Virus record (IMG/VR): IMGVR_UViG_3300046715_000149
Span: 2,493 to 66,492 of that record
DNA length: 64,000 nucleotides
Reading direction: 5' to 3' (one strand)
Source of the DNA: a virus
In this document: positions 1-64,000 of the stretch, one piece after another
Layout of the letters: every line of letters begins with the position of its first letter
How positions within the stretch are numbered: the stretch's first letter is position 1
The notes under the pieces: model-generated
The model's input: only the letters and a program-made list of their open reading frames with translations
What the model was told of the DNA's origin: nothing
Databases searched by the model: none
Made by a program: the position numbers and the translations under genes

Positions 1-110
1 ACGCGGCGGTGGATCGTGGTGGTGGTCATGCCGACGTACGAGTGATCGGTGTCGGACTGGCCGGCCAGGATCAGCTCGTAGACGTAGCCGTAGATCGGAC
101 GCGCGGCCAT
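1..110 (-). CDS. GIY-YIG nuclease-like protein, N-terminus only (runs off window)
   Basis: Manual translation from ATG at 110: MAARPIYGYVYELILAGQSDTDHSYVGMTTTTIHRR. GYVY...SYVG matches the GIY-YIG motif pair. Confidence 0.6.
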   Translation of the reverse strand, partial: MAARPIYGYVYELILAGQSDTDHSYVGMTTTTIHRR

Positions 111-509
111 CAGAGCAGGTCCGCGAGGTCGGCGAGCGGCCTTGGTGGCCGCGCGCTGGATCCGGCCGATGGCGAGCACCAGCGCTTCGGCGTCCATCGC
201 GGAAGCGTCGAAGGCATCAGGAAGACTTCCGTCGATGGCAGCGCGCAGGTCGCCGATCGTCCGGACGCGGACCACCCGATCATCCGTCGGGGGGGCCAGG
301 ACCATGTTGCGCCGCGCCATGTCGTTGCGGTGCGCGTAGTTCAGATCGCCGAGGCGGAAGCGATGCTCACCGCCTAGGCCATCCAGCGTGATGACTGCTT
401 GCGTGTTGGTGGCGCGCCACGTCTTGATCCGATAGATCTGGGCCGGCCGGGTGCCCGAGGCGGGCAGATAGGCGTACCCCTTGGCGATCCAGTTCGGGAC
501 GGTGGCCAT
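110..509 (-). CDS. hypothetical protein (in frame with the downstream GIY-YIG gene, possible indel)
   Basis: ATG at 509 just after the stop of 511..792. Reads MATVPNWIAKGYAYLP... with no stop before the window edge. Confidence 0.5.
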
Positions 510-510
510 C

Positions 511-792
511 TCAGGAGTCCTTCCGGCAGCGGTGGCCCGCGTCGTGGCGGCCAGGGGTACGGCAGTCGGGGTCGGCGCAGCGGGTGCACGCGTCAACGTG
601 GATCGAGGCGACCTCGATCGTGTCCTCCAGGCTCCACATCTCGGGCGTGTCGTGGACCAGGTTGTCGTGATCGAGACCGCGCCCGGTCGTGTGACCGGGG
701 CAGATGGCGACGTACGAGGCTCCGTCGTGGTCATCGGGCGTGATCTCGACGCGGGCGGTCTGGTTGTCGTTGGTGACGAACAGGCGGGCCAT
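511..792 (-). CDS. hypothetical protein with Cys/His motifs
   Basis: ORF tightly packed with neighbours; CTRCADPDC...H...H.C at the C-terminus. Confidence 0.6.
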   Translation of the reverse strand: MARLFVTNDNQTARVEITPDDHDGASYVAICPGHTTGRGLDHDNLVHDTPEMWSLEDTIEVASIHVDACTRCADPDCRTPGRHDAGHRCRKDS

Positions 793-793
793 C

Positions 794-1099
794 TCACACC
801 GTCCGGGTGATGACTATGCGGGCCGAGTCGCGCGAGCCGTTGCGCAGCACGTTCGGGAGAGCGAACAACGCGGTCCAGAGGGCGAAGGCGTCGGCGTGGT
901 CGGTGGGGTGGGTGATCGTCGTGACGACGGTCTGACGGTTCGAGTCGGAGTCCCAGGAGATACGGCTCGTGACCGTCGCGCCGACGCCCGGCATGACCCG
1001 CTCGACGATCCGGCGCGCGTCGCGGGTGGCCTTCTGGACGGTGAGGCCGGTGGCCAGCTTGCGGGCGGTGCTCTTGACGCTGCGGCTCGACTGATACAT
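794..1099 (-). CDS. hypothetical protein
   Basis: ATG at 1099 preceded by SD-like GAAGGGGA; MYQSSRSVKSTARKLATG... Confidence 0.6.
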   Translation of the reverse strand: MYQSSRSVKSTARKLATGLTVQKATRDARRIVERVMPGVGATVTSRISWDSDSNRQTVVTTITHPTDHADAFALWTALFALPNVLRNGSRDSARIVITRTV

Positions 1100-1167
1100 A
1101 TCGTCCCCTTCGTTCTCGGCACGCCCACCGCCCCCTGTTTGCGGGGGGCGGGGGTTAGGTGCGCTGG

Positions 1168-1350
1168 TCAGGAGGTGGGCCCGACGATGCGAATGCATCG
1201 CTTGCACGTGATGGGTGCATCTGTGAAGCGAGAACTTCCACCGCGAGCGCCTGTCCCCGTGTCGCAACGGGGAAGGTTGCCGTATGCGGCGTGGACCGTA
1301 GTGTTACGGCCAACGATCAAGTTGCGGGCGTCCGTCGCGTTTGTTGTCAT
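1168..1350 (-). CDS. small His/Cys protein, likely leaderless
   Basis: MTTNATDARN...VHAA...RC...ITCKRC. ATG lies 6 nt after the TACAGT -10 box. Confidence 0.6.
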   Translation of the reverse strand: MTTNATDARNLIVGRNTTVHAAYGNLPRCDTGTGARGGSSRFTDAPITCKRCIRIVGPTS

Positions 1351-1356
1351 GCCCTT

Positions 1357-1385
1357 ACTGTACTCCCAGTACAAGGGGAGCGCAA
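1357..1385 (-). promoter_or_regulatory. promoter TTGCGC-N17-TACAGT containing the GGGAGTACAGT motif
   Basis: Exact motif copy at 1357-1367 with a -35-like hexamer 17 nt upstream. Confidence 0.75.
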
Positions 1386-1417
1386 CCCCTGATGGGCTGC
1401 GCCTCCCTCCGCTTTGT

Positions 1418-2017
1418 TCAGTGGCCGATCGGGGCGGGGCTGACGGGGGCGGACGGGGCAGCAAGCTGGGCTTCCAGGGAATCACGCTCGGCCTGCTTGG
1501 CGAGGCGGGTCATCCTGGCCCGCTCCTTGCGCTCGGCCGCCTTGCGGTCGGCCTCGGCCTTGTTCGCGGCGCGGGTGGCGGCGGCCTTGGTAGCGGCCTG
1601 GCTGCGGGTGGCCTTGACCGTCTCGGCCTGGGTCGCGGCCGGGTTCATCTTCTCGGCCAGCATCTCGGCGGCGACATAGCCGGCAACGACCATCGCGCCG
1701 AAAATGCGGGCACCTGCCGAGTTTCCCGCGCCGATGTTCGCAGCGAGGCTGACCAGCGTGGCGGCGATCTGGAAGCGCAGGCCCATGCGGCGCGTCTGCG
1801 GAGAGAAACTCTCACTGCGGGCCAGCAGGCCCAGCATCGCGAAACCGTCGATGAAGATCGGAGCGGCGTACGCCTGCCATCCGGTCAGGCCCAGCAGGTT
1901 GAACAGGTGGACGATGTGGGTGTAGCTGATCGTCACGGCGAGGATCGCGATGCCGCGCGTGATGGTCTTGGCGGTCAGGTAGGTCCAGTTTCGGGGAGCG
2001 GTGGTCGTGGTGGCCAT
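1418..2017 (-). CDS. DUF2637-like membrane protein (Spd-like)
   Basis: ISYTHI...L...G...WQAYAAPIFIDG...SLAANI pattern, four TM helices, charged coiled-coil tail. Confidence 0.7.
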   Translation of the reverse strand: MATTTTAPRNWTYLTAKTITRGIAILAVTISYTHIVHLFNLLGLTGWQAYAAPIFIDGFAMLGLLARSESFSPQTRRMGLRFQIAATLVSLAANIGAGNSAGARIFGAMVVAGYVAAEMLAEKMNPAATQAETVKATRSQAATKAAATRAANKAEADRKAAERKERARMTRLAKQAERDSLEAQLAAPSAPVSPAPIGH

Positions 2018-2088
2018 CGGTGTCTCCAAGCTTCGGGCGGGAGGGCGATCGACGCTCCTGCGGATCACTCCGTCCCGCTGATAGCTTT

Positions 2089-2118
2089 ACTGTACTCCCA
2101 GTACTAAGGCTAGGGCAA
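2089..2118 (-). promoter_or_regulatory. promoter TTGCCC-N18-TACAGT with the GGGAGTACAGT motif
   Basis: Exact motif copy at 2089-2099, upstream of the DUF2637-like gene. Confidence 0.75.
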
Positions 2119-2135
2119 GAGATTGGCCATGGATG

Positions 2136-2178
2136 GCACAAACCCCCGCTGAGCTGCGAGACTCGGCGGGGGTTTGCC
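2136..2178 (-). terminator. intrinsic terminator-like hairpin
   Basis: CAAACCCCCGCTGAG / CTCGGCGGGGGTTTG inverted repeat just after the stop of 2183..2422. Confidence 0.65.
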
Positions 2179-2182
2179 CGGA

Positions 2183-2422
2183 TTAGGAAGACGCCACCTT
2201 GACGTAAGTCGGAACGAGGTAGACCCGTACGTTGCGCGGTCCGGTGTGGCAGACCTCGACCACGCGCATCTCCCGCTGGACCCGCGCGCCGTCGTTGGCC
2301 ATCACGGTTACCTTGGCGAGTTCGCCCTTGCGGGGGACGGCCTCGGCGCTGGGCCACGCCTCAATCCGTGCCCATTCCTGTCCCTGGCTGACGACCGGGC
2401 GGTAATAAAAGGCAATCTCCAC
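2183..2422 (-). CDS. hypothetical protein
   Basis: ORF abutting the upstream gene and followed by a terminator. Confidence 0.55.
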   Translation of the reverse strand: MEIAFYYRPVVSQGQEWARIEAWPSAEAVPRKGELAKVTVMANDGARVQREMRVVEVCHTGPRNVRVYLVPTYVKVASS

Positions 2423-2423
2423 G

Positions 2424-3470
2424 TCAGGGCCTTCCGGTGAGGTCGTGGCCGTTCGTCCGGCGCGCCTCGGCGGCGAACGTCTCGGCGGTGCGCTGCTTGA
2501 GCGGCGGGTCGTAGTGGGCGGCCAGTTCGGCGATCGTCATGCCGCGGGGACGGTCGGCGGACATCGACGACCACATGAGTACGAGGGCATCGGCCTTGAG
2601 TTCGGGTCCGCGCAGCACCTGGCCGTCGCGGACGTGGACGCCCTGGGTGCCCTCGCGGGGGAGGATGATCTCGCGGCGGGGGATCTCGAGCGCGCTCTTC
2701 GGCTTGGCCGGTGCGGGCGGCTTCAGCACGCCATCGGCCCGGGCCAGCCGGGTGCGCATCTCGGCGACCATGGCGTCATCGGCGGACAGCGCCAGCTTGG
2801 CCAGGCGCACGTCGCGGCGCAGCAGGTCGGAGACCGTGGAGTCGCCGCGGGACAGGCGGAACGACAGCATCGTCATCCGCGCGGTCAGCCGCTCGCGGTC
2901 GATCGTCACCGCGTCACGCTTGGTCGGCTCCAGCGCGCCGAGGGCCAGCAGCAGACGGCGCGGCGTCCAGCGCCACGAGGTCGGCTGCTGCTTCTCCGGG
3001 TCGTCGTCGCCGGTCAGATCCAGGTGCCAGTTCCAGGCGACCAGCAGCGGGACGACGAAGCGCAGCGGCGCCTGGTGCCAGCCCTCGGCCAGCGCGACCA
3101 CCGTGCCGCCGATCACCGCGAGGGACCAGACGAAGCGCACCGGGCGGGCGCGGCGCTCGTGGTCGGTACGGAAGCGGTTGGCGCGCAGCATGGCCGAGAG
3201 CATGAAGGTCTCGAAGAGCAGGAACAGCACGCCGGCGAACAGGGCCGGCACGTGGTAGACGGTCGTCGCGGCCTGCCACATGCCCTGCGCCATCCAGGTC
3301 AGGCCGATCGTGGTGGCGATCAGCGCGACCCGGCGGTCCGGCTTCTTGGAGGTCAGGGCGAACACCACGACCAGCGCCAGCGCGGCCGGGACAGCGACCA
3401 GCAGGACCGCGGGCCAGTCGATGCGGGTGAGGCGGTCCAGAACGTCGGTGAGCAGAGAGTCAGTGGTCAT
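2424..3470 (-). CDS. multi-pass membrane protein with C-terminal HTH-like region (SpdB/DUF2637-like)
   Basis: About 5 hydrophobic helices (AQGMW, LFLLFE, LRFVVPLLVAW), then WRWTPRRLLLALG and a helical cytoplasmic domain. Confidence 0.6.
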   Translation of the reverse strand: MTTDSLLTDVLDRLTRIDWPAVLLVAVPAALALVVVFALTSKKPDRRVALIATTIGLTWMAQGMWQAATTVYHVPALFAGVLFLLFETFMLSAMLRANRFRTDHERRARPVRFVWSLAVIGGTVVALAEGWHQAPLRFVVPLLVAWNWHLDLTGDDDPEKQQPTSWRWTPRRLLLALGALEPTKRDAVTIDRERLTARMTMLSFRLSRGDSTVSDLLRRDVRLAKLALSADDAMVAEMRTRLARADGVLKPPAPAKPKSALEIPRREIILPREGTQGVHVRDGQVLRGPELKADALVLMWSSMSADRPRGMTIAELAAHYDPPLKQRTAETFAAEARRTNGHDLTGRP

Positions 3471-3560
3471 GGGTACGATCGAAGCTCCTCTAGAGATCAC
3501 GGTGAACCCGGATCTCCTCTCGGCGAACGGGGCGGTCCCACGACCGCCCCGTTCGTGTGT

Positions 3561-3860
3561 TCAGACCGGGCGGCAGATGCCGGTCCACGTCACGGTGAAC
3601 GTCCGGCCCATGCTCATGACGATCCCCGGGTCGGCGCCGGGGAGCTTGCGGAGAATCCCCTGCACGTCGTTGTCACACCCTTCCTGAGCCGAGAAGGGGG
3701 TGACCTTCGGACGCTGCACGCGGGTCTCGGCGCGGATCGCGTGCGGACGGCCGACCACCTTCGTGACGATCTCCAGCTGGTCGGCCAGGTCGCCGGGCAG
3801 GCCGTGCCGGATCAGCATGTGCCGGACGTGCGCGGAGGACTTCGGCGCCTCGTCAGCCAT
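3561..3860 (-). CDS. hypothetical protein
   Basis: MADEAPKSS...; overlaps the end of the upstream gene. Confidence 0.55.
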   Translation of the reverse strand: MADEAPKSSAHVRHMLIRHGLPGDLADQLEIVTKVVGRPHAIRAETRVQRPKVTPFSAQEGCDNDVQGILRKLPGADPGIVMSMGRTFTVTWTGICRPV

Positions 3861-4569
3861 GGCTGGCCACCACCCCGCCGGCATCACGCAGGAAGTTGAA
3901 GGGGCGGACGTTCTTCGTGTCCGTCGGGTAGATGAAGCCGGCGTAGCGCTTGCCCATCGCGACCGCGACCGGTTCACTGGCGCCGCCGTAAATCATGCAC
4001 AGCGTGCCATGCGCCCGGGCGGCGCCGAACGCGCCGAGACGGGCGTGGAAGAAACTGGCAGTCGCGAGAGTGCCGTCGATGCCGAGGCCTAGCGGGTGCC
4101 GGATCGCCGAGACGGCGGGGATGTCGCGGCGGGCCTTGTCCGGGTCGCCCGGGACGCGGAGCTCGCGGTTGCCGCGCGGACTGTCGACGCGCTCGATCAG
4201 CAGGTCGCCGACGGGCGTGCACTTCAGGGTGACCGGAATGCGCCAGAGCTTGGCCGGCAGCTTGAACAGCTTCACGATCTCCTTGGCCGCGTCGAGGTAG
4301 ATCCACGTACGCCAGGGGCTGTCGTCGCCGCCCCATTCGGGCTCGTAACCGTCGTCGCTGCCCTCAGTCTCGATCTGCCCATCGCCCTCGGCGCCCTCGC
4401 CGGGCGTCCACTTGACGGTCGCGGCGGCGAACACGTCGTAGGCGGTGAAGTGCAGGGACTCGCCGTCCCACTCGATCGCGAGACCGGCGAGGTCGGACTT
4501 TTCGTTGAGCACGATGGGCAGCATGTCCTGAATGCCGCCGATCAGCTCCGTGGTCGGGATGGTGATCAT
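3853..4569 (-). CDS. divergent sliding-clamp-fold-like protein
   Basis: N-terminus ITIPTTELIGGIQDMLPIV...LAGLAIEWDGESLHFTAYDVFAA resembles a beta-clamp domain; SD GAGAGGAG. Confidence 0.45.
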   Translation of the reverse strand: MITIPTTELIGGIQDMLPIVLNEKSDLAGLAIEWDGESLHFTAYDVFAAATVKWTPGEGAEGDGQIETEGSDDGYEPEWGGDDSPWRTWIYLDAAKEIVKLFKLPAKLWRIPVTLKCTPVGDLLIERVDSPRGNRELRVPGDPDKARRDIPAVSAIRHPLGLGIDGTLATASFFHARLGAFGAARAHGTLCMIYGGASEPVAVAMGKRYAGFIYPTDTKNVRPFNFLRDAGGVVASHG

Positions 4570-4880
4570 CTGGTGTTGCTCCTCTCGTCCCCGTAGAACC
4601 ACGGGGGTCGTCTGGTGGATCGCGCGGACGGCCACATGCCGAGCCGCACGCACTCCTGATCGGCGTAGTCGACGCGCAGGACGGCCCGCTCCAGCACGTC
4701 GTGACCGCGCGGCGGACGCCTGTGGCCGGCCCGGGATTCGGCGCCCAGCGCCCGGGCCAGCCGGACCGCGTCGGATGCGGTGACGAACGCGCGGACCGCA
4801 GCCAGGCGCAGCGCGTTGCAGCGGGTGCACGCGCCGAGGTAGACGGTCGGCCAGGGCAGGTGACAGACGGAGCAGGTCAT
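4566..4880 (-). CDS. Zn-ribbon hypothetical protein
   Basis: CSVC...CTRC motifs; ATGA overlap with the upstream gene. Confidence 0.55.
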   Translation of the reverse strand: MTCSVCHLPWPTVYLGACTRCNALRLAAVRAFVTASDAVRLARALGAESRAGHRRPPRGHDVLERAVLRVDYADQECVRLGMWPSARSTRRPPWFYGDERSNTR

Positions 4881-5500
4881 CGCGCCTGCCCCAGCAGCAC
4901 GTCGCGCGCCTTGGTGATCAGGCGCATGACCGACTCGGACCCGCCGGGCATGTCCGGGTGGTACTTCTTGGCGGCGAACCGGTACGCGCGGGTGATGCCC
5001 TCCTTGCTGGTCAAGTCGCTGGCGATCAGCTCGATGCCGAGCGCATCGGCAAAGACCAGGCGGGCGGACTCCGGCGTGAGCGTGTCCTCCATCGGCCTGG
5101 CCGCGATGGCCTGCCAACCGCGGTACTGCTCACCGGTGCGGGTGATGCCGTAGCGATCGACGGCGCGCAGCGCGCTGAGTCCGAGGGCGATGGCGCGCAC
5201 GTTGTCGCGCCAGTAGTCGAAGGCGTCGGTGGCGTAGGTCAGCGGACCGTGACGCGAGTCGAAGCTGACCTGTACGCCCTGGAAGCCGACGCGGGCGTTC
5301 GCCCGGATCATGCCGTCGCGGCGCAGGTCAGTCTCGGTGATGTCGATCTGGGTGGCGATCACGGCGCCATCGAGCAGTTCCACCTCGCGCTTGAGCAGGT
5401 CGAGCGTGGAATTCCATCCGGTCTTGAACAGGGCGCGGCGCGGAAAGTCGGTCTTCGGCTTGTTCCATCCGGCCAGCGGGCGGATCTCGAAGCGCACCAT
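4877..5500 (-). CDS. phage J-domain (DnaJ-like) protein
   Basis: C-terminal AYRFAAKKYHPDMPGGSE J-domain; WRDNVRAIALGLSALRAVDRYG motif typical of phage J proteins. Confidence 0.85.
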   Translation of the reverse strand: MVRFEIRPLAGWNKPKTDFPRRALFKTGWNSTLDLLKREVELLDGAVIATQIDITETDLRRDGMIRANARVGFQGVQVSFDSRHGPLTYATDAFDYWRDNVRAIALGLSALRAVDRYGITRTGEQYRGWQAIAARPMEDTLTPESARLVFADALGIELIASDLTSKEGITRAYRFAAKKYHPDMPGGSESVMRLITKARDVLLGQAR

Positions 5501-5694
5501 CACGCCCAGCCTTCCGGGACCGCATGGTGGTCGGCAGCGTTGTCGTAGACGTGGCGCCAGCCGGTGTACATCGCGAGCCGGCCGTCGATGATGTCGCCCG
5601 CGTTCGCATAGAACGCCGGGCGGCCGCAGGTCTCCATGCCCTTGGTCAGGTTCGGCTCGCCGATCTTTGCAACGCAGGTCTTCACGGTGCCCAT
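5500..5694 (-). CDS. hypothetical protein
   Basis: ATG preceded by SD GAGAGGGG and a motif promoter. Confidence 0.6.
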   Translation of the reverse strand: MGTVKTCVAKIGEPNLTKGMETCGRPAFYANAGDIIDGRLAMYTGWRHVYDNAADHHAVPEGWA

Positions 5695-5699
5695 CTGGT

Positions 5700-5728
5700 C
5701 CCCTCTCGTTACGGCTTACTGTACTCCC
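5700..5728 (-). promoter_or_regulatory. GGGAGTACAGT promoter plus leader/RBS (29-bp repeat, copy 1)
   Basis: GGGAGTACAGTAAGCCGTAACGAGAGGGG, identical to 21969-21997 on the + strand. Confidence 0.8.
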
Positions 5729-5732
5729 ATGC

Positions 5733-5981
5733 TTAGCACCAACACCAGAGCGGCCGGTCGCGGACACGTTCCTCGTCGTCCTCGCGCATCAGCCGGGTGA
5801 CCACGGTGGGCAGGTTTTCGCCCAGGCGGTGATCAAAGCGCACTATCGCCACCTCTTCGCTGAAGACCTCGACCATGACTCCCGGTCCGCAGTACTCGGA
5901 CCATGTCGTGTGACGCACCACGACCCGATCGCCCGGGCGGATCACCTGCCCTGTCCCGCTGATCACGAAGTCGTTCGCCAC
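5733..5981 (-). CDS. hypothetical protein (SH3-like)
   Basis: GTG with SD GAGGGGGG; IRPGDRVVV...GVMVEV...VAIVRFD. Confidence 0.55.
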   Translation of the reverse strand: MANDFVISGTGQVIRPGDRVVVRHTTWSEYCGPGVMVEVFSEEVAIVRFDHRLGENLPTVVTRLMREDDEERVRDRPLWCWC

Positions 5982-5995
5982 GACGCCCCCCTCGC

Positions 5996-6026
5996 AAAAA
6001 ACCCGGGCCGATGATCCGGTCCGGGC
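5996..6026 (-). terminator. intrinsic terminator
   Basis: Minus strand GCCCGGACCG-GATCAT-CGGCCCGGG followed by TTTTTT. Confidence 0.8.
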
Positions 6027-6467
6027 TGTTCGGTGAGCGGGTACCCAGGCCGCGCATCGGCCGGCCCGGGCACCCCCCACATCACCTCTGGTGACCGTCA
6101 CGGCATCTCATGCCGTCCTCGGCGGATTCCTGCGCGTCCGACTCGATCTAAACCTTCAGCCCTTCGGCTGGTGAGTCTCGTCGGTTGAGCCTGCGTGCAA
6201 TCCACGAAGCACTTTCGGCTGCTCCACCCTGAGGACCTGCCCCTCACCGCGTCGGCCTGCCGGCCTCGGCGTGCTCTTGTTTCGCTGGGTGGATCGGAGG
6301 GGCCCGGTGGTCACGGCCAATCCGACGACCACGTGCTCCGGTCGCCTAAACGCCGGACCCCTCGTGATCGTCTCTCCGATCCGTCACACCTGACGTCAGG
6401 TGTTCCGCCCTGTTCCTCTTCCTTTTTGGGAGTCCTGAAGGTCACAGGGAAACCGACAGTGGACTCG

Positions 6468-6545
6468 TGCGCGCGACCGGAATTGAACCGGTACCTCCCC
6501 TGACGTGTCAGGCCATGGGCGCTTCTGCCGTTGAGCTACGCGCGC
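6468..6545 (-). tRNA. tRNA-like element, non-canonical anticodon arm
   Basis: Acceptor GCGCGCG/CGCGCGC, TAGCTCAACGGCAGAAGC D arm, ACCGG-TTCAATT-CCGGT T arm. Anticodon region CCCATGGCCTGACACGTCAGGGG is not a 5-bp stem with a 7-nt loop. Confidence 0.7.
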
Positions 6546-6704
6546 TGTGGCCGCTGCGTGGAACCCGTGGGTGCTGCGACCACCTATTCAGTTGTGCGTC
6601 CCGTGTCGGGCCATGCCCGGGACAACGGCATCCGGGCTCGCCTACGCGACCTCCTTGGCGGTTGAGGTCAGGCTCGCGACCCTCACTCATCCTCGCGGAT
6701 GCGT

Positions 6705-7022
6705 CTAGTCAAGGGTGATGCCCGCAGCCTTGAGGCCGTTGGCGAACTCCCTCGGAGTGAGTTTGATCCGGGGACCGCGGTCCGGGATCCCGTACGCGGC
6801 GGCCCACTTGCGCAGCGTGCCCTCGGTCACGATCTCGTTGATGACCGGGGTCAGCGCGTGGCTGATCTCGTTCCACGAGTGCGGGCCAGCATCCGGGTTA
6901 CGGCGGCGGGCGATGAACTGGGCCAGCGACGTGTCGGACACCTCCGGACTCGTTTCGATGAGCCGGCTCACCAGTCGCATCTCTCGCGTGATGGCCGGCC
7001 GCACCCGTTTGGTGTCCGGCAT
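6705..7022 (-). CDS. HTH DNA-binding protein (candidate regulator)
   Basis: SWNEISHAL...VTEGTLRKW HTH pattern; SD GGGAGG; divergent from the rightward arm. Confidence 0.65.
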   Translation of the reverse strand: MPDTKRVRPAITREMRLVSRLIETSPEVSDTSLAQFIARRRNPDAGPHSWNEISHALTPVINEIVTEGTLRKWAAAYGIPDRGPRIKLTPREFANGLKAAGITLD

Positions 7023-7058
7023 GCGTCCTCCCTTTCGTCGGCGCTCTTCTACTCCCCC

Positions 7059-7111
7059 ACTGTGCCATGCGGTGTCCCCGTTGTGCAAGGGCTTGCGTGA
7101 TGGGATACTGT
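7059..7111. promoter_or_regulatory. divergent promoter region
   Basis: Leftward TTGCAC-N18-CACAGT and rightward TACTGT (7106-7111) between divergent genes. Confidence 0.5.
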
Positions 7112-7130
7112 ACGTACGGACCGAGGGGAG

Positions 7131-7514
7131 ATGGCGCAGATGACCGACGAGGAGTTTCTGGGGATGCAGTACGAGGATTCGCCCGACCTGGGCGAGCAGC
7201 TGGCGGACGAGGTCGGGCCGATGATCGTGCCCGCGTACACCGCGCTGCTGACCAGGCGGATCGACGGGACGACCGGGGGCTACACCGAGGGGATGTGGGT
7301 GCACGGCTACGTGACCATCGCGAGCATCGTCATCACCCACCCGCGCATCCGGCTGGGTTGTGGCACCGAGTTCCCCGGGGTCGTTCGTACGATCCCGGTA
7401 GGGCGCAGGCACCTGCGCACGGCCGAGACGTTCCGCGCGACCTGCGAGGCCGCGGCGTCGGCGTACGAGGGCAACGGGTGGACGCGGCGCCCGCACACGA
7501 TCCAGGGGAGCTGA
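7131..7514 (+). CDS. hypothetical protein
   Basis: SD GAGGGG; first gene of the rightward arm. Confidence 0.65.
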   Translation: MAQMTDEEFLGMQYEDSPDLGEQLADEVGPMIVPAYTALLTRRIDGTTGGYTEGMWVHGYVTIASIVITHPRIRLGCGTEFPGVVRTIPVGRRHLRTAETFRATCEAAASAYEGNGWTRRPHTIQGS

Positions 7515-7516
7515 GG

Positions 7517-7981
7517 ATGGAAGACGAGGATGTCCGGGTCAGCGTGCTGGCCAACGAGCAGGACGTGCACCTGCTGCGCGAGATCGCGCGGTGGCGGCGC
7601 AACCACGACGTGACCTACTTCCAGTGGCGGCCGGGCGTGGGCTTCGGCGTCTTCACTGAGTGGTACCGGTACGTGAACGGCAATCGGCGCACGGTGAGCT
7701 ACGAGCCGGAGAGCGACATCGGCGGCGCCGCGCGACTGCTCGCGACCGTGGACTACTACGGCGGCCGGGAGCTACAGCGACTGCCGGTCCGCACGGTCAC
7801 CGAGGCGGTCGATGTGCTCGTGGCGCTCGGCTTCCTGCCGGCCCGGTTCTCGTCGGCGTACCGGAGCGGGTGGGACGCGGCGACAGTGTGGGAGAAGTGC
7901 GAGGGGGACGAGTCGACGTTCAAGCGGCTGTTCCACGACCCCGACAACATCTCGTTTCCGGCGGTGGAACCGGCATGGTGA
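7517..7981 (+). CDS. hypothetical protein
   Basis: MEDEDVRV..., coupled to the upstream gene. Confidence 0.65.
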   Translation: MEDEDVRVSVLANEQDVHLLREIARWRRNHDVTYFQWRPGVGFGVFTEWYRYVNGNRRTVSYEPESDIGGAARLLATVDYYGGRELQRLPVRTVTEAVDVLVALGFLPARFSSAYRSGWDAATVWEKCEGDESTFKRLFHDPDNISFPAVEPAW

Positions 7982-8085
7982 GCCTGCTCAGGTGCCGTCA
8001 AGAAGCTGCGGCGCTGGCCTATGACATCGAGGCCGCGCGCGTCTTCGGCGAGTATGCACGGCTGAACTTTCCGGAGGGGCGATGA
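7975..8085 (+). pseudogene. AP2-domain remnant (HNH-AP2 endonuclease fragment)
   Basis: EAAALAYDIEAARVFGEYARLNFP is the C-terminal helix and LNFP of AP2 domains; the beta-sheet part is missing. Confidence 0.7.
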
Positions 8086-9119
8086 AGATCGGAGACCTGG
8101 TCACGCCGACTGGCCGGCTGGTGCTTCCGCCGGAACGGCTCGGCGGAGACGAGTGGCTGGAGAAACGGCGGTGGCGCGACGAGGTGCCAGGCGGTTACTG
8201 CATCGGGTCGTCCGAGGTGCCGTCGATCCTCGACCTGGAGGGCGTGGACACTCCGGCGCACATCTACCGCCGGAAGGTCTCCAACATCGACACGCCGGTC
8301 AATGAGGCCATGTGGCTCGGGTCCGAGATGGAGGGCGCGATCGCCCTCGCCTGGGCTCGGCGGAACCGGGCGGTCATCGACGAGATCGGGCTGGTCAGCA
8401 ACGTCGATCGGCCGTGGAGGCAGGCGACTATCGACCGTCGCGTCCGTGAATGCCCGGTCTACCGAGACACGAAGAAAGAGTGCCTGCTGGAAATCAAGTT
8501 GGTCGGGTACTCGTCGGCGGCGAAGTGGAAGCGGGATATCCCGGACCGCGTGCTCGCTCAGATCATCGATCAGCTCATGGTGACTGGCTACGGCCACGCG
8601 CACTACGCCGCGCTGGTCAGTAGCACCCACCTTGCCCAGGGAATCATCTACGCCGACCGCGAGCAGAAGCTGATGGCCTACATCGACGCCGAGGTGGAGC
8701 GGTTCCGGACCGAGCACCTGCTGACCGGTCGCGAGCCGGAGTGGAACGTCTCGGAGAAGCCCGACAAGATGATCGCGCTCGACGAGGCGACGCACCCGGA
8801 ACGGGTCGGCACGCTGGACATCGAGGGCATCGGCGAGGTCATGGAGTACGCCCGGCTCGCACGGCGCAAGGCCGACGCCGAGACCGCGCGCAAGGCGGCC
8901 GCCGCGCGGCTGCGGCAGCTCGCCGATGGCCGGGAGTTCGTGACGTTCGCCGGTCAGCTCGCGTACCGCCTCGGGCCGACCCGCAATACGAACGTCGACC
9001 TCGACAAGCTCAAGGAGAAGTACCCGGACGCGTACGCCGATCCCGAGGTGGTCAGCGAGACGACGTCGCACACGATCTACATCGACAAGGCGTACAAGGT
9101 CGGAAAGGGAGACGAATGA
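8082..9119 (+). CDS. YqaJ/lambda-Exo family exonuclease
   Basis: WLEKRR...IGSSEVPSIL...G..ME...ATID...LLEIK...Q motifs. Confidence 0.9.
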   Translation: MKIGDLVTPTGRLVLPPERLGGDEWLEKRRWRDEVPGGYCIGSSEVPSILDLEGVDTPAHIYRRKVSNIDTPVNEAMWLGSEMEGAIALAWARRNRAVIDEIGLVSNVDRPWRQATIDRRVRECPVYRDTKKECLLEIKLVGYSSAAKWKRDIPDRVLAQIIDQLMVTGYGHAHYAALVSSTHLAQGIIYADREQKLMAYIDAEVERFRTEHLLTGREPEWNVSEKPDKMIALDEATHPERVGTLDIEGIGEVMEYARLARRKADAETARKAAAARLRQLADGREFVTFAGQLAYRLGPTRNTNVDLDKLKEKYPDAYADPEVVSETTSHTIYIDKAYKVGKGDE

Positions 9120-9301
9120 TGCGGAGGCGGGTTCGGCCCGAGGTGGCGGTAGGGCTGCTCGTGCTCTGCCTCGTGGCGTTCGTCGGCGCCGGGCGGGCGG
9201 CGGCGCACGGGCACATGGTGGCCAGCATCGTCATCGCGGCCGGGGCGTCGGTCAGCGGGCTGATCGTGATGCTGGCCCAGCCGAGCGGGAGGCGGCGCTG
9301 A
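9117..9301 (+). CDS. small two-TM membrane protein (start approximate)
   Basis: Hydrophobic MRRRVRPEVAVGLLVLCLVAF..., coupled to both neighbours. Confidence 0.5.
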
Positions 9302-10179
9302 TGTGGTGGAACGGGCGGGCACTGGGATTGGACTTTGAGAGCGATGGGCCGGTGCCGACCGAGGCGCGGGTCATCACGGGCGCGCTGGTGCACCTTCCTG
9401 GGCCCGGGGCTGTGCCGGCCTATCAGGAGATGGAGACCATGCTCCAGCCTGAGCGGGACATCCCGCAGGAGGCGATCGACATCCACGGGATCACGACCGA
9501 GCGGGCGCGGGACGAGGGCGTGCTGCGCGAGGTGGGGATCGCCTCGATCGCCACCACGATCGCCGAGCTCGCCGGGCCGGAGGTGCCGGTGGTCGGGCAC
9601 AACGTCGTGTACGACCTGACGCTGCTCGATCGGGAGCTGCGGCGGCTCGGGCTGGGCCGGCTGGAGATCGAGCGCGAGGTGTTCGCGCAGATCCAGCAGG
9701 TGCGGATGGTCCTGGGCGAGCGGCTCGTGGCCACCTTCCCGGTGATCGACACGCTGGTGCTGGACAAGGCCGTCGACCCCTACCGCAAGGGGTCGCGGCG
9801 GCTGGTGGACGCGGCGACGTTCTACAACGTGCCGATGGCCGAGGGTGCGGCGCACGGGGCCACGGCCGACGTGATCGCCAGCCTGCGGATCGCCATCACG
9901 ATGGCCAGGCGGTGCGAGGAGCCATCGGCCACGCTCTTCGAGCGCTACCGCGACCGCAAGAAGCCGCAGGAGGTCGTTGCCGCCTTCTATGCCCTCGGCG
10001 CGCGGTCGCTGGCCGACCTGCACTGCGCTCAGGTGAAGTGGAAGGCGGAGCAGGCCGAGAGGCTGCGGGAGTACTTCCGGCAGAAGGGCACGGCCGACCC
10101 GGACAAGGTGTCGACGGACTGGCCGGTCCAGGCGATCGGCGAGGACGAGGCGGTCGAGACCGTCAGTACGGTGCAGTGA
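9301..10179 (+). CDS. DEDDh 3'-5' exonuclease (DnaQ-like)
   Basis: LDFESDG, IHGIT, GHNVVYDL, IDTLVLD, AHGATAD motifs. Confidence 0.9.
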   Translation: MWWNGRALGLDFESDGPVPTEARVITGALVHLPGPGAVPAYQEMETMLQPERDIPQEAIDIHGITTERARDEGVLREVGIASIATTIAELAGPEVPVVGHNVVYDLTLLDRELRRLGLGRLEIEREVFAQIQQVRMVLGERLVATFPVIDTLVLDKAVDPYRKGSRRLVDAATFYNVPMAEGAAHGATADVIASLRIAITMARRCEEPSATLFERYRDRKKPQEVVAAFYALGARSLADLHCAQVKWKAEQAERLREYFRQKGTADPDKVSTDWPVQAIGEDEAVETVSTVQ

Positions 10180-10198
10180 GAGACGAGAGGGGACGAGG

Positions 10199-10987
10199 AT
10201 GAGTGACCTGAGGAGCAAGGCCGAGGCGGCCAAGTCGGCGCCGACAGTGACCGACGAGGGGATCGCCAGGGTGCGGGCCGGTCTGGCCGGAAAGTCCCCG
10301 GCCGAGCCGGAGCCGGACGTGACCTACAGCGGCGTCGCGGCCGACCTGGACGTGCCGGTGCACATCGCGTGGCTGCGGGTGATGCAGGATGTGCAGTGGC
10401 TCGGTAAGGAACGGCGCGGGGACAAGTACATGTACCGGGGGATCGACGACGTGATGAACCTCGTCGGGCCGGCCGAGCGCAAGCACGGCGTGTTCGTCAT
10501 GCCGACCGGGATCGAGCCGTCGTTCACGACGATCAACACCAAGAGCGGCGCGGCCATGAACTACTGCCGGGCGGTCGTGCACTTCACGATCTACGGGCCC
10601 AAGGGTGACACCATGACCGCGTCGGTACTCGGCGAGGGATTCGACACCGGCGACAAGTCCGGCAGCAAGGCACAGTCGGTGGCACTGCGGACGCTGTACC
10701 TGAACGGGCTCGCGATCCAGACCAACGAGCCGGCCCGCGACACCGAGTACGGCGACCAGCACGAGATCGCCGGGCCGAAGGCGCCGACGCCGGACGAGTA
10801 CGCGGCGATGATCCTGGACGAGCGAGTGACGCTGCAGCGGCTCCAGCAGATCAAGGCCGAACTGACCGCCGACCGGACGACGGGGGCGTCCGTCGTCGAG
10901 GTCTTCGGGGGGGAGCCGACCCGGCTGATCGACCTCGTGCAGCGGGCAGGCAAGGCCAAGATGAAGCAGCAGGAGGCGCAGGGATGA
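10199..10987 (+). CDS. ERF-family ssDNA annealing protein
   Basis: YMYRGIDDVMN...KHGV, GEGFDTGDKSGSKAQSVALR motifs; near the YqaJ gene. Confidence 0.85.
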   Translation: MSDLRSKAEAAKSAPTVTDEGIARVRAGLAGKSPAEPEPDVTYSGVAADLDVPVHIAWLRVMQDVQWLGKERRGDKYMYRGIDDVMNLVGPAERKHGVFVMPTGIEPSFTTINTKSGAAMNYCRAVVHFTIYGPKGDTMTASVLGEGFDTGDKSGSKAQSVALRTLYLNGLAIQTNEPARDTEYGDQHEIAGPKAPTPDEYAAMILDERVTLQRLQQIKAELTADRTTGASVVEVFGGEPTRLIDLVQRAGKAKMKQQEAQG

Positions 10988-11367
10988 CCCGCGAGGAGTA
11001 CGAGCAGAACCGGCAATGCCTCGAGGCAATGATCGAGCAGAGGCGGGAACATGTCGGCGAGGGCTGCGGCGGGCTGACGTGCATGGGGGAGCCGGCCAAC
11101 ATGTCGCTGCGCGCCGGGATCAATGTCGACCCCGGGTGGCCGGTCAGGCTGGTGCTCACCGCGGTCACGATGATGGCCGGCCACCAGGACCGGATCGAGA
11201 ATCTCGAGCGGCGGATGGAGGTTCAGCGGCAGATGACAGCCGACGCCGCGGCGAGCGCGATGCGACTGGACGCCGATCTCGTGGACGCACACGGGCAGAT
11301 CGCCGGGCTCGAGGAGAGAGTCGCGGCGCTGCTGGCCGAGTTGACCGTGATGGAAGAGCCCGAGTGA
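10984..11367 (+). CDS. hypothetical coiled-coil protein
   Basis: ATGA overlap with the ERF gene. Confidence 0.6.
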   Translation: MTREEYEQNRQCLEAMIEQRREHVGEGCGGLTCMGEPANMSLRAGINVDPGWPVRLVLTAVTMMAGHQDRIENLERRMEVQRQMTADAAASAMRLDADLVDAHGQIAGLEERVAALLAELTVMEEPE

Positions 11368-11380
11368 TCTAGCAGGTGGC

Positions 11381-11425
11381 TTGCTTTATTGGACTGTACT
11401 CCCGATAATGGGAGTACAGTCCAAT
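11381..11425 (+). promoter_or_regulatory. promoter TTGCTT-N17-GATAAT straddled by a perfect 16-bp inverted repeat operator
   Basis: ATTGGACTGTACTCCC-GATAAT-GGGAGTACAGTCCAAT at 11388-11425. Confidence 0.85.
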
Positions 11426-11442
11426 CTTATGAAGGGGAGACG

Positions 11443-11682
11443 ATGAAGAAGAATTTTCGGTGCACCGACGATGCCGCGTGGGGGGCGGGACTCGCCAAGG
11501 CGGAGGCGATGCGGCGCGCGGGCTACGACATCGACATGACCAGCGTGCTCAACACGGCCGTGCGGCAGTTCGCCGACGAGACGCCCGAGGCGAGCGCGGC
11601 GCGGTTCGGACTGGTCAAGGGCGAGAAGCCGGTGGCCATCTACCGCAAGCCGCTGGCCCGGACCGAGCCGGTCGGCCGGTGA
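11443..11682 (+). CDS. ribbon-helix-helix DNA-binding protein
   Basis: MKKNFRCTDDAAW...AKAE...DMTSVLNTAVRQF fits the RHH strand-helix-helix pattern; SD AAGGGGAG. Confidence 0.65.
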   Translation: MKKNFRCTDDAAWGAGLAKAEAMRRAGYDIDMTSVLNTAVRQFADETPEASAARFGLVKGEKPVAIYRKPLARTEPVGR

Positions 11683-14144
11683 TGGCGTCGTACGCCGACT
11701 TCCTGGCCGGCAAGAGCCAGTACGGCAGCGACGACGGGTTCGCCTACTCGTGGCGGCCCGACTTCCTGTTCGGCTTCCAGGACTCCCTCACCGAGTGGGC
11801 CTGCCAGATCGGGCGCGGGGCCCTGTTCGCGGACTGCGGGCTCGGCAAGGCTCAGCCGGTTGATGAGCCCGTGCTGACCCCCTCGGGATGGCGGGCGATC
11901 GGATCGCTCGCTGTCGGAGATCAAGTCATCACTGCCGATGGCGAGGCGACCCGGATCATCGGGATGTTCCCGCAGGGTCAGCGGGACACCGTTCGAGTCC
12001 GGATGAACGACGGGTCTTCGACCGTGTGCGACCGTGACCATTTGTGGACGGTGGCAACCGATCTGGACATTTCCCGTGGCCGACCCTGGCGGACGCTTAC
12101 CGCTCAGCAGTTGATCGCGGCCGGACTGGAATTGCCGCCCCGGAACGGGCCCAGATGGAGGGTGCCCGTCGTCGAGGGTGTCCGCCATCCCACCGCAGAC
12201 CTTCCCATCGACCCGTACGTCATGGGTGTGCTTCTCGGAGATGGATCGTTCCGGCCGCCGGGCGGCCCGGAGTTCACTGCGGTGGACGCCCAGATCGCCG
12301 CCGAGGTCAAGACTCGACTCCCTGAGTCGATGCGCCTGTCGATGGACCCCCGTGCTGACCGATCCCAGCAGTACCGCCTTGCGATCGTGGGCGGGGCTGG
12401 AAGTGGCGGACGGTCCAATCCGTTCCTGCAGGCAATCAAGAAATGGGGACTGCACGGAGTCCATTCGAGCGGAAAGTTCATCCCACAGGAGTATCTGTAT
12501 GGCGACCGCCATCAGCGACTCGCCCTGCTTCGCGGACTCATGGATACCGACGGATATGTCGCCGCAAGCGGGATGATCCAGTTCGGGTCCTCGTCGCTGC
12601 GCCTAGCCGATGGCGTGACCGAGATCGTGCGAAGCCTGGGCGGAGTCGTCCGGGCCAGCTCGAAGATCCCCACGTACCACCATCTGGGCGAGCGGCGGAC
12701 CGGGCAGCGGCACCACGTCCTGACGATCGCCCTACCGAACGGCACCATGCCGTTCCTGCTTGATCGCAAGGTCGCTCGATGCCGTGACCGGTACTACGCC
12801 CCTCAGCGGAAGATCGCGAGTATCGAGCCGGAGGGACGCAGCGAGTGCGTCTGCATTCGGGTCGAGCATCCGTCACAGCTCTATGTCACACGCGACCACA
12901 TCGTCACGCACAACACTCCGATGCAGCTCGTGTGGGCCGAGAACGCACGGCGCGCCACCGGCAAGCCCGTGCTCGTGCTGACCCCGCTGGCGGTCGCGTT
13001 CCAGACCGAGACCGAGGCCGCCAAGTTCGGGATCGAGGCCGGCATCTCCCGCGACGGGACGCTGCCTGCGCCGATCACGATCACCAACTACGAGCAGCTC
13101 GAGAAGTTCGACCCGGACAAGTTCGGCGCGGTGGTCTGCGACGAGTCGTCCGCGATCAAGGCATTCGACGGCAAGCGCAAGGCGATCGTGACCGAGTTCC
13201 TGCGGACCGTGCCCTACCGCCTGCTGGCCACCGCCACGGCGGCGCCGAACGACTACGTCGAACTCGGCACCTCCAGCGAAGCGCTCGGCTACCTCGGGCA
13301 CATGGACATGCTCGGCCGCTTCTTCATCAACGCCCAGCGGACCACCACGGCATTCAAGGGCCGGTACATGAACCGTGGCGAGCGGCGGGACGGGTTCATG
13401 GATCAGCACGGGTGGCGATTCAAGGGTCACGCCGAGGATGCGTTCTGGCGCTGGGTCGTGTCCTGGGCCCGGGCCGTCCGCAAGCCGTCCGACCTCGGCT
13501 ACTCCGACGACGGATACGTGCTACCGGAGCTGCGCGAGATCAAGCACCTGATCGACGCGTCCACTCCTGCCGACGGCCGGCTGTTCGACATCCCGGCGCA
13601 GGGGCTGCACGAGGAGCGCGAGGAGGCGCGGCGGACCATCCCCGAGCGGTGCGAGAAGGCGGCCGAACTGCTGGTCGACGCCAAGCCTGGTGTGGCATGG
13701 TGCCACCTCAATGACGAGGCCGACCTGCTGGTCAAGCTGATCGACGGCGCCGTCCAGGTGTCCGGGTCCGACTCGCCGCAGGAGAAGGAGGAGAAGCTGC
13801 ACGCGTTCTCCGACGGGCAGATCCGGGTGCTGGTCACCAAGCCGAAGCTCGGCGCGTGGGGCCTGAACTGGCAGCACTGCCACCGCATGACCTACTTCCC
13901 CAGCCACTCCTACGAGCAGTGGTATCAGGCCGTCCGGCGCTCATGGCGCTTCGGTCAGACCGAGCCGGTGACCGTGGACATCGTGACCACGCCCGGCGGT
14001 GGCCGGATCTTCGACAACCTGCACCGCAAGGCGACGGCGGCCGACCAGATGTTCGGCGCGCTGACCAGGCACATGCGTAACGCGCTGGCCGTCAAGCCGA
14101 TCTCCACCTACCCGCACCCCGTCGAGATCCCGCCGTGGATCTGA
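11682..14144 (+). CDS. SF2 (SNF2-like) helicase, intein-containing
   Basis: Walker A CGLGK|T split by the intein, VVCDESS, TATAAPND, GLNWQHC, QAVRRSWRFGQ. Confidence 0.9.
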   Translation: MASYADFLAGKSQYGSDDGFAYSWRPDFLFGFQDSLTEWACQIGRGALFADCGLGKAQPVDEPVLTPSGWRAIGSLAVGDQVITADGEATRIIGMFPQGQRDTVRVRMNDGSSTVCDRDHLWTVATDLDISRGRPWRTLTAQQLIAAGLELPPRNGPRWRVPVVEGVRHPTADLPIDPYVMGVLLGDGSFRPPGGPEFTAVDAQIAAEVKTRLPESMRLSMDPRADRSQQYRLAIVGGAGSGGRSNPFLQAIKKWGLHGVHSSGKFIPQEYLYGDRHQRLALLRGLMDTDGYVAASGMIQFGSSSLRLADGVTEIVRSLGGVVRASSKIPTYHHLGERRTGQRHHVLTIALPNGTMPFLLDRKVARCRDRYYAPQRKIASIEPEGRSECVCIRVEHPSQLYVTRDHIVTHNTPMQLVWAENARRATGKPVLVLTPLAVAFQTETEAAKFGIEAGISRDGTLPAPITITNYEQLEKFDPDKFGAVVCDESSAIKAFDGKRKAIVTEFLRTVPYRLLATATAAPNDYVELGTSSEALGYLGHMDMLGRFFINAQRTTTAFKGRYMNRGERRDGFMDQHGWRFKGHAEDAFWRWVVSWARAVRKPSDLGYSDDGYVLPELREIKHLIDASTPADGRLFDIPAQGLHEEREEARRTIPERCEKAAELLVDAKPGVAWCHLNDEADLLVKLIDGAVQVSGSDSPQEKEEKLHAFSDGQIRVLVTKPKLGAWGLNWQHCHRMTYFPSHSYEQWYQAVRRSWRFGQTEPVTVDIVTTPGGGRIFDNLHRKATAADQMFGALTRHMRNALAVKPISTYPHPVEIPPWI
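11850..12914 (+). mobile_element. class-3 intein with LAGLIDADG homing endonuclease (355 aa)
   Basis: Starts AQPVDEPVLTPSGW, block B DHLW, MGVLLGDGS and LRGLMDTDG, block F VCIRV, ends VTHN|T. Confidence 0.92.
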
Positions 14145-14167
14145 GCAAGCCGAGAGGAACCGAGACC

Positions 14168-15169
14168 GTGGGCAACGTCCTTGACCAGCAGATCACCGAC
14201 CGATGGGCCGTCTACAACGGCGACTGCATGGAGGTGATGGCGTCCTACCCGGCCGACTCGCTGCACCTGTCGATCTACTCCCCGCCGTTCGCCGGGCTCT
14301 ATCACTACTCGTCCAGCGAGCGGGACCTGAGCAACAACGTCGACTACGACTCGTTCTTCGCGCACTACGAGCACGTGACCCGGGAGCTGGCGCGGATCAC
14401 CATGCCGGGCCGGCGCACGCTGGTGCACTGCATGGACGTGCCGCGGTCGAACAGCGGGCGCAACGACTCGCTGATGGACTTCCCCGGCGACATCATCCGG
14501 ATGCACGAACGGCTCGGCTTCGTCTACACCGGGCGCTACCACGTGTGGAAGGAGCCGCTCGCGGTTCGCAACCGGACCATGACCAAGGGCCTCGCGCACA
14601 GGACGATCGTGGAGGACGCGTCCCAGTGCTCGGTCGCGTCGGCCGACTACCTGCTCGCCTTCCGCAAGCGCGGCGACAACCCGGTGCCGATCGCCAACCC
14701 GGTCGGGCTGATGGAGTACGCCGGATGGCGCACCCCGCCGGCCGAGGTGCTCAGCTACCGCGGGTGGACCGGCAAGCAGACCGAGAACCGCTACTCGCAC
14801 TGGGTGTGGAGGCAGTACGCCTCGGCGTTCTGGGACGACATCCGCGGCAACGGCGGTGACCGGGCGCTGGACGAGGGCGCGGTGCTGCCGTTCCGGGCCA
14901 GCCGGGACGACGACGACGAGAAGCACGTGCACCCGCTCCAGCTCGACGTGATCCACCGTGGCGTGCAGTTGTGGAGCAACCCGGGCGAGACGGTGTTCAC
15001 GCCGTTCATGGGCGTCGGCAGCGAGGTCTACGAGGCGGTGCGGTGCGGACGGCGTGGCGTCGGTGCCGAGCTCAAGACCAGCTACTACAAGCAGGCCGTC
15101 CGCAACCTGGCCACCGTCGACAGGACCGAGCAGGTCGCCGAGACGCTGTTCGACGCGGCGGAGGCGTGA
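14168..15169 (+). CDS. N4-C/N6-A DNA methyltransferase (beta class)
   Basis: GDC...SIYSPPF catalytic motif precedes VFTPFMGVGSE SAM motif; HVHPLQLD. Confidence 0.9.
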   Translation: MGNVLDQQITDRWAVYNGDCMEVMASYPADSLHLSIYSPPFAGLYHYSSSERDLSNNVDYDSFFAHYEHVTRELARITMPGRRTLVHCMDVPRSNSGRNDSLMDFPGDIIRMHERLGFVYTGRYHVWKEPLAVRNRTMTKGLAHRTIVEDASQCSVASADYLLAFRKRGDNPVPIANPVGLMEYAGWRTPPAEVLSYRGWTGKQTENRYSHWVWRQYASAFWDDIRGNGGDRALDEGAVLPFRASRDDDDEKHVHPLQLDVIHRGVQLWSNPGETVFTPFMGVGSEVYEAVRCGRRGVGAELKTSYYKQAVRNLATVDRTEQVAETLFDAAEA

Positions 15170-15630
15170 TGCGCTACTACTTCGCGGGCGCGTACGCGCG
15201 GCGGGCCGAGCTGGGGCGTTACGCGTTCGCGATCCAGATGGAGGCGAACGGCGCCAAGGTCGTGTCGCGATGGCTGACCGACCCGCAGGAGGGGCTGGAC
15301 GCCGGATTTTCGGCGGGCGGGCTCGAGACGCCCGAGGCGGTCAGCAAGGCGTGGGAGTACGGGCAGCGCGACATCGAGGACCTGTCCGGTGCCGACGCGA
15401 TTGTGTCGTTCACCGGTGAAGGCCTGCGCGGCGGGCGGCACATTGAGCACGGCATGGCGATCAGCTATTACGACAACCACCCGTGGGATCTGTCCCAGCG
15501 CACGGAGCCGATCCGGCTGATCGTGGTCGGCCCGCGCGAGCACGTCTTCCACTGTCACCCGGCGACCGAGGTCTACCCGGACTGGGCGGCGTTCCTGGCA
15601 CACGAGATCGAGCAGTACCGGGAGGGTTGA
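15169..15630 (+). CDS. nucleoside 2-deoxyribosyltransferase-like protein
   Basis: YYFAG, DIEDLSGADAIV, GGRHIEHGMA motifs. Confidence 0.75.
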   Translation: MRYYFAGAYARRAELGRYAFAIQMEANGAKVVSRWLTDPQEGLDAGFSAGGLETPEAVSKAWEYGQRDIEDLSGADAIVSFTGEGLRGGRHIEHGMAISYYDNHPWDLSQRTEPIRLIVVGPREHVFHCHPATEVYPDWAAFLAHEIEQYREG

Positions 15631-15631
15631 C

Positions 15632-15853
15632 GTGGCCGAACAGATGGGACCCGACGACCTTGCCGACCACCTGGCTCAGTGCCGACAGGTGGACGCCGCC
15701 TTGGTTGGCGGCACGGGTGTGGACATGACCGAGACCGTTCAGATGTTGATTGCCGCCGGATGGACGTACAAGGGGACCGAATACGTAGCCGGGAAGCGGG
15801 TGCGATACCTCGCACCGCCGCCCCCGGAGGAGAACCGAGAGGAGAACCGATGA
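15632..15853 (+). CDS. hypothetical protein
   Basis: Fills the gap with coupled start and stop. Confidence 0.5.
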   Translation: MAEQMGPDDLADHLAQCRQVDAALVGGTGVDMTETVQMLIAAGWTYKGTEYVAGKRVRYLAPPPPEENREENR

Positions 15854-17016
15854 TCGAGGGAGAGGTCACCGCCAAGCCGCAGGTGTTCGCGGCGGCGGTC
15901 AAGTGGGCGGCGAAGTTCGCCGCGGGCAAACCGGCCGTGCCGATCCAGGGCGGGCTGCTGCTCACGGCCGACGGGTCGGGCAACCTGGCCATCGACAGCT
16001 TCGGCGAGGGCATCACCGCCCGGGCCGTCGTGCCGGTCGACGGCGAGGGCAAGGGGTCGACGATCGTGTCGGCGCGGCTGCTGGACCAGTTGGTCGCCAC
16101 GTTCGCCGACAAGCCGGTCACGCTGAGCGGGGACGACGAGACCGGCTTGGTCATCGTGGCCGGCCGGTGGACCGGCACGGTACCGGTGATGGGCGACGTC
16201 GGCGACTGGTCCGGCGTGCAGGACGGGATGCTGGTGCCGCCGCAGCAGATCGGCACCGTCAGTGGGCAGGCGTTCCACGACCTGATCGCCCGAGCGGCGG
16301 CGGCGACCGAGCACGACGCGGGCAAGCCGATCGCGTTGCAGTGCATCCACCTGACCTTCGGCGGGCGGACGGTCGTCGCGATGGCCAGCGACTCGCTGCG
16401 GGCCACCCGCGACGCGGCGCCGTTCGTCCGGACCGAGGAGTCCGAGATCCAGAACGCGCTCGTCACCGGACAGTGGATGGCCGACGTGGCGGCCGCGTTC
16501 ATCGGGCCGGACGACATCGCGGTCGGGCTCGGTCCCAACGTGCTCGCGCTGAGCTCGGCCACCCGATCGGTGGTCGTCCGGCAGATCGCCGAGCCGTGGC
16601 AGATGCGCGAGGTCATCGCGACGCTGCTCATCGACGAGCTCCCGCACGAGGTGCTGGTCAAGGTGTCCGACCTCATGCAGCCGATGAAGCGGGCCGTGCT
16701 CATGCGGGAGAAGGACGGGCCGATCGCCGCGGTGATGAGCACCGACCTGATCACTGTGCACGCCAAGGCCGACCAGATCCAGCAGAAGGGCTCGGAGGAG
16801 GTCGACGCCCAGTACCAAGGACCCGATCACACGCTGGCGTTCAACCCGAAGTACCTGGCCGACGCGCTCGGCTCGGCGCCGGGCGAGATCGTGCGGATCC
16901 GGTTCAACGACCAGGAGAAGCGGCCGGGCCGGCCCTGGCACGTCGTGCTGACCTCGGCCGACGACGAGGGCTCGCAGTGGCAGCACCTGCTCATGCCGCT
17001 GAAGCTGCGGGGCTGA
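15850..17016 (+). CDS. dnaN: DNA polymerase III beta sliding clamp homolog
   Basis: ~388 aa; KPAVPIQGGLLL, MASDSLR, LAFNPKYLADALGS, LLMPLKL. Confidence 0.85.
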   Translation: MIEGEVTAKPQVFAAAVKWAAKFAAGKPAVPIQGGLLLTADGSGNLAIDSFGEGITARAVVPVDGEGKGSTIVSARLLDQLVATFADKPVTLSGDDETGLVIVAGRWTGTVPVMGDVGDWSGVQDGMLVPPQQIGTVSGQAFHDLIARAAAATEHDAGKPIALQCIHLTFGGRTVVAMASDSLRATRDAAPFVRTEESEIQNALVTGQWMADVAAAFIGPDDIAVGLGPNVLALSSATRSVVVRQIAEPWQMREVIATLLIDELPHEVLVKVSDLMQPMKRAVLMREKDGPIAAVMSTDLITVHAKADQIQQKGSEEVDAQYQGPDHTLAFNPKYLADALGSAPGEIVRIRFNDQEKRPGRPWHVVLTSADDEGSQWQHLLMPLKLRG

Positions 17017-17019
17017 GCC

Positions 17020-17613
17020 ATGACGCTGACGCTGGGACAGATCACGGCCGAGGTGCGCGAGGTCAACATCGCGCACGGCTGGCGGCCGGCCGAGGGTGGG
17101 CCGGGCGAGAACACGTGGGGCGACTACATCGCGCTGATGCACTCCGAGGTGAGCGAGGCGCTGGAGGCGTACCGGGACTACCGGCTGACTGACGCGACCG
17201 AGCCGTACGACCTGATCGACCCGGAGACCGGGAAGGACGTCCCGGCCAAGCCTGAGGGCGTGGGGTCGGAGTTCGCCGACGTGCTGATCCGGCTGGTCGA
17301 CATGGCCGACGTGTTCGGGATCAGGCTGAGCGGTTACGACCACCTGACCGACCTCCGCGCGCACGCGCCGGACAGCCGCCTGTCGGTGGTCACGTTCGGC
17401 GATCACATGATGTGGCTGCACCGCGAGATCTCGGACGCCGTGCTCAGCCCGGCCAGGCTCGCGCTGGTGCTGCGCGCGCTGGACACGATCGCCCGCAAGT
17501 ACGGCATCGACCTCGAGGCGGAGTACGTGCGGAAGATCGCGTACAACCGGACGCGGGTCTGGCAGCACGGCGGGCGCACGCTCGCCGGAGAGAAGGAGAT
17601 CGAGAATGCGTAA
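17020..17613 (+). CDS. MazG-like NTP pyrophosphohydrolase
   Basis: IALMHSEVSEALEAYR, GSEFADVLIR, KIAYNRTR..HGG. Confidence 0.85.
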   Translation: MTLTLGQITAEVREVNIAHGWRPAEGGPGENTWGDYIALMHSEVSEALEAYRDYRLTDATEPYDLIDPETGKDVPAKPEGVGSEFADVLIRLVDMADVFGIRLSGYDHLTDLRAHAPDSRLSVVTFGDHMMWLHREISDAVLSPARLALVLRALDTIARKYGIDLEAEYVRKIAYNRTRVWQHGGRTLAGEKEIENA

Positions 17614-17863
17614 GGCGACAGAGGATGTGCTCGCGCGGACCGAGGCGGAGCGGCAGATCGGGGATGTGCTGGAACGGGAGGGCTTGATCGACGGCAGCAC
17701 GCACGAGCCGACCGAGGTGGGCCGGGCGGTGCTGAACGCGCTGGGCAGGTTCGTGGAGTTCGAGACCGGCACCAGCAAGGACCCGGACCGGCAGGCCGTG
17801 GCGATGCGGCGGCTGGTCACCACCGGCCCGTGGGAGATCGACCCGAACGGGGTCGCCAAGTAG
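17606..17863 (+). CDS. hypothetical protein
   Basis: SD AAGGAG; overlaps the MazG stop. Confidence 0.6.
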   Translation: MRKATEDVLARTEAERQIGDVLEREGLIDGSTHEPTEVGRAVLNALGRFVEFETGTSKDPDRQAVAMRRLVTTGPWEIDPNGVAK

Positions 17864-17917
17864 CAAACGGCGCGGGGCGGCTCCGGTCGCCCCGCGTGCA
17901 CCGAGGGGAGAGGGAGC

Positions 17918-18634
17918 ATGACGATCACCGACGAGGGCCGCGTGGCGTACGGGTGCAACCCGCGGGCGCGGTGCGGAGACACGCAGGGCGCGTGGACCAA
18001 GGGATGCCGGCACCCGGGCGCGGTCCGGGCGCACGAGCAGTGGATGAACGAACGGCAGGCGCTGAAGGAGGCGGCGAAAGGCTGGCCGGCCGGTCAGTGC
18101 CTGGCGCCGATCCACAACACCCGGTGGGCGGCCGCGGTGCACGCCTGCCGCTGCCCGGGGGCGCTCAGGGCGGTTGCGCTGGACATCCAGCGCCGTTCCA
18201 CGCTGGCCAAGGACGAGCGGGCTCGGGCGTACGCGCTGGAGTACGACCGGGAGGTCCGGCGCATCGAGCGCGCGACCGGCGGGCGGCTGTCGGCCGACCC
18301 GCGGCGGGAGTGGCGCTACGGCAAGGCGGGGGTCAGCTCGATCACCGTGATGATGATGCTGCACGGCTTCCCCGACAACCCCACCCGGGCCGAGCGGATG
18401 GTCGCGATCATCAAGCTGGACGGCCGGATGGTCCGCGACGAGCACACCGCGCAGATGCGGCCGATGTTCAAGAGCGAGATCGGCGCGCGGATCGGGTGCA
18501 CCGAGGCGACCGTGCGGCGACTGCGGGCCGAGCGCGAGCGGCGCCGGGACGAGCGGACGCTGCGCCGGCTGGCCGACGCGCAGTGGCGGGCGGCGCACCA
18601 CGCGCACGGGGCGGAGCGACGGCCGAGACCCTGA
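17918..18634 (+). CDS. Cys/His-rich protein with C-terminal HTH
   Basis: H...CRC motifs; KSEIGARIGCTEATVRR HTH. Confidence 0.65.
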   Translation: MTITDEGRVAYGCNPRARCGDTQGAWTKGCRHPGAVRAHEQWMNERQALKEAAKGWPAGQCLAPIHNTRWAAAVHACRCPGALRAVALDIQRRSTLAKDERARAYALEYDREVRRIERATGGRLSADPRREWRYGKAGVSSITVMMMLHGFPDNPTRAERMVAIIKLDGRMVRDEHTAQMRPMFKSEIGARIGCTEATVRRLRAERERRRDERTLRRLADAQWRAAHHAHGAERRPRP

Positions 18635-18968
18635 CCGGTCGGTGGTAGAACCGGCATTGCGCACGTGCTTACGCTGACCCGACCCCGTCTCGTGCGGGGT
18701 CGGCCCGTATCGAGGGGGAGACGATGGTACGATGGAACCTGTCAATCCGTCCGTGAGCAGGGGATATTCATGGTCAGGACAGCAAAGGATCGAGCGCTGT
18801 ACGCCAGCGGGAAGGCCGCCGAGGCCGCGCAGCGCCGGCGATGGCAGAAGGTTGTCGCGGAGATGCGGGCGAACGGTCTCGATGTGCTCGTCTTCCCGGC
18901 CGGGGAGCGGGAGGAACACCAGGACTACACCCTCTACGCCGTCCCCGCCGCGAGGCGCTGAGACGGCG

Positions 18969-18998
18969 AAAGCCCGCGGTACGAACGCGGGCTCTCTG
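18969..18998 (+). terminator. hairpin terminator candidate
   Basis: AGCCCGCG-GTACGAA-CGCGGGCT followed by CTCT. Confidence 0.45.
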
Positions 18999-19029
18999 AT
19001 CACCGGGACGAGCAACAGAAGGAGTTGTC

Positions 19030-19458
19030 GTGACCAATGATAACGGATCGGCTACTCAACGGCTGATCGACGCCCTCGGCGACCCCGACCGGCTCTACGA
19101 CCGCGGGCAACTGGCGTTCCTCATGGGCGCCGCGATGCGCTGGGGATACGAGGCGGCCGAGGCAGAGATGGCCGCCGACCCGATGTCCTGGGCGGCCGGG
19201 CTCGAACAGGGCTACCGGCTGCGGTGCGCCGAGCAGGAGGAGGGCTACCCGCCCCCGCCGTACCTGTTGGTCGCGGGGGTCAAGGTGGGCGGCGACCAGC
19301 GGGCGGCGCGCGAGGCGGTGGCCGCCGACCGGACGCAGCGCTACGCGGGCGGGCCGGTCGAGGTGTGGGAGGCCGACCGGCCCGAGCCGGCCCGTGACCC
19401 CCGGCCGATGCGGGTGCGCAAGGTCGACGGGCTGTGGACCTGGGCGGAGCAGCTGTGA
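19030..19458 (+). CDS. hypothetical protein
   Basis: SD AAGGAG before GTG. Confidence 0.65.
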   Translation: MTNDNGSATQRLIDALGDPDRLYDRGQLAFLMGAAMRWGYEAAEAEMAADPMSWAAGLEQGYRLRCAEQEEGYPPPPYLLVAGVKVGGDQRAAREAVAADRTQRYAGGPVEVWEADRPEPARDPRPMRVRKVDGLWTWAEQL

Positions 19459-19504
19459 TCGATTCCGGACACGCGCGCCGCGTGGCAGAGCGCCGAGGTA
19501 CGCC

Positions 19505-19777
19505 ATGAGGACCGTGACGATCGGGACCGACCCGGCCTGCGACATCGTGGTCGACGACCCGTACGCCTCGCCGGTGCACTGCCGGTTAACCGAGGGCAGA
19601 TTCTGCGTCTGGGTGGTTCAGGATCTCGGCTCGACAAACGGCACGACGGTCATGCGTAACGGACAGATCCGGGACAGGCTGGGCCTGGGTGCAACGTGCC
19701 ATCTCACCACCGGTGATGTGCTGGTGATCGGGCGGACCCGGATGCCGCCGTTCACGCCGGAGCGGGTGGCGGGATGA
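19505..19777 (+). CDS. stand-alone FHA-domain protein
   Basis: VTIGT..CDIVVDDPYASPVH...VQDLGSTNGT...LTTGDVLVIG. Confidence 0.85.
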   Translation: MRTVTIGTDPACDIVVDDPYASPVHCRLTEGRFCVWVVQDLGSTNGTTVMRNGQIRDRLGLGATCHLTTGDVLVIGRTRMPPFTPERVAG

Positions 19778-21315
19778 CGCCGCCGGAGGAGATCTCGGCT
19801 GCCGAGGATCTCTGGGCGGGAGAGCGGGTCGACGAGGACGGCTACGTCCTCGAGCGCGACGACGTGTACGGGGACGAGGTCGGCCCGCACGTGGTCGGCT
19901 CCACTCCGGCCGACATGACCGCGCAGGAGGCCATCGCCGCGCGCTACCGGCTGCCCGAGGAGTTCTGGGGCTCGCGCGAGGTGTTCAAGCTGATCCGCCA
20001 GGCCGCGTGGCAGAGCCAGACTCACCCGGACGCCGTGCTCGCCTGCGTGCTGACCAGAGTGGCCGGCGCGCTCGGGCCCGAGGTCAGCTTCGACACCGGC
20101 AAGAGCCTCGGCACGATGAGCCTGTTCGCGGTGCTGCTGAGCAAGAGCGGCATCGGCAAGTCGGACGCGGTCAAGGCGGCCAAGCGGCTGATGCGGATGC
20201 CCTCGTGGTTGTGCGGGCCGGACGGCGCGATCGACATGGACGTGTTCCGCGACGGGTTGTCGCTGAGCACCGGCGAGGGCCTGGCCGAGACGTTCATGGG
20301 CACCGTCGAGGTGGAGGCGACCAACCCCGACGGCTCGGTCAAGTACGAGATGAAGGGCCGCGGCCGCAACGCGGTGCCCGAGCCGGTCATGGTCAAGGTG
20401 CGCAAGGCGGTCCGCGGCCGGGCCTGGTTCTACGTCGACGAGGGAGAGGTGCTGACCAAGCTGATGCACGAGCGGTCCGGTGCCACGCTGGGCGGGCACT
20501 TGCGGACGGCCTGGTCGGGCGCCGCGCTGTCGCAGTCCAACGCGTCGGAGGAGCGCTGGCGGTACGTCCCGGACGGCAGCTACACGGTCGGCATGATCAT
20601 CGGCTACCAGCCGGAGACCGCCGTGACCATGCTGTCCGAGGTCGGCCCGGGCACCCCGCAGCGGTTCCTGTGGCTGGGCGCCCAGGACACCGAGATGCCC
20701 CACCCCGACGAGGCCTTCGAGTTCCCCGAGCCGCTCGTGCTGCCATCCGAGCACCGCCGGACCGGGGTCGTCCAGTTCCCGGCCGAACTGCGCCGGTGGT
20801 TCCGCCACCAGATCCACGGCAAGCACGTCGGCACCATCGAGTTCGACCCGATGGACTCGCACGAGCCGCTGATGCGGGCCAAGCTGTCGGCGCTGCTGTG
20901 CTACATCGACGGCCGGATGCTGGTCGATCGGGACGACTGGATCCTGGCCGGCATGATCTGGTCGGTCTCCTGCGCGATCCGCAACCGGCTGATCCGCTAC
21001 CGCGACCAGCAGGCCGAGCGGAGCGCCGAGGAGAAGCGCGCGGCCCGGATCACCGAGGCGGTGGAGATCGAGACGGCCAAGGCGGGCATCGGCGCCGACG
21101 TCGAGCGGGTGGCCCGGCGGATCTATCACTACGTGGCCGAGGCGGCGCCGGAACCGTTCACGTCGGTCAAGGCGTACGTGATCTACAAGAAGTTGTCACG
21201 CGACAAGCCTTTGTTCAAGGCCGCGGTGGCGCACGCGGTGTCCATCGGATGGATCAACGAGATAGATGAGGGTGGATTGGAAACGGGCTCTTCGATGCCA
21301 AACGAGCGATCTTGA
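19774..21315 (+). CDS. DUF3987/YfjI-like replication helicase/ATPase
   Basis: Walker A-like SKSGIGKS, STGEGL, YVDEGE, LRTAWSG, QRFLW, C-terminal wHTH-like region. Confidence 0.7.
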   Translation: MTPPEEISAAEDLWAGERVDEDGYVLERDDVYGDEVGPHVVGSTPADMTAQEAIAARYRLPEEFWGSREVFKLIRQAAWQSQTHPDAVLACVLTRVAGALGPEVSFDTGKSLGTMSLFAVLLSKSGIGKSDAVKAAKRLMRMPSWLCGPDGAIDMDVFRDGLSLSTGEGLAETFMGTVEVEATNPDGSVKYEMKGRGRNAVPEPVMVKVRKAVRGRAWFYVDEGEVLTKLMHERSGATLGGHLRTAWSGAALSQSNASEERWRYVPDGSYTVGMIIGYQPETAVTMLSEVGPGTPQRFLWLGAQDTEMPHPDEAFEFPEPLVLPSEHRRTGVVQFPAELRRWFRHQIHGKHVGTIEFDPMDSHEPLMRAKLSALLCYIDGRMLVDRDDWILAGMIWSVSCAIRNRLIRYRDQQAERSAEEKRAARITEAVEIETAKAGIGADVERVARRIYHYVAEAAPEPFTSVKAYVIYKKLSRDKPLFKAAVAHAVSIGWINEIDEGGLETGSSMPNERS

Positions 21316-21320
21316 AAAGT

Positions 21321-21532
21321 GGGGTTCATGGGGTTCACGTGAACCCCATCGGGCACTCTGGCGGTTGCAAAAACGGTAAGGGTACCCTAAGTTGATCGTG
21401 GAGTCCAAGATCTCAAAAAACAGGGCCTGACCTGCGTATATATATAGATATAGATATAGAGTAGCTTGATTAAAATAACGCGCGAGCAAACCAGAGAGAC
21501 ACCCCCTTGGGGTTCATGAACCCCAGAACCCC
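21321..21532. other. putative replication origin (iteron-like repeats flanking an AT-rich core)
   Basis: GGGGTTCA/TGAACCCC at 21321, 21330, 21340, 21509, 21517, plus AGAACCCC at 21525; TATATATAGATATAGATATAGA...TTAAAATAA between the clusters. Confidence 0.6.
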
Positions 21533-21949
21533 ATCGGTAAGCCGTGGCTTACCGAGTAGACATCGATGGGAGTCGAAGGATGACTGAGCGCAGGTGCCGC
21601 AACGGCGGGAAGGCGTGGCCGTTCCATGCCGGCCACGCGGGGGCGCAGGACTACGCGACGGAGCCAATCGTGGTGGCGGTCGGGCGCGAGTTCGCCGAGG
21701 AGGTCTCCGCGCTCGCGGGCTTCGTCGGTGAGGGGTTGGTGGAGATGACCCACGCAGACGGCTGCATGTGCGAGGGAGCGCGTCGGCCGACTGCGGCGTG
21801 CGTGCGGAACACAATGACCAGCGACCTCACGTAGCCGCTGTGGGCCGTTCAGGGGCTGGCGTAGGGGTCAGGGTGGGCAGAGGCTTTCTGGAGGCGCACA
21901 GAGCCGCTCAGGCCGTTTCTGACCGAACGGCTGATACGGGTTCCGGGTG

Positions 21950-21997
21950 TTGCCCCCCGATCACCGTCGGGAGTACAGTAAGCCGTAACGAGAGGGG
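21950..21997 (+). promoter_or_regulatory. promoter TTGCCC-N18-TACAGT with motif and RBS (29-bp repeat, copy 2)
   Basis: Exact match to 5700-5728 on the minus strand. Confidence 0.8.
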
Positions 21998-22004
21998 TTG
22001 TGGG

Positions 22005-24050
22005 ATGACTGAGGGGAAGGTGGCCCTGCCCACCGTTGCGGACAAGCAGGCTGAGCAGGTGCAACGCCAGGCCGCGCGGGTGGTCAAGCAGCTTCGGGAC
22101 CTGGCCGACCGGGTGGAGCAGGAGGTCGTCCAGCAGGTCAAGTCCGCCAAGGCGGGCAGTTCGGAGTGGTCGTCCTACGGATGGGTGGCCTCGCGGGTCG
22201 TGCACGAGGTCCAGTGGGGCGTCGCCAACTTGCCGCTCAGCCAGCTCGTCTCCGACGCCGCTGCGGCCGACGTCTACCGCGCGACGGGGGAGTGACCGCC
22301 GTGCACATCGTGGTGACGGTGCAGCTGGACACGGCCGGCGGGATGCGGGTGGCCGCGTCCGATCCGATGGACTGGACGCAGGCCGACATCGAGCGCCGTC
22401 GGCTGCTGGCCGTGCTCGCGCAGCAGCAGCCGCGCGACGTGGCAGCGGGCCGGGTGCGCGCGACGGTCTGCGAGATCGGCGACGAGGTGCTGGTGCGGTG
22501 AGCGACCGGGTGCAGCTGGACGAGCCGCAGCACGCGGCTCTGGCGCGCGAGGTGGTCGCCGCGGCCCGCGAGTACTACCGGACCGGCGGTGACGTGACCG
22601 CGCACAACGAGCTGATGGACGCCGTACAGCGGCTCGAGGAGTCGTACCGAAAACTGCTGATCCGGCCGACCTCGTGCTGGTGTGGCACTGGCCACGAGCA
22701 CGAGCGCGGCGCGGGCTACCACTGCCGCCCGAAGGGGCCGGGGGTAGGTCATGGCCGCGAGTGATCACCCCGGCTACCGCGTGCCGACCCGCGCCGGTGA
22801 GGCGCGTGCCAAGTCGGCCGGCATCGTGCTCGACAATCACCGGATCGAGCGGGACGGCAGCGTGTGGCTGTGCGTGCACTGCAAGGTCACGTGGCCATGG
22901 CCGCAACCCCTGCCGATGCCGGCTGTGCCGTGCGTCCCGCGCAGGTGGGGTGACCAGTGACCGGCTTGGCGTGGGCGGCCGGCGTGATCGGCTACGTGGT
23001 CGTGGCCGTGCTGACCGCGCGCCTGTTCGTTCGCGCCGACCTGGAGCGGGCCGCGCGCCACGCGCTGAAGGATCGCAGAGATGCGGCTCGTTACGTGAAG
23101 CCGGGGGCGGACGCCGAGGAGCGCGAGCGATGGGCATCCGTCCAAGGATCATTGATCACCCAGAATGACCGTGACGAGTCGGCCCGCCTCGGGCTCACGG
23201 TGGGCGCGGGCTGGCCGATCTTCTGGCTGTTCACGGCCGCTCTTGCCTTGGTCGCCATGCTGGCCGGCCTGCTCCACATGGGTGCCCGCAAGATGTCCGC
23301 GGACATCGTTCCGCAGGCCGAGCGGGACCGCCTGGCTGCCATCACGCAACGACGCGAGCGGCAGGAGCTGGACCTTCTTCGCAAGCAGGCCCGCGACCTC
23401 AGCCTGCCGTTCCCCCGGGACGACGCATGAGCCCCGGCGGAGTGACCTGGCTGCGGGTGACGATCCTCGCGCTCTACGCCTTCACCGGCGGCGGCGTGGC
23501 TGTCGGTGGCATGACCGCGGGCGAGCTCGTCCTGATGGTCGTCCTCGGCGTGATCGCGTTCGCAGGCATCGTGCTGGCCGACTGGATCAACGCGGACGCG
23601 CGCGGAGGGACGGCGAGTGAGCACCGCTGAGCAGATGGACTGGCTTACCCGGCGATTGCTGCACACGTCGCAGCACAACAAATGCCCGATCTTTATCGCT
23701 GGACGGATACAGGACGACATCAATGCACTGCGATCAATGGCCGGACTGCCGGAGTTCGTCTGGGGCGACTGGGTGCCGGACGAGGAAGTGCAGCGGTGCA
23801 CCGTGCATGCCGAGGACTGCACAGGTCAGCACACTCATCCTGCGGCCGGCCCGTGAGTGCGTCAGGCCAGATGCCCAGCGACTACGGCCAGCACTGGACG
23901 CCCGAGGCGGCCTGGCCGGACTACGGCGCGTGCGGGTGCGGCGCCGAGGCAGCCACGCCGTGCCTGGACCGCCGAATCAAGCACCTTCCGCCCCGCAAGA
24001 TGTGGACCGCCCACCCGGACCGGCAATGCTTCACGGGAGTCAGAGGATGA
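22005..24050 (+). other. cluster of ~9 small coupled hypothetical/membrane ORFs
   Basis: Consecutive GTGA/ATGA overlaps (22005-22295, 22292-22501, 22498-22764, 22751-22960, 22957-23430, 23427-23630, 23617-23856...). Confidence 0.55.
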
Positions 24051-24054
24051 CGAT

Positions 24055-24549
24055 ATGAGCGAATATGTGCGGAGTCCGATCATCGAGATCACCGTGTACG
24101 GGACACCAGCCCCGCAGGGGTCGAAGTCCTTCAAGGGCATCAGCGGCGGGCGCGGGATCATGGTGGAGTCGTCCAAGAAGGTGAAGCCCTGGCGTGATGC
24201 GGTCCGCGCGGACGCGATCGTGGAGCGGCAGGCGATGACCGCGTTCGCGGTGCTGGACGAGCCGCTGTACGCCGAGATGGTCTTCACGTTCGTCCGCCCG
24301 CGGTCGCACTACCGGACCGGCCGCAACGCGCACCTTCTCCGCGATGGGGCTCCGGACCGGCCGTCGGCCAAGCCGGACGTGTCGAAGCTGTGCCGGTCGA
24401 CAGAGGACGCGCTGACCGACGCGGGGATCTGGCGGGACGACGCCCGGGTGGTCGAGTACACCCGGCTGGCGAAGGTGTTCGCGGGCGAGGACAAGGACGC
24501 GCTGGACTCGCCCGGTGCGGTGATCCGGGTCTACCGCAACATTGGTTAG
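24055..24549 (+). CDS. rusA: RusA-family Holliday junction resolvase
   Basis: GTPAPQGSK, KPWR, KPDVSKLCRSTEDALT..GIWRDDARVV. Confidence 0.9.
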   Translation: MSEYVRSPIIEITVYGTPAPQGSKSFKGISGGRGIMVESSKKVKPWRDAVRADAIVERQAMTAFAVLDEPLYAEMVFTFVRPRSHYRTGRNAHLLRDGAPDRPSAKPDVSKLCRSTEDALTDAGIWRDDARVVEYTRLAKVFAGEDKDALDSPGAVIRVYRNIG

Positions 24550-24601
24550 ATCAACGACGAGTTGCGGATTGCGTCCGCAACTTCGAACGACAGGAGACGA
24601 G

Positions 24602-25933
24602 ATGGGTGCGGAGAAGATGCCTGGTCGCCGGTTCGGCGTGCCAGCCGGACGGACCGAGCGGACCGAGCGGATGGTGCGGACCGTCTACCCGGACGGGACG
24701 ACCGTGGACAGTGAGCCTGCCGAGGTGGCCAAGGGTGCGGGGATGGCCTGGGCTGGCCTCGCGGGGATCTTCGCGAAGGCGGGCGCACCGGAGGGGACGC
24801 GGCGCAAGACGTTCACCCGCACGGTGATCGTCGAGGCAAGCCCGTGGGTCGAGGTGGTCCTACCGGACGCCGAGGAGCCGGCTGGCGAGGATGCGGCGGT
24901 CGGATCATGAAGGCGCTGATCATCGGCGGCGAGCGGCACGGCGAGTGGATCGACGTGCTCGACGGCTCGCACGCGTGGGTGGACATCCGCACCGCGGACA
25001 CCTTCCGCATCCGCAAACTCGGGTGGGGGGTGACCCGCATCGGGCAGGGTGGCGCCGAGCTGACCGGCGAGAAGTACAAGGTCGTCCTGGCGATCCACCC
25101 GGTGATCGCGACCGGCGACGCGATGGAGCAGCAGATCGTTACGCAGATGATCCAGATGATGGCGATGAACCTGTTCATCCGCACGCACGGTGAGGCGGTC
25201 GACCCCGAGCCGGTGCCCGACACTCCGGCGGTCCTGTTCGGCCCGGACGGGGGCCCGCTGTGATCGAGCGACTCCGCGGCACCGACCGCACAGACGACCC
25301 GCTGTTCAACCTGGACGAGGCATTCCTGCCGTTCCGCGTCTTGGTCATGAGCTCCCAGTGGTACGCGACCTACCTGTTCGGCATGGCCGCCGCGCCGATC
25401 GGCATCGACTGGCAGCGTCGCTACCGGGAGCCCAAGCCGGGCGAACTGTGCTTCGCCACTGACTACGCGATCAACCCGCGCGCCGACGCGGACACGCTGC
25501 TGAAATCGTTCGGCTACTTCCTCGGCGAGCAGCAGGAGCCGATCTACGACGACGAGACGTGGGCCAAGGTCCAGGATCAATACGATGATCGGAAGGACTG
25601 TCCGACCGAGCGGGTCTTCTACATCCAGTACGGCCCGAAGCCGGACGACGTGTGCCGGTGGGAGAACGCCCAGTGCCAGGTGATCGCCACTCGCGCGATC
25701 AGCGACGAACTGCACGATAGGTGGCGGTCGTGACCGACTGGTTCCGGGTGACCGTCGAGGACCTCCAGACCGGAGACAAGCAGGTGGTCGAGGTGGCCGG
25801 GGGGGACTACGTGATCAACACGTTCGGCTCGTGCTACCTCGACTCGATGCAGACCTACATGGGCGGCACCGTCCAGGTGTTCATCAAGGACCACCGCCCG
25901 GCCGCCAAGCCACGACACCCGGAGTCGGCGTGA
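24602..25933 (+). other. four coupled hypothetical ORFs (24602-24910, 24907-25263, 25260-25733, ~25730-25933)
   Basis: 4-nt start/stop overlaps and high-GC3 frames. Confidence 0.55.
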
Positions 25934-26217
25934 CGGGCCGCGCGGGCTACTCCCTGCCCGAGACGCGGGCGGTGATCGAGGCGCTGGTCGCCGTCCGCGT
26001 GGCGCACGGCCTGTCGCAGAAGGATCTCGCCGACCTGATGGGTGCCGATCAGGCGTGGCTGAGCACCGTCGAGACGGGCGGCCGGCCCGATCCGCAGTTC
26101 TCCACGATCGTCCGCCTTGCTCAGGCGCTGGGCGTGACGTCATCCCTCACGATCTACGACCCACGCTCCGGCGACTCGTGGATCCTGCCGATCACCCCCG
26201 ACCGGAGGGCAGCCTGA
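25930..26217 (+). CDS. XRE-family HTH protein
   Basis: RVAHGLSQKDLADLMGADQAWLSTVETG..PDPQFSTIVRLAQALG. Confidence 0.85.
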   Translation: MTGRAGYSLPETRAVIEALVAVRVAHGLSQKDLADLMGADQAWLSTVETGGRPDPQFSTIVRLAQALGVTSSLTIYDPRSGDSWILPITPDRRAA

Positions 26218-26423
26218 TGGCCCACGACCGGCCCGACCGGCACCCGCTGTGCACCTGCCCGGAGTCGACCTTTACCTTCTGGCCGGACCGCGATGCATGC
26301 AGGGCCCGGGCCTTCCCGCTCGACCCGCACCCGGTGCTGGAGATCGAGGACATCCGGGACATCAGGGCGATCGTCGCCGGTCTGTACCCGCCCGGTTCTC
26401 GCAGTTCGGAGCGCTGACATGCC

Positions 26424-27062
26424 ATGATCGCGGCCATGACGCGCACGGAGACGAGCATGGCGGACCGGTGCTACGAGGCGACGTCCGACGCGCGGGGCCG
26501 GATCGATCGGCTGTATCCGCTGATCGTCGAGCCAGAGAACGGCGGCCCGGACACCGGGACGATCGGCCGGCACGCGCCCGAGTCGTCCGAGCCGTGGGGC
26601 AAGCAGGCCGCCGGCGCCTACTTCGACCTGTACTTCGGCGCTCGCGAGTACGCCCGGGCCATGCGCGGCGCCGCGCGGATGCGCCGTCCGGCCGACGTGT
26701 GCGGGCACGCGGCCCTCGACATCGTGGACGCGATGGTGACCATCTCGCAGCCGTTCATCCTGCGCGGTGTGACTCGCGGACTCGAGCGGCTGGTCCGCCA
26801 GGCCGATCAGGTACCGGGTATCGACGAGGGTGAGCCGTGGGTGGCGCTGCCCAGCCTGCCCGGTCTTCCGCCGCTCGCGTGCCCGTACTGTCGGACGTTC
26901 GGCTTGCGTATGCTCAAGCGCAAGGGTGAGGTCAAGTGTTTCTTCCCCGGCTGCACGGACTCCGACGGATCGCCGACCCGGGCGCGACTGGAGCCGGGCC
27001 GGATGACGGGTGAGGCGCGGCTGATCTTCGGAGACGGCATCATGATGGGCGGCGAGGCGTGA
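26424..27062 (+). CDS. Zn-finger protein (possible transcriptional regulator)
   Basis: CPYC..FGLR...VKC..PGC motif. Confidence 0.55.
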   Translation: MIAAMTRTETSMADRCYEATSDARGRIDRLYPLIVEPENGGPDTGTIGRHAPESSEPWGKQAAGAYFDLYFGAREYARAMRGAARMRRPADVCGHAALDIVDAMVTISQPFILRGVTRGLERLVRQADQVPGIDEGEPWVALPSLPGLPPLACPYCRTFGLRMLKRKGEVKCFFPGCTDSDGSPTRARLEPGRMTGEARLIFGDGIMMGGEA

Positions 27063-28187
27063 GGATCGAGCGATACCTCGGCCGGGTGATCGGCTTGCGC
27101 AGCAGGTCAGGGAGACGTTGGCTGATCGACGCGCTGACCGCGCGGGCCATTCGGTTGCACAAGCAGTCGGGCGGCCCGGCGTGAGTGTCCGGATCACCAG
27201 GGAAGTTCTGGACGCGATGAACACCGGCATGCCGCATGATCTGGCCTTGGTGACCAGGGCGCGCCAGATTCTGGAGGCGGCCGGGTGTGAGGTGGAGATC
27301 CATCCTGCGGAGAAGGCCGAAATCGATCGGCTGCACAGGATGGCCGAGCGCTGTCACGCCGAGGCCGACGCGCTGGCGGCCCGGTTGAGTGGTGGCGCAT
27401 GAGTGAATCAGTCGAGGCGCAGACACTTCCCCACCCGTGCGGCGCGACGAGGCCGCCCCTGCGTGACCCCGGCTGGGAGTGCACCGGCCGGGACCTGATC
27501 ATCGTCACTACGACGAAGGTAACGGGCGAACTCCTGCCCGTCGTCCTTCCCGCGCGAGCCCTGGAGATCCACGAGCCTGAGGATTGGTGGGACACCCCGG
27601 TCCGTCCGTTCACCGGTGGCGACCACCTGCATCTCTGCGTGCCGCGGCGCCCGACCTCGTTTCGGGGCGACACGGTGATGCACGAGGGTGACGCTGCGGT
27701 CCTGTGGAAATATCTGGGCCCGGTCGCCGGCGGGGGGCATGCCTGGATGGGCCCGCCCCCGGAAGGGTCATGAGCGTGCCGTTCACGAAGCTGAAGAAGC
27801 CCGACGGCCAGTACTCCGTCGCCGATCCCAACCAGACGCTCGTGCGTCTCCCCGCCCCCACGCAGGGCGCCGATCTGAGGTCGGCCGAGGCCTACCCGAA
27901 TACGGCCGAGCGCGTGCTCCGGTTCATCCGTGACGTGCTGGCCGCGGTCGCGCTGGCGATGGTGATCGTGGTGCTCGCCCTGGCCGCGCGGTTCATGGTG
28001 TCGGTGGCTGCGGCGATCGACCAGTGGCGGGCCGAGTCGGTCGCTGTCGACTGTCCGGCCGGTCCTGGGCAGTGTGGCGGATGAGGCGCCGCCGCCGTCT
28101 GCTCACGGCCGAGGAGGGCATGACCATCGCGGTCGGCGCGGCGTTCCTCGTCGCGGCCGCCGCCTACGTCACGCTGCGGGTGATCTG

Positions 28188-28550
28188 GTGACCGTCTGGA
28201 CCGTGCCCGCCACCGTGCTGCGCGTGGTCGACGGCGACACCCTGATGCTCAAGCTGGACCTCGGCTGGCACATCTCGTACGAGGCCAGGTGCCGGCTGAT
28301 CGGCGTGAACGCTCCCGAGCTCGACACCGACGAGGGCGTGGCTGCCCGGCTCTGGGTGATCAGCAAGCTCAGCGATGCCGGCGTCCACCCGATCGGCAGC
28401 GAACATCCGGATCCGGTCACGCTGGTCTCGCACGCGATCGACAAGTACGGCCGACCACTCGGTCAGGTGCTGGTGACCACGCCGCAGGGCAGCACGTTCG
28501 ACCTCGGCCTGGAGTTGCTCGAAGCGGGCCATGCGGTCCCGATGTCCTGA
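28188..28550 (+). CDS. thermonuclease (SNase-like)
   Basis: RVVDGDT, RLIGVNAPE, DKYGRPL. Confidence 0.9.
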   Translation: MTVWTVPATVLRVVDGDTLMLKLDLGWHISYEARCRLIGVNAPELDTDEGVAARLWVISKLSDAGVHPIGSEHPDPVTLVSHAIDKYGRPLGQVLVTTPQGSTFDLGLELLEAGHAVPMS

Positions 28551-28627
28551 CGATGCGGCAGTACTGGACGCGATGTCTTGCGCGTACCGGCCGGTAGTGC
28601 AGCACTGTGGGTAGGTGACCGATCACG

Positions 28628-28741
28628 TTGAAAGGCTCATTGCTCGCGCTGGTTCTCGCGCTGATGCTAATCGTCCTGATCGCTATCGTAGGGGTCATGT
28701 CGGTGGCGATCGTCTACCTGCTCTCGCTGGTCGCGCCGTGA
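28628..28741 (+). CDS. small hydrophobic peptide (37 aa, below ORF-track cutoff)
   Basis: TTG..MKGSLLALVLALMLIVLIAIVGVMSVAIVYLLSLVAP; stop overlaps the HNH start (GTGA). Confidence 0.45.
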   Translation: MKGSLLALVLALMLIVLIAIVGVMSVAIVYLLSLVAP

Positions 28742-29175
28742 TCCTCGGTCGGGAGTGCCTGGTCCATCCGGATCACGACGACAAGGTCCCCATCGAGTCG
28801 CACCACGTCAGACCGTGCCCTCGCGGTGGGGGTGACTCGCAGACGCTGACGCTGTGCGCCAATGCGCACGGCCGGATCCATCACCTGCTCGACGACATCG
28901 AGGGCTACGCCGCGGCCTGTCCGTACGCGACCGCCGACGAGGTGATCGCGCGGCTCCCGGCGCACGTGTGGACGGGCTTCACCGAGACGGAGCAGATGAT
29001 CGCCTTCCGGGGCTGGCAGGCGTACGGCCTCGGCTTCCTGAACGGCCGCTACCTGAACGCCTTCCGCTGGTGGTCGACCGACGGCCGGGCCAAGCAGGAT
29101 GACGTTCCGCACTTCGGGGAGCTCTTCCACGCCTCCCGATGGTCTCGCAAATGGCGTAAGGAACTGAACGAGTGA
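28738..29175 (+). CDS. HNH endonuclease-like protein
   Basis: ESHHVRP..RGG.D...LCANAHGRIH. Confidence 0.7.
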   Translation: MILGRECLVHPDHDDKVPIESHHVRPCPRGGGDSQTLTLCANAHGRIHHLLDDIEGYAAACPYATADEVIARLPAHVWTGFTETEQMIAFRGWQAYGLGFLNGRYLNAFRWWSTDGRAKQDDVPHFGELFHASRWSRKWRKELNE

Positions 29176-29337
29176 TGTCCTGGTACTGGATCACTCCGCT
29201 GACCGGCCTCGGTGGCGTCCTGATCGGCTGCTGGATCGACCGGCTGATCGACCGTCGCCTGATGCGCCGGCTCAACGTCCAGCCGTGGTGGCCCCCGATG
29301 GGCACCAAGCCGCCGACGAACGCCCAGCGACACCGCC

Positions 29338-30303
29338 GTGTGGGATGATCCGGCGGCATGGGCGCTGGGCGCGGCGCTCGTGCTGGCACTGACCGTGCCG
29401 CCGCTGGTGATGATGGGACGAAGGATGTTCGGGAGACGAAAGCAGGAGACCATGTCCGACGAGAGCGTTACCGAGGTCTTGGCCGTACCGGCCGAGCCAG
29501 GCGAGCAGGACCCGCAGGCGATCGTCCGGGCCGAGGCGATGGCCGACGCGGCGACGACCGAGTCGTTCGGCGTGGTGCACGACGAGGAGCCGGCCAAGAT
29601 GCCGTACGCCGGTCCGGTCGTCGCCGACGAGGACGAGCGACGGTGGGCGTCCGAGGGCATCCCCGCGGCCACGACCGCCGCGATCCCGATCCGGCAGACG
29701 CCGTTCGCGCGGCTCGCGCCGGTTCCGCCTCAGCCGTTGATCAGCCAGTTCCGGACCGACTGCCAGGAATGCGGAGGGCGCGGCTTCATGCCCGGTATCA
29801 ACGACCTGCTCCAGGAGTCGGTAAGCCTGCTGGGCGACCAGGGCGATGAGGTCGTCCGGCTGTTCTACTCGGCCCTGCTGCGCGCCCACCCGCAGCTGAT
29901 GACCCTGTTCCCCGGCAATCCGACGCAGGGCGACTTCGGCTCGGACCACAAGGGCGCGGTCCAGCGTGACCGCCTGCTCAAGGCGCTGACCGCGCTGGCC
30001 GCCCTGTACGACCCGGGCGACGCGGAGAAGATGAAGCACCTCGATCAGGCGCTCGCCTCGTTCGGCCGGGCGCACGCGAGCTTCATCCGGCAGGACGGCA
30101 CGGTGCGCGGCGCCACTCTCGAGGAGTACGCCGCGGTGAAGGATGCGCTGTTCACCACGCTGGTGCGGGTCGCCGCCGGCAAGTGGAAGCCCGAGTACAC
30201 CGAGGCGTGGGGCCAGGCGTACGACTACGCCGCGGCGGCCATGCTCACCGAGCAGTTCCGTTCGGGCTTCACGGCGCCTCGTTTTCCGCGGGTCAGTTCA
30301 TGA
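29338..30303 (+). CDS. globin-domain protein (FHb/single-domain globin type) with N-terminal TM and CxxC
   Basis: LLQES...FYSALLRAHPQLMTLFP (TyrB10, PheCD1), QRDRLL (GlnE7), FGRAH (HisF8), YAAVKDALF..L, WKPE..EAW..AY. Confidence 0.85.
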   Translation: MWDDPAAWALGAALVLALTVPPLVMMGRRMFGRRKQETMSDESVTEVLAVPAEPGEQDPQAIVRAEAMADAATTESFGVVHDEEPAKMPYAGPVVADEDERRWASEGIPAATTAAIPIRQTPFARLAPVPPQPLISQFRTDCQECGGRGFMPGINDLLQESVSLLGDQGDEVVRLFYSALLRAHPQLMTLFPGNPTQGDFGSDHKGAVQRDRLLKALTALAALYDPGDAEKMKHLDQALASFGRAHASFIRQDGTVRGATLEEYAAVKDALFTTLVRVAAGKWKPEYTEAWGQAYDYAAAAMLTEQFRSGFTAPRFPRVSS

Positions 30304-30903
30304 TGATCCGGAAGGTTTCGTTCGAGCACGTCAGCGCGATCAGGCATCCCGAGTACTACCACGGCGACTACCCCTGCCCGGACGTCGACCGGGAGGGCAT
30401 CCCCGACGAGCACTGGACGCGCACCGAGCGCCAGGGCGACGACGTCACCCAGCAGTACGAAGGCCTGCTCGAACTGATCGGCCGCGGTGAGCTGATCAGG
30501 AATGTCCACCTGTACGAGGCGGAAGCGCCCGTTGATCCGCAATGGCGCGAGGTGGCGACCGGCACGTGAAGAAGATCCGCTGCTCCCTCTGCCGCGCCCG
30601 CGTGCTGTACGTGCTCGCGGGCACGACTACGCTGGTCTGCCGGACGTGCGACTGGGGCACGATCGACAACGGCCCGGTCCGGCCGTTGCGCGAGCAGGGG
30701 GCGCAGTCGGCATGAGGTGCTGGTGGTGCGGCATCGAGCTGGACGGTGAGTACGAGGTGATGTCGATGGAGTCCGATCAGGCCGTGATCCGGTTCGTGCA
30801 GTGGCCGCCCGGCGACCACGAGCATGCGGAGCTCCCGCCGTCCGCCGAGTATATGGTCGAACAGGGTCACGCTGCCCTGATGAGAATCCACGGGGCGCTC
30901 TGG

Positions 30904-31124
30904 TGAGTGGCATGACGATCACCGACGCGGCGCAGGCGATGAGTCCGCCGATCCCGCGGCGCGAACTGGCCCGCCGCCTGCGGGACGTGGCGACGATCGG
31001 CACGGAGTACGGTCGCCGTGGCCGCCGCGCCGCGCTCTACCCGGTCGACGCGATCATGCGGGCGCATGCTGAGTGGGTGCGCGAGCGACCGGCCCACCGT
31101 CATGCCGTCGAGATGGGGGCGTGA
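30904..31124 (+). CDS. small DNA-binding protein (excisionase/MerR-like)
   Basis: MTITDAAQAM...RRGRRAALYPVDAI pattern. Confidence 0.5.
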
Positions 31125-31128
31125 CGGG

Positions 31129-31608
31129 ATGGACATTAGGTGCCCTAATGACGGCGAGATGACCAACAAGCGCTGTTGGAAGTGCGGATGGGTGCGTGGC
31201 GGTGAGCAGCTTCCAGATGATCAGAGCATCGTGAGCGGCGCGGATGATCTGTTCGCGTTCGTGCGGCGATGCCTGGACGAGGACGAGGCGCGCACCCGCA
31301 AGCTCCTGGCGGACGCCCAACGGACGACGCTCACCCTGCAAGACCCGCGCCTCCTTGGCAAGTTCATCCCCGGCTGGCACGACTGGCCCGACGTCGAGCA
31401 GATGTGCACCGAGCGGCTGGCCGAGGTCGAGGCCAAGCGGCGCATCCTCGACGACCACGACATCCTGGTCAGCGCCATCCGGCGCGTTGACGACGTGGAA
31501 GGCAACCGGCTTCTCCACGCCCGACGCGAGGCACGAGAGAGTGACATCAGGTGGCTCGCCCAGCCGTACGCCGGGCAGGACGGCTGGCGGGAAGAGTGGC
31601 GTGCCTGA
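31129..31608 (+). CDS. DUF6221-like actinophage protein
   Basis: LFAFVRRCLDEDE, LAEVEAKRRIL, LAQPYA...WREEW. Confidence 0.7.
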   Translation: MDIRCPNDGEMTNKRCWKCGWVRGGEQLPDDQSIVSGADDLFAFVRRCLDEDEARTRKLLADAQRTTLTLQDPRLLGKFIPGWHDWPDVEQMCTERLAEVEAKRRILDDHDILVSAIRRVDDVEGNRLLHARREARESDIRWLAQPYAGQDGWREEWRA

Positions 31609-31639
31609 GGCCCGTTCGGCCCGTATTCGCTGGTGAGGT

Positions 31640-31668
31640 TTGTCGGACGATTAAGTCTGTGCCAGAAT
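31640..31668 (+). promoter_or_regulatory. candidate promoter TTGTCG-N17-CAGAAT for the packaging operon
   Basis: Located in the intergenic gap before terS. Confidence 0.45.
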
Positions 31669-31690
31669 TCCGCGCAGGAGAGGTGTGTTC

Positions 31691-32179
31691 ATGGGCAGCC
31701 AGACGCCACGCGACGTGACTCACCCGCCGGCCAGGCAGGCAGAGACGTACGAGAAGCGGCGCCGCGCGGCCGAGCTCCGGCGGGCCGGCTGGACGTGGGA
31801 TGCCGTTGCCGAAGAGGTCGGCTACTCCAGCAGAGGGTCGGCCCACGCAGCGGTCAAGGCTCTGCTCCAGGAACACCAGTCACTCGCCTACGACGAGATC
31901 GCCCTCTACCGGCAGGAGTCGCTGGACCGGCTGACCGACCTGCTCAAGGTGGCAATGAAGGGCGCGCTCGCGGGCGACGAGAAGATGATGCGCGAGGCGC
32001 GTCTGATCATAAGCCAGATCGGCGACCTCACCGGCGAGAAGGCTCCGCTCCAGGTGCAGATCGGGGAGAGCGATGTCGATCGACTTCTTCGGGAAGCTCT
32101 CGACGAGTTCCGACGCCGAACTGCTCAGCTTGATCGGAAAGCTGGAGCAGATCCAGGACGTGCAGCGCAAGACGGCTGA
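31691..32179 (+). CDS. terS: terminase small subunit (HTH)
   Basis: LRRAGWTWDAVAEEVGYSSRGSAH HTH; immediately upstream of TerL. Confidence 0.75.
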   Translation: MGSQTPRDVTHPPARQAETYEKRRRAAELRRAGWTWDAVAEEVGYSSRGSAHAAVKALLQEHQSLAYDEIALYRQESLDRLTDLLKVAMKGALAGDEKMMREARLIISQIGDLTGEKAPLQVQIGESDVDRLLREALDEFRRRTAQLDRKAGADPGRAAQDG

Positions 32180-33725
32180 GCTGTCCCGCTCGGAATTCCG
32201 GCAGCGCTACCCCACGCCCGGCGCTCTGGCCAAGGCGTACTTCGTCAAGACCAAGCAGACGCCTGCGCTGGACGCCATCGACGAGGCCCTGGTGGACCTG
32301 GCGGACGCCGCCGGCGCTTCGGGCCGGCAGATGATTTTCGTCCCGCCGCAGGAGGGCAAGTCGACCCGCGCGTCCTGCTGGTTCCCGCTCTGGCTGCTCG
32401 CGCAGGATCCGAGCCTGCGGATCGCGATCGTGGTCTACTCCGCCGAGAAGGCCGAGCGATGGGGCCGCTGGATCCGCCGCATGATCGAGGCGCATCCGGA
32501 GCTCGGCATCGCCCTGGCGCCGGACAGCCGCGCGGTCGACCGGTTCGAGACCACCGCGGGCGGCGTGGTTCTCTCGGTCGGCATCGACGGCGGCCTGACC
32601 TCCGAGGCGGTCGACCTGCTGATCATCGACGACCCGCTCAAGGGCCGCGCCGAGGCCGAGTCGTCCACCTACCGCAAGCGCTGCTGGGATTGGTGGGAGT
32701 CGAACGCCATGACCCGCGCGTCGGATCAGTTCCGCGTGGTGCTGATGATGACCCGCTGGCACTCCGACGACCTGGCCGGCCGACTGCTGGCCGAGGAGCC
32801 CGGCGAGTGGAACGTGCTGCGCATCCCCGCGGTGCGCGACGAGGCCTCGGCCCGCGTCCGGGGCAGCGACGGTGCGTCGGTGTTCCATCCGAACGGTGAG
32901 CTGATCAGCGTCCGCAACCGGCCCGCCGGGTGGTTTCTCGGGCTGAAGGCCAAGCGGTCGATGTACGTGTGGAATTCGATCTACATGCAGGTGCCGGTCG
33001 CGGCCGAGGGCAACCTGTTCGCCCGGTCGGACTTCCGCTACTGGTCGTTCATGCAGCCGGACCGCACCCGGCACGACGCGCTGCTCGGCGCTCAGATCAA
33101 CATTGAGGGCGTCCGCTTCTTCGTCGCGGACATGGTCCGGTTCATCACCGTCGACCTGGCGGCGAGCAAGAAGACCAGCGCGGACTACACGGTCGTCTCG
33201 GTGTGGGGGATCACCGGAAACGGACGGCTCGTGCTGCTGGACATGAAGCGCGCCCGCCTCGGCGAGGAAGAGCACTGGACGCTGGTCGCCCCGATGTGCA
33301 AGCGATGGGCGTGCCCCGACGTCTACGTCGAGAAGTCGTTCATCTCGTCCACGCTGGTCCGTGACGCCACTCAGCTGGGCTTGCGGATCCAGCCGGTCGC
33401 CCCGGACACCGACAAGATCACGCGCTCGATCCCGGCGGCCAACCGGGTCAAGGCCCACACCGTGCACTGGCCGGACTACGTGCCCTGGCGCGACGACTGG
33501 GAGGACGAGATCGCGGGCTTTCCGATGTGGGCGCACGACGACATGGCCGACACGCTCTTCTACGCCGGACGGATCGCCTCGGCCCACTGGACTCCGCCGC
33601 GCGACGTGTCCGATAACACCCGCGACCAGCGCGTGGCCCGCGCGTCCGAGGCCGCAGCCGAGCAGGCCTACCGCGCGAGCACCGGCATGAGCGGCGAGAT
33701 CGACCTCAGCCGGGCCCAGTGGTGA
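32073..33725 (+). CDS. terL: terminase large subunit
   Basis: PPQEGKS, LLIIDDP, MTRWHSDDLAGRL, VDLA, HDDMAD. Confidence 0.95.
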   Translation: MSIDFFGKLSTSSDAELLSLIGKLEQIQDVQRKTAELSRSEFRQRYPTPGALAKAYFVKTKQTPALDAIDEALVDLADAAGASGRQMIFVPPQEGKSTRASCWFPLWLLAQDPSLRIAIVVYSAEKAERWGRWIRRMIEAHPELGIALAPDSRAVDRFETTAGGVVLSVGIDGGLTSEAVDLLIIDDPLKGRAEAESSTYRKRCWDWWESNAMTRASDQFRVVLMMTRWHSDDLAGRLLAEEPGEWNVLRIPAVRDEASARVRGSDGASVFHPNGELISVRNRPAGWFLGLKAKRSMYVWNSIYMQVPVAAEGNLFARSDFRYWSFMQPDRTRHDALLGAQINIEGVRFFVADMVRFITVDLAASKKTSADYTVVSVWGITGNGRLVLLDMKRARLGEEEHWTLVAPMCKRWACPDVYVEKSFISSTLVRDATQLGLRIQPVAPDTDKITRSIPAANRVKAHTVHWPDYVPWRDDWEDEIAGFPMWAHDDMADTLFYAGRIASAHWTPPRDVSDNTRDQRVARASEAAAEQAYRASTGMSGEIDLSRAQW

Positions 33726-33735
33726 GCCGATCGGG

Positions 33736-34044
33736 TCAGAGGACCTCGTCCGTCCCGTGCTCGACGGAGGCCGGTCGCACGCCGATCTCGCCCCACGGGG
33801 CCGGCACGTCGCGCGCCTCGCGGACGACGTACACGGACATGCCGACGCGCTGACCGGCAGCGTTCTGGCGCCACTGCCCGAAGTTGTCGTAACCGCAGAA
33901 TCGAACGACCTCCAGCACGCCACCCTCGGGCCGGACGAAGCGCTCGCGCACGGTGTACGCCACGTCCAGCGTCCAGCCGGGCTGGGCGTACGCGGTGGTG
34001 ATGATGTCCCCGGTCCGGATCATCTCTGCGGCACGCTTCATCAT
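33736..34044 (-). CDS. antisense insert, hypothetical, leaderless
   Basis: TTGCGT-N17-TACAGT-N6-ATG; motif copy at 34051-34061. Confidence 0.7.
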   Translation of the reverse strand: MMKRAAEMIRTGDIITTAYAQPGWTLDVAYTVRERFVRPEGGVLEVVRFCGYDNFGQWRQNAAGQRVGMSVYVVREARDVPAPWGEIGVRPASVEHGTDEVL

Positions 34045-34081
34045 GCCTCTACTGTACTCCCAGTACGAGAGCTACGCAACG

Positions 34082-34979
34082 TCAGTCGGACCAGAGCCGG
34101 ACGGGGCCGAGCGGATCGGCGACGCGACCGGCGATCTCTACGTCCACGGTGAAGGTCAGCGAATCGTCTTCGTTCAGCGGCCCGACGGTGGTCGTCTCGT
34201 CGCGGGATGATCGGTAGACGACCACTCCGTCGTCGCCGTGCACCACGTAGTTCGCCACGCGGATGCGGGGCAGGGGACCGCAGGCGTACGCAGTGATTTG
34301 CAGCTTGCCGCCGGTCAGCCGCAGGCCGGTGATGGGCAGGATCTGCTCATCGACGACCAGGGCGCCGATCGTGGTGGCGGTCACGTCCATGTGGCATCGA
34401 CCTCACGCATGTCGACCCTGATCATCGTCCCCTCGGGAATGCCGTTGTCGCCCGTGCCGATCGTGTAGATCACGGACCCGATCCTGATCTGGTCCGGCCG
34501 CATGTCCGGGTCGACGACGATGCGCAGGCCCGCGATCGAGTCGCCATCGTGCACTCGCCATGGCGGGACAGGCGATGTGCGCGGCCTCGGCAGCGTGTCG
34601 GCCGCCCGCTGGAAGTAGGCGAGACCGGCGCCGGCGCCGACGCTGATGCAGTCGACGTAGCCGCCCGCGCGCATGGTGACCTCCCGCGCTCGCGTCACGG
34701 TCTCGATCGCGGCGCGCATGGCATCCATGTCGGGCCCGCTCATTCCAGCACCGGAGCCGGCGCGGCGTTCAGGTCGGGGAGTTCCAGCCAGACCACCTCG
34801 GCCGGATCGCTCAGGTGGTCACCGGTGCGTTTCTCCGCATCCGCGCACGGCTCGGCGTGGTGCCCGGTATCCCCGTCGATGCACCAGTGGTTGGCCTCGC
34901 CGGTATCCGGATCGACGTGCCGCATCCACCGATGCGCGGTGACCGTGTCGTCTCCCGTTTCCTGCCCATGTTCCGTCAT
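34082..34979 (-). other. three coupled antisense hypothetical ORFs (34740-34979, 34381-34743, 34082-34390)
   Basis: Overlapping starts and stops between terL and portal. Confidence 0.6.
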
Positions 34980-35002
34980 GCCCTGATCGTAGGAGGTGCC
35001 CC

Positions 35003-36328
35003 ATGTCGTTCACCGGAATTCCGCGCACACCGGAGGGCACGCTCGGCGCCCAGTACGACGCGCTGGCCATGGACCTACTCGAGAACGTGCCCGCGCTGAC
35101 CTTCCCGCTGTCGGTCCAGACCTACTCGCGGATGCGCACGGACCCGCAGATCAGCGCGGTGCTCAAGGCCTACACGTACCCGCTGCGCTCGGCGACCTAC
35201 GTGGTCAACCCGTCCGGCTGCCGCGACGAGGTCGTCCAGTTCGTCGCGGACCAGTGGGGCCTGCCGATCATGGGCGACGATGCAGGACCCGGTCCGGCCC
35301 GGCGCAAGGGCCTGCGCTGGGACGAGCACATCCGGCTCGCGCTGCTCATGCTGCCGTTCGGCTTCTCGCCGTTCGCGAAGTGGTTTGACGTGGGCGGTAC
35401 CCCGCTGCGCGCCCGGCTCGGCGGACTGTCCGAGCGGCTGCCGCAGACGATCAGCGACATCCGGGTCAACGACGACGGTTCGCTGCAGGGCATCATCCAG
35501 TACGGCGCCGAGGACATGATCCCCGTCCGCGACCTGCACTGGTACGCCCACGAGCGCGAGGGCTCGGCCTGGCAGGGCCGCTCGCTGATGCGTGAGGCGT
35601 ACGGGCCATGGCTGCTCAAGCACGAGATGTGGCGCGTCATGGGTCAGTCGTCGCGCCGATTCGGCATGGGCGTGCCGACCGTGACCGCGCCGCCCGGTTC
35701 ACCGCCGGCCGACGTGACCGCGGCCGCCGACATCGCTGCCGGCTACCGCGCGGGCGACCAGTCCGGCATCGGCCTGCCCGACGGCTTCAAGTTCGACCTG
35801 ACCGGCCTGTCCGGCTCGGTGCCCGACACGAAGGCGTTCGTCGAGTACCTGGACGCGCAGATCGCGACCAGCGTGCTCGCCGAGATCCTGAACCTGGACA
35901 CCGCGAGCACCGGCAACCGCGCGCTCGGCGAGACCGTGATCGGCCTGCTGCAGATGTCCTGGTCAGCCACCGCGAAGGAGATCACCGGTCCGGCCACCGA
36001 CCTGAGCATCGAGATGGTCGACATCAACTTCGGCGAGGACGAGCCCGCCCCGCAGATCATGTGCACGGACGTCACCCGCCCGGAGCTGACCAGCGAGGCC
36101 ATCGCCGCGCTCGTCTCGGCCAAGGCGCTGACCGCGGACATCGGCCTCGAGAACGAGGTCCGGCTGCGCTATGGCCTGCCCCCGATCACCGACGCCGACC
36201 GCACGGCCGCCATGCCGCAGCCGGTCGTTCCGCCCGCCCCGGCCAACCCGCCGGCCACCGACCCGAACGCGCCACCTGCTCCGGCATCGAAGACCGCCCA
36301 GCCCGCAGGAGCGTCGGCCGGTGGCTGA
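35003..36328 (+). CDS. portal protein (Mu gp29/DUF935-like)
   Basis: MRTDPQISAVL, FGFSPF, GRSLMR..Y..WLLK, RFGMGVP, GNRALG. Confidence 0.9.
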   Translation: MSFTGIPRTPEGTLGAQYDALAMDLLENVPALTFPLSVQTYSRMRTDPQISAVLKAYTYPLRSATYVVNPSGCRDEVVQFVADQWGLPIMGDDAGPGPARRKGLRWDEHIRLALLMLPFGFSPFAKWFDVGGTPLRARLGGLSERLPQTISDIRVNDDGSLQGIIQYGAEDMIPVRDLHWYAHEREGSAWQGRSLMREAYGPWLLKHEMWRVMGQSSRRFGMGVPTVTAPPGSPPADVTAAADIAAGYRAGDQSGIGLPDGFKFDLTGLSGSVPDTKAFVEYLDAQIATSVLAEILNLDTASTGNRALGETVIGLLQMSWSATAKEITGPATDLSIEMVDINFGEDEPAPQIMCTDVTRPELTSEAIAALVSAKALTADIGLENEVRLRYGLPPITDADRTAAMPQPVVPPAPANPPATDPNAPPAPASKTAQPAGASAGG

Positions 36329-38657
36329 CGTCGCGGTCCGTCAACCGATCGCCCTGCGCACGCTGCACGGCATCGAGCTGGCTGCGGTCGGCACCTGGAA
36401 GGCCAGCACCGGAGAGACGACGTTCACCGCCGAGGACTTCACGAACGCTGTCGCCGCCATGGACTGCCCCGGCGTCCGCAACCCCGTGATCAAGCTCGGC
36501 CACGCCGAACCGGACTCGACCGGCGGTGTCCGATGGGACGGCGAGCCTGCCGTGGGCTGGGTCGCCAACATGCGCTTCGACGGCGCCAAGATGATGGGCG
36601 ACCTGACTGGCATGCCGGCCTGGCTGGCCGACGCGGACGAGAACGGGCTCTCGGTGCTCGCCGCGGCGTACCCGGACCGGTCGATCGAGATCTACCGCCC
36701 GTTCGTCTGCCAGATCGGCCACGAGCACCCTAGCGTGATCACCGCGCTGTCCTTGCTCGGCGTGGCACCCCCGGGCGTCGGCGTGCTCAAGAGCATGCAG
36801 GATGTCTATGCCGCGTTCACCGAGCCGGTCCCCGGCGACTCCGGCGCCACGATGGCCCGGGCGATGCTATCGACCACGGTCACGCTGGCTGCCGCCGAGC
36901 CGCGCGGCCTGACCGACATCGAGCAGCAGTCAGGCGTCGACTTCGCCGCGCTGCGCACCGTGTGGGACAGCGAGCTCGACGACCTCGTGACCGAGTGGGA
37001 CGACCTGAGCGCCACCCAGCGCGCCGATCTGGCCGCGCAGATCGAGACGGCGGTCGACGACAACAACCCGGATGCCCTCGGCGCGCTCGTGCTCACCGGC
37101 GCGGCCGGCTCAGCCCTGCTGCTCGCCGCGATGCTGGTCATGGCGCAGACCGCGGCTGACGACATGGTGGCCGCCGCAGCCAGGCAGGGCACGACCCTGG
37201 ACGCGGTCACCCTGATCGAGGACGACCTGAACGAGGTCGCCGGCGCGGTCGCCGCAGCCATGGCCGTCGGCACCGCCGCTTCGGCCGGCCGCACGGCGGC
37301 GCAGCTGCTCGGCACCGGAGACGGCAAGCACGTGGCCGGCCAGGTCGTCGACCACCTCGCCGCGCTGACCGATCGGTTCCTGCGCGACCAACTGGGCGGC
37401 GCCCTGTCGGCCGCCCAGCACGTCGGCCGGCACGCGGCCCTCGCCCAGTTCACCGGTGACGTCGAGTGGTTCGCCAGCGAGGTCAACGACACGAACGCGT
37501 GCGCGCCGTGCCGCGAGATCGACGGGCACCGCTTCGGCTCCGAGGACGAGGCGATCACCGCGTACGGCTCCGGCAAGTTCTCCGGCTGCCTGGCCGGTGC
37601 CCGATGTCGCGGCCAGCTCGTCCCGATCCTCGGCTCCGATCGTTCGGCGGCGTCCGCCCCGATCTCCACCACTGTCCGCATGACCCTGGGAGGGCCGATG
37701 GGCACCAAGACCGGCGGCGTCGTCAAGGCGTCCGTCTCCGTCGAAGACATCAGCCGCAAGTACTACGAGACGGCCGGTTACTCGATGTGGATCACCGAGA
37801 TGCAGGTCGATCCGCTGCAGCTGATCGCGGCCGACGACGCGACCGGCAAGTACTACCGGATCCCCGTCACGCTCTCCGGCGAGCAGTTCACCTTCGGCGA
37901 CCCGCAGGAGGTGGCCGTCGCCTACCAGGACGTCAAGGCGGTGGCCAAGGCCGCCGCGACCTGGGCGGACCGCAAGGCCGCGCTCGCCGCGGCCCGCAAG
38001 AACGAGGACGGCACCGACCTCGTGGCGCCGGACGTGTCGCCTGCGGGTGCCGCGATCCGCAAGGTGCTCGAAACCAAGGCCGCGACCGCAACGGTCGAGA
38101 CCGAGGTCCCGGTGGCCACCAAGACTCCCGACGCCGACCCGGCGACCGGGCCCACCAACCCGAAGGAGGCGGCGTCCGTGGACGCAGTCAAGATGCGGGA
38201 GGCGCTGGGGCTCGGTCCCGACGCCACCGACGCCGAGGTGAGCGAGGCGTTCGCCGCGCAGGCCGCGGCCTCGGCCACCCCGCCGAACACGCCGGACCCG
38301 GCGGCCACCCTTACGGCGATCCCGCCGAACGCCGGTGGCGCGATGCTCATCGACCCGGAGAACTACAAGGCGCTGGTGGCCATGGCCGCCAAGGGTCAGA
38401 CCGCCTTTGAGCAGATGCAGCGCAACGAGCGCGACGTGGTGCTCGACAAGGCGGTCCACGACGGCCGGTTCCCGGTCTCGCGGCTGTCCACCTACGCGGC
38501 GATGTGGGACAAGGACCCCGCGTCGACCAAGGCGTACATCGAGCTCATGCCCAAGAACAGCGTGCCGGTCATGGCCGCCGGATTCCTCGGCGCCGAGATC
38601 AGCCAGAACGAGACCGACCTCGCCTACGAGGGCGTGTACGGAAAGGCCGGTGCGTAA
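36321..38657 (+). CDS. capsid maturation protease + MuF-like + scaffold fusion
   Basis: N-terminal VGTW...IKLGH...PAVGWV...YPDRSIE protease; central DTNACAPC...CLAGARCRG MuF-like; C-terminal REALGL...A..DGRF scaffold. Confidence 0.75.
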   Translation: MADVAVRQPIALRTLHGIELAAVGTWKASTGETTFTAEDFTNAVAAMDCPGVRNPVIKLGHAEPDSTGGVRWDGEPAVGWVANMRFDGAKMMGDLTGMPAWLADADENGLSVLAAAYPDRSIEIYRPFVCQIGHEHPSVITALSLLGVAPPGVGVLKSMQDVYAAFTEPVPGDSGATMARAMLSTTVTLAAAEPRGLTDIEQQSGVDFAALRTVWDSELDDLVTEWDDLSATQRADLAAQIETAVDDNNPDALGALVLTGAAGSALLLAAMLVMAQTAADDMVAAAARQGTTLDAVTLIEDDLNEVAGAVAAAMAVGTAASAGRTAAQLLGTGDGKHVAGQVVDHLAALTDRFLRDQLGGALSAAQHVGRHAALAQFTGDVEWFASEVNDTNACAPCREIDGHRFGSEDEAITAYGSGKFSGCLAGARCRGQLVPILGSDRSAASAPISTTVRMTLGGPMGTKTGGVVKASVSVEDISRKYYETAGYSMWITEMQVDPLQLIAADDATGKYYRIPVTLSGEQFTFGDPQEVAVAYQDVKAVAKAAATWADRKAALAAARKNEDGTDLVAPDVSPAGAAIRKVLETKAATATVETEVPVATKTPDADPATGPTNPKEAASVDAVKMREALGLGPDATDAEVSEAFAAQAAASATPPNTPDPAATLTAIPPNAGGAMLIDPENYKALVAMAAKGQTAFEQMQRNERDVVLDKAVHDGRFPVSRLSTYAAMWDKDPASTKAYIELMPKNSVPVMAAGFLGAEISQNETDLAYEGVYGKAGA

Positions 38658-39031
38658 TGGCTGAGACCACTCCCATCTTCCTGCCGGGTCCGATCACCAT
38701 GCAGGCCAGCGCGGCGGTCACCGGCGCCCGGCTGGTGGAGAACACCGGCGGCACGGCGAACGGCACCGTCGGCCCGGCCGGTGCGGCATCGGTCAAGGTT
38801 GTCGGCTACGCCGGCAACGACCAGGCCACCGTCGGCGGCAAGGTTCCGGTCTGGCCGCTCGCCGGTCACGTCTTCGAGATCCTGTGCACCGGTACCGTCG
38901 CGGCCGGCGACAATCTCGCCGCCGCCGTCAACGGCACGGTGGCGCCGATCGCGGCGGGCACCTTCGGGCAGCTCGTCGGGGTGGCGCTCACCGGCGCCAC
39001 CGACGCAAACATCCGGTTCCTGGGCCGGTAA
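38657..39031 (+). CDS. capsid decoration/cement protein (DUF2190-like)
   Basis: Gly/Ala-rich 124 aa, VVGYA..D, VAAGD, VGVAL; between scaffold and MCP. Confidence 0.75.
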   Translation: MAETTPIFLPGPITMQASAAVTGARLVENTGGTANGTVGPAGAASVKVVGYAGNDQATVGGKVPVWPLAGHVFEILCTGTVAAGDNLAAAVNGTVAPIAAGTFGQLVGVALTGATDANIRFLGR

Positions 39032-39044
39032 GGAGACCTGACCA

Positions 39045-39974
39045 ATGGCCATCACCTACCCGCCCACGGTTCCGACCCTCTCGGGCGACGTCCTCACCAT
39101 CTCGCGGTTCCTCAACACCCCGACCGCCGTGGCCCGCCGGCTGCGCACGATCGCTGAGAACCGCTTCATCGCCGACGTGCTGCTGTCCGGGCGCGTCGAG
39201 GGCTCCTCGATCCTGTACGAGACCGACGAGTCCATCTACACCTCCCGCGCCCCCGAGGTCGTCACGCCGGGCGGGCAATACCCGCGCTCGGTGGCGCCGA
39301 CCGGCACGGCCGCCGTGGCCAACCCGGTCAAGTGGGGCCAGGAGGTGCCGATCACCGACGAGGAGATCGGCCGCTTCCGCGGCGACGCCGTGGAGCGCAA
39401 CCTGCAGAAGATCGTGAACTACCTCGTGTTCACCGTCGACACGACCGCGCTCGCGGTCATCGCCGCCGGTGTCACCGCGTCGGTCGCCGCGCTGGTCGCC
39501 TGGAACACCCTGGCCACCGCCAACCCCGTGCTCGACCTGCTGCGGGCCAAGGCCACGATCCGCGCCACGAACAAGGGCTACGACCCGGACACCGTGGCGT
39601 GCGACGACTTCGCGTACGCCTACATCATCGGCAACTTCAACGTGCTGGCGACGATGGCTCGCGAGAACGGCCAGACCGCCAGCATCACCGGCAACGTGGT
39701 CGAGATCGCCGGACTGCGCATCCTGCCGACGCCGAACCTGCCTACCGCGGGCACGGCCATCGTCGTCGACTCGCGGGTTCTGGGCTCGCTCGGCTACGAG
39801 CGGATCCCGAGCCCGGAGTACTCGGGCGACCCGTCCACCGGCGTCGAGACGCAGTCCCGGCGCAATCCGGCCGGCAACGACGAGTGGCTGGTCCGCGGCC
39901 GCCGCCCGGTCGTCCCGTTCGTCCAGGAGCCCGGCGCCGGATGCAAGATTACCGGTATCGGCACCCTGACCTGA
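39045..39974 (+). CDS. major capsid protein
   Basis: 309 aa, synteny, EVVTPGGQYP, KWGQ..ITDE, VQEP.A. Confidence 0.88.
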   Translation: MAITYPPTVPTLSGDVLTISRFLNTPTAVARRLRTIAENRFIADVLLSGRVEGSSILYETDESIYTSRAPEVVTPGGQYPRSVAPTGTAAVANPVKWGQEVPITDEEIGRFRGDAVERNLQKIVNYLVFTVDTTALAVIAAGVTASVAALVAWNTLATANPVLDLLRAKATIRATNKGYDPDTVACDDFAYAYIIGNFNVLATMARENGQTASITGNVVEIAGLRILPTPNLPTAGTAIVVDSRVLGSLGYERIPSPEYSGDPSTGVETQSRRNPAGNDEWLVRGRRPVVPFVQEPGAGCKITGIGTLT

Positions 39975-39987
39975 TCGGAGACGAAGC

Positions 39988-40392
39988 ATGAAGCACGTCG
40001 TACTGTTCGACCGGCTGTCGTTCCAGAAGCACAAGCTCAACCCGGACGGCAGCCCGTCCATCGAGCCGGACGGCCCGGAAGAGGTTGTTCGCAAGGGCCA
40101 CGATGTCCCGGACTACGTTCAGGAATGGGAGCGTGCCGCGCTGGCGAACGCGGGCATGATCGTGCCGGTCGCGGACGTTCCGCAGCCGGTCGCCGTGCCC
40201 GAGCCGCTCGGCCCGCCCGAGCCGGTGATCCAGGAGCCCGAGGCTCCGACCGGTCCCGATCCGCGTGACAGCCGCGCGGCGTGGGAGGACTACGCGACCA
40301 GCCCGGCGGGCGGCATGACCGCCGACGAGGCCGCGTCGTATCCGAACAAGCAGGCGCTGATCGACGCGGTCAACGCCAAGACGAGTAAGTGA
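39988..40392 (+). CDS. head-associated protein with small C-terminal helical domain
   Basis: Follows MCP; P..RAAWEDYA...G...EA...KQALI. Confidence 0.65.
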   Translation: MKHVVLFDRLSFQKHKLNPDGSPSIEPDGPEEVVRKGHDVPDYVQEWERAALANAGMIVPVADVPQPVAVPEPLGPPEPVIQEPEAPTGPDPRDSRAAWEDYATSPAGGMTADEAASYPNKQALIDAVNAKTSK

Positions 40393-40443
40393 GCACGAGC
40401 GGCGGCCTCGTGGTGGCCGCCGCTCGTACGTAACGTCAATGCC

Positions 40444-40680
40444 ATGACATGGGAAGAGCGGATGGCAGCGAAGGCCGCCGAGCGGCGTGCCGCAGAGCCG
40501 ACACCAGTCGATCCCCACGAGGGGCACCACATTCATCACCTCGGCAACGCGGCGTGGTGCTCGTGCGGCGAGTTCGCCGGGGTCTTCTCGGTCGTCATCA
40601 CGCCCGAGATGATGGAGCCGGACTACGTTCCGCCAATGAGGTCGTGCCCGATCTGCGGTGAGACCGAAGGCCCTTATTGA
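40444..40680 (+). CDS. small Zn-binding hypothetical protein
   Basis: H...CSCG...CPIC. Confidence 0.55.
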   Translation: MTWEERMAAKAAERRAAEPTPVDPHEGHHIHHLGNAAWCSCGEFAGVFSVVITPEMMEPDYVPPMRSCPICGETEGPY

Positions 40681-40702
40681 TCAAAGACACTGAGGGGGGA
40701 TC

Positions 40703-41589
40703 GTGGCGTATGCACGGCATGTGACGCTCACGGCGAACACCGTGCAGACGTTCACGCTCACCGACAACTCGTCTGGGTTCGAGATCCTCAACCGCAGCGG
40801 GGCGGGTGAGATCTACATCAGCCACGACGGGACCGCCGCACCGACGGACCCGACCGTGGCCGGCAATGACTTCGACGTGGTGCCCGCCGCGATCGGTGCG
40901 GGTGCCCGCGTCCGGCGCACCGGGACCGCAGCCATCGTGGTCAAGGTGATCAGCGCGCAGGCCACGGCGGTCAGCTTCCGGAGCATCTCGTGAGCCGACA
41001 GGTCGATCGCGGGCCGACAGGCTTCGAGCGGTTCGGCGGCGGCGTCCCGGCGTTCTCGCCCGTCCCGGTGCCCGCCGACCACGGCTCGCTCGGCTGGACC
41101 TTCGACCCTGCCGATACTCAGGCCGGCACGATCCTGCCGACGGCGGGCAGGCTCGAGGTGGTCCGCATCCGCGCGACCGCCGCGCTGGTCACGAACATCA
41201 ACCTGCACGTAGTCACGGCCGGCGCGACGCTGACCGCCAACCAGTGCCTCGCCGCGCTCTACACCGACGCGGGCGTGCTGCTCTCGTCGACCGGCAACCA
41301 GGCAACCGCGTGGCAGTCGACGGGCATGAAGGTGTGCGCCCTGTCTGCCGCACAGGCGGTCACGCCGGGCCAGTGGTACCGCGTGGCCTTCTACGCGAAC
41401 GGCACGACGCTGCCGACCTTCGCCCGCGGGTCGTCTGTCGGTGCGGTCGGCTCGGACCTCATCAACTACGGCCTGTCGGCGCCGACGCTGCGGTTCTCCA
41501 CCGCGGACACCGGACGGACGACGACCATGCCGGGCACGCTCGGCGCCCAGACCGCCGCCCCCATCGCCTGGTGGGCCGGTCTTTCCTGA
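40703..41589 (+). other. two putative virion structural ORFs (40703-40993, 40990-41589)
   Basis: Thr/Ala/Gly-rich, beta-type composition, inside the structural operon. Confidence 0.6.
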
Positions 41590-41670
41590 CCCTCGGTACG
41601 CGCTCACCGGGGCCCGGCCCGCGGCGGCGGCGGGCTTCGTCTCCCTTGCCGCCGCCGCGGCCAACTCAAG

Positions 41671-41973
41671 TCAGCTGAGCGCCTCGTTCATCTCAAGAGC
41701 GAAGTGGTGATCGCGAGCAATGCGCGTCCCATCGGTCCGAACGCGGGGCTCGCTGGCACGCCAGTCCTCGCGCTGGCGCTTCGCCCGGATCTCTTCGGTG
41801 TAGGTGCAGTAAGCCTCGGTGATGTCACAGACGATCGACGCCTCATCCGTCGTCCCGTGCCCGCAATGCGAGTGGTACTCGCGCCAAGCGGCGACCTGCT
41901 TGCTCTCGGCCGCGGCCAGCACTCGGCGCATCTGCCCGTCTACCGCGTATCCGATGTCTGCGAAGCTGCCCAT
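41671..41973 (-). CDS. antisense insert, hypothetical, leaderless
   Basis: TTGCAT-N17-TACAGT-N6-ATG; motif copy at 41980-41990. Confidence 0.7.
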   Translation of the reverse strand: MGSFADIGYAVDGQMRRVLAAAESKQVAAWREYHSHCGHGTTDEASIVCDITEAYCTYTEEIRAKRQREDWRASEPRVRTDGTRIARDHHFALEMNEALS

Positions 41974-42021
41974 ACCCTTACTGTACTCCCACTAGACCGG
42001 AAATGCAAAGGAGTCCCCGAC

Positions 42022-44253
42022 ATGGGCAACGACTTCGGGCACGCGACCGACAGCATGTCCGTCGCCGTACGCACCGCGCTGGAGGAGTCCGGCTTCGGCA
42101 CGACGCACTGGCGGGTGGACCGCTGGGACGAAGAGCAGACCAACGACGCGATGCTCCGGCTGCGCGACCTCGGGATCGCGATCCCCGCTCGCATCTGCGG
42201 GGTGAAGGACAACCACGCGGACTACAGCGTCGCCATCACCCCCGAACTCTTCGCGCACGTCGGCATCCGGCCGTACGAGTCCAGCGAGGTCGTAGGCAAC
42301 CTCATCACCAACGCCGGGTGGACCCGGCTGATGAACCTGCTCACCAACCAGGGCGCGACGCAGGCACTGGACGCCACGCACGCGCGGATCGGGGTGGGCA
42401 ACAGCAACACGGCTGAGGCGTACACCGATACCGACCTCGGCGCGGCGGCCGGCTCGGCGAACCGCTGGTTCCAGCTGGTTTCCGGCGCCGGATCGCTCGG
42501 CACGCGCACTCTCGCATGGTCGGCGACGTTCGGCACGGCGGACGGCAACTTTGCCTGGAACGAGTTTGGGATCGACCAGGGCACGGCCAGCGGCAACACC
42601 GTGACGGCCATCCTGTTCAACCACAAAGCGTCGATCGCTCAGGGCACGAAGGCCAGCGGCCAGACCTGGACGGCGACCGCGACGCTGACCTTCACCTAGG
42701 AGACGAGCATGGCTGTCGGACGCGGCTTTACCAAGAACGACATCGACCAGCGCATGTCGGCGATCGTCGAGCAGGTCTGGGGCTCTCTGGACCTGGCCAA
42801 CCGGGCGTCGCTGTGGCTGGCGAACACGAACATCGTCCCGAACGACGCGGCCCTGGTTGCCCTCGGCTACACCGCAGGCGAGGTGACGACGCTGCGGACG
42901 GCGATGAACGACCTCGGCTCGTCGAACGGTCTGTGGGGTGTGGCGCACACCCTCAAGACGGTGCCGTCGGTGAACAACTTCTTCTTCACGGCCCAACTGC
43001 TGACCGGCGTCAATTACACCGGTTAAACCGGCGAGAGGTGAGCCGTGGCCCCGACGCCGGTCGCCCAGCACTACACCCAGATCAGCCCGCAGGGCACCTC
43101 GGCGCTGACCGTGACGTTCACTCCCGGCAACGGCGAGATCCTGGTGATCAAGCTGGCGACGTGGGACAGCGCATCCCCCCTGGGAGCCCCGTCCGGCGGC
43201 GGCCTGACGTACACGGCGAGGGTGACCAACGCTCCCGGTGGATTCAACCAGTGGGCGGCGATCTACACCGCGCCAGTCCTCACCTCGCCGGGCTCGATGA
43301 CGGTCAGCTCGACGCCATCGGTCAGCCTCCGCGGGTCGATGTGCGTCGAGCGCTGGTCGGGTGCGCAGCTCGCCGCGACGCCGATCACGGCGACATCTGC
43401 CTCCACCGGTGCCGCGACGGGCTCGATCACCCCGAGTGCGGGGACGAGCGTCATCCCCTGGGTCGCCGGCGATGTCAACTCGGTCAACCCGGGAACCCCC
43501 ACCTACCTCGCCTCAGCGACGCAGGACGGTCTCCGCGATGATCACGTCGGCAGCAACGGCGTGGACTATCACGCCTACCAGAACAGCACCGGAACCGGCG
43601 CGCAGAGCTACGGGCTGAGCGCTCCGACCGGCATGCAGTATGTGACCGCCGCGATCGAGGTACAGGACGCCGGCGGTGCGGCATTCATCGCGCCTAAGCC
43701 GCTGCTGGTCCGCCAGGCCGTCAAGCGCGCGAGTTTCTTCTAGGGAGCCCGGATGTCCGCCAAGACCTACAAGACCTACAACGGCGCGATGCCGACCACG
43801 GCGGCCCTGGCTCCGGTGGCGACCGGTACGGCGATCAAGACGCTGCTGCAGATCGCGATGCCGTCGACTGAGCAGATGCGGGTGATCGCGTGGGGGATCT
43901 CGTTCGACGGATCCGCCGCGGCGACACCCGGCAAGGTGGAGCTCATCGAGACCGATGTCGCGGCCACGGTCACCGCACACGTGGCGGCCGGGATCATCAA
44001 GCTGAACTCGCCCAACGACGTGGCGTCACTGGCCACGCTCGGCACCGCCGCGACAGGCTACACGGCCAGCGCCGAGGGCACGACCACCGCGTCCCGACTG
44101 CTCGACTACCAGCTGATCGCGCCGACCGGGCAGTACGGCTGGCAGAACCCTCTCAGCCGGGAGTGGGAGGTCGGCGTCAGCAAGTTCCTGCGCGTGCGCG
44201 TGACCTTCGGAACGACGGTCAACGCGATCACCTGGGTCGAGTGGGAAGAGTGA
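42022..44253 (+). other. four putative virion structural ORFs (42022-42699, 42709-43026, 43045-43743, 43753-44253)
   Basis: Good SDs, T/G/A/S-rich; NLITNAG...IGVG...NFAWNEFG motif in the first. Confidence 0.65.
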
Positions 44254-44278
44254 TCTGACCGAGCGAGAGGCGTAGCCG

Positions 44279-45415
44279 ATGGCCCGGATCGGTCGTAGCT
44301 TTCCCACCCATCCGCTGATCAAGCATCAGTCCCTCTTCCTGCCGTCCAACATCACCCTCGCCGACGCCGGGTCCGAGGCCGAGGCGCTCACGGCTACCGC
44401 GACAGTCCCGCTCGCCGATACCGGCGCCGGGACCGAGGCACTGACCGCGACCGTAGCCGCGCCGCTGGCGGACGCGGGCTCGAGCGCCGAGGCACTGGCG
44501 GCCACGGTCGCCGCGCCGCTGGCCGACGCCGGATCGGCCGTTGATTCCCTGACGGTCACGGTCGCGGCTCCGCTCGCCGACGCCGGCGCGGCGTCCGACG
44601 CCCTGGACAACGGGCTCGGCACGACCAAGTCGCTGACCGACACCGGCTCGGCGGCCGACACGCTCACCGTCACGGCGACGGTCCCGCTCGCCGACACGGC
44701 GACCGGCGCCGACGCGCTGGCGGTAACTGCGGCCGTCCCGCTCGCGGACACCGGGTCGGCCGCCCAGTCGCTGACCGCTACCGCCGCGGCACCGCTGGCG
44801 GACGCGGCGTCTTCCGGCGAGTCGTTGATCGCGAGCGTCACCGCCTCGCTCGCCGACAGCGCGGCGGCGGCCGACTCGCTGACCGCCACCGCGACCGTTC
44901 CGCTCGCCGACACCGGCGCCGCGTCGGACGCGATCGACAACGGTCTCGGCACGAACAAGGCCCTTGCCGACACCGGGGCATCCGCCGAGGCGCTGACCGC
45001 TACCGCGGCCACGCCGCTGGCCGACGCCGGATCCGGCGCCGACGCGCTCGGCGTGAGTGTGGCGCCGGCCCTGGCCGACACCGCCTCGGCGTTGACCACG
45101 CTGGCGGTGACCTCGGTCGCCGCGCCGCTGGCGGACGCGGGCTCCGCTGCCGACACGCTCAGCGTGCAGGTCACGCTGGCACTCACCGACACCGGGCACG
45201 CGGTGGACACCGCGGTCGGGCAGGACAATGCGTTCGTCCTGAAGTCCCTGAACGATTCAGGTTCGGCCGCAGACTCGTTCTTCTTCGTGCCTAGCCTGAT
45301 CACGGGCCGGCCCGCGGTGACCGGCGATCCGGCGACATCCAAGGCGACCGGCGATCCGGCCGTCGGGACCGTGACCGGCGATCCGGTCTACGCCAGCGCG
45401 ACGGGAGTGTACTGA
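44279..45415 (+). CDS. tandem-repeat (18-aa LAD.G repeat) fibre-like protein
   Basis: About 17 repeats of LADxGxxxDxLxxTxxxP plus three TGDP repeats. Confidence 0.75.
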   Translation: MARIGRSFPTHPLIKHQSLFLPSNITLADAGSEAEALTATATVPLADTGAGTEALTATVAAPLADAGSSAEALAATVAAPLADAGSAVDSLTVTVAAPLADAGAASDALDNGLGTTKSLTDTGSAADTLTVTATVPLADTATGADALAVTAAVPLADTGSAAQSLTATAAAPLADAASSGESLIASVTASLADSAAAADSLTATATVPLADTGAASDAIDNGLGTNKALADTGASAEALTATAATPLADAGSGADALGVSVAPALADTASALTTLAVTSVAAPLADAGSAADTLSVQVTLALTDTGHAVDTAVGQDNAFVLKSLNDSGSAADSFFFVPSLITGRPAVTGDPATSKATGDPAVGTVTGDPVYASATGVY

Positions 45416-46152
45416 TGCCGCAGACGGTGTACGACCTGGGCGACCCGATCACCAGCCGGCTCAAGCTGGGCGTCACGCCCGACGGATCCACGGTCGCCGC
45501 CGTGACGCTGCAGCGCCCGGACGGCACGTCGATCGCGGTTACGCCCGGCGCGTGGGTGGGCGACGAGAAGACGGCGCAGTTCTACGCGACCGACGACGGC
45601 ACGGTATCCGGCACGCTGCTGGCCGCGGCCGGCGACTGGCTGGCCGTGTGGAAGGTGACCGGCACCGGCGCCTCGGTCACGCCGAAGGTCTACAACGTCG
45701 CGCCGCTGCCCGGCACCAGTACCCGGCCGTCGTGGTCGCCGTTCCTGTCGGACGTGGCCGACCACGTGCCCTACCTGACGATCGACCCGACCATCCCCGG
45801 CTCGCAGGTCTACCTCGGCACGTTCACCGGCTACACCTCGCCGACCGACGAGCAGGCGCAGCGGCACATCGACATCGCCGTGTCGATCGTCGGCGCGGGC
45901 TTCGGCACGCTGACCGGCACGCTGCCTCGGATGGCCCGCTCGGTCGCCGCGACCTGGGCGGCCGCCACGCTCTGCCGCGCGTTCGCCCGCGACGCCGAGA
46001 CGGTAGCCCGGGCCGCCGACCTGATGCGCCAGGCGCAGGCCGACCTCAAGGTGCTCACGTCTGCCGTCGACAACACCGGCAGCACCACGCTCAACGCCGT
46101 ACCCGTGCTCAGGGCGCCCGATCCGGTGCCGTGGGGTGATCAGTATCTTTAG
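45415..46152 (+). CDS. head-tail adaptor-like protein with N-terminal Ig-like domain
   Basis: WSP..DVADHVP...GTFT..TSPTDEQA motif; synteny. Confidence 0.6.
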   Translation: MPQTVYDLGDPITSRLKLGVTPDGSTVAAVTLQRPDGTSIAVTPGAWVGDEKTAQFYATDDGTVSGTLLAAAGDWLAVWKVTGTGASVTPKVYNVAPLPGTSTRPSWSPFLSDVADHVPYLTIDPTIPGSQVYLGTFTGYTSPTDEQAQRHIDIAVSIVGAGFGTLTGTLPRMARSVAATWAAATLCRAFARDAETVARAADLMRQAQADLKVLTSAVDNTGSTTLNAVPVLRAPDPVPWGDQYL

Positions 46153-46167
46153 GATCTTGGAGGATCG

Positions 46168-47003
46168 ATGACCGACTTCGCTGCGGACTCGGTGGACAGC
46201 ATCACCGGCGGCACGCTGACCAAGCGCACGGGAACGGCAAGCGCGGACACCGTCCCCGCCGGGACCACCGTCCTGTGGGTCAACGGCGGGGCGGGCTCGC
46301 ACACCGTCACCCTGACCAACAACAAGACGGACCAGGGACTGACCATCTCCAGCCGTATCCTGACCATCCCTGCCGCCACGGCCTATCAGTCTCGCATCGA
46401 CCCGCTCACCGGCGACGCCAACGGCCGGGTAGCCGTGGCGATCAACGGCACGGCGGCCGAGGTCACCTACTACATCACCAATACCTAGGAGACGTCATGG
46501 CCAACGAGTACACCGCGCTGCGCAGCATCCTGGCACCGGGCACCAGCGTCTACGGCTACCACCGCGGCCAGCCGGTCATGGCGTCGGTCGTGGACGCGTG
46601 GTCGCTGAGCGTCGGCACCGCCAACGATCCGGACGCGGACGTGGTCGAGGGCGACCTGCCTGCCGACGAGCCCGCCGTTGCCCCCGCCCCGCGCCGCCCG
46701 ACCGAGGCCGACAACCGGGCGACGTGGGAGTCGTGGGCGGTCGCCAACGGCATGGACGCGCAGCAGGCGGCCGAGGCCAGCCAGGAGGACCTCGAGGCGG
46801 TGGGCGTCAGCGAGCAGGGCGAGCAGCCCGTGCGGCCGGCCGACACCGCCAAGAAGGCCGAGTGGCAGGCGTACGCCGCGCGACTGGGCGCCGACGAGAC
46901 CTGGGCATACGCCGACACGACCACGAAGGCCGACCTGCAGGCGTACGCGCCGCAGCCGGGTGACACCGTGGCCGTCGCGGCCACCGAGGCGAGTCAGGGC
47001 TGA
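46168..47003 (+). other. two structural-region ORFs (46168-46488, 46497-47003)
   Basis: SD GGAGG and AGGAG; the second has a duplicated RP..A..W..A...G domain. Confidence 0.6.
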
Positions 47004-47005
47004 CC

Positions 47006-47440
47006 GTGGCGCGCGACGTCGTGGTGGTCATGGACCCGCGCTGGGAGGTCGGCGTGCTCGGCCTGTCCGAGGACTGGCTGGACCAGGCCGCGGTCATCGT
47101 GGCCGGCGGCCAGAAGCGGCGCATCCCGGTCTCGGCCGACGGCAGCAACGGCAGGCCGGCCGGCTACGCGCGCGACCGCATCCACGTCGAGCGCGGCCGG
47201 GACGAGGCCGGCCCGTACCGCGACATCGGCTCGGACGCCGAGACGCCGGAGGGCTACCCCTACCCCCTAGGACTTGAGCTCGGCACGGCGCCGCACGTGA
47301 TCGAGCCGAAGGGGCCCGGCTACCCGCTGCGCGACTCGCACGGCAACGTGTTCGGCTACCACGTCGACCACCCGGGCACGCCGCCCTACCCGTGGTGCCG
47401 CGCCGCGCTGGCCGATCTCGTGGGTAGGGTCTTCCGGTGA
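47006..47440 (+). CDS. HK97 gp10-like neck/tail completion protein
   Basis: LELGTAPHVIEPK...VDHPGT.PYPW. Confidence 0.75.
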   Translation: MARDVVVVMDPRWEVGVLGLSEDWLDQAAVIVAGGQKRRIPVSADGSNGRPAGYARDRIHVERGRDEAGPYRDIGSDAETPEGYPYPLGLELGTAPHVIEPKGPGYPLRDSHGNVFGYHVDHPGTPPYPWCRAALADLVGRVFR

Positions 47441-47863
47441 CCACCACGGCGGCCAGCACCCGGCATCTGCTGACCCTCTGGCACGGCCAGAAGCCGTGGC
47501 ACTGGGCCGCTCTCAAGTACGGCCACGCCCAGCCGCTCGGCTTCCGCAACCACCTGCGCGCCCGCCGGTTCTGGCAGATCCACCTCACGCCCGTGCACAT
47601 CGAGCGCGACTACAGCAAGTGGAACGTCGGCATCTGCTGGGGCAAACGGACCGTCTACCTCATGGTGCACCGGTGACCGCCCTCGTCAAGCCATACGCGT
47701 ATCTGCCCGACTATGCCGATGTCGACTACGTGGACGGCAAGCTCTCCGTTGCGCAGGGGATCATCGCAAGGACGACTGACCCGGGTCTGAAGCGACGGTG
47801 GATGGAGACGGTGGACCTACTGCTTGAGCAGCGGTCGGCGCTGGCTTCGCTGGACGGTCAGCA

Positions 47864-48292
47864 GTGACCGCGCGGACCTACGCCGACGCAGTGGGCGTGA
47901 TGCGCGAATGGATCAACTCGCGCACGACCACGCTGGTCGGCGTCGGGCATCCGCTTCAGCAGGGCGCGCACCTGAAGAAGATCTCGGGCGGCGCACCTGC
48001 GGCGTACGCGTACCTGGAAGAGGGCATCTCGTTCCGCAGCGCGGACTCGCCGGAGAGCCCGGACATGCTCGCGGCCATGTCGGCGCAGATCTACGCGGAC
48101 ACCCGCGAGGCGGCCGGACTGGCCGCGACCGCGCTGGCCGAGGAGCTGAGCACGCAGCTCGAAGGTCGCGAGACCGCGGTGACGGGCGCGGTCATCTACG
48201 CGGTCGACGACATCCAGGGGCCGGCCTACGTGCCCGACGGCGACCGGCCGCGGCTGCTGCTCAACTGGACCGTTCGGATCCGGCCGACGTGA
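47864..48292 (+). CDS. tail terminator-like protein
   Basis: Size and synteny before the major tail gene; GPAYVPD..RPR. Confidence 0.6.
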   Translation: MTARTYADAVGVMREWINSRTTTLVGVGHPLQQGAHLKKISGGAPAAYAYLEEGISFRSADSPESPDMLAAMSAQIYADTREAAGLAATALAEELSTQLEGRETAVTGAVIYAVDDIQGPAYVPDGDRPRLLLNWTVRIRPT

Positions 48293-48296
48293 GCCG

Positions 48297-48614
48297 CTAG
48301 ACCAGCCGACCGGTCTTGCCGATTAGGTCGTCAGCGATGCCGGTCAGCACCTCGGCCTCGGCCTGCAACTCGCCGACGAGCCGCAGTAGGGCCTGTCGCT
48401 GGTCGATGATCCGGGTGCAGGCGCTCCATGCGGTGCCGTGGCCATAGTCGCCGTCGCCGCCGGGCGAGTATCCGGCCGCGATCAGTTCGTCGTAGACGCA
48501 CCGCTTCCCACGTCGGATCGGCGTGTCGAGGATTTTGCCGATCTCCGCGCGCACCTCGGCGGCGGCATCCTCCAGTCGGCGGCTGAGCTGATGCAGGTGC
48601 TCCAGGTTCTCCAT
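48297..48614 (-). CDS. antisense insert, coiled-coil hypothetical, leaderless
   Basis: TACAGT-N6-ATG; motif copy at 48621-48631. Confidence 0.7.
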   Translation of the reverse strand: MENLEHLHQLSRRLEDAAAEVRAEIGKILDTPIRRGKRCVYDELIAAGYSPGGDGDYGHGTAWSACTRIIDQRQALLRLVGELQAEAEVLTGIADDLIGKTGRLV

Positions 48615-48811
48615 GGAATTACTGTACTCCCAGCGGACCAACATCGCGATAGGCGGACTGGCGTGAGCAATCGGACGTGGGTGTGGCTCGTCCTGGTCTG
48701 CACGCTGCTGGCCCTGCTGGTGACGCTCGCGATCATCAACACGTGGATGACCGGATAGCGGCCCGAGGTCCCCATCGTTCCGGTCGCCGCAGTCACGTGA
48801 CCCGGCTGTCG

Positions 48812-48884
48812 TCCCAGGCGGGGAGTCGAACCCAACCTCTCGCCCTGCGTTCGGGCGAGCGCTCTGCCACTGAGCTAGCCCGGG
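48812..48884 (-). tRNA. tRNA-like element with 7-bp anticodon stem (loop GAACGCA)
   Basis: Acceptor CCCGGGC/GCCTGGG, TAGCTCAGTGGCAGAGC D arm, CTCGCCC-GAACGCA-GGGCGAG, GGTTCGACTCC T loop with a shortened stem. Confidence 0.7.
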
Positions 48885-49050
48885 TCGGGCCCGATGACCG
48901 CCACGCGGTCCGCCGAGGGCGGCGCTGGTCGCTTCGCTCAACCTGCGCGGGTTACACCGGGCACCTTGCCCACCACCTTAGCCACCCGGCCTCACGAGAG
49001 GTGCGGGTCTTCAGTACGCCCCTCGGGGGCTTTGATCTGAGGAGTGATCC

Positions 49051-49632
49051 ATGCCAGCGGTGACAGTCCCGAAGGGCGCGCTCAGTTTCGGCGCCGGATA
49101 TCTCTACGTGTCCGACCTCGGCGTTTCGGCGCCGACCAACACTGTCGTCGGCTCGGTGTTCACCGACACCTGGCCCGGCGGCTGGAACCTGTGGGGCGTC
49201 ACCCGCGAGGGCCACACCCTGAACATCGGCATCGACACCGACGCGGTGGAGGCGGCCGAGTACGTCGACCCGCTGCTCAACGTCGTCACCGGCCGCACCA
49301 TCACGGCCGAGTTCGAGGTCATGCAGATCCACCTGACCAACTACAAGCGCGCGTTCAACGGCGGCACCAAGGCGACCTCCGGCGCGGGCACCACGCTGCT
49401 GACCACGTTCACGCTGCCGCAGATCGGCGCCGAGGTCCGCCAGCAACTCGGATGGGAGGCGGTGGACGGCACCGAGCGCTGGTGGGGGATGCAGACCTTC
49501 CAGACCGGCTCGGTCGGCATCCAGCGCAAGAAGGGCGCGGACAACGCCAGCCTCCCGCTGACGTTCACCTTCGAGCCGGACGCGTCCTCGCAGCCGATCT
49601 ACTTCGCTGCCGCCGGGACCAACCGTGGCTGA
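49051..49632 (+). CDS. major tail protein
   Basis: 193 aa, GAGYLY...W...G.TREG; precedes TAC and TMP. Confidence 0.85.
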   Translation: MPAVTVPKGALSFGAGYLYVSDLGVSAPTNTVVGSVFTDTWPGGWNLWGVTREGHTLNIGIDTDAVEAAEYVDPLLNVVTGRTITAEFEVMQIHLTNYKRAFNGGTKATSGAGTTLLTTFTLPQIGAEVRQQLGWEAVDGTERWWGMQTFQTGSVGIQRKKGADNASLPLTFTFEPDASSQPIYFAAAGTNRG

Positions 49633-50439
49633 CATCCAGATGAACGCCGGCGGCACGTGGCCGCCGCCGCCGTGGACCGGCATGCCGGACCAGCCGTCGG
49701 ACGGCCAGCCGTACTACACCACGCTTCCGCGCGATACGCCGATGGCCGATCCGACCTCGCGCGATGCGCAGGCCGCGGCCGAGGGGGTCGTGCTCGACCC
49801 GGACGGCGACTACCTCGATTTCTACGACGAGAAGTTCCGGCTGGCGGACAAGGTCGGGCTTGCGCCGATGATCCGGTTCGGCGCTGCTGCGAACCGCGGG
49901 CTCGACTCCGACGACATGGAAGGCCTGGCCGCGATGCACTCGCTCATCCGGTCGGTCATCCACCGCCCGCCGCTGCTGGACGAGCACGGCCAGCAGCAAG
50001 TCGACGTCAACGGCAAGAAGCTGCGCGACGAGAAGGAGTGGAACCGCTTCCTCGACCTCGCCGAGGACGAGCTTGCCGACGGCGACGAGATCATGGACTT
50101 CGTCAACCGGGCGATGGAGATCATGGCCGCCCGCCCTACCAAGCCGCGAGAGCTCTCCTCGGGTGGATCGCGGACAACTTCGGCGAGTTCGAGGGCCGGC
50201 TCGTCCTCGCGGGCCATGCACCCCGATGTGGCTGGGCTGACGCCGGTCGCGGATCTGGGCCGCTAGACGACATGCCGCTGCGGGTGGCGCTCAATGCCGC
50301 CTACGCGATGTTGACCCAAGGTCTGGAAGCGGACCAGCGGCAGCAGATCGACGAGCAGATCTACGGGTGGGGCGAGATGAACAACCAGGCCAACCGTGTG
50401 CTTCGCATGGGCGTGGACGACAGCGGAGGTGAGAGCTGA
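49625..50439 (+). CDS. tail assembly chaperone (49625-50266) with probable -1 frameshift extension to 50439
   Basis: Position between major tail and TMP; the -1 frame is open and protein-like from ~50134 to the TMP start. Confidence 0.7.
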
Positions 50440-53400
50440 TGGTGGCTCTTGCCTCCGCGTTCGTTCGTGTCCGGCCACAGGTCGACCGGAACGAGTTCGC
50501 CAAGGCGGCCGAACAGGTCGGCCAGGATGCCGGGAAGGTTTACGGCGACGCCTTCGCCCGCGGGTCCGACGGCAAGCTGAGCGACTCTCGCAGCAAGATG
50601 GTCAAGGAGTCCGAGAAGGCGGCCGGGGACGCCGGGGGCAAGTCCGGGCGAGCGTTCGGCAAGAGCTTCGGCCGGGAGACGGACAAGTCGTCCGGCGCGT
50701 TCAGCAAGGCCATCGCGCTGATGGCGGCCAAGACGACGCTGTTCGCCGGGACGGCCGCGGCGGCTGCACCGGGCATCATCCACCTGACTGCCGCCCTCGC
50801 CCCCGCGGTCGGGGTGATCGCCGGGCTGCCCGCCGTGCTCGCCGCAGGCGGCGCGGCGATGGCCACGTTCAAGGTTGCCACGGGAGGGGTCGGCAAGGCG
50901 ATCACCGCCGGGCTGACCGGCACGGCCAAGCAGGCGCAGAAGGCGTTGGACGCGCTGCCGCCATCGGCGCAGCGGTTCACGAAGGTGATCGTCGGACTCA
51001 AGCCTAAGATCGATGCGCTGCGCCAGTCGGTGGCCGAGCGCTTCTTCCGGCCGCTGACTGATGACATCAAGCCGCTGGCCGACAAGTACTTCCCGCTGAT
51101 CAAGACGCAGATGTCCAACCTTGCCGGACCGCTGGGCGGACTGGCCGAACAGTTCACCAAGACCGCCCGGAGCAGTCGCGTGTTCTCGGCCGTGTCCAGC
51201 GTCTTCAAGAACACCCGCGTGTCGGTGATCCTGCTGCGCGGCGCGATCGACCCGCTCACCAAGGCGCTCGCCGCAGTGATCAGCGCGACCGCGGGAAAGC
51301 TGCCCGGTCTGGCGCAGGGCTTCGCCGACGGTGCGGCCAAGGTCGGCGTCTTCCTGCAGAAGGCCGCCGCGTCCGGTCAGATCAGCCAGTTCTTCCAGGC
51401 CGGGCTGACCACGCTCAAGCAGTTGGGCGGGATCGTCGTCAACGTCGGCTCGATCCTGCAGAGCGTGTTCTCTGCGGCGACCGCGACCGGCAACAACCTG
51501 CTCGGCAACCTCAAGGCGCTGACCAGCCAGGCGGCGGCCTTCCTCAAGAGCGTCCAGGGCTCGAGCGCGCTCGCCTCGCTGTTCGGCACCCTCGCCCAGT
51601 TCGGGCAGGCGCTGCGCACCTCGCTCGGCGCCGTGCTGCCCGCCATCGCGACGAGCATCCAGATCCTCGCCCCCGCCGTGGCCGGCCTGGCCGGCCCGTT
51701 CGCCCAGCTGATCGTCGCGGTGGCCCCGCTGCTGCCGATGTTCGCCGGGTGGGCCGCAGTCATCATCACGAAGCTGACACCGGCCATCACGACGCTATCG
51801 AAGTTCCTGGCCGAGCACACCGACGTGGTCAAGGCGGCTGCGACCGCCGTCGGTGCGTTCCTGGCCGTGCAGAAGCTGGCCGCGGCCGCCATCGCCATCC
51901 AGGCGGCGGGCGGCCTGCTCGCATACGCCAAGGGCCTGCAATTGGTCACCACACTCACGAAGATCTGGACCGGCGCGCAGGCTGCGCTCGACGTCGTGCT
52001 GAACGCCAACCCAATCGGCCTGGTCGTCGTCGCGATCGCCGCGCTGGTGGCCGGGATCGTGCTGGCCTACAAGCACTCCGAGACGTTCCGTAACATCGTG
52101 CAGGCGGTATGGGGCGCGATCAAGGTGGCGATCGGCGCGACCGTCGACTGGATCGTCAACGTCGCGTGGCCCGCGATCAAGAAGGCGTGGGACGCGATCG
52201 CGGCCGCCGGGCTGTGGCTCTGGCACAACGTGATCGAGCCGGTCTGGCACGGCATCCAGGCGGTCATCAGCTTCGTGGTCGCCGCCGTGAAGACCTACAT
52301 CGCGATCATCGTGGCCGAGTTCAAGTTCGTCGCTGGCATCGCGTTGTGGCTGTGGCACAACATCTTCGAGCCCGTGTTCAACGGGATCAAGAAGGTCGTC
52401 GAGATCTGGTGGCTGGCCACCGAGATCGTCTTCAAGCTGTTCGCGGACGTGACCCGAGTGATAGTCGGCGCGGCGGTCGGCTTCCTCAAGTCGGTGTTCA
52501 CCGCGGTGTTCGGCTTCATCAAAGACAAGGTGATCACGCCCTGGTGGACCACCATCCAGCTGATATTCAACGCCTTCCGGTCCTACGTGATCGGCCCCAT
52601 CGCCGCCGCAGCCGAATTCCTGCGCTCGCTGTTCGCCAGGATCTTCACGGCGATCGGCAACACCGTCATCGGCTGGTACCGCAACTACATCGCGCCGATC
52701 TTCACCGCGGTCCGCAACGCATGGAACACGCTGGCACTCGGCTTCTCCATCATCTACAACACAAAGATCAAGCCGGTGTTCGACGCGTTCGTCGGCTTCA
52801 TCAAGGGCACCGTGGTCAAGGGCTTCCAGACCGGCGTCTCGCTCATCTCCAAGGCATGGAGCGCCGTGCAGGCTGCGGCAAAGGCGCCCGTGACGTTCGT
52901 GGTCAACCACGTGATCAACCCGTTCATCAACGGCCTGAACAAGGCGGCGTCGATCGTCGGCGTGAAGGACCGTGTCGAGCCGATCAAGGGCTTCGCGACC
53001 GGCGGGCAGCTGCCCGCTTACGCGACCGGCGGCCGGATCGCCGGTGCGCCGTCGGCCGTCGACAACCGGCTGGCGCCGGCCACGATCCCCGGCGTCGGCG
53101 CGGTGAAGCTGGCCGGCGGCGAGTACGTGGTCAACGCGCAGGACACGGCCAAGGCGCTCCCGCTGCTCAAGTGGGTCAACGCCGGAATGAAGGGCGGAGC
53201 CGCGGGGATCTCCCGCTACCTCGGCCGGCCGCTCACCGAGTTCCCCGGTGACGGGTCGGAGGGCTGGGCGTTCGCCGATGGCGGGCTCGTCGGCTGGACC
53301 AAGGACGTGTGGGGCGCGCTGACCAATCCGGGCGCGACCATCCGCAAGCCGTTCGAGGCGTTGCTCAATCAGATCCCAGGCGTCGGCATGATCAAGGATT

Positions 53401-54122
53401 TCCTGATCGGCTCGGCCAAGAAGTTCCTCGGCTCGGCGATCGGCTGGATCACCGGCATCGGCGGTCCGGTCTCCGGGTCGCTCAACAACGTGCAGCGCGC
53501 CGTGCAGGCCCGGGCGTTCGTGCAGAACCAGGCGGGCAAGCCCTACATCTGGGCGTCGGCCGGACCGCGCGGCTACGACTGCTCCGGAATCGTCAGCGCG
53601 GCGTACAACATCCTCAAGGGCAACAACCCGTACAGCCATACGTTCTCCACCGAGAGCCTGCCCGGTCGGTGGTTCGACACCCGGCAGAAGCTCGGCACGC
53701 TGATGGCCGGCTGGTCGCACCCGGGCCAGAGTCCGGCGTCGGCGTCCGTCGGTCACATGGCCGGGCAGATCGCGGGCATGCCGTTCGAGTCGACCGGATC
53801 GTCCGGCGTCCGGATCGGCGCCCGGGCCCGCCGGTTCACGCAGTTCGCCAACACCGGTGCCGCGCGGGCGTCGGGCGGGCTCATCGATTTCCCGCCGGTC
53901 CGGCTGTTCGACAAGGGCGGGCTGTGGCCGTCCGGCACGCTCGGTGCCAACATGTCCGGACGCACCGAGTACGTGGACCCGACCGGCCGCGGCGGATCGC
54001 GGACCTACCAGATCACCATCAACGTCGCGGCCGGCGCGCATCCGGTCGAGGTGGGCCGGCAGGCGGTGATCGCGATCCAGGCGTTCGAGAACGCGAACGG
54101 CGCGGCCTGGCGGAAGCCGTGA
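50439..54122 (+). CDS. tape measure protein with C-terminal NlpC/P60 domain
   Basis: 1227 aa, ANPIGLVV, W/F periodic repeats, GKPYIW...GYDCSG...GHMA. Confidence 0.92.
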   Translation: MVALASAFVRVRPQVDRNEFAKAAEQVGQDAGKVYGDAFARGSDGKLSDSRSKMVKESEKAAGDAGGKSGRAFGKSFGRETDKSSGAFSKAIALMAAKTTLFAGTAAAAAPGIIHLTAALAPAVGVIAGLPAVLAAGGAAMATFKVATGGVGKAITAGLTGTAKQAQKALDALPPSAQRFTKVIVGLKPKIDALRQSVAERFFRPLTDDIKPLADKYFPLIKTQMSNLAGPLGGLAEQFTKTARSSRVFSAVSSVFKNTRVSVILLRGAIDPLTKALAAVISATAGKLPGLAQGFADGAAKVGVFLQKAAASGQISQFFQAGLTTLKQLGGIVVNVGSILQSVFSAATATGNNLLGNLKALTSQAAAFLKSVQGSSALASLFGTLAQFGQALRTSLGAVLPAIATSIQILAPAVAGLAGPFAQLIVAVAPLLPMFAGWAAVIITKLTPAITTLSKFLAEHTDVVKAAATAVGAFLAVQKLAAAAIAIQAAGGLLAYAKGLQLVTTLTKIWTGAQAALDVVLNANPIGLVVVAIAALVAGIVLAYKHSETFRNIVQAVWGAIKVAIGATVDWIVNVAWPAIKKAWDAIAAAGLWLWHNVIEPVWHGIQAVISFVVAAVKTYIAIIVAEFKFVAGIALWLWHNIFEPVFNGIKKVVEIWWLATEIVFKLFADVTRVIVGAAVGFLKSVFTAVFGFIKDKVITPWWTTIQLIFNAFRSYVIGPIAAAAEFLRSLFARIFTAIGNTVIGWYRNYIAPIFTAVRNAWNTLALGFSIIYNTKIKPVFDAFVGFIKGTVVKGFQTGVSLISKAWSAVQAAAKAPVTFVVNHVINPFINGLNKAASIVGVKDRVEPIKGFATGGQLPAYATGGRIAGAPSAVDNRLAPATIPGVGAVKLAGGEYVVNAQDTAKALPLLKWVNAGMKGGAAGISRYLGRPLTEFPGDGSEGWAFADGGLVGWTKDVWGALTNPGATIRKPFEALLNQIPGVGMIKDFLIGSAKKFLGSAIGWITGIGGPVSGSLNNVQRAVQARAFVQNQAGKPYIWASAGPRGYDCSGIVSAAYNILKGNNPYSHTFSTESLPGRWFDTRQKLGTLMAGWSHPGQSPASASVGHMAGQIAGMPFESTGSSGVRIGARARRFTQFANTGAARASGGLIDFPPVRLFDKGGLWPSGTLGANMSGRTEYVDPTGRGGSRTYQITINVAAGAHPVEVGRQAVIAIQAFENANGAAWRKP

Positions 54123-55402
54123 CCGGCTGGATCGTCGAGGTCGGGCTGGCCATCGGCGCGACCATCCCGACGACCACGTTCATCGTCGGGTCGGCGAGCC
54201 AGGGCATCATCGGCACCAACCTGATCGGCACGGCGAACATGCTGGCCGACCTGTCCGACCGCAAGCAGGAGATCAGCGTCTCGCGCACCAGCGACCGCAC
54301 GGCCGGGCCGCTGATCACCTACAACGCAGGCACGGCGACGGTGAAGCTGCTCAACATGGACGGCGCGCTCGACCCGTACGTTCTCGAGGCGGCCGGGCTG
54401 ACCGGGCCGGGCGTCATCCTGCGACTGCGGTATCAGGTGCCGAGCGGCACGATCCAGCCGGTGTTCTACGGGTTCATCGACTCGTGGGACCCGGACGCCA
54501 CCTCGCCGACCGTCGGCATCGTGACGATCACCGCGACCGACGGGTTCATCCTGCTCAACCAGGCCACGGACACGCTCGTGTCCCCGGTCGGCGCGAACGA
54601 GAGCGTCACGGCGCGGGTCACCCGCGTGCTCGACGCGATGACCTGGCCCGCCGGACTGCGGTCGCTCGGCGCAACCAGCGAGATCCTCCAGGCCACCTCG
54701 TTCGGGTCGCCAGGGCTGGAGATGATCCAGGACGCGGTCAAGGCCGAGATCGGCGAGTTCTACCAGCAGCCCGACGGAGTGATGTTCCTGCGCGGCCGCC
54801 ACGCGATCCAGACCGACGCGCGCTCGGCCACCTCGCAGGCCACCTTCGGCAGCAACCGGGCCGGCGGCGAGATCCCGTACGTCGGCCGCCCGGTCACCGC
54901 GTGGGACAAGACCGGCATGCACAACCGCGTCAAGGCCACCATCGACGGCTCGACCAACGTCCAGATCGCGCAGGACGCGACCAGCATCGGGCTCTACGGC
55001 ACGGCCTACACGGTGGAGGAGTCGGCGCTCAAGCTGACGCTCGACAGTTCGGCGCTGTCGTGGGCGAGCTACGTGCTGGCCGCGGACGTGAAGCCGACCT
55101 TCCGGTTCTCCGGGATCACGCTCAACTCAGCGCTCGAGCAGATCGGTGTGCCGACGCTGGATCAGCAGTTCGGCCGGGTGCTGGGCGACCGGGTCACGGT
55201 GGTCCGGCGACCACCCGCGCAGCCGTACGGCTCGATCGTCGACTCGCGGGAGCTCTACGTCCAGGGCATCAGCCACACGTGGAACGCCAAGAGCAAGCAG
55301 ACGCTGACCACCTTCGACCTGCAGCCGGTCAGCAAGCTGCCCTTCTTCGTCATCGGCTCTGCCACGCAGGGCGTCATCGGACAGAGCGTCATCGCCTGGT
55401 AG
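54119..55402 (+). CDS. minor tail / baseplate hub protein
   Basis: GTGA overlap with TMP; AGTATVKLLN.DG, FYGFIDSW, GDRVTV. Confidence 0.8.
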   Translation: MTGWIVEVGLAIGATIPTTTFIVGSASQGIIGTNLIGTANMLADLSDRKQEISVSRTSDRTAGPLITYNAGTATVKLLNMDGALDPYVLEAAGLTGPGVILRLRYQVPSGTIQPVFYGFIDSWDPDATSPTVGIVTITATDGFILLNQATDTLVSPVGANESVTARVTRVLDAMTWPAGLRSLGATSEILQATSFGSPGLEMIQDAVKAEIGEFYQQPDGVMFLRGRHAIQTDARSATSQATFGSNRAGGEIPYVGRPVTAWDKTGMHNRVKATIDGSTNVQIAQDATSIGLYGTAYTVEESALKLTLDSSALSWASYVLAADVKPTFRFSGITLNSALEQIGVPTLDQQFGRVLGDRVTVVRRPPAQPYGSIVDSRELYVQGISHTWNAKSKQTLTTFDLQPVSKLPFFVIGSATQGVIGQSVIAW

Positions 55403-55411
55403 GAGCGCACC

Positions 55412-56017
55412 ATGCCATTCAAGGTCTTCACCAACGGGAGCGTGCTCCCGGACACCGACCTGAACGACTACCTGATGGAGCAAGCGGTCATCTCCTGCAC
55501 GTCGGGTACCCGGCCGGGCTCGCCGAACAACGGCATGACCATCTTCGAGACCGACACGAACCGGTACGCGTGCTATAGCACCTCGGCCGTTGCGTGGCTG
55601 TACTTCGGCCAGGTCATCACCGGCGGGTGGACCCCCACGCTGACCGCAGTGACGACCAACCCGACGCTCGGCTCCGGCGGCGGGCAGAACGGCCGGTTCA
55701 CGCTGTTCGGCGGGAAGTGGTGCACGCTGCGGTTCTCGATCGCCTTCGGCACGTCCGGCACCAACGCGGGCAGTGGGCAGTATCTGGTCGCGCTGCCGTT
55801 CACGGCGTCGTCCGCCATCACCGGCGGCGTCCCGAACACTGCGGGAGGTGTCGTGCGAGCCGGCGGGTCGGTCGCCACCGTGACGTGGTTCGCCTCGTCG
55901 GGATCGACCACGATGGCGGCGCTGACCACGTCGGGCAGCAACGTGGCCAGCGGCGCGCCGGGCGCGTGGGGCGTCAACGACTACCTCAGCGGGACGTTCA
56001 CGTACGAGATCGCCTAG
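55412..56017 (+). CDS. minor tail / fibre protein
   Basis: FKVFTNGSVL..DLNDYLM.QAV, WTPTLT, LSGTFTYE. Confidence 0.75.
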   Translation: MPFKVFTNGSVLPDTDLNDYLMEQAVISCTSGTRPGSPNNGMTIFETDTNRYACYSTSAVAWLYFGQVITGGWTPTLTAVTTNPTLGSGGGQNGRFTLFGGKWCTLRFSIAFGTSGTNAGSGQYLVALPFTASSAITGGVPNTAGGVVRAGGSVATVTWFASSGSTTMAALTTSGSNVASGAPGAWGVNDYLSGTFTYEIA

Positions 56018-56841
56018 CAGGCGGTGGCGCGCCAGGCCACGTAGGCGGCGGGCTTGCCGGTGATGAAGCCCGAGACCAGAAGCTTTCCGGAAGAATCCCG
56101 GTAGGTTGCCATGCGTGCCCACTCGCTGGCGTCGTCTCCGGCGGCCGGGTCCGCCCACGCGTAGACCCGCAGTCCGGCGCCGGTCCACTTGGTCAGCCGC
56201 GCGCCGGTGATCGCGTCGTGATGCTTGAGCAGGATGCTCGCGTGCGGGGTGATGTCCGCCGGGTCCGCGTCGCCGACCGACTGGTCCAGCGCGCGGGTGT
56301 AGCCGGGCAGCCGGACGGCCACCTGATCCAGGACGGCCGGGTCGAAGGACTCGAGCGCGGGCTTCGGGCCTCCGGCGCCGGCCTGGCTGGTGAGCGCGGC
56401 GATGAACATCGCCCACTGCGCCTCGGTCGGCATCACCTTCGGCTCGACGAACATGTAGGCCTTGTCCACGCTCTGGTCGTTCATGATCTCGGCGAGGGTC
56501 GGCACGGGCTGGCCGTCGGCGGTGCGCAGATTTGCGATTTGCGCAAATGTCAAATCCGCAACCGCGCCCGTTCCGTCCGTGGTCCGGTCGACCGTCTCGT
56601 CGTGCATGATGACCGGCACGTCGTCGGAGGTGAAGCGGACGTCGGTCTCCCAGAAGCCGACACCGGAGTTGCTCGCCTGGCGGAACGCGTTGCGGGTGTT
56701 CTCGACGTACCGCTCGGTCCCGCCGCGGTGCGCGACCGGTCCGGGCGTGGCGCACGTGGCCGCGCTCGCGGGAACGGCCGAGGCGGCGAGCACGAGCGGG
56801 ACGACGGCGGCCACCGCGAGCGGCCGGAGGATTCTCATCAT
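56014..56841 (-). CDS. secreted glycerophosphodiester phosphodiesterase (GDPD/GlpQ-like)
   Basis: Signal peptide ending ASA; AHRGG, ENT..AF, ETDVRFTSD..PVIMHD.TVDRTT, VPTL.E, EPK. Confidence 0.9.
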   Translation of the reverse strand: MMRILRPLAVAAVVPLVLAASAVPASAATCATPGPVAHRGGTERYVENTRNAFRQASNSGVGFWETDVRFTSDDVPVIMHDETVDRTTDGTGAVADLTFAQIANLRTADGQPVPTLAEIMNDQSVDKAYMFVEPKVMPTEAQWAMFIAALTSQAGAGGPKPALESFDPAVLDQVAVRLPGYTRALDQSVGDADPADITPHASILLKHHDAITGARLTKWTGAGLRVYAWADPAAGDDASEWARMATYRDSSGKLLVSGFITGKPAAYVAWRATAC

Positions 56842-56882
56842 GCCGTAAGCATGCACCAACGGCCCACTTAGGAGAGACCACC

Positions 56883-57869
56883 ATGTCGATCGAGGGAGTG
56901 GACTACGCCGACAGCCGGCCCAGCGCGAGCGCACTGAAAGCCGCCGGCAAGCACTTCGCCGTCAGGTACGGCGGACCAGGCCGGGCCAGCAAGCAGCTGA
57001 CGGCGAGCGAGGCAGATGCGCTTCGGGCGACAGGAATCGACATCGTGGCCAACGCCGAAGGTGCCGCCTCGGGATTCAAGGGGAAGGCGACAGGGCGAAC
57101 CTGGGCACAGCAGGCTCTCGATCACTTCGGCCCGCTGGGAATGCCGGAGGGCCGGCCGGTGTATTTCTCTGTCGACTGGGACGCCGGGTCTGCCGATTGG
57201 GCCGGTATCGACGCGGCGCTCTCCGGTGCTGCGGGGGTCCTCGGCGCCGGGCGGGTCGGCGTGTACGGCAGCTACGACACCGTCGCCCACTGCAAGCAGG
57301 CGGGATCGGCGTCGTGGTTCTGGCAGACCTACGCATGGAGCGGCGGCAAATGGCATCCGGCTGCCCACCTTCAGCAGTACAAGAACGGCGTGACCATCGG
57401 GGGAGCCGACTGCGACCTCGACCGCGCGATGACCGACGACTACGGACAATGGGGAGTGAGTGACGTGAGTGAAGCAGAGGTCACCAGCGCGCTGACCAAG
57501 TTCTTCTCGGTCGGCAGTCAGCCGGTCAGCAAGGGCGGGCTGCCCGAGTCGAAAATCGGCCACGATGCCAGCTCGCAGGGCGTGCCGGACACCATCTCCG
57601 GCGGCACGATCACCCTGTACGGGCTGATCGGGAAGATCGGGACGCAGGTGCTGCTCGCGCGCAAGGACCTCGCCGACCTGGCCGGTAGGGATCTGGTAGA
57701 TGAGGATGCTATCGCGGCGAGCGTGCTGATGGGGCTGACCCCCGAGCGCCTCGGCGCCGCAATCGTGGCCGCGGGGCTGACGCCGAGCGCACTGGTCGCC
57801 GCGATCCCGGACGACCTGGCCGAACAGGTGCTCGCGCTGCTGGGCGAGAAGCTCCGCCCGTCGCAGTGA
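56883..57869 (+). CDS. endolysin, DUF1906/GH25-like glycoside hydrolase
   Basis: GVDYA, FAVRY, VYFSVDWD, GVYG, WQTYAWS, DYGQW. Confidence 0.85.
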   Translation: MSIEGVDYADSRPSASALKAAGKHFAVRYGGPGRASKQLTASEADALRATGIDIVANAEGAASGFKGKATGRTWAQQALDHFGPLGMPEGRPVYFSVDWDAGSADWAGIDAALSGAAGVLGAGRVGVYGSYDTVAHCKQAGSASWFWQTYAWSGGKWHPAAHLQQYKNGVTIGGADCDLDRAMTDDYGQWGVSDVSEAEVTSALTKFFSVGSQPVSKGGLPESKIGHDASSQGVPDTISGGTITLYGLIGKIGTQVLLARKDLADLAGRDLVDEDAIAASVLMGLTPERLGAAIVAAGLTPSALVAAIPDDLAEQVLALLGEKLRPSQ

Positions 57870-58758
57870 CCTGGACCGCACGGGCCCTGACGCATCGGGT
57901 CGGCCGCCGCGGGGCTATCCTGCTGATCCTCGCGATCATCGACGTCGCGTACGGGATGAGCCTGGTCGGGCCTGCCGCCGAGACGCTCGGGTCGGCCGCG
58001 ACCATCTGGCGCCAGCACTACGCGCCGCTGTGGGTATGGGGGATGGGCTGGCTGGTCATCGCCGCGATCCTGATCGTTTCGGCGTTCCTGCGCAATGATC
58101 GCTTCGGCTACGCTGCGGCCATCGGATGGAAGATCGCTTGGAGCGTCTCGACGCTGGCATCGTGGATCGTCGGTGGCGTTCCCCGGGGCTGGTTGAGCAG
58201 CATCATCTGGGCGGTCGTCGCCGGAATGGTCATGGTCATCGCGGGATGGCCGGAGCCGCACACGATCGCGCGAGTAGAGGGACATGGATGATCGAGGCAG
58301 CTACGCAGACGCCGTCGGTCACGCAGACGTGGCTGCCGGCCGCGCTGTCTGCGCTCGCGGCCCTCGTCGGCGCCTGGCTGGTCTACCGCAACGCCACCAA
58401 GGCGAACCGGATCACCGAGCAGAACGAGCTGGCCGGCCAGCAACTGGCGTGGACCAAGCAAGCGATGGACGAGGCGCGGGTGGCCAAGGACGACGCCAAG
58501 ACGGCGACGACTGCGGCTCGGGCGGCGACCGACGCGGCCAACGCGGCGACCAGCCGCGCCACGGCGGCCGAGAGTCGGCTGACCGAGGTGCTGGACACCG
58601 CGGGCAAGCTGATGGAGTGGATCGCCCGGGTCGTCCGTAAGGCGCACGAGGTGGACCAGAACGACAGCACGGCGGCCGACGTCCGGGAACTGCTGCGCGT
58701 GATCAACGGCGGGCCGCCCGAGATCTCGGCGTCGCAGATCAAACGGAAGGCGCGGTAG
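57866..58758 (+). other. two lysis-cassette membrane proteins (57866-58291 four-TM; 58288-58758 TM plus coiled coil)
   Basis: Hydrophobic segments, coupled to the lysin gene. Confidence 0.65.
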
Positions 58759-59322
58759 ATGGCGATCCGGCCGGGCTTCAACTCGGAGCTCAACCTCGTC
58801 GCGGCTGGCCCGACGACGTGGGCGCTGACCGTGCCGCTCGTGTGGACCGGAACGAAGGGCGACACGTTCGTCGTGCCGACGGGATTTCTGACCGACTTCG
58901 CGACCGTGCCGCGGTTCCTGCACTGGGAGGTCTCGCCGTACGGCGCCTACACCCGCGCGGCCGTGCTGCACGACTGGTTGCTGGTCAGCCTGGCCGAATG
59001 GGACCGAGAGGTCAGCCGCGAGGGCGGCGGGGCGTGGCTGCCGCCCGCGAACTCGCGCGACTGTGACGGGATCTTCCGGCGGGTGATGGAGGACCTCGGC
59101 GTGCCGTGGGCGAAGCGCTGGACGATGTGGACCGCAGTGCGGTGGGCGTCGCTGTTCAACTCGCGGCGCGCGTACGGCCGGCGCATCGGCCGGGACCTGC
59201 CGGCCATGCTTGGCATGACCCTGCTCGCGCTGCCGGTGAGCTTGCCCGGCGCGCTCGGCGTACTGATCTCGCTCGGCCTGCTCAAGATAGTCAACATGCT
59301 CGCGCGCATCGTGCGCGCGTGA
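58759..59322 (+). CDS. DUF1353 family protein
   Basis: VPTGFLTDFATVP, AAVLHDWL, D.IFRRVM, MWTAVR. Confidence 0.85.
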   Translation: MAIRPGFNSELNLVAAGPTTWALTVPLVWTGTKGDTFVVPTGFLTDFATVPRFLHWEVSPYGAYTRAAVLHDWLLVSLAEWDREVSREGGGAWLPPANSRDCDGIFRRVMEDLGVPWAKRWTMWTAVRWASLFNSRRAYGRRIGRDLPAMLGMTLLALPVSLPGALGVLISLGLLKIVNMLARIVRA

Positions 59323-59336
59323 AGGAGGCGGAAGCC

Positions 59337-59642
59337 ATGGCAACACCCACCGTCCGGGACCTCGGCGCATCGTTGGTCCGGACCTTCGTCGCGACCGCGG
59401 TCGGCGTCGGCATCGCGTGGCTGGCGAAGAACGCGCACTTCGTGATCGACGACGCCACGTCGGCCGGCCTGGTGCAGGCGTTCACCGGCGTGGTCATCGG
59501 CGCCTACTACTTGGTGATCCGTACGCTCGAGACCAAGGTCCCCGGGTTCGGATGGCTGCTCGGCCTGGCCAAGCTGCCGACCTACCCGGCGGCCACAGGT
59601 GAGGTGCCGGTCCCCGCGTCGGGTAGCGTTCCGACCAAGTAG
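59337..59642 (+). CDS. holin
   Basis: Two TM; SLVRTFV...YYLVIRTLE...GWLLG..K.P.Y actinophage holin pattern. Confidence 0.75.
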   Translation: MATPTVRDLGASLVRTFVATAVGVGIAWLAKNAHFVIDDATSAGLVQAFTGVVIGAYYLVIRTLETKVPGFGWLLGLAKLPTYPAATGEVPVPASGSVPTK

Positions 59643-59666
59643 CTTCCGGGGTCGAGCACCCGGACA

Positions 59667-59709
59667 GAGAACCGCCCCCGAACCGTCGCGGCCCGGGGGC
59701 GGTTTTTCT
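59667..59709. terminator. terminator between convergent arms
   Basis: AACCGCCCCCG / CGGGGGCGGTT followed by TTTCT. Confidence 0.8.
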
Positions 59710-59719
59710 GTGTCCGGAG

Positions 59720-60148
59720 CTAGTGCTTGTGGTCGCGGCAGTGCACGACGACGCCGGGGCAGTCGCCCTTGCGGCGGGTCACCAGCGCGAGTCCGATCCC
59801 GCCGAGGACGACCAGCGCGCCGAGCGCGGCCGGGCGGTCCAGCGCGCCGGCCATGGATCGAAGCGCGAGGTAGAGCAGGCTGACGCCCGCAGCGAGCACG
59901 ACGGTCAGGATGCTGCCACCGATCAGCATCGGCTTGAGCACCGGGTGCCGTTTACCCCACGCGATCGGCTGGTCGACCAGCACCGTCACGTCGGCGGTCA
60001 CCGTGCCGTCGCCGTTGCGGCGCAGGGCCACAGCGCGCGGGTCGGTCACCAGACGGCCCTGTCGGTACTGGGTGAGCAGGGCCGCGCGGACCTGCGGGGC
60101 CGTGCCCACGATCGGCAGGTTGCGCGGCACGAGGTTGCTGCTGGTCAT
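59720..60148 (-). CDS. two-TM membrane protein with C-terminal CPG..HC..H motif
   Basis: SD GAGAGGGG; hydrophobic C-terminal half. Confidence 0.65.
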   Translation of the reverse strand: MTSSNLVPRNLPIVGTAPQVRAALLTQYRQGRLVTDPRAVALRRNGDGTVTADVTVLVDQPIAWGKRHPVLKPMLIGGSILTVVLAAGVSLLYLALRSMAGALDRPAALGALVVLGGIGLALVTRRKGDCPGVVVHCRDHKH

Positions 60149-60209
60149 CGTCTGCCCCTCTCGGTGATCTGATGATAGAGCATCGGGCATACAGTGCGTC
60201 CTTGCTCAC

Positions 60210-60250
60210 GACAAAGCCCCTGCTCGGGGGTCGGGAGCAGGGGCTTTGTC
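60210..60250 (-). terminator. 16-bp stem hairpin terminator
   Basis: GACAAAGCCCCTGCTC / GAGCAGGGGCTTTGTC. Confidence 0.8.
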
Positions 60251-60265
60251 CGGGGTGGGGAAGGA

Positions 60266-60643
60266 TCAGGAGGCGAGCAGCGCCACTGCGTACGCGCCCA
60301 GGCCGAGCCAGACGAGAACGGTGAGCAGGCCGCGGACGATCAGGAACGGCGCCGAGGGAACCTCCACCCGCCAGGCGGCGACCGTGCCGATCGCGGCGAC
60401 GGTCGCTACTAGGATGAAGCCGATGGGCAGGTGGCCGAGGCCCGGACCCGCGCCGGTGAAGAGCGGGACGAACACGTGCGCGAACAGCCACCACGCGCCG
60501 AGGCCGATCGTGCCGGCCCCGACCAGGATGCCGGTGGGCACGGCGCCGAAACGCCGGAAGCGCAGCCAGCGGGCGTGCCGGGTGCCGTAGTCGGCAGCAG
60601 CGGCGCGTTCAGCCGTGGCGTTCCACTCTTCCTTGCTCAGCAT
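60266..60643 (-). CDS. three-TM membrane protein
   Basis: Hydrophobic; SD GAGAGG. Confidence 0.65.
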   Translation of the reverse strand: MLSKEEWNATAERAAAADYGTRHARWLRFRRFGAVPTGILVGAGTIGLGAWWLFAHVFVPLFTGAGPGLGHLPIGFILVATVAAIGTVAAWRVEVPSAPFLIVRGLLTVLVWLGLGAYAVALLAS

Positions 60644-60738
60644 CCCGGTTACCTCTCGTCTCCCCTCGGTGTCTCCATTAGAACACGGAGCGTCGTCACC
60701 GCCTCGTCATCGCGCTGACGATATGGTCGCGCAGTAGA

Positions 60739-61023
60739 TCACGGGCCGTAATCCGCTCGTCGGGCTTTGAGCGTGTAGGCGTCCAGATCGTTACGCAGGG
60801 CATCGATCCGAGCGATCACGTACGGGCCATCTTCCTTGTCATCCAGTTCGCCGCGCGAGCGGAGTTCGGCCAGCAGTTCGGCACCGGTTGCGTTAGCCAG
60901 TCCGTGGCTGTTCATCGCCTCGACGACCAGCGCGGCGTCTTCGGCGGTGAACATGACGCCGATGTACGCGCCGTCGCGATAGAGGTTCTGCGGCTGGTGG
61001 TTGCCGACGCGGTAGGCGGTCAC
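60739..61023 (-). CDS. hypothetical protein
   Basis: YRVGNHQPQNLY...IGVMFTAEDAALVVEAMN. Confidence 0.6.
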   Translation of the reverse strand: MTAYRVGNHQPQNLYRDGAYIGVMFTAEDAALVVEAMNSHGLANATGAELLAELRSRGELDDKEDGPYVIARIDALRNDLDAYTLKARRADYGP

Positions 61024-61253
61024 GGCTCGACCCTCGGCGCAGCGGTGAGTGTCCAGGTCTTCGCGCCGTTCGCAGCCACACCGGCCGCACGGACCTCGCC
61101 ATAGCCGACGAGCCGCTTGATCGAGCCGCGCACGTGGGTGACGCTGAGGAGGAGCTGGTCGGAGATCTCGCCGATGGTCTCCGGCACTTCGCCCCTGCGG
61201 ATCAGGTTCGCGAGGTGGTCGGTGACCTGGCGGTCGACGTGGTCGGTGGCCAT
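61020..61253 (-). CDS. winged-helix DNA-binding protein
   Basis: TIGEISDQLLLSVTHVRGSIKRLV..GEV; SD GGAGGAGG. Confidence 0.7.
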   Translation of the reverse strand: MATDHVDRQVTDHLANLIRRGEVPETIGEISDQLLLSVTHVRGSIKRLVGYGEVRAAGVAANGAKTWTLTAAPRVEP

Positions 61254-61254
61254 G

Positions 61255-62182
61255 TCAGCCCTCCTCCGTTCCGGCGGCGAGGCGGGCGTGGTGGTCGGCT
61301 GCGGGCAGCGGCAGCGTGCCGCTTCCCTCGCAGGGCACCTTGTGCCAGCGGCCGGGCTCCGAGCGCATGTGTTTGACGGTGAGTCCGGCCTTGGTCAGCT
61401 TGGGCCAGTCGCGGCAGGTCTGGCATTGGCCCCGCGTCTGGTCGGCCCAGTCGGGGCGCGCATCCGCTTGGTTGTTGAGGGTGGTCACGTGGTTTCTCCT
61501 GGCGTGAGGGCTTGGTGGTCGGCACGGCGGGCGGCGTGGTCAGTTCGTCAGCACCAGCCCGGGATGACCGAGGACCGCTCCCGGGTTCGGGCAGCGGGAG
61601 GGGACGACGGTGGCGATGTGGATGAGGATGTCCAACTGGGTTTTCAGGTCGCCGAACGTCCAGAAGAGCGCGTCGGCGTCCCGCCGAGCCTTTCCGAGAG
61701 CGGCCGAATATTCCTCGGCGTAACTGAACGCGCGGGCCGGCGGCATTCCCGCCGCGATGGCGGCATTCGCGAGGCGGTCGGCGATGTCGGCTGCCTCATT
61801 GTCGGCGACCCGTTGGAGCACCTCCCTGGCCTTTCGCTGAATGTCACGGACCGCTTCGGCCGTGGCCTCGAGGTCGTGCAGGAGTCGGATGGTGTCAGAT
61901 GGATTGTGCATGTTTCCCCAATTCCTCGGCGTGCTTCTCGGACAGTGCCTTGACCTTCTCGGCGGCCCGGCCGGCGGCGCGCAGGGCGTCCGCAAACTCG
62001 GTGAGGGTGCGTTCCGCCTCCTCCGCAACCTCGGCCGCACGCTCGGGCGGCATGCCGTGCTCGATCGCGGCGGCCACGGTGGCTTTGCGGCTTGCGGACA
62101 TCTCGTCTGCGGGCACCTCTGCGGACGCACGGACATCCGCAGACAGGTAGATGACCACCTCGATCAGCTCAAACAGATCCAT
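61255..62182 (-). other. three hypothetical ORFs (61255-61488, 61540-61911, 61895-62182)
   Basis: Coupled ORFs downstream of the TraA-like gene. Confidence 0.55.
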
Positions 62183-62190
62183 GGGGTTCC

Positions 62191-62553
62191 TCAGTCGAAG
62201 TCGAAGCCAGAACCACGGCCGCCAGAGCGCGGCGCGGCGGTGGCGTGGATGGTGTAGAAGCGCTCGTGCGACAGGCGGAAAGCCTTGCCCATCGCCTCGG
62301 CGGCGGCGGCACACTGGCCCATCGGCTTGGTCACCGAGCGGGCATAGGCCCGCAGATCGACGCGGGCCCACGCCAGCTTCTGCGCCCACTTGCTGCCGGT
62401 CTTGGGCGTGCGCAGGCGATGGTTCGTCTGCGCCGAGATGACCTGGAGCTTGGTGTAGATCTCGTTGCTCAGCGCGGACATGCGCCGCTCCAGGTCGTTG
62501 AACTCGGCCTTGTTCCTCGGTGCCACGAGCCACGGAAGCATCTCGTCAGCCAC
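62191..62553 (-). CDS. TraA-like plasmid transfer accessory protein
   Basis: Helical ~120 aa with ARSVTKPM...AAAAEAMGKAF...F and a terminal GFDFD, recalled as similar to Streptomyces TraA; adjacent to traB. Confidence 0.45.
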   Translation of the reverse strand: MADEMLPWLVAPRNKAEFNDLERRMSALSNEIYTKLQVISAQTNHRLRTPKTGSKWAQKLAWARVDLRAYARSVTKPMGQCAAAAEAMGKAFRLSHERFYTIHATAAPRSGGRGSGFDFD

Positions 62554-62587
62554 GATCGTCCCCTCTCGTTTGATCACGGTGCGTTGC

Positions 62588-62712
62588 CGTCAGGCGTGTG
62601 TCAGGTCACCTGTCAGGCCGGTGTCAGGGGGTGTCAGTGGATCTCTGACACCCTGGGATTCCCTTAAGGAAAAGAGGCGACCGGCGACCCCTGACACCTC
62701 CGTCGGTGTCAG
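62588..62712. repeat. clt-like array of (G)GTGTCAG(G) repeats
   Basis: Eight copies (six direct, two inverted) in 125 bp directly downstream of the traB stop. Confidence 0.75.
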
Positions 62713-62723
62713 CGGGTGTTTGA

Positions 62724-64000
62724 TCACTGGGAGTGATCGTCGCCGGAGGTCGGCCGGATGCGGTACTGACCCTTCCGGGGGTCGCCGTGCCGCTCGATGA
62801 TCACGCCGTCCTCGACCGAGCCGCCGTCCATCAGCACGCCGGTCAGCCAGTTCGACACCCACGGCCGGGAGCGCAGGCCGAGCTCGGCGAACACCTGGGC
62901 CACCGTGACGATCACGGTGCCGGGCACCTTCCGGTCGGCGTAGCGCGGATCGGCCAGCATCCGGATCAGGGTGGCGCGGCCCTCGGTCCGGGCCTGCTCG
63001 GCGCTGACCGCGGCCGGCTTGTCGTCCTCGGCGCTGTCGGCCAGCGGGTCGACGTCCATGTCCGGCGGCCGGAACTCGACGCGGGTGTCCATGCCCTTGA
63101 TCGCCTCGGTGTCGTCGTCGTTGCCGTACAGCTCGATGCCGTCGACCTCGGTCGTCTCCGCAACGTCCTGCTCGAACTCGGCCATCATCTCCTCCATCTC
63201 CTCGGGGTCGATCGCGTCCTCGTCGTCCGCAACCGGTTGTCGGTTCTGCGGGGCCTGCGGGCGCGGGTTGCGGGTTGCGGGGCGGGACTCGTTTGCGGAT
63301 TGCGGGGACAACATGCGGGTCCGCAAGTCCAGCGTCTTTGCGGACTGCTCGGCCCACCAGCCGTCGGTCGCCTCGGCCGAGCCGCGATCGAGGCGCGCCA
63401 TTCTCGGAGCGCTCGCCAGATTGCGGCGCAGCATCTCGGTCGTGTAGCGGTCGTTGAGCGTGTCGAAATCGATCGGGCGACCGTTCGCGTCATTCGGATC
63501 ACCGACGAGAAAGCGGGTCTTGAGCGCTATCGGGAACCGCGTCTCGTCGATTCCGGGGCCGATCATGTAGTGCTGGCCGGGCTTGCGCTGACCCCATTTG
63601 CCGGGCGAGGCGCCGGCCATCCGGACCTCGGTGTCGAGGATGAACTCCTCCTCGTCGGTCGAGTTCATGCCGTGCACGAACCACAGGCCGATGTTCGCGC
63701 GCAGGTCGGTCGGCATCGCCTTCCAGTCCGGGCGCTGCAGCGACCACCCCGAGTTGATGCCGAGCGACAGACCCTTGCTGGCGATGTGGCCGGCCAGACC
63801 GGCCAGCCGGCCCGAGGCGAGGATCGAGTCCGCCTCGCCGAAGTGGGCGGTCAGGAACGGCATGGGCTCCATCGGCACACGGCGGCCGCCGACGATCGCG
63901 GTCGGACGCCGGTCCGGGTCCGGGTCACAGCAGCGCGGCGACCACGCCGAGACAGCGAACCGGGCGAGCTGCTGCTGGCGGTAGATCATGATGGCCTTGA
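62724..64000 (-). CDS. traB: TraB-like FtsK/SpoIIIE conjugative DNA translocase (5' end outside window)
   Basis: SLQRP...MPTDLRAN, GASPGKWGQRKPG..Y..GPGIDE.R, acidic linker, C-terminal wHTH with RSRPWVS. Confidence 0.8.
   Translation of the reverse strand, partial: KAIMIYRQQQLARFAVSAWSPRCCDPDPDRRPTAIVGGRRVPMEPMPFLTAHFGEADSILASGRLAGLAGHIASKGLSLGINSGWSLQRPDWKAMPTDLRANIGLWFVHGMNSTDEEEFILDTEVRMAGASPGKWGQRKPGQHYMIGPGIDETRFPIALKTRFLVGDPNDANGRPIDFDTLNDRYTTEMLRRNLASAPRMARLDRGSAEATDGWWAEQSAKTLDLRTRMLSPQSANESRPATRNPRPQAPQNRQPVADDEDAIDPEEMEEMMAEFEQDVAETTEVDGIELYGNDDDTEAIKGMDTRVEFRPPDMDVDPLADSAEDDKPAAVSAEQARTEGRATLIRMLADPRYADRKVPGTVIVTVAQVFAELGLRSRPWVSNWLTGVLMDGGSVEDGVIIERHGDPRKGQYRIRPTSGDDHSQ

Follow-up and report, generated by a model that had tools for sequence, protein, structure and literature searches.

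The question raised by this locus is whether a tailed phage carries, as part of its own genome, a DNA transfer system of the kind known from Streptomyces plasmids, and whether it lives as a conjugative phage-plasmid, as suggested by the original prediction. The DNA analysed (the window, 64,000 nt) corresponds to positions 2,493-66,492 of IMG/VR record IMGVR_UViG_3300046715_000149. The parent genome is a circularly assembled tailed phage of 66,365 bp, and its host is presumably a soil actinomycete. The backbone genes, and the structure that closes the rightward arm, are as follows.

32073-33725, plus strand: terminase large subunit, TerL (Pfam Terminase_6N; PHROG phrog_38, E 2.8e-86)
35003-36328, plus strand: portal protein (Pfam Portal_Mu, E 5.5e-39; phrog_113, E 1e-61)
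39045-39974, plus strand: major capsid protein (Pfam Phage_capsid_4; phrog_1650, E 1.5e-71)
50439-54122, plus strand: tape measure protein (phrog_4197, E 1.7e-88)
56883-57869, plus strand: endolysin (Pfam Rv2525c_GlyHyd-like, E 1.1e-22; phrog_13480 endolysin, E 2e-31)
59337-59642, plus strand: holin-like small membrane protein, final gene of the rightward arm (position after the lysis genes, hydrophobic segments)
59664-59711, no strand: convergent bidirectional terminator hairpin between the two arms (folding of both strands)

The phage thus encodes a terminase, a portal, a capsid and a tape measure protein as well as an endolysin, and the complete siphovirus-type genome that had been predicted is confirmed. 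The contig ends share an exact terminal overlap of 127 bp, located inside the traB ORF. The product of the last rightward gene is a putative holin by position and hydrophobic segments, its sole family match being an unnamed PHROG. Pfam and PHROGs scans of the ~118 ORFs revealed no integrase, as anticipated, and no member of the ParA/ParB, Rep or GntR families.

The hairpin separating the holin-like gene from the first leftward gene is strong on both strands (-45.6 kcal/mol, z -3.8, followed by UUUUU, on the plus strand; -50.5 kcal/mol, z -5.0, on the minus strand), and corresponds to the terminator supposed to be shared by the two arms. It was missed by a simple terminator scan, as its loop exceeds 8 nt. 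A ribosome-binding leader, ACGAGAGGGG, is common to both arms. Four exact copies, two per arm, are found 5-7 nt 5' of start codons, against 0.33 expected, and this number was reached in none of 100 shuffles. The claimed recurrence of the leader holds for these exact copies, but not when one mismatch is permitted, as the count (10 versus 8.1 expected) is then not above chance.

The leftward arm hosts the two elements on which the question hinges.

62724-64000, minus strand: C-terminal 424 codons of a TraB-like translocase (NCBIfam NF041214, plasmid_TraB)
62578-62723, no strand: clt-like array (eight copies of a CTGAC-core 8-mer, consensus YCTGACAC(C))

The traB ORF is open at the window end, and its N-terminal 402 codons are found across the circular junction, in contig positions 1-1208. 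The whole product is a predicted membrane-anchored, FtsK-fold protein of 785 aa. Both halves match plasmid_TraB, in line with the identity originally assigned: the C half (ORF 62724-63998) at E 9.5e-36 over profile positions 319-635 of 639, the N half at E 6.7e-24 over positions 20-341. Six full-length relatives match ~600 of the 639 positions, with E-values from 7.5e-48 to 6.1e-72. Scores range from 84 to 243 bits, far under the 800-bit equivalog cutoff of NCBIfam. A Pfam scan of TraB and a profile search against PDB sequences, FtsK chains included, gave no match. The N half features 3-4 TM helices and the Walker A motif GMTRSGKT, in which the G/G/K residues are invariant across 27 sequences. 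The AlphaFold model of the relative P0003 (83% identical to TraB, pLDDT 78.9) predicts four N-terminal helices and a C-terminal H-E-H-H-E-E domain, and its top PDB matches are FtsK motor domains (6t8g, E 1.8e-12, TM 0.65). The C-terminal wHTH carries the stretch RSRPWVS, as does TraB of the Streptomyces plasmid pWTY27. dN/dS values of 0.21 and 0.36, calculated against the relative L002, indicate that traB is under purifying selection. Among proteins of assigned function, those nearest to phage TraB are conjugative TraBs rather than chromosomal FtsK. A tblastn search with either TraB half gave no hit (E <= 1e-3) among 50,697 phage records.

The array is located directly 3' of the traB stop codon, where repeats had been predicted, and is built on the word CTGACACC. 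Five consecutive direct copies are spaced by 10-12 bp; the remaining three, two of them in inverted orientation, lie around a hairpin that precedes a T-run. Five of the seven CTGACACC sites of the 66,365-bp genome fall within the 93 bp at 62620-62712, and six of the nine GTGTCAG sites of the window within 62598-62712. CTGAC cores number nine in the 194 bp scanned (eight intergenic, one at the start of the next gene), against 0.59 expected. Similar arrays were found 3' of traB in all 10 related loci, and CTGAC-core 8-mers directly follow traB in 11 of 11 genomes, at 5-11 per ~200 bp versus 0.6-0.8 expected. The array is found with traB also in plasmid pCQ3, in a S. longwoodensis plasmid and in Rhizomonospora. 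The recognition-helix start SRPW(V/F)S is common to phage TraB and pWTY27 TraB; the two loci featuring TCTGACAG repeats both carry instead RPFFV at this position. The word CTGACACC is that of the DC1 repeat of the pWTY27 clt, and has the same position relative to the tra gene. The pWTY27 translocase footprints this TGACACC repeat, which is required for transfer (PMC3583192).

Other genes of the arm are listed below.

62191-62553, minus strand: probable TraA-like gene, directly after the array (ESM Atlas clusters, orthologue profile)
61540-62182, minus strand: two small similar helical proteins, 61540-61911 and 61895-62182 (translations)
60739-61488, minus strand: three small ORFs in a variable region, 60739-61023, 61020-61253 and 61255-61488, the last Cys-rich (translations)
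60266-60643, minus strand: membrane protein, 125 aa, 3 TM (hydropathy)
59720-60148, minus strand: membrane protein, 142 aa, 2-3 TM, last gene of the arm (hydropathy)
2424-3470, minus strand: 348-aa membrane protein encoded upstream of traB on this arm, ~4 TM, HTH-like stretch at the C-terminus (TM helices)
1418-2017, minus strand: accessory membrane protein, weak DUF2637 match (Pfam, longer ORF)

The gene next to the array is probably TraA-like, as proposed, and two leads point to this assignment. In the ESM Atlas, the three clusters closest to it are TraA-like (PF28214; scores 0.89-0.90, 200-205 shared features), and a profile of 10 orthologues ranks three annotated Streptomyces TraA on top of ~130 proteins, at weak E-values (0.0047, 0.024 and 0.16). 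A search against NCBIfam gave no match. A gene is found in the TraA-like position in all nine relatives having sequence there. BLAST against Streptomyces Spd and TraA proteins yielded matches at E > 0.01 only. The predicted membrane proteins are present, the 59720-60148 and 60266-60643 products having 2-3 hydrophobic helices each; the former has homologues in L002, L003, L006 and L012, the latter in L002, L003 and L011, and both lack family matches (Pfam, PHROGs and NCBIfam for the former). For ORF 61020-61253, taken originally for a wHTH regulator, this assignment was not confirmed: none of the three ORFs of the variable region has a family match, or is conserved in relatives except for a 16-aa stretch in L002. 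The two helical proteins have in common the stretch AAI..GMPP.RA, and 61540-61911 is conserved in L002.

The 348-aa protein is conserved in L002-L006 and L014, and might be a SpdB-like spread protein; the lead comes from its Atlas neighbours, which include SpdB_N, HTH_SpdB_C and DUF2637 clusters (0.86-0.93). None of 25 members of its family matched Pfam DUF2637 at E <= 0.1, and BLAST detected no similarity to a Streptomyces DUF2637 protein. The DUF2637 match of the 1418-2017 product (E 0.0013) scores 19.1 bits, under the 22.8-bit cutoff, and homologues were found in L005 and L014 only. DUF2637 proteins are placed in spd/tra operons of two Streptomyces plasmids. Curated models supported no Spd protein.

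TraB, the array and the order traB-array-TraA-like gene recur in 10 related loci. In related phage genomes traB occupies the same place, between lysis/tail genes and early genes, and tape measure homologues lie at most 10 kb downstream of it in L003, L004 and L006. TerL and TraB occur together in all five complete or near-complete IMG/VR genomes tested (CheckV 96-100% complete), the TerL homologues being 59-98% identical. In the TraB tree, a single clade of 41 rows, supported at 99%, contains all 34 lineage sequences. Among 66 homologue clusters, the longest contig measures 66-75 kb in 15, and more in none. A two-pattern scan of 185,579 species-representative genomes found no lineage member; two of 56 candidate stretches are relatives at all, and neither is the present phage. 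The lineage was similarly missing from 201 Micromonosporaceae genomes, one of which has a strong TraB match in a region free of phage genes over the 10 kb examined. Major capsid homologues were found in 11 of the 201 (top identity 59%).

The data establish a complete siphovirus-type phage genome that encodes a true TraB homologue together with membrane proteins and carries a clt-like array. They show sequence homology, the predicted fold, the repeats, conservation among relatives, purifying selection and presence in a complete phage genome. The locus is probably a working TraB-clt(-TraA-like) dsDNA translocation module, a core component, inherited vertically, of a lineage of ~66-70 kb integrase-less tailed actinophages. 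We infer DNA binding, pumping, direction and target of transfer, and host, and the mechanism is modelled on pSVH1 and pWTY27. The N-terminal helices would anchor TraB in the membrane, where an FtsK-like ring would assemble; the C-terminal winged helix would dock on the CTGACACC repeats just downstream of traB; the motor would then drive the phage's own dsDNA genome through a septal cross-wall or into an adjacent hypha. Help may come from the TraA-like protein and from membrane proteins of the arm, one of them possibly SpdB-like. The phage genome itself would carry, conserved, a DNA pump and docking repeats like those serving inter-hyphal transfer of Streptomyces plasmids, and may have a virion-independent cell-to-cell route through a mycelial host.

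A phage-plasmid in the strict sense, that is a circular plasmid prophage conjugating between hyphae like pZL12, is an unlikely alternative. It would fit the circular assembly devoid of integrase, the lack of homologue clusters on contigs longer than 75 kb, i.e. of integrated copies, and the precedents pZL12 and pCQ3. Terminally redundant virion DNA also yields circular assemblies, however; no lineage member was seen in the isolate genomes scanned, and the search for ParA/ParB, Rep or iteron loci was negative, whereas pCQ3 encodes ParA/ParB as well as an integrase. The original prediction of a phage-plasmid state is accordingly not sustained, no replication-initiator, partition or integrase gene being detected. 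It is less probable still that the pump serves vertical carriage, moving phage genomes across sporulation septa into prespores, or segregating them between compartments, like SpoIIIE/FtsK; the phage would then travel inside spores. The predicted FtsK/SpoIIIE fold of TraB is compatible with this, and FtsK/SpoIIIE-like genes are common in phages of spore-formers: Bacillus phages account for 149 of the 152 phage records matched by a Streptomyces TraB, and several Streptomyces phage papers list such genes and tie them to development. Against it stand the conjugative nearest relatives, the single clt-like cluster in place of a genome-wide oriented KOPS-like pattern, and a recognition word and placement which match the transfer locus shown to be required for pWTY27 conjugation (PMC3583192).

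The array might also be an operator, centromere or origin recognized by a different protein, for instance the one encoded by the next gene, with TraB acting for example in exclusion or host manipulation. Its copies lie on both sides of a terminator-like hairpin, and it extends up to the ribosome-binding site of the gene directly downstream, so that it could equally be an operator, and direct repeats with 10-12 bp phasing are also typical of ParR-type centromeres. This reading is improbable: the array always accompanies traB, pCQ3, the S. longwoodensis plasmid and Rhizomonospora included, no partition NTPase or Rep gene is nearby, and the pWTY27 translocase itself footprints the same word in the same place (PMC3583192). 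Least credible of all is an artefact, either a chimeric assembly or an AICE or plasmid adjoining a prophage. The contig closes on itself inside traB, the IMG/VR record behind L002 has traB uninterrupted in its middle, gene order is repeated in independent assemblies, and the leader is used on both arms; given the recurrence in 10 related loci and the TerL/TraB pairs in 5/5 complete genomes, a chimera or an adjacent AICE is for practical purposes excluded, and traB belongs to the phage, as had been supposed.

The translocation module favoured here is best compared to pWTY27 (Streptomyces sp. Y27, NC_013667.2), whose translocase is denominated TraA in the paper and traB in RefSeq. In both systems a membrane-anchored FtsK-like translocase features the SRPWVS recognition-helix motif, the first clt bases coincide with or closely follow the 3' end of the tra gene, and a TGACACC repeat word has an inverted copy beyond a spacer (PMC3583192). 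The TraBs fall in different clades, with ~36% identity over the ATPase core, and pWTY27 is a 14-kb plasmid with RepA, iterons and a DUF2637 gene in the tra operon. In pWTY27 and other plasmids TraA is upstream of TraB, whereas the TraA-like phage gene is downstream. The pSVH1 repeat word (Streptomyces venezuelae TraB/TRS-clt/Spd system) differs from that of the phage array. pSVH1 has a GntR TraR kil-kor regulator, whereas no TraR/GntR regulator was found in the phage genome, in which Spd homology is a lead only. As proposed for the phage, a single FtsK-like pump, recognizing 8-bp repeats via a C-terminal wHTH, is encoded alongside membrane partner proteins; the pSVH1 authors suggest that SpdB2 homologues of phiC31 and VWB might aid the spread of phage DNA (PMC4447253).

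The idea of a phage with a conjugal TraB module is already known from pZL12 and pCQ3, in which, as here, a tailed-phage gene set and a TraB-type transfer gene share a single circular replicon. The plasmid-phage pZL12/phiZL12 of Streptomyces was reportedly described by Zhong in 2010 (J Bacteriol 192:3747). [quoted passage not shown] In pCQ3 (NC_013449.1, a RefSeq plasmid), annotated traA/traB are found beside capsid and tail genes, CTGACAC words lie 3' of traB, and the capsid is common to 39 plasmid records. pZL12 and pCQ3 are 85-94 kb plasmids of cultured Streptomyces, and pCQ3 has ParA/ParB, integrase and GntR genes, none of which was found in the phage. The backbone of the present phage lineage is unrelated to theirs: only five window proteins, TraB included, match pCQ3 at E <= 1e-3, and TerL is 31% identical. 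TraB of pZL12/pCQ3 falls in the Streptomyces-plasmid clade, whereas phage TraB forms part of a separate one; judged from the sequences, the two are independent recruitments.

FtsK and SpoIIIE (KOPS/SRS words, gamma winged-helix domain) have the motor fold predicted for TraB, and an 8-bp word directs them onto DNA through a C-terminal wHTH, as proposed for TraB. In contrast, the phage words are clustered in one array, not oriented genome-wide. FtsK/SpoIIIE-like genes are annotated also in cultured phages, among which Streptomyces phages Geonosis, Jaresh, AndoPrime and Gilgamesh, Thermobifida phage P1312 and Bacillus SPO1-like phages; compared by annotation, these similarly encode FtsK-superfamily ATPases of putative function and infect sporulating or mycelial hosts.

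The sequence comes from a soil metagenome and forms a single virus record of 66,492 bp, of which the window covers bases 2493-66492. The first and last 127 bases of the record are identical, and the assembly thus closes as a 66,365-bp circle, which supplies the completed genome that the original prediction had called for. G+C content is 66-73% throughout the window, and composition shows no break at the TraB region. A GC3-guided gene call yielded 105 ORFs. The full virion, packaging and lysis gene set of a tailed phage was recognized by Pfam and PHROGs searches, and includes the following:

32073-33725, large terminase (TerL)
35003-36328, Mu-type portal
39045-39974, major capsid, accompanied by a protease/MuF-like protein and a scaffold
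50439-54122, tape measure; connectors and tail tube were also identified
56883-57869, endolysin
Rightward early region, RecE-like exonuclease, Erf, intein-bearing DnaB-like helicase, methylase, DnaN, primase-polymerase and RusA

TerL is only 36% identical to that of the closest deposited phages. No member of the integrase, ParA/ParB, Rep or GntR families was found among the approximately 118 ORFs scanned with Pfam and PHROGs. Only one sequencing run contains the full sequence, a soil metagenome that is possibly its source; in the others it is represented by small shares, and no RNA run figures among the runs listed as containing the sequence.

The last gene of the rightward arm encodes a small membrane protein (59337-59642) and is followed by a strong convergent hairpin. 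Leftward genes begin beyond it, in this order:

From 59720, two genes encoding membrane proteins
Next, poorly conserved small ORFs, among them the putative wHTH regulator of the original prediction
62191-62553, gene encoding a 120-aa protein
62578-62723, array of 146 bp
62724-64000, minus strand, traB, continued across the circular junction into contig positions 1-1208

The leftward arm extends 7 kb further upstream of traB, up to a divergent region at window 7022-7131. The gene thus has a central place in an early-type arm of roughly 25 genes, and is not at the edge of an insert. A simple promoter scan of 59300-64000 returned no sites. The ACGAGAGGGG leader, which the original prediction had seen in phage genes and again in this arm, represents the context of a ribosome-binding site. 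It is significant only when exact copies are counted, and was discarded as proof of common origin.

The complete TraB protein, read across the junction, is 785 aa long. Both halves match the NCBIfam model NF041214 (plasmid_TraB), and jointly cover profile positions 20-635 of 639, with scores (84.3 and 123.5 bits) that fall far short of the 800-bit equivalog cutoff. Six relatives of full length reach 163.5-243.1 bits against nearly the whole profile (E 7.5e-48 to 6.1e-72). Because scores stay under the cutoff while E-values range from 1e-24 to 1e-72 with near-full profile cover, the phage protein is classified by sequence as a homologue, not an equivalog, of plasmid_TraB. Pfam gave no match in either half, and a sequence search of the PDB with a profile of 27 TraB relatives gave no match at E <= 0.01, so that the relation to FtsK is seen through fold search. 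The AlphaFold model of P0003, a relative 83% identical to the window protein, was built on a 27-sequence alignment (pLDDT 78.9). It features four N-terminal helices (residues 17-146), a P-loop motor, a disordered acidic linker and a C-terminal H-E-H-H-E-E domain (695-777). Its top Foldseek matches in the PDB are FtsK motor domains (E 1.8e-12, TM 0.65), followed by EssC/EccC and the TcpA coupling protein. The Walker A motif GMTRSGKT is present in the phage protein, and G294, G299 and K300 are invariant in the 27 sequences; the predicted fold is that of an FtsK/HerA-type P-loop motor with conserved Walker A. The N-terminal membrane anchor appears as three hydropathy segments in the phage protein, and as four helices in the P0003 model. 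In comparison with the nearest relative, the N and C halves have dN/dS ratios of 0.21 and 0.36, respectively. Matches to TraB were found in 36 plasmid-collection records, 34 of them from Streptomyces and most annotated traB, with an ATPase core about 35% identical. By tblastn, neither half matched any of 50,697 phage records. A word-indexed search retrieved 66 full-length homologues (752-833 aa), metagenomic without exception.

Across the window, the heptamer GTGTCAG occurs no more often than expected (9 sites against 10.1), and six of the nine sites cluster in 62598-62712. Similarly, five of the seven genomic CTGACACC sites fall within 93 bp. Read in the traB direction, the array is laid out as follows:

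First, one direct copy 12 nt past the stop codon, an inverted copy, and a hairpin with a T-run
Then, a second inverted copy, five direct copies 10-12 bp apart, and the ribosome-binding site of the next gene

All 10 related loci whose sequence extends far enough show the same layout after traB, with 5-11 CTGAC cores per roughly 200 bp each versus 0.6-0.8 expected. The repeat word drifts among lineages, from CTGACACC to TCTGACAG and CCTGACGC. An origin of the array as replication iterons was rejected on account of the 8-bp units, the 10-12 bp phasing and the lack of a Rep gene. [quoted passage not shown]

This plasmid provides the decisive comparison for the identity of the phage array as a putative clt. 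According to passages of PMC3583192, pWTY27 transfer requires a single FtsK-like gene together with a clt that comprises 16 bp within the gene and the adjacent 159 bp, and the translocase footprints a region with four 7-bp TGACACC repeats. A passage of the same source says that helix alpha-3 of the pSVH1 winged helix-turn-helix reads the repeats. As read from the sequence record, the pWTY27 clt is of the CCTGACACC type, with an inverted copy beyond a spacer, and the same words follow traB in an S. longwoodensis plasmid and in pCQ3. The C-terminal domain of the phage protein can be aligned with TraB of all three plasmids, and the stretch SRPW(V/F)S is common to the aligned domains at the position of pSVH1 helix alpha-3. 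Both loci with TCTGACAG words carry RPFFV at this position, and these two related sequences hint that recognition helix and repeat word covary. As a predicted recognition word, CTGACACC is in use far outside the Streptomyces plasmids as well. A gene annotated as phage major capsid protein lies about 0.7 kb beyond the clt of pWTY27 (14 kb, NC_013667.2), at 4212-5354 of the pWTY27 locus compared (L018, whose heading adds 10642-12102 of the NC_013667.2 record); a capsid gene is unexpected on a theta-type plasmid of such small size.

In nine of nine relatives a gene occupies the position after the array, as it does here, and this gene is probably TraA-like. The nearest ESM Atlas clusters of the 62191-62553 product are TraA-like (PF28214; 0.89-0.90), and when a profile of 10 orthologues was run on about 130 proteins, three annotated Streptomyces TraA took the top ranks, with weak scores (5-10 bits). 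The NCBIfam scan of 62191-62577 gave no match. Upstream of traB, a conserved gene encodes a 348-aa four-helix membrane protein with SpdB/DUF2637 clusters among its Atlas neighbours (0.86-0.93); none of 25 members of this family match DUF2637 in Pfam. An accessory membrane protein (window 1418-2017) matches DUF2637 at 19.1 bits, under the 22.8-bit Pfam cutoff. When all arm proteins were compared by BLAST with the TraA and DUF2637 proteins of three Streptomyces elements, and with the products of neighbouring genes, nothing fell below E 0.01. The only named homologue of the 348-aa protein, P0275, is a 528-aa hypothetical protein (40% identity, 64% coverage) encoded on the 9.66-Mb chromosome of Catenuloplanes nepalensis, and hints at Micromonosporaceae hosts or at a related integrated element. 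The minus-strand ORFs 61540-61911 and 61895-62182 encode adjacent small helical proteins with an AAI..GMPP.RA stretch in common, which suggests a tandem duplication.

A TraB module in a phage genome could result from a chimeric assembly, or belong to an adjacent AICE. Both possibilities were ruled out, as the genome is closed and has no integrase; of the set defining an AICE (integrase, att sites, Rep and TraB), Pfam and PHROGs searches found no integrase. The module also recurs. Five IMG/VR contigs of 65.6-70.6 kb, rated 96-100% complete, carry TraB relatives at 38-89% identity, and all five encode TerL as well (59-98% identity). In these contigs traB is flanked alike, by the early exonuclease and arm genes upstream, and by convergent lysis and tail genes downstream. 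Gene order agrees in six metagenome contigs as far as they extend. In 15 of the 66 TraB homologue clusters the longest contig measures 66-75 kb, and none is longer, which argues against integrated copies. In a FastTree phylogeny of 173 TraB-family proteins all 34 sequences of the lineage fall in one 41-row clade (support 99), whose next relatives include a Rhizomonospora bruguierae gene; pCQ3 and pWTY27 TraB lie in a separate 53-row clade (support 96). The presence of a TraB module in this phage genome, as originally noticed, is confirmed, and artefact explanations are excluded; traB ranks as a core gene of the lineage.

Plasmid-phages of the pZL12/pCQ3 type differ from the window lineage both in phage backbone and in TraB clade. 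The 85.5-kb pCQ3 is annotated in RefSeq as carrying GntR, traA and traB beside major capsid, tail genes, ParA/ParB and integrase, and the pCQ3 capsid is found again in 39 plasmid records, most of them Streptomyces plasmids of 85-94 kb. Only five window proteins match pCQ3 (six query pieces, TraB counting as two halves), all at 43% identity or less. Tailed phages have thus recruited TraB at least twice, in the window lineage and in the pZL12/pCQ3-like plasmid-phages. Several cultured actinophages have genes listed as FtsK/SpoIIIE-like. The literature matches listed include no paper describing pCQ3, and a keyword search, in which subscription journals are thinly covered, found none on a TraB-clt module in a phage lineage lacking integrase and partition genes.

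Of the proposed conjugative phage-plasmid, the phage side holds, given the full set of virion, packaging and lysis genes; the plasmid side found no counterpart in ParA/ParB or Rep among the ORFs scanned, although systems of an unannotated type may be present. With the queries used, the lineage was not detected in 185,579 species-representative isolate genomes or in 201 Micromonosporaceae genomes. As neither maintenance genes nor isolates carrying the phage were found, a stable phage-plasmid state looks less likely. The host may be a Micromonosporaceae-like mycelial actinomycete, as weakly suggested by the nearest cellular TraB (R. bruguierae), by capsid homologues in 11 of the 201 Micromonosporaceae genomes and by the Catenuloplanes homologue of the membrane protein. 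R. bruguierae gave no TerL match. Five Micromonosporaceae genomes with capsid homologues likewise lack TerL matches; TraB is unmatched in four, and has a 34-bit partial match in one. The R. bruguierae locus (L007, NZ_BBQH01000056.1, 10001-12720) features the same triplet of TraB, CTGAC array and small gene. A GntR regulator is encoded 8 kb upstream, and the 10 kb examined yielded no phage genes. The locus probably represents an AICE-like element, from the clade that gave the phage its TraB gene.

The best-supported mechanism is that TraB would dock on the CTGACACC array and pump the double-stranded phage genome between compartments or hyphae, be it out of a plasmid-like carrier state or in the course of a productive infection. 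A further reading, which we regard as rather doubtful, is that of a lytic or pseudolysogenic phage without plasmid or integration functions, for which the TraB-clt pump that it encodes would serve as a 'movement protein'. Before lysis, replicating genomes would be driven through septal cross-walls or into touching hyphae. A single adsorption event could open many compartments of the mycelium to takeover, and containment by receptors or by development would be bypassed. The trait would have been long maintained in a widespread soil phage lineage, with TraB identity down to about 30%. Should the pump act on the phage genome, a second, virion-free transmission route would exist for phages of mycelial bacteria. 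Views on how plaques are contained, on host range and on the gene flow that phages mediate among soil actinomycetes would then need revision. The lineage is a clean test case, as the module is small (traB, the 146-bp array and the TraA-like gene) and conserved over deep divergence. Since the genome has no plasmid-maintenance genes, any transfer phenotype could be assigned to the traB module.

Other genes of the window are worth recording. On the plus strand, 15850-17016 encodes the phage's own DnaN sliding clamp, and 19505-19777 a 90-aa FHA-domain protein immediately before the primase-polymerase. The 820-aa DnaB-like helicase/primase-type protein (11682-14144, plus strand) is split by a LAGLIDADG domain, probably an intein. 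A GDPD glycerophosphodiester phosphodiesterase gene (56014-56841, minus strand; E 5.2e-26) separates the tail genes from the endolysin, runs on the opposite strand to them, and is conserved in the related phage locus L002 and partly in L003. ARAGORN identified a tRNA-Arg(ACG) at 48811-48884 and a 79-nt tRNA-Val(GAC) within a 724-bp non-coding gap of the leftward arm (5982-6704). Both fall below the Rfam gathering score, and no Rfam family reaches threshold in the window. The anticodon loop of the tRNA-Val contains the CTGACAC word. In the late part of the early arm, 29452-30303 (plus strand) encodes a 283-aa protein matching Pfam Globin above the curated cutoff (E 3.6e-9); a globin encoded by a phage is unusual.

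Follow-up and report, generated by a model that had tools for sequence, protein, structure and literature searches.

The traB-like gene and its neighbors

Near the end of the window, the 64-kb stretch of DNA analyzed here (bases 2493-66492 of a 66,492-bp record; G+C 69%), lies a traB-like gene on the minus strand, followed in its own direction by a noncoding gap that carries an array of short repeats, and then by a gene to which no family could be assigned. The window holds the C-terminal 424 codons of traB and its stop (62724..63998) before the gene runs off its end; the N-terminal 410 codons lie beyond the junction of the circular record (L002:3-1232, minus strand). The two parts overlap by 42 residues inside a 127-bp terminal repeat, and the full protein comprises ~792 aa. 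An earlier reading of this DNA, made from the sequence alone (the sequence-only reading), had placed the array next to a traB, and matches to the NCBIfam model NF041214 (plasmid_TraB) bear this out: the neighboring gene encodes a TraB homologue, whose N-terminal half matches at E 7e-24 (84 bits) and C-terminal half at E 9.5e-36 (124 bits). The intact homologue P0005 (793 aa) comes from locus L003, where traB is 82-86% identical to that of the window, with 86% nucleotide identity over the C-terminal half; it aligns with positions 29-634 of the 639 in the model (E 1.8e-61). Because its score, 208.5 bits, does not reach the equivalog cut-off of 800 bits and lies far under it, the phage TraB is a distant homologue and not an equivalog. 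No Pfam family, FtsK_SpoIIIE included, was matched at E <= 1 by P0005, P0027, and P0081 or at E <= 0.1 by the window halves. In a tblastn search of plasmids, the C-terminal half matched 22 records, 20 of them from Streptomyces, at 30-39% identity over the ATPase part, the genes matched being mostly annotated traB; tblastn of each half against 50,697 records of cultured phages found nothing.

The architecture is that expected of a TraB, namely N-terminal membrane segments, a Walker-type ATPase, and, according to a structural model, a C-terminal winged helix. Specifically, three hydrophobic peaks (19-residue window) fall within residues 31-125, the Walker A (G-x-x-R-x-GKT) and H-x-GEAD motifs show no variation among 26 homologues, and an acidic linker occupies about residues 610-700. 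An AlphaFold2 model of the last 108 residues (62727..63050, minus strand), built on a 69-row alignment, has a mean pLDDT of 79.9 and the order a1-b1-a2-a3-b2-b3. Its predicted recognition helix a3, PWVSNWLTGVLMD, preceded by RSR, is encoded at 62826..62864 (minus strand; model helix 63-75), and the nearly invariant positions of the C-terminus in 69 sequences are R62 and P63, together with G94 and Y96 in the wing. The best structure matches of the model were all winged-helix DNA-binding domains and were weak (Foldseek E >= 0.03; VIA-align Z <= 6.1); the FtsK gamma domain was absent among the matches listed (Foldseek pdb; VIA-align wide). The structure searches thus support the predicted fold class, winged helix, and nothing more specific.

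Downstream of the array, the next gene (62191..62577, in the traB direction) matches no Pfam, NCBIfam, or PHROG family. Its likely true start is a GTG at 62553, 5 nt after GAGAGGGGA, which would give a protein of 120 aa. At the other end of traB, outside the window, a 69-aa HTH_17/MerR-like gene of the excisionase type (G000 record 1186-1395, L014:1189-1395, minus strand; E 2.9e-14) overlaps the traB start. By tblastn, homologues of this HTH_17 gene occur in 9 of 18 traB loci, all of the phage type, and were not found in plasmid-type loci, while the next gene has a homologue in 2 of the 18 other traB loci. TraB is the sole gene common to all array-bearing loci.

Layout and statistics of the repeat array

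The array (62586..62712) contains eight CTGAC cores with the consensus CTGACACC in the traB direction; in window coordinates and traB orientation (minus strand) the cores lie at 62712, 62695, 62649, 62637, 62627, 62616, 62604, and 62593, and every repeat copy listed in the sequence-only reading was found in place. The noncoding gap that holds them spans 146 bases when measured from the traB stop (62724-62726) to 62577, where the next gene could begin at the earliest, or 171 bp to the likely start, so that the array adjoins the translocase gene, its first repeat lying 12 nt past the traB stop. From that stop onward, the order is inverted pair A (62691..62712), a 40-bp spacer, inverted pair B (62629..62653), and four more tandem copies. 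Pair A is composed of CTGACACC and GGTGTCAG around a 6-bp spacer, and pair B of GGGTGTCAG and CTGACACCC around a 7-bp spacer; the arms of both are perfect (62691-62698 and 62705-62712; 62629-62637 and 62645-62653). The last arm of pair B and the four further copies together form five tandem direct copies on the minus strand (62586..62637; cores 62637, 62627, 62616, 62604, and 62593). The spacing of "about 10-11 bp" previously given for these was close, the actual intervals being 10, 11, 12, and 11 bp (mean 11.0), or about one helical turn with ~2 bp of drift across the array. With eight cores, five of them in tandem, and two inverted pairs, the array has the composition by which clt repeats are recognized, several direct repeats of 7-9 bp that are often accompanied by inverted ones (PMC3583192, PMC4447253).

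The 40-bp spacer between pairs A and B contains a T-rich run and an A+T-rich palindrome, CCTTAAGG (62662..62669), which stands between the two repeat clusters. Counterparts at the matching place are TATAGGGG, CTATGGGG, or CTTAGGGG in relatives, CCATAGG in locus L011, and, among plasmids, CCCTAGG in pWTY27 and CCTTAGG in pCQ3. The array as a whole is bracketed by the 10-mer GTGATCAAAC, of which there are just two exact copies in the 64 kb, 150 bp apart on the minus strand: the proximal copy (62718..62727) contains the traB stop TGA, and the distal copy (62568..62577) lies on the other side of the array. TGATCA is also found at the traB stop or ahead of the next gene in several relatives; across the window it is ~4-fold over-represented (39 copies against 10.3 in shuffles, a count reached by 0 of 100 shuffles).

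The gap makes up 0.2% of the window yet has 8 of its 194 CTGAC pentamers, and the share rises with the length of the word: 7 of 13 CTGACA, 6 of 9 CTGACAC, and 5 of 7 exact CTGACACC, with just 2 exact 8-mers elsewhere. The Poisson tail for the clustering of CTGACAC in the gap is 2e-16, or ~1e-13 after correction for 438 windows, and a chance origin of the array was ruled out on these statistics. The whole-window count of GTGTCAG (9, against a shuffle mean of 10.1) is not above chance; because this total is ordinary, the signal is the clustering. In the closely related locus L003 all eight CTGAC cores are conserved, the differences being confined to spacers, one hairpin loop, and position 6 of the two weakest copies. 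The loop that differs is the 7-nt loop of pair B, AGATCCA in the window (62638-62644, traB direction) and TCGATCT in L003 (5364-5370). Reverse complementation of the window loop yields the L003 loop with one change, as if the loop had been flipped between the inverted arms.

Two perfect stems of 8-9 bp behind the traB stop could also be read as the terminator or terminators of traB, the other copies having no separate role. In a predicted RNA fold of the region (-66.1 kcal/mol, z = -2.86), pairs A and B form the first and second hairpins, one weak terminator-like match (62692-62673) is followed by TCTTTTCC, and L005 has a clear G+C-rich hairpin and then a T-rich run at the matching place; no Rfam RNA family was found at E <= 1 in 61500-63500. 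However, neither repeat hairpin has a U-run directly after it, the T-rich run beginning 14 nt past the first stem, and five tandem direct copies at helical spacing would be superfluous to termination. Moreover, the 8-mer of the hairpin arms recurs in the direct copies, and it is the word found within the footprint on plasmid pWTY27 described below. As an account of the whole array, termination therefore strikes us as very improbable. A terminator can nevertheless coexist with a clt, and that of traB may well be embedded in the array region.

Recurrence of the array and its counterpart on pWTY27

Homologues of the phage TraB were gathered by a word-indexed search (78 sequences) and by an exhaustive search (284 cluster representatives at E <= 0.001), and the loci collected were 6 distinct ones from IMG/VR, 2 from a genome collection, and 24 on metagenome contigs, together with pWTY27 and pCQ3. 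The only TraB relatives in the genome collection were from Rhizomonospora bruguierae (33% identity) and a Micromonosporaceae MAG. L003 and L019, which share their contigs with L004 and L009, respectively, and L029 (same as L030) were dropped as redundant, as was L027, whose protein C-terminus is the same as that of L037 and which has 90 nt downstream only; L020, L021, L025, and L033 were dropped since the gene runs off the locus. The 28 loci counted are the window, 8 on viral or genome contigs, 17 on metagenome contigs, pWTY27, and pCQ3. Between -20 and +220 of the traB stop, CTGAC[AG] is enriched (Poisson p < 1e-3) in 25 of these 28 nonredundant loci, and 24 have five copies or more; in the remainder of each locus its density is 0-5 per kb, and <2 except in two short metagenome loci. 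The 206 cores of the 25 loci give the pooled consensus CTGAC-A(74%)/G(21%)-C(60%)-C(61%). Spacings between copies on the same strand are 10-12 bp in 52 of 132 cases, with smaller groups near 20-23, 31-34, and 42-46 bp, a distribution that would fit copies presented on one face of the helix. The arrays extend to five phage relatives with TraB 39-42% identical to P0005 and to the Rhizomonospora locus (33%), all of which have an inverted group at the stop, a TATAGGGG, CTATGGGG, or CTTAGGGG center, and then tandem copies.

The repeated word also appears to follow the protein. In the cross-locus comparison, arrays of the CTGACA class accompany a helix that starts (S/K)R(P/A/S)(W/F). The three loci that lack this word are L011, L038, and L035. 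In L011 the helix is YTAAWLTKAL, and seven copies of GATTTCAC/GTGAAATC stand in the layout seen in the window, with an inverted pair, a CCATAGG center, and then tandem copies; L038, with the helix GRGPWWIYKAL, has three copies of another word. Across the loci, the repeat word thus looks specific to the cognate TraB winged helix, with two exceptions, L035 and L008. L035 has a helix of the CTGACA class yet no array within the 275 bp available downstream, and L008 shares its helix start with L007 yet has CCTGACGC as its word. Because of this difference between L008 and L007, the correspondence of helix to word is not one to one.

In plasmids, direct 8-bp repeats of clt regions are recognized by the cognate TraB, and helix a3 of its winged helix reads them, according to the available text of two papers (PMC4447253, PMC3583192). 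The closest experimental counterpart of the phage array is on pWTY27, for which the accessible part of Wang et al. (2012, PMC3583192) reports that transfer takes one tra gene and a clt of 175 bp, made up of 16 bp of the 3' end of the gene and the next 159 bp. This clt contains four 7-bp repeats, TGACACC (DC1); it is required in cis, and deletions cut transfer 10- to 1000-fold. Purified pWTY27 Tra protein shifts clt DNA specifically, and the DNase I footprint spans all four TGACACC (PMC3583192, as far as available). The gene concerned (NC_013667.2, Streptomyces sp. Y27) is called traA by Wang et al. (2012) and traB in RefSeq; its end at 9818 agrees with the coordinates of the paper, and we located the TGACACC repeats at the clt position in the record sequence. 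Since TGACACC lies within CTGACACC, the phage consensus contains the word that is bound in pWTY27. When the footprints at 9797-9849 and 9867-9897, taken from that paper, were mapped onto the plasmid sequence, the unprotected gap between them was CCCCTAGGCAGGAGCAG, in which the CCCTAGG element falls and to which the central CCTTAAGG of the phage array appears to correspond.

The likeness of the two sites goes beyond the word: each is sited at the 3' end of a translocase gene and in the following ~160 bp, and each mixes direct and inverted copies around a CCTAGG-like center. SRPWVS begins the predicted recognition helix in both proteins, with just 36% identity between the pWTY27 and phage TraBs over 120 residues of the ATPase part. 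There are also differences. pWTY27 is a 14-kb theta plasmid and not a 66-kb tailed phage; its TraB has 672 aa against ~792 aa in the phage, whose protein has a long acidic linker; and its clt starts within the gene and has a second repeat, CCCGCCC, unlike the phage array. In addition, binding and function are experimental for the pWTY27 clt, whereas the phage array has been compared with it by sequence.

The recurrence of the array across loci also bears on whether the repeats are instead operators of the promoter of the next leftward operon, bound not by TraB but by a regulator such as the HTH_17/MerR-like protein. The next gene follows the array directly, one copy is ~10-15 nt from the ribosome-binding site in the five ~40%-identity relatives and in L010 (33%), and CTGACA agrees with a -35 hexamer in five of six positions; the HTH_17 gene, for its part, overlaps the traB start and is conserved in nine phage-type loci. 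However, arrays persist in loci without a homologue of the HTH_17 gene (9 of 18) or of the downstream gene (16 of 18), pWTY27 included, a scan for consensus sigma-70-type promoters gave 0 sites in 62000-63200, and the word covaries with the TraB C-terminus. In pWTY27, moreover, it is the purified Tra protein that protects the repeats (PMC3583192, accessible part). That TraB alone is common to the array loci, and is the binder in pWTY27, is therefore the main argument against operators, which we consider improbable. Part of the conservation of the array may still serve expression, since the gap must also hold the traB terminator and the signals of the next gene, and since the relatives at 40% identity have a copy immediately beside the ribosome-binding site.

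Iteron-like copies at helical spacing around an A+T-rich center are also what would be expected if a plasmid-like prophage had its replication origin or partition site here, with Rep or a centromere-binding protein as the reader, and the failure to recognize an integrase makes an extrachromosomal prophage possible. However, neither Rep nor ParA or ParB was recognized in any scanned ORF, and the other strand carries the phage genes for helicase, primase, clamp, and ERF, at a distance of ~40-55 kb; GC skew was uninformative about an origin. In pWTY27, too, the replication iterons form a locus separate from clt, beside repAB (PMC3583192, in the text available). Because Rep and Par genes were not recognized and the replication block is distant, we hold an origin or partition site to be highly unlikely. 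A role in segregation exercised by TraB itself would belong to the explanation of the array as a clt, and not to this one.

Collectively, the adjoining TraB homologue, the identity of the word with the DC1 repeat of pWTY27, the recurrence in 25 of 28 loci, and the change of word in L011 and L038 support the clt proposed in the sequence-only reading. We consider it likely that the phage TraB, a putative membrane-anchored, FtsK-like translocase of double-stranded DNA, has its cognate cis-acting recognition site (clt) in this array, and TraB very probably binds it.

Possible function and the phage lineage

In the mechanism that we propose, the C-terminal winged helices of a TraB hexamer would read the 8-bp CTGACACC through helix a3 (RSR-PWVSNWL) and the wing. 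The inverted pair on the gene side and the five to six copies at intervals of roughly a helical turn, which flank the A+T-rich center, would recruit several such domains, and their recruitment would lead to assembly of the ring on phage DNA. The ATPase could then drive the circular double-stranded genome, without processing, across a septum or into an adjacent hypha, with spread of the phage genome free of virions, or segregation as a plasmid-like prophage, as possible outcomes. We infer binding by the phage TraB, the polarity of its loading, and the biological outcome, with homology and comparison as the grounds for binding and mobilization. For cell-to-cell or intramycelial transfer of phage DNA as the outcome, we put the chances at slightly below even, clearly lower than for binding itself.

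Several known systems share elements of this scheme. KOPS are scattered and polar across the whole chromosome, unlike the phage copies, which are clustered at one locus with 2 further exact 8-mers in 64 kb. FtsK gamma with KOPS and the proposed phage pair would work alike, in that a winged helix, a predicted one in the phage, terminates a hexameric pump for double-stranded DNA and reads an oriented 8-bp word, an analogy drawn in PMC4447253. A second system of this kind is that of pCQ3 (NC_013449.1), an 85.5-kb Streptomyces plasmid that has capsid and HK97 gp10 genes as well as traA and traB, and in which, as in the phage, CTGACA-type copies follow traB (6 in pCQ3 between -20 and +220). A third is pSVH1, whose TraB recognizes a word that differs from the phage word and whose replicon is of another type. 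[quoted passage not shown] As in the present phage, virion genes and tra/traB occur together in pCQ3 and in pZL12 (Zhong et al. 2010, accessible part), both of them Streptomyces plasmid-phages. The two differ from the phage in that their TraB is of the short plasmid type and preceded by traA; pZL12 further has ParAB, according to the part of its description that is available, whereas neither ParAB nor Rep or an integrase was recognized in the present phage lineage. Plasmid-phages with tra genes are thus already known in Streptomyces, and the array described here is in an uncultured phage lineage. Another short repeated word on a Streptomyces transfer element that is bound by an element-encoded protein is sps of pIJ101, the target of SpdA2, a 12-bp palindrome, CGTCACGTGACG, inside spdA that affects stability and not transfer (Thoma et al. 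2014, PMC4170104, available text). The SpdA/sps reading was rejected for the phage array because the sps word differs and is missing from the window at <2 mismatches, as well as from the array and its surroundings; 2-mismatch copies numbered 6 in the window against 12.0 by chance.

The replicon that carries the array is a complete tailed soil phage of 66.5 kb with terminal repeats, not a plasmid, a point absent from the sequence-only reading, as are the two perfect inverted pairs and the bracketing 10-mer. The record begins and ends with the same 127 bases and therefore maps as a circle or as a terminally redundant molecule. Pfam and PHROGs matches mark a large terminase (32073-33725), a Mu-type portal (35003-36328), a protease/scaffold fusion, the major capsid protein (39045-39974), a tail tube protein, and an endolysin (56883-57869), as well as a replication and recombination block with a RecE-like exonuclease, ERF, a helicase with a LAGLIDADG insert, a primase/polymerase, and a beta clamp; an ORF of 1227 aa without a family match stands at the tape-measure position (50439-54122). 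The terminase has its best match among the 50,697 cultured phage records at 36-37% identity (Brevibacterium, Glutamicibacter, and Arthrobacter phages). No integrase, ParAB, Rep, or repressor was recognized in the ~80 ORFs scanned, so that the phage may be either lytic or an extrachromosomal prophage; nor, among the larger ORFs, with some gaps outside the scans, was a TraA, Spd-like, TraR, integrase, ParAB, or Rep protein (Pfam, 66 + 11 + 4 ORFs; PHROGs, 54; NCBIfam, 17 + 4).

A search with the capsid protein yielded 25 IMG/VR loci, among which the six contigs of at least 65 kb (capsids 76-100% identical) coincide with the set of six traB-bearing contigs. Because all contigs of this size carry it, the TraB-array module has been kept throughout the 66-70-kb lineage, in which TraB diverges to ~40% identity while the capsid stays near 78%. 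TraB had no match in five shorter contigs with capsids 48-80% identical, in a search that ran without an internal positive control; two of the five, of 40-45 kb and with capsids 48-50% identical, are rated at least 90% complete. Tentatively, this lineage of tailed actinophages may retain, among its core functions, a TraB pump and the array at which it docks, and push replicating genomes through cross-walls or into neighboring mycelium without virions. Were that so, a second, capsid-free route of infection would have evolved from plasmid conjugation.

To our knowledge, clt is the only cis element needed by the one-protein, double-stranded DNA conjugation of actinomycetes, and the literature searched, which covered few subscription journals, yielded no paper on a phage-borne clt. 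The conservation of TraB and a well-supported clt across an uncultured lineage of complete tailed phages suggests that such phages may transfer their DNA particle-free from cell to cell or from one hyphal compartment to the next, or else segregate it by an FtsK-like motor. In soil actinomycetes, the boundary between phage and conjugative plasmid would then be less sharp. Furthermore, CTGACACC and the SRPW helix make a simple, testable pair for protein-DNA recognition that spans plasmids and phages.

Elsewhere in the window, four genes deserve mention. The phage encodes a DNA polymerase III beta sliding clamp (15679-17016, plus strand), with both the N- and C-terminal Pfam domains and a match to phrog_947. 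In an 894-aa protein of the helicase/primase type (11460-14144, plus strand), LAGLIDADG_3 matches at residues 352-395, and this position in the middle of the protein suggests an intein within the replicative helicase. A 321-aa ORF (29338-30303, plus strand) has a C-terminal globin domain (Pfam Globin, 4.6e-9) and a weak match to an NO-inducible flavohaemoprotein, which is unusual cargo for a phage. Finally, a GDPD glycerophosphodiester phosphodiesterase (56014-56934, minus strand; 7e-26) overlaps the start of the endolysin gene by ~50 bp on the opposite strand, and also matches PHROG tail-fibre and phosphodiesterase families.
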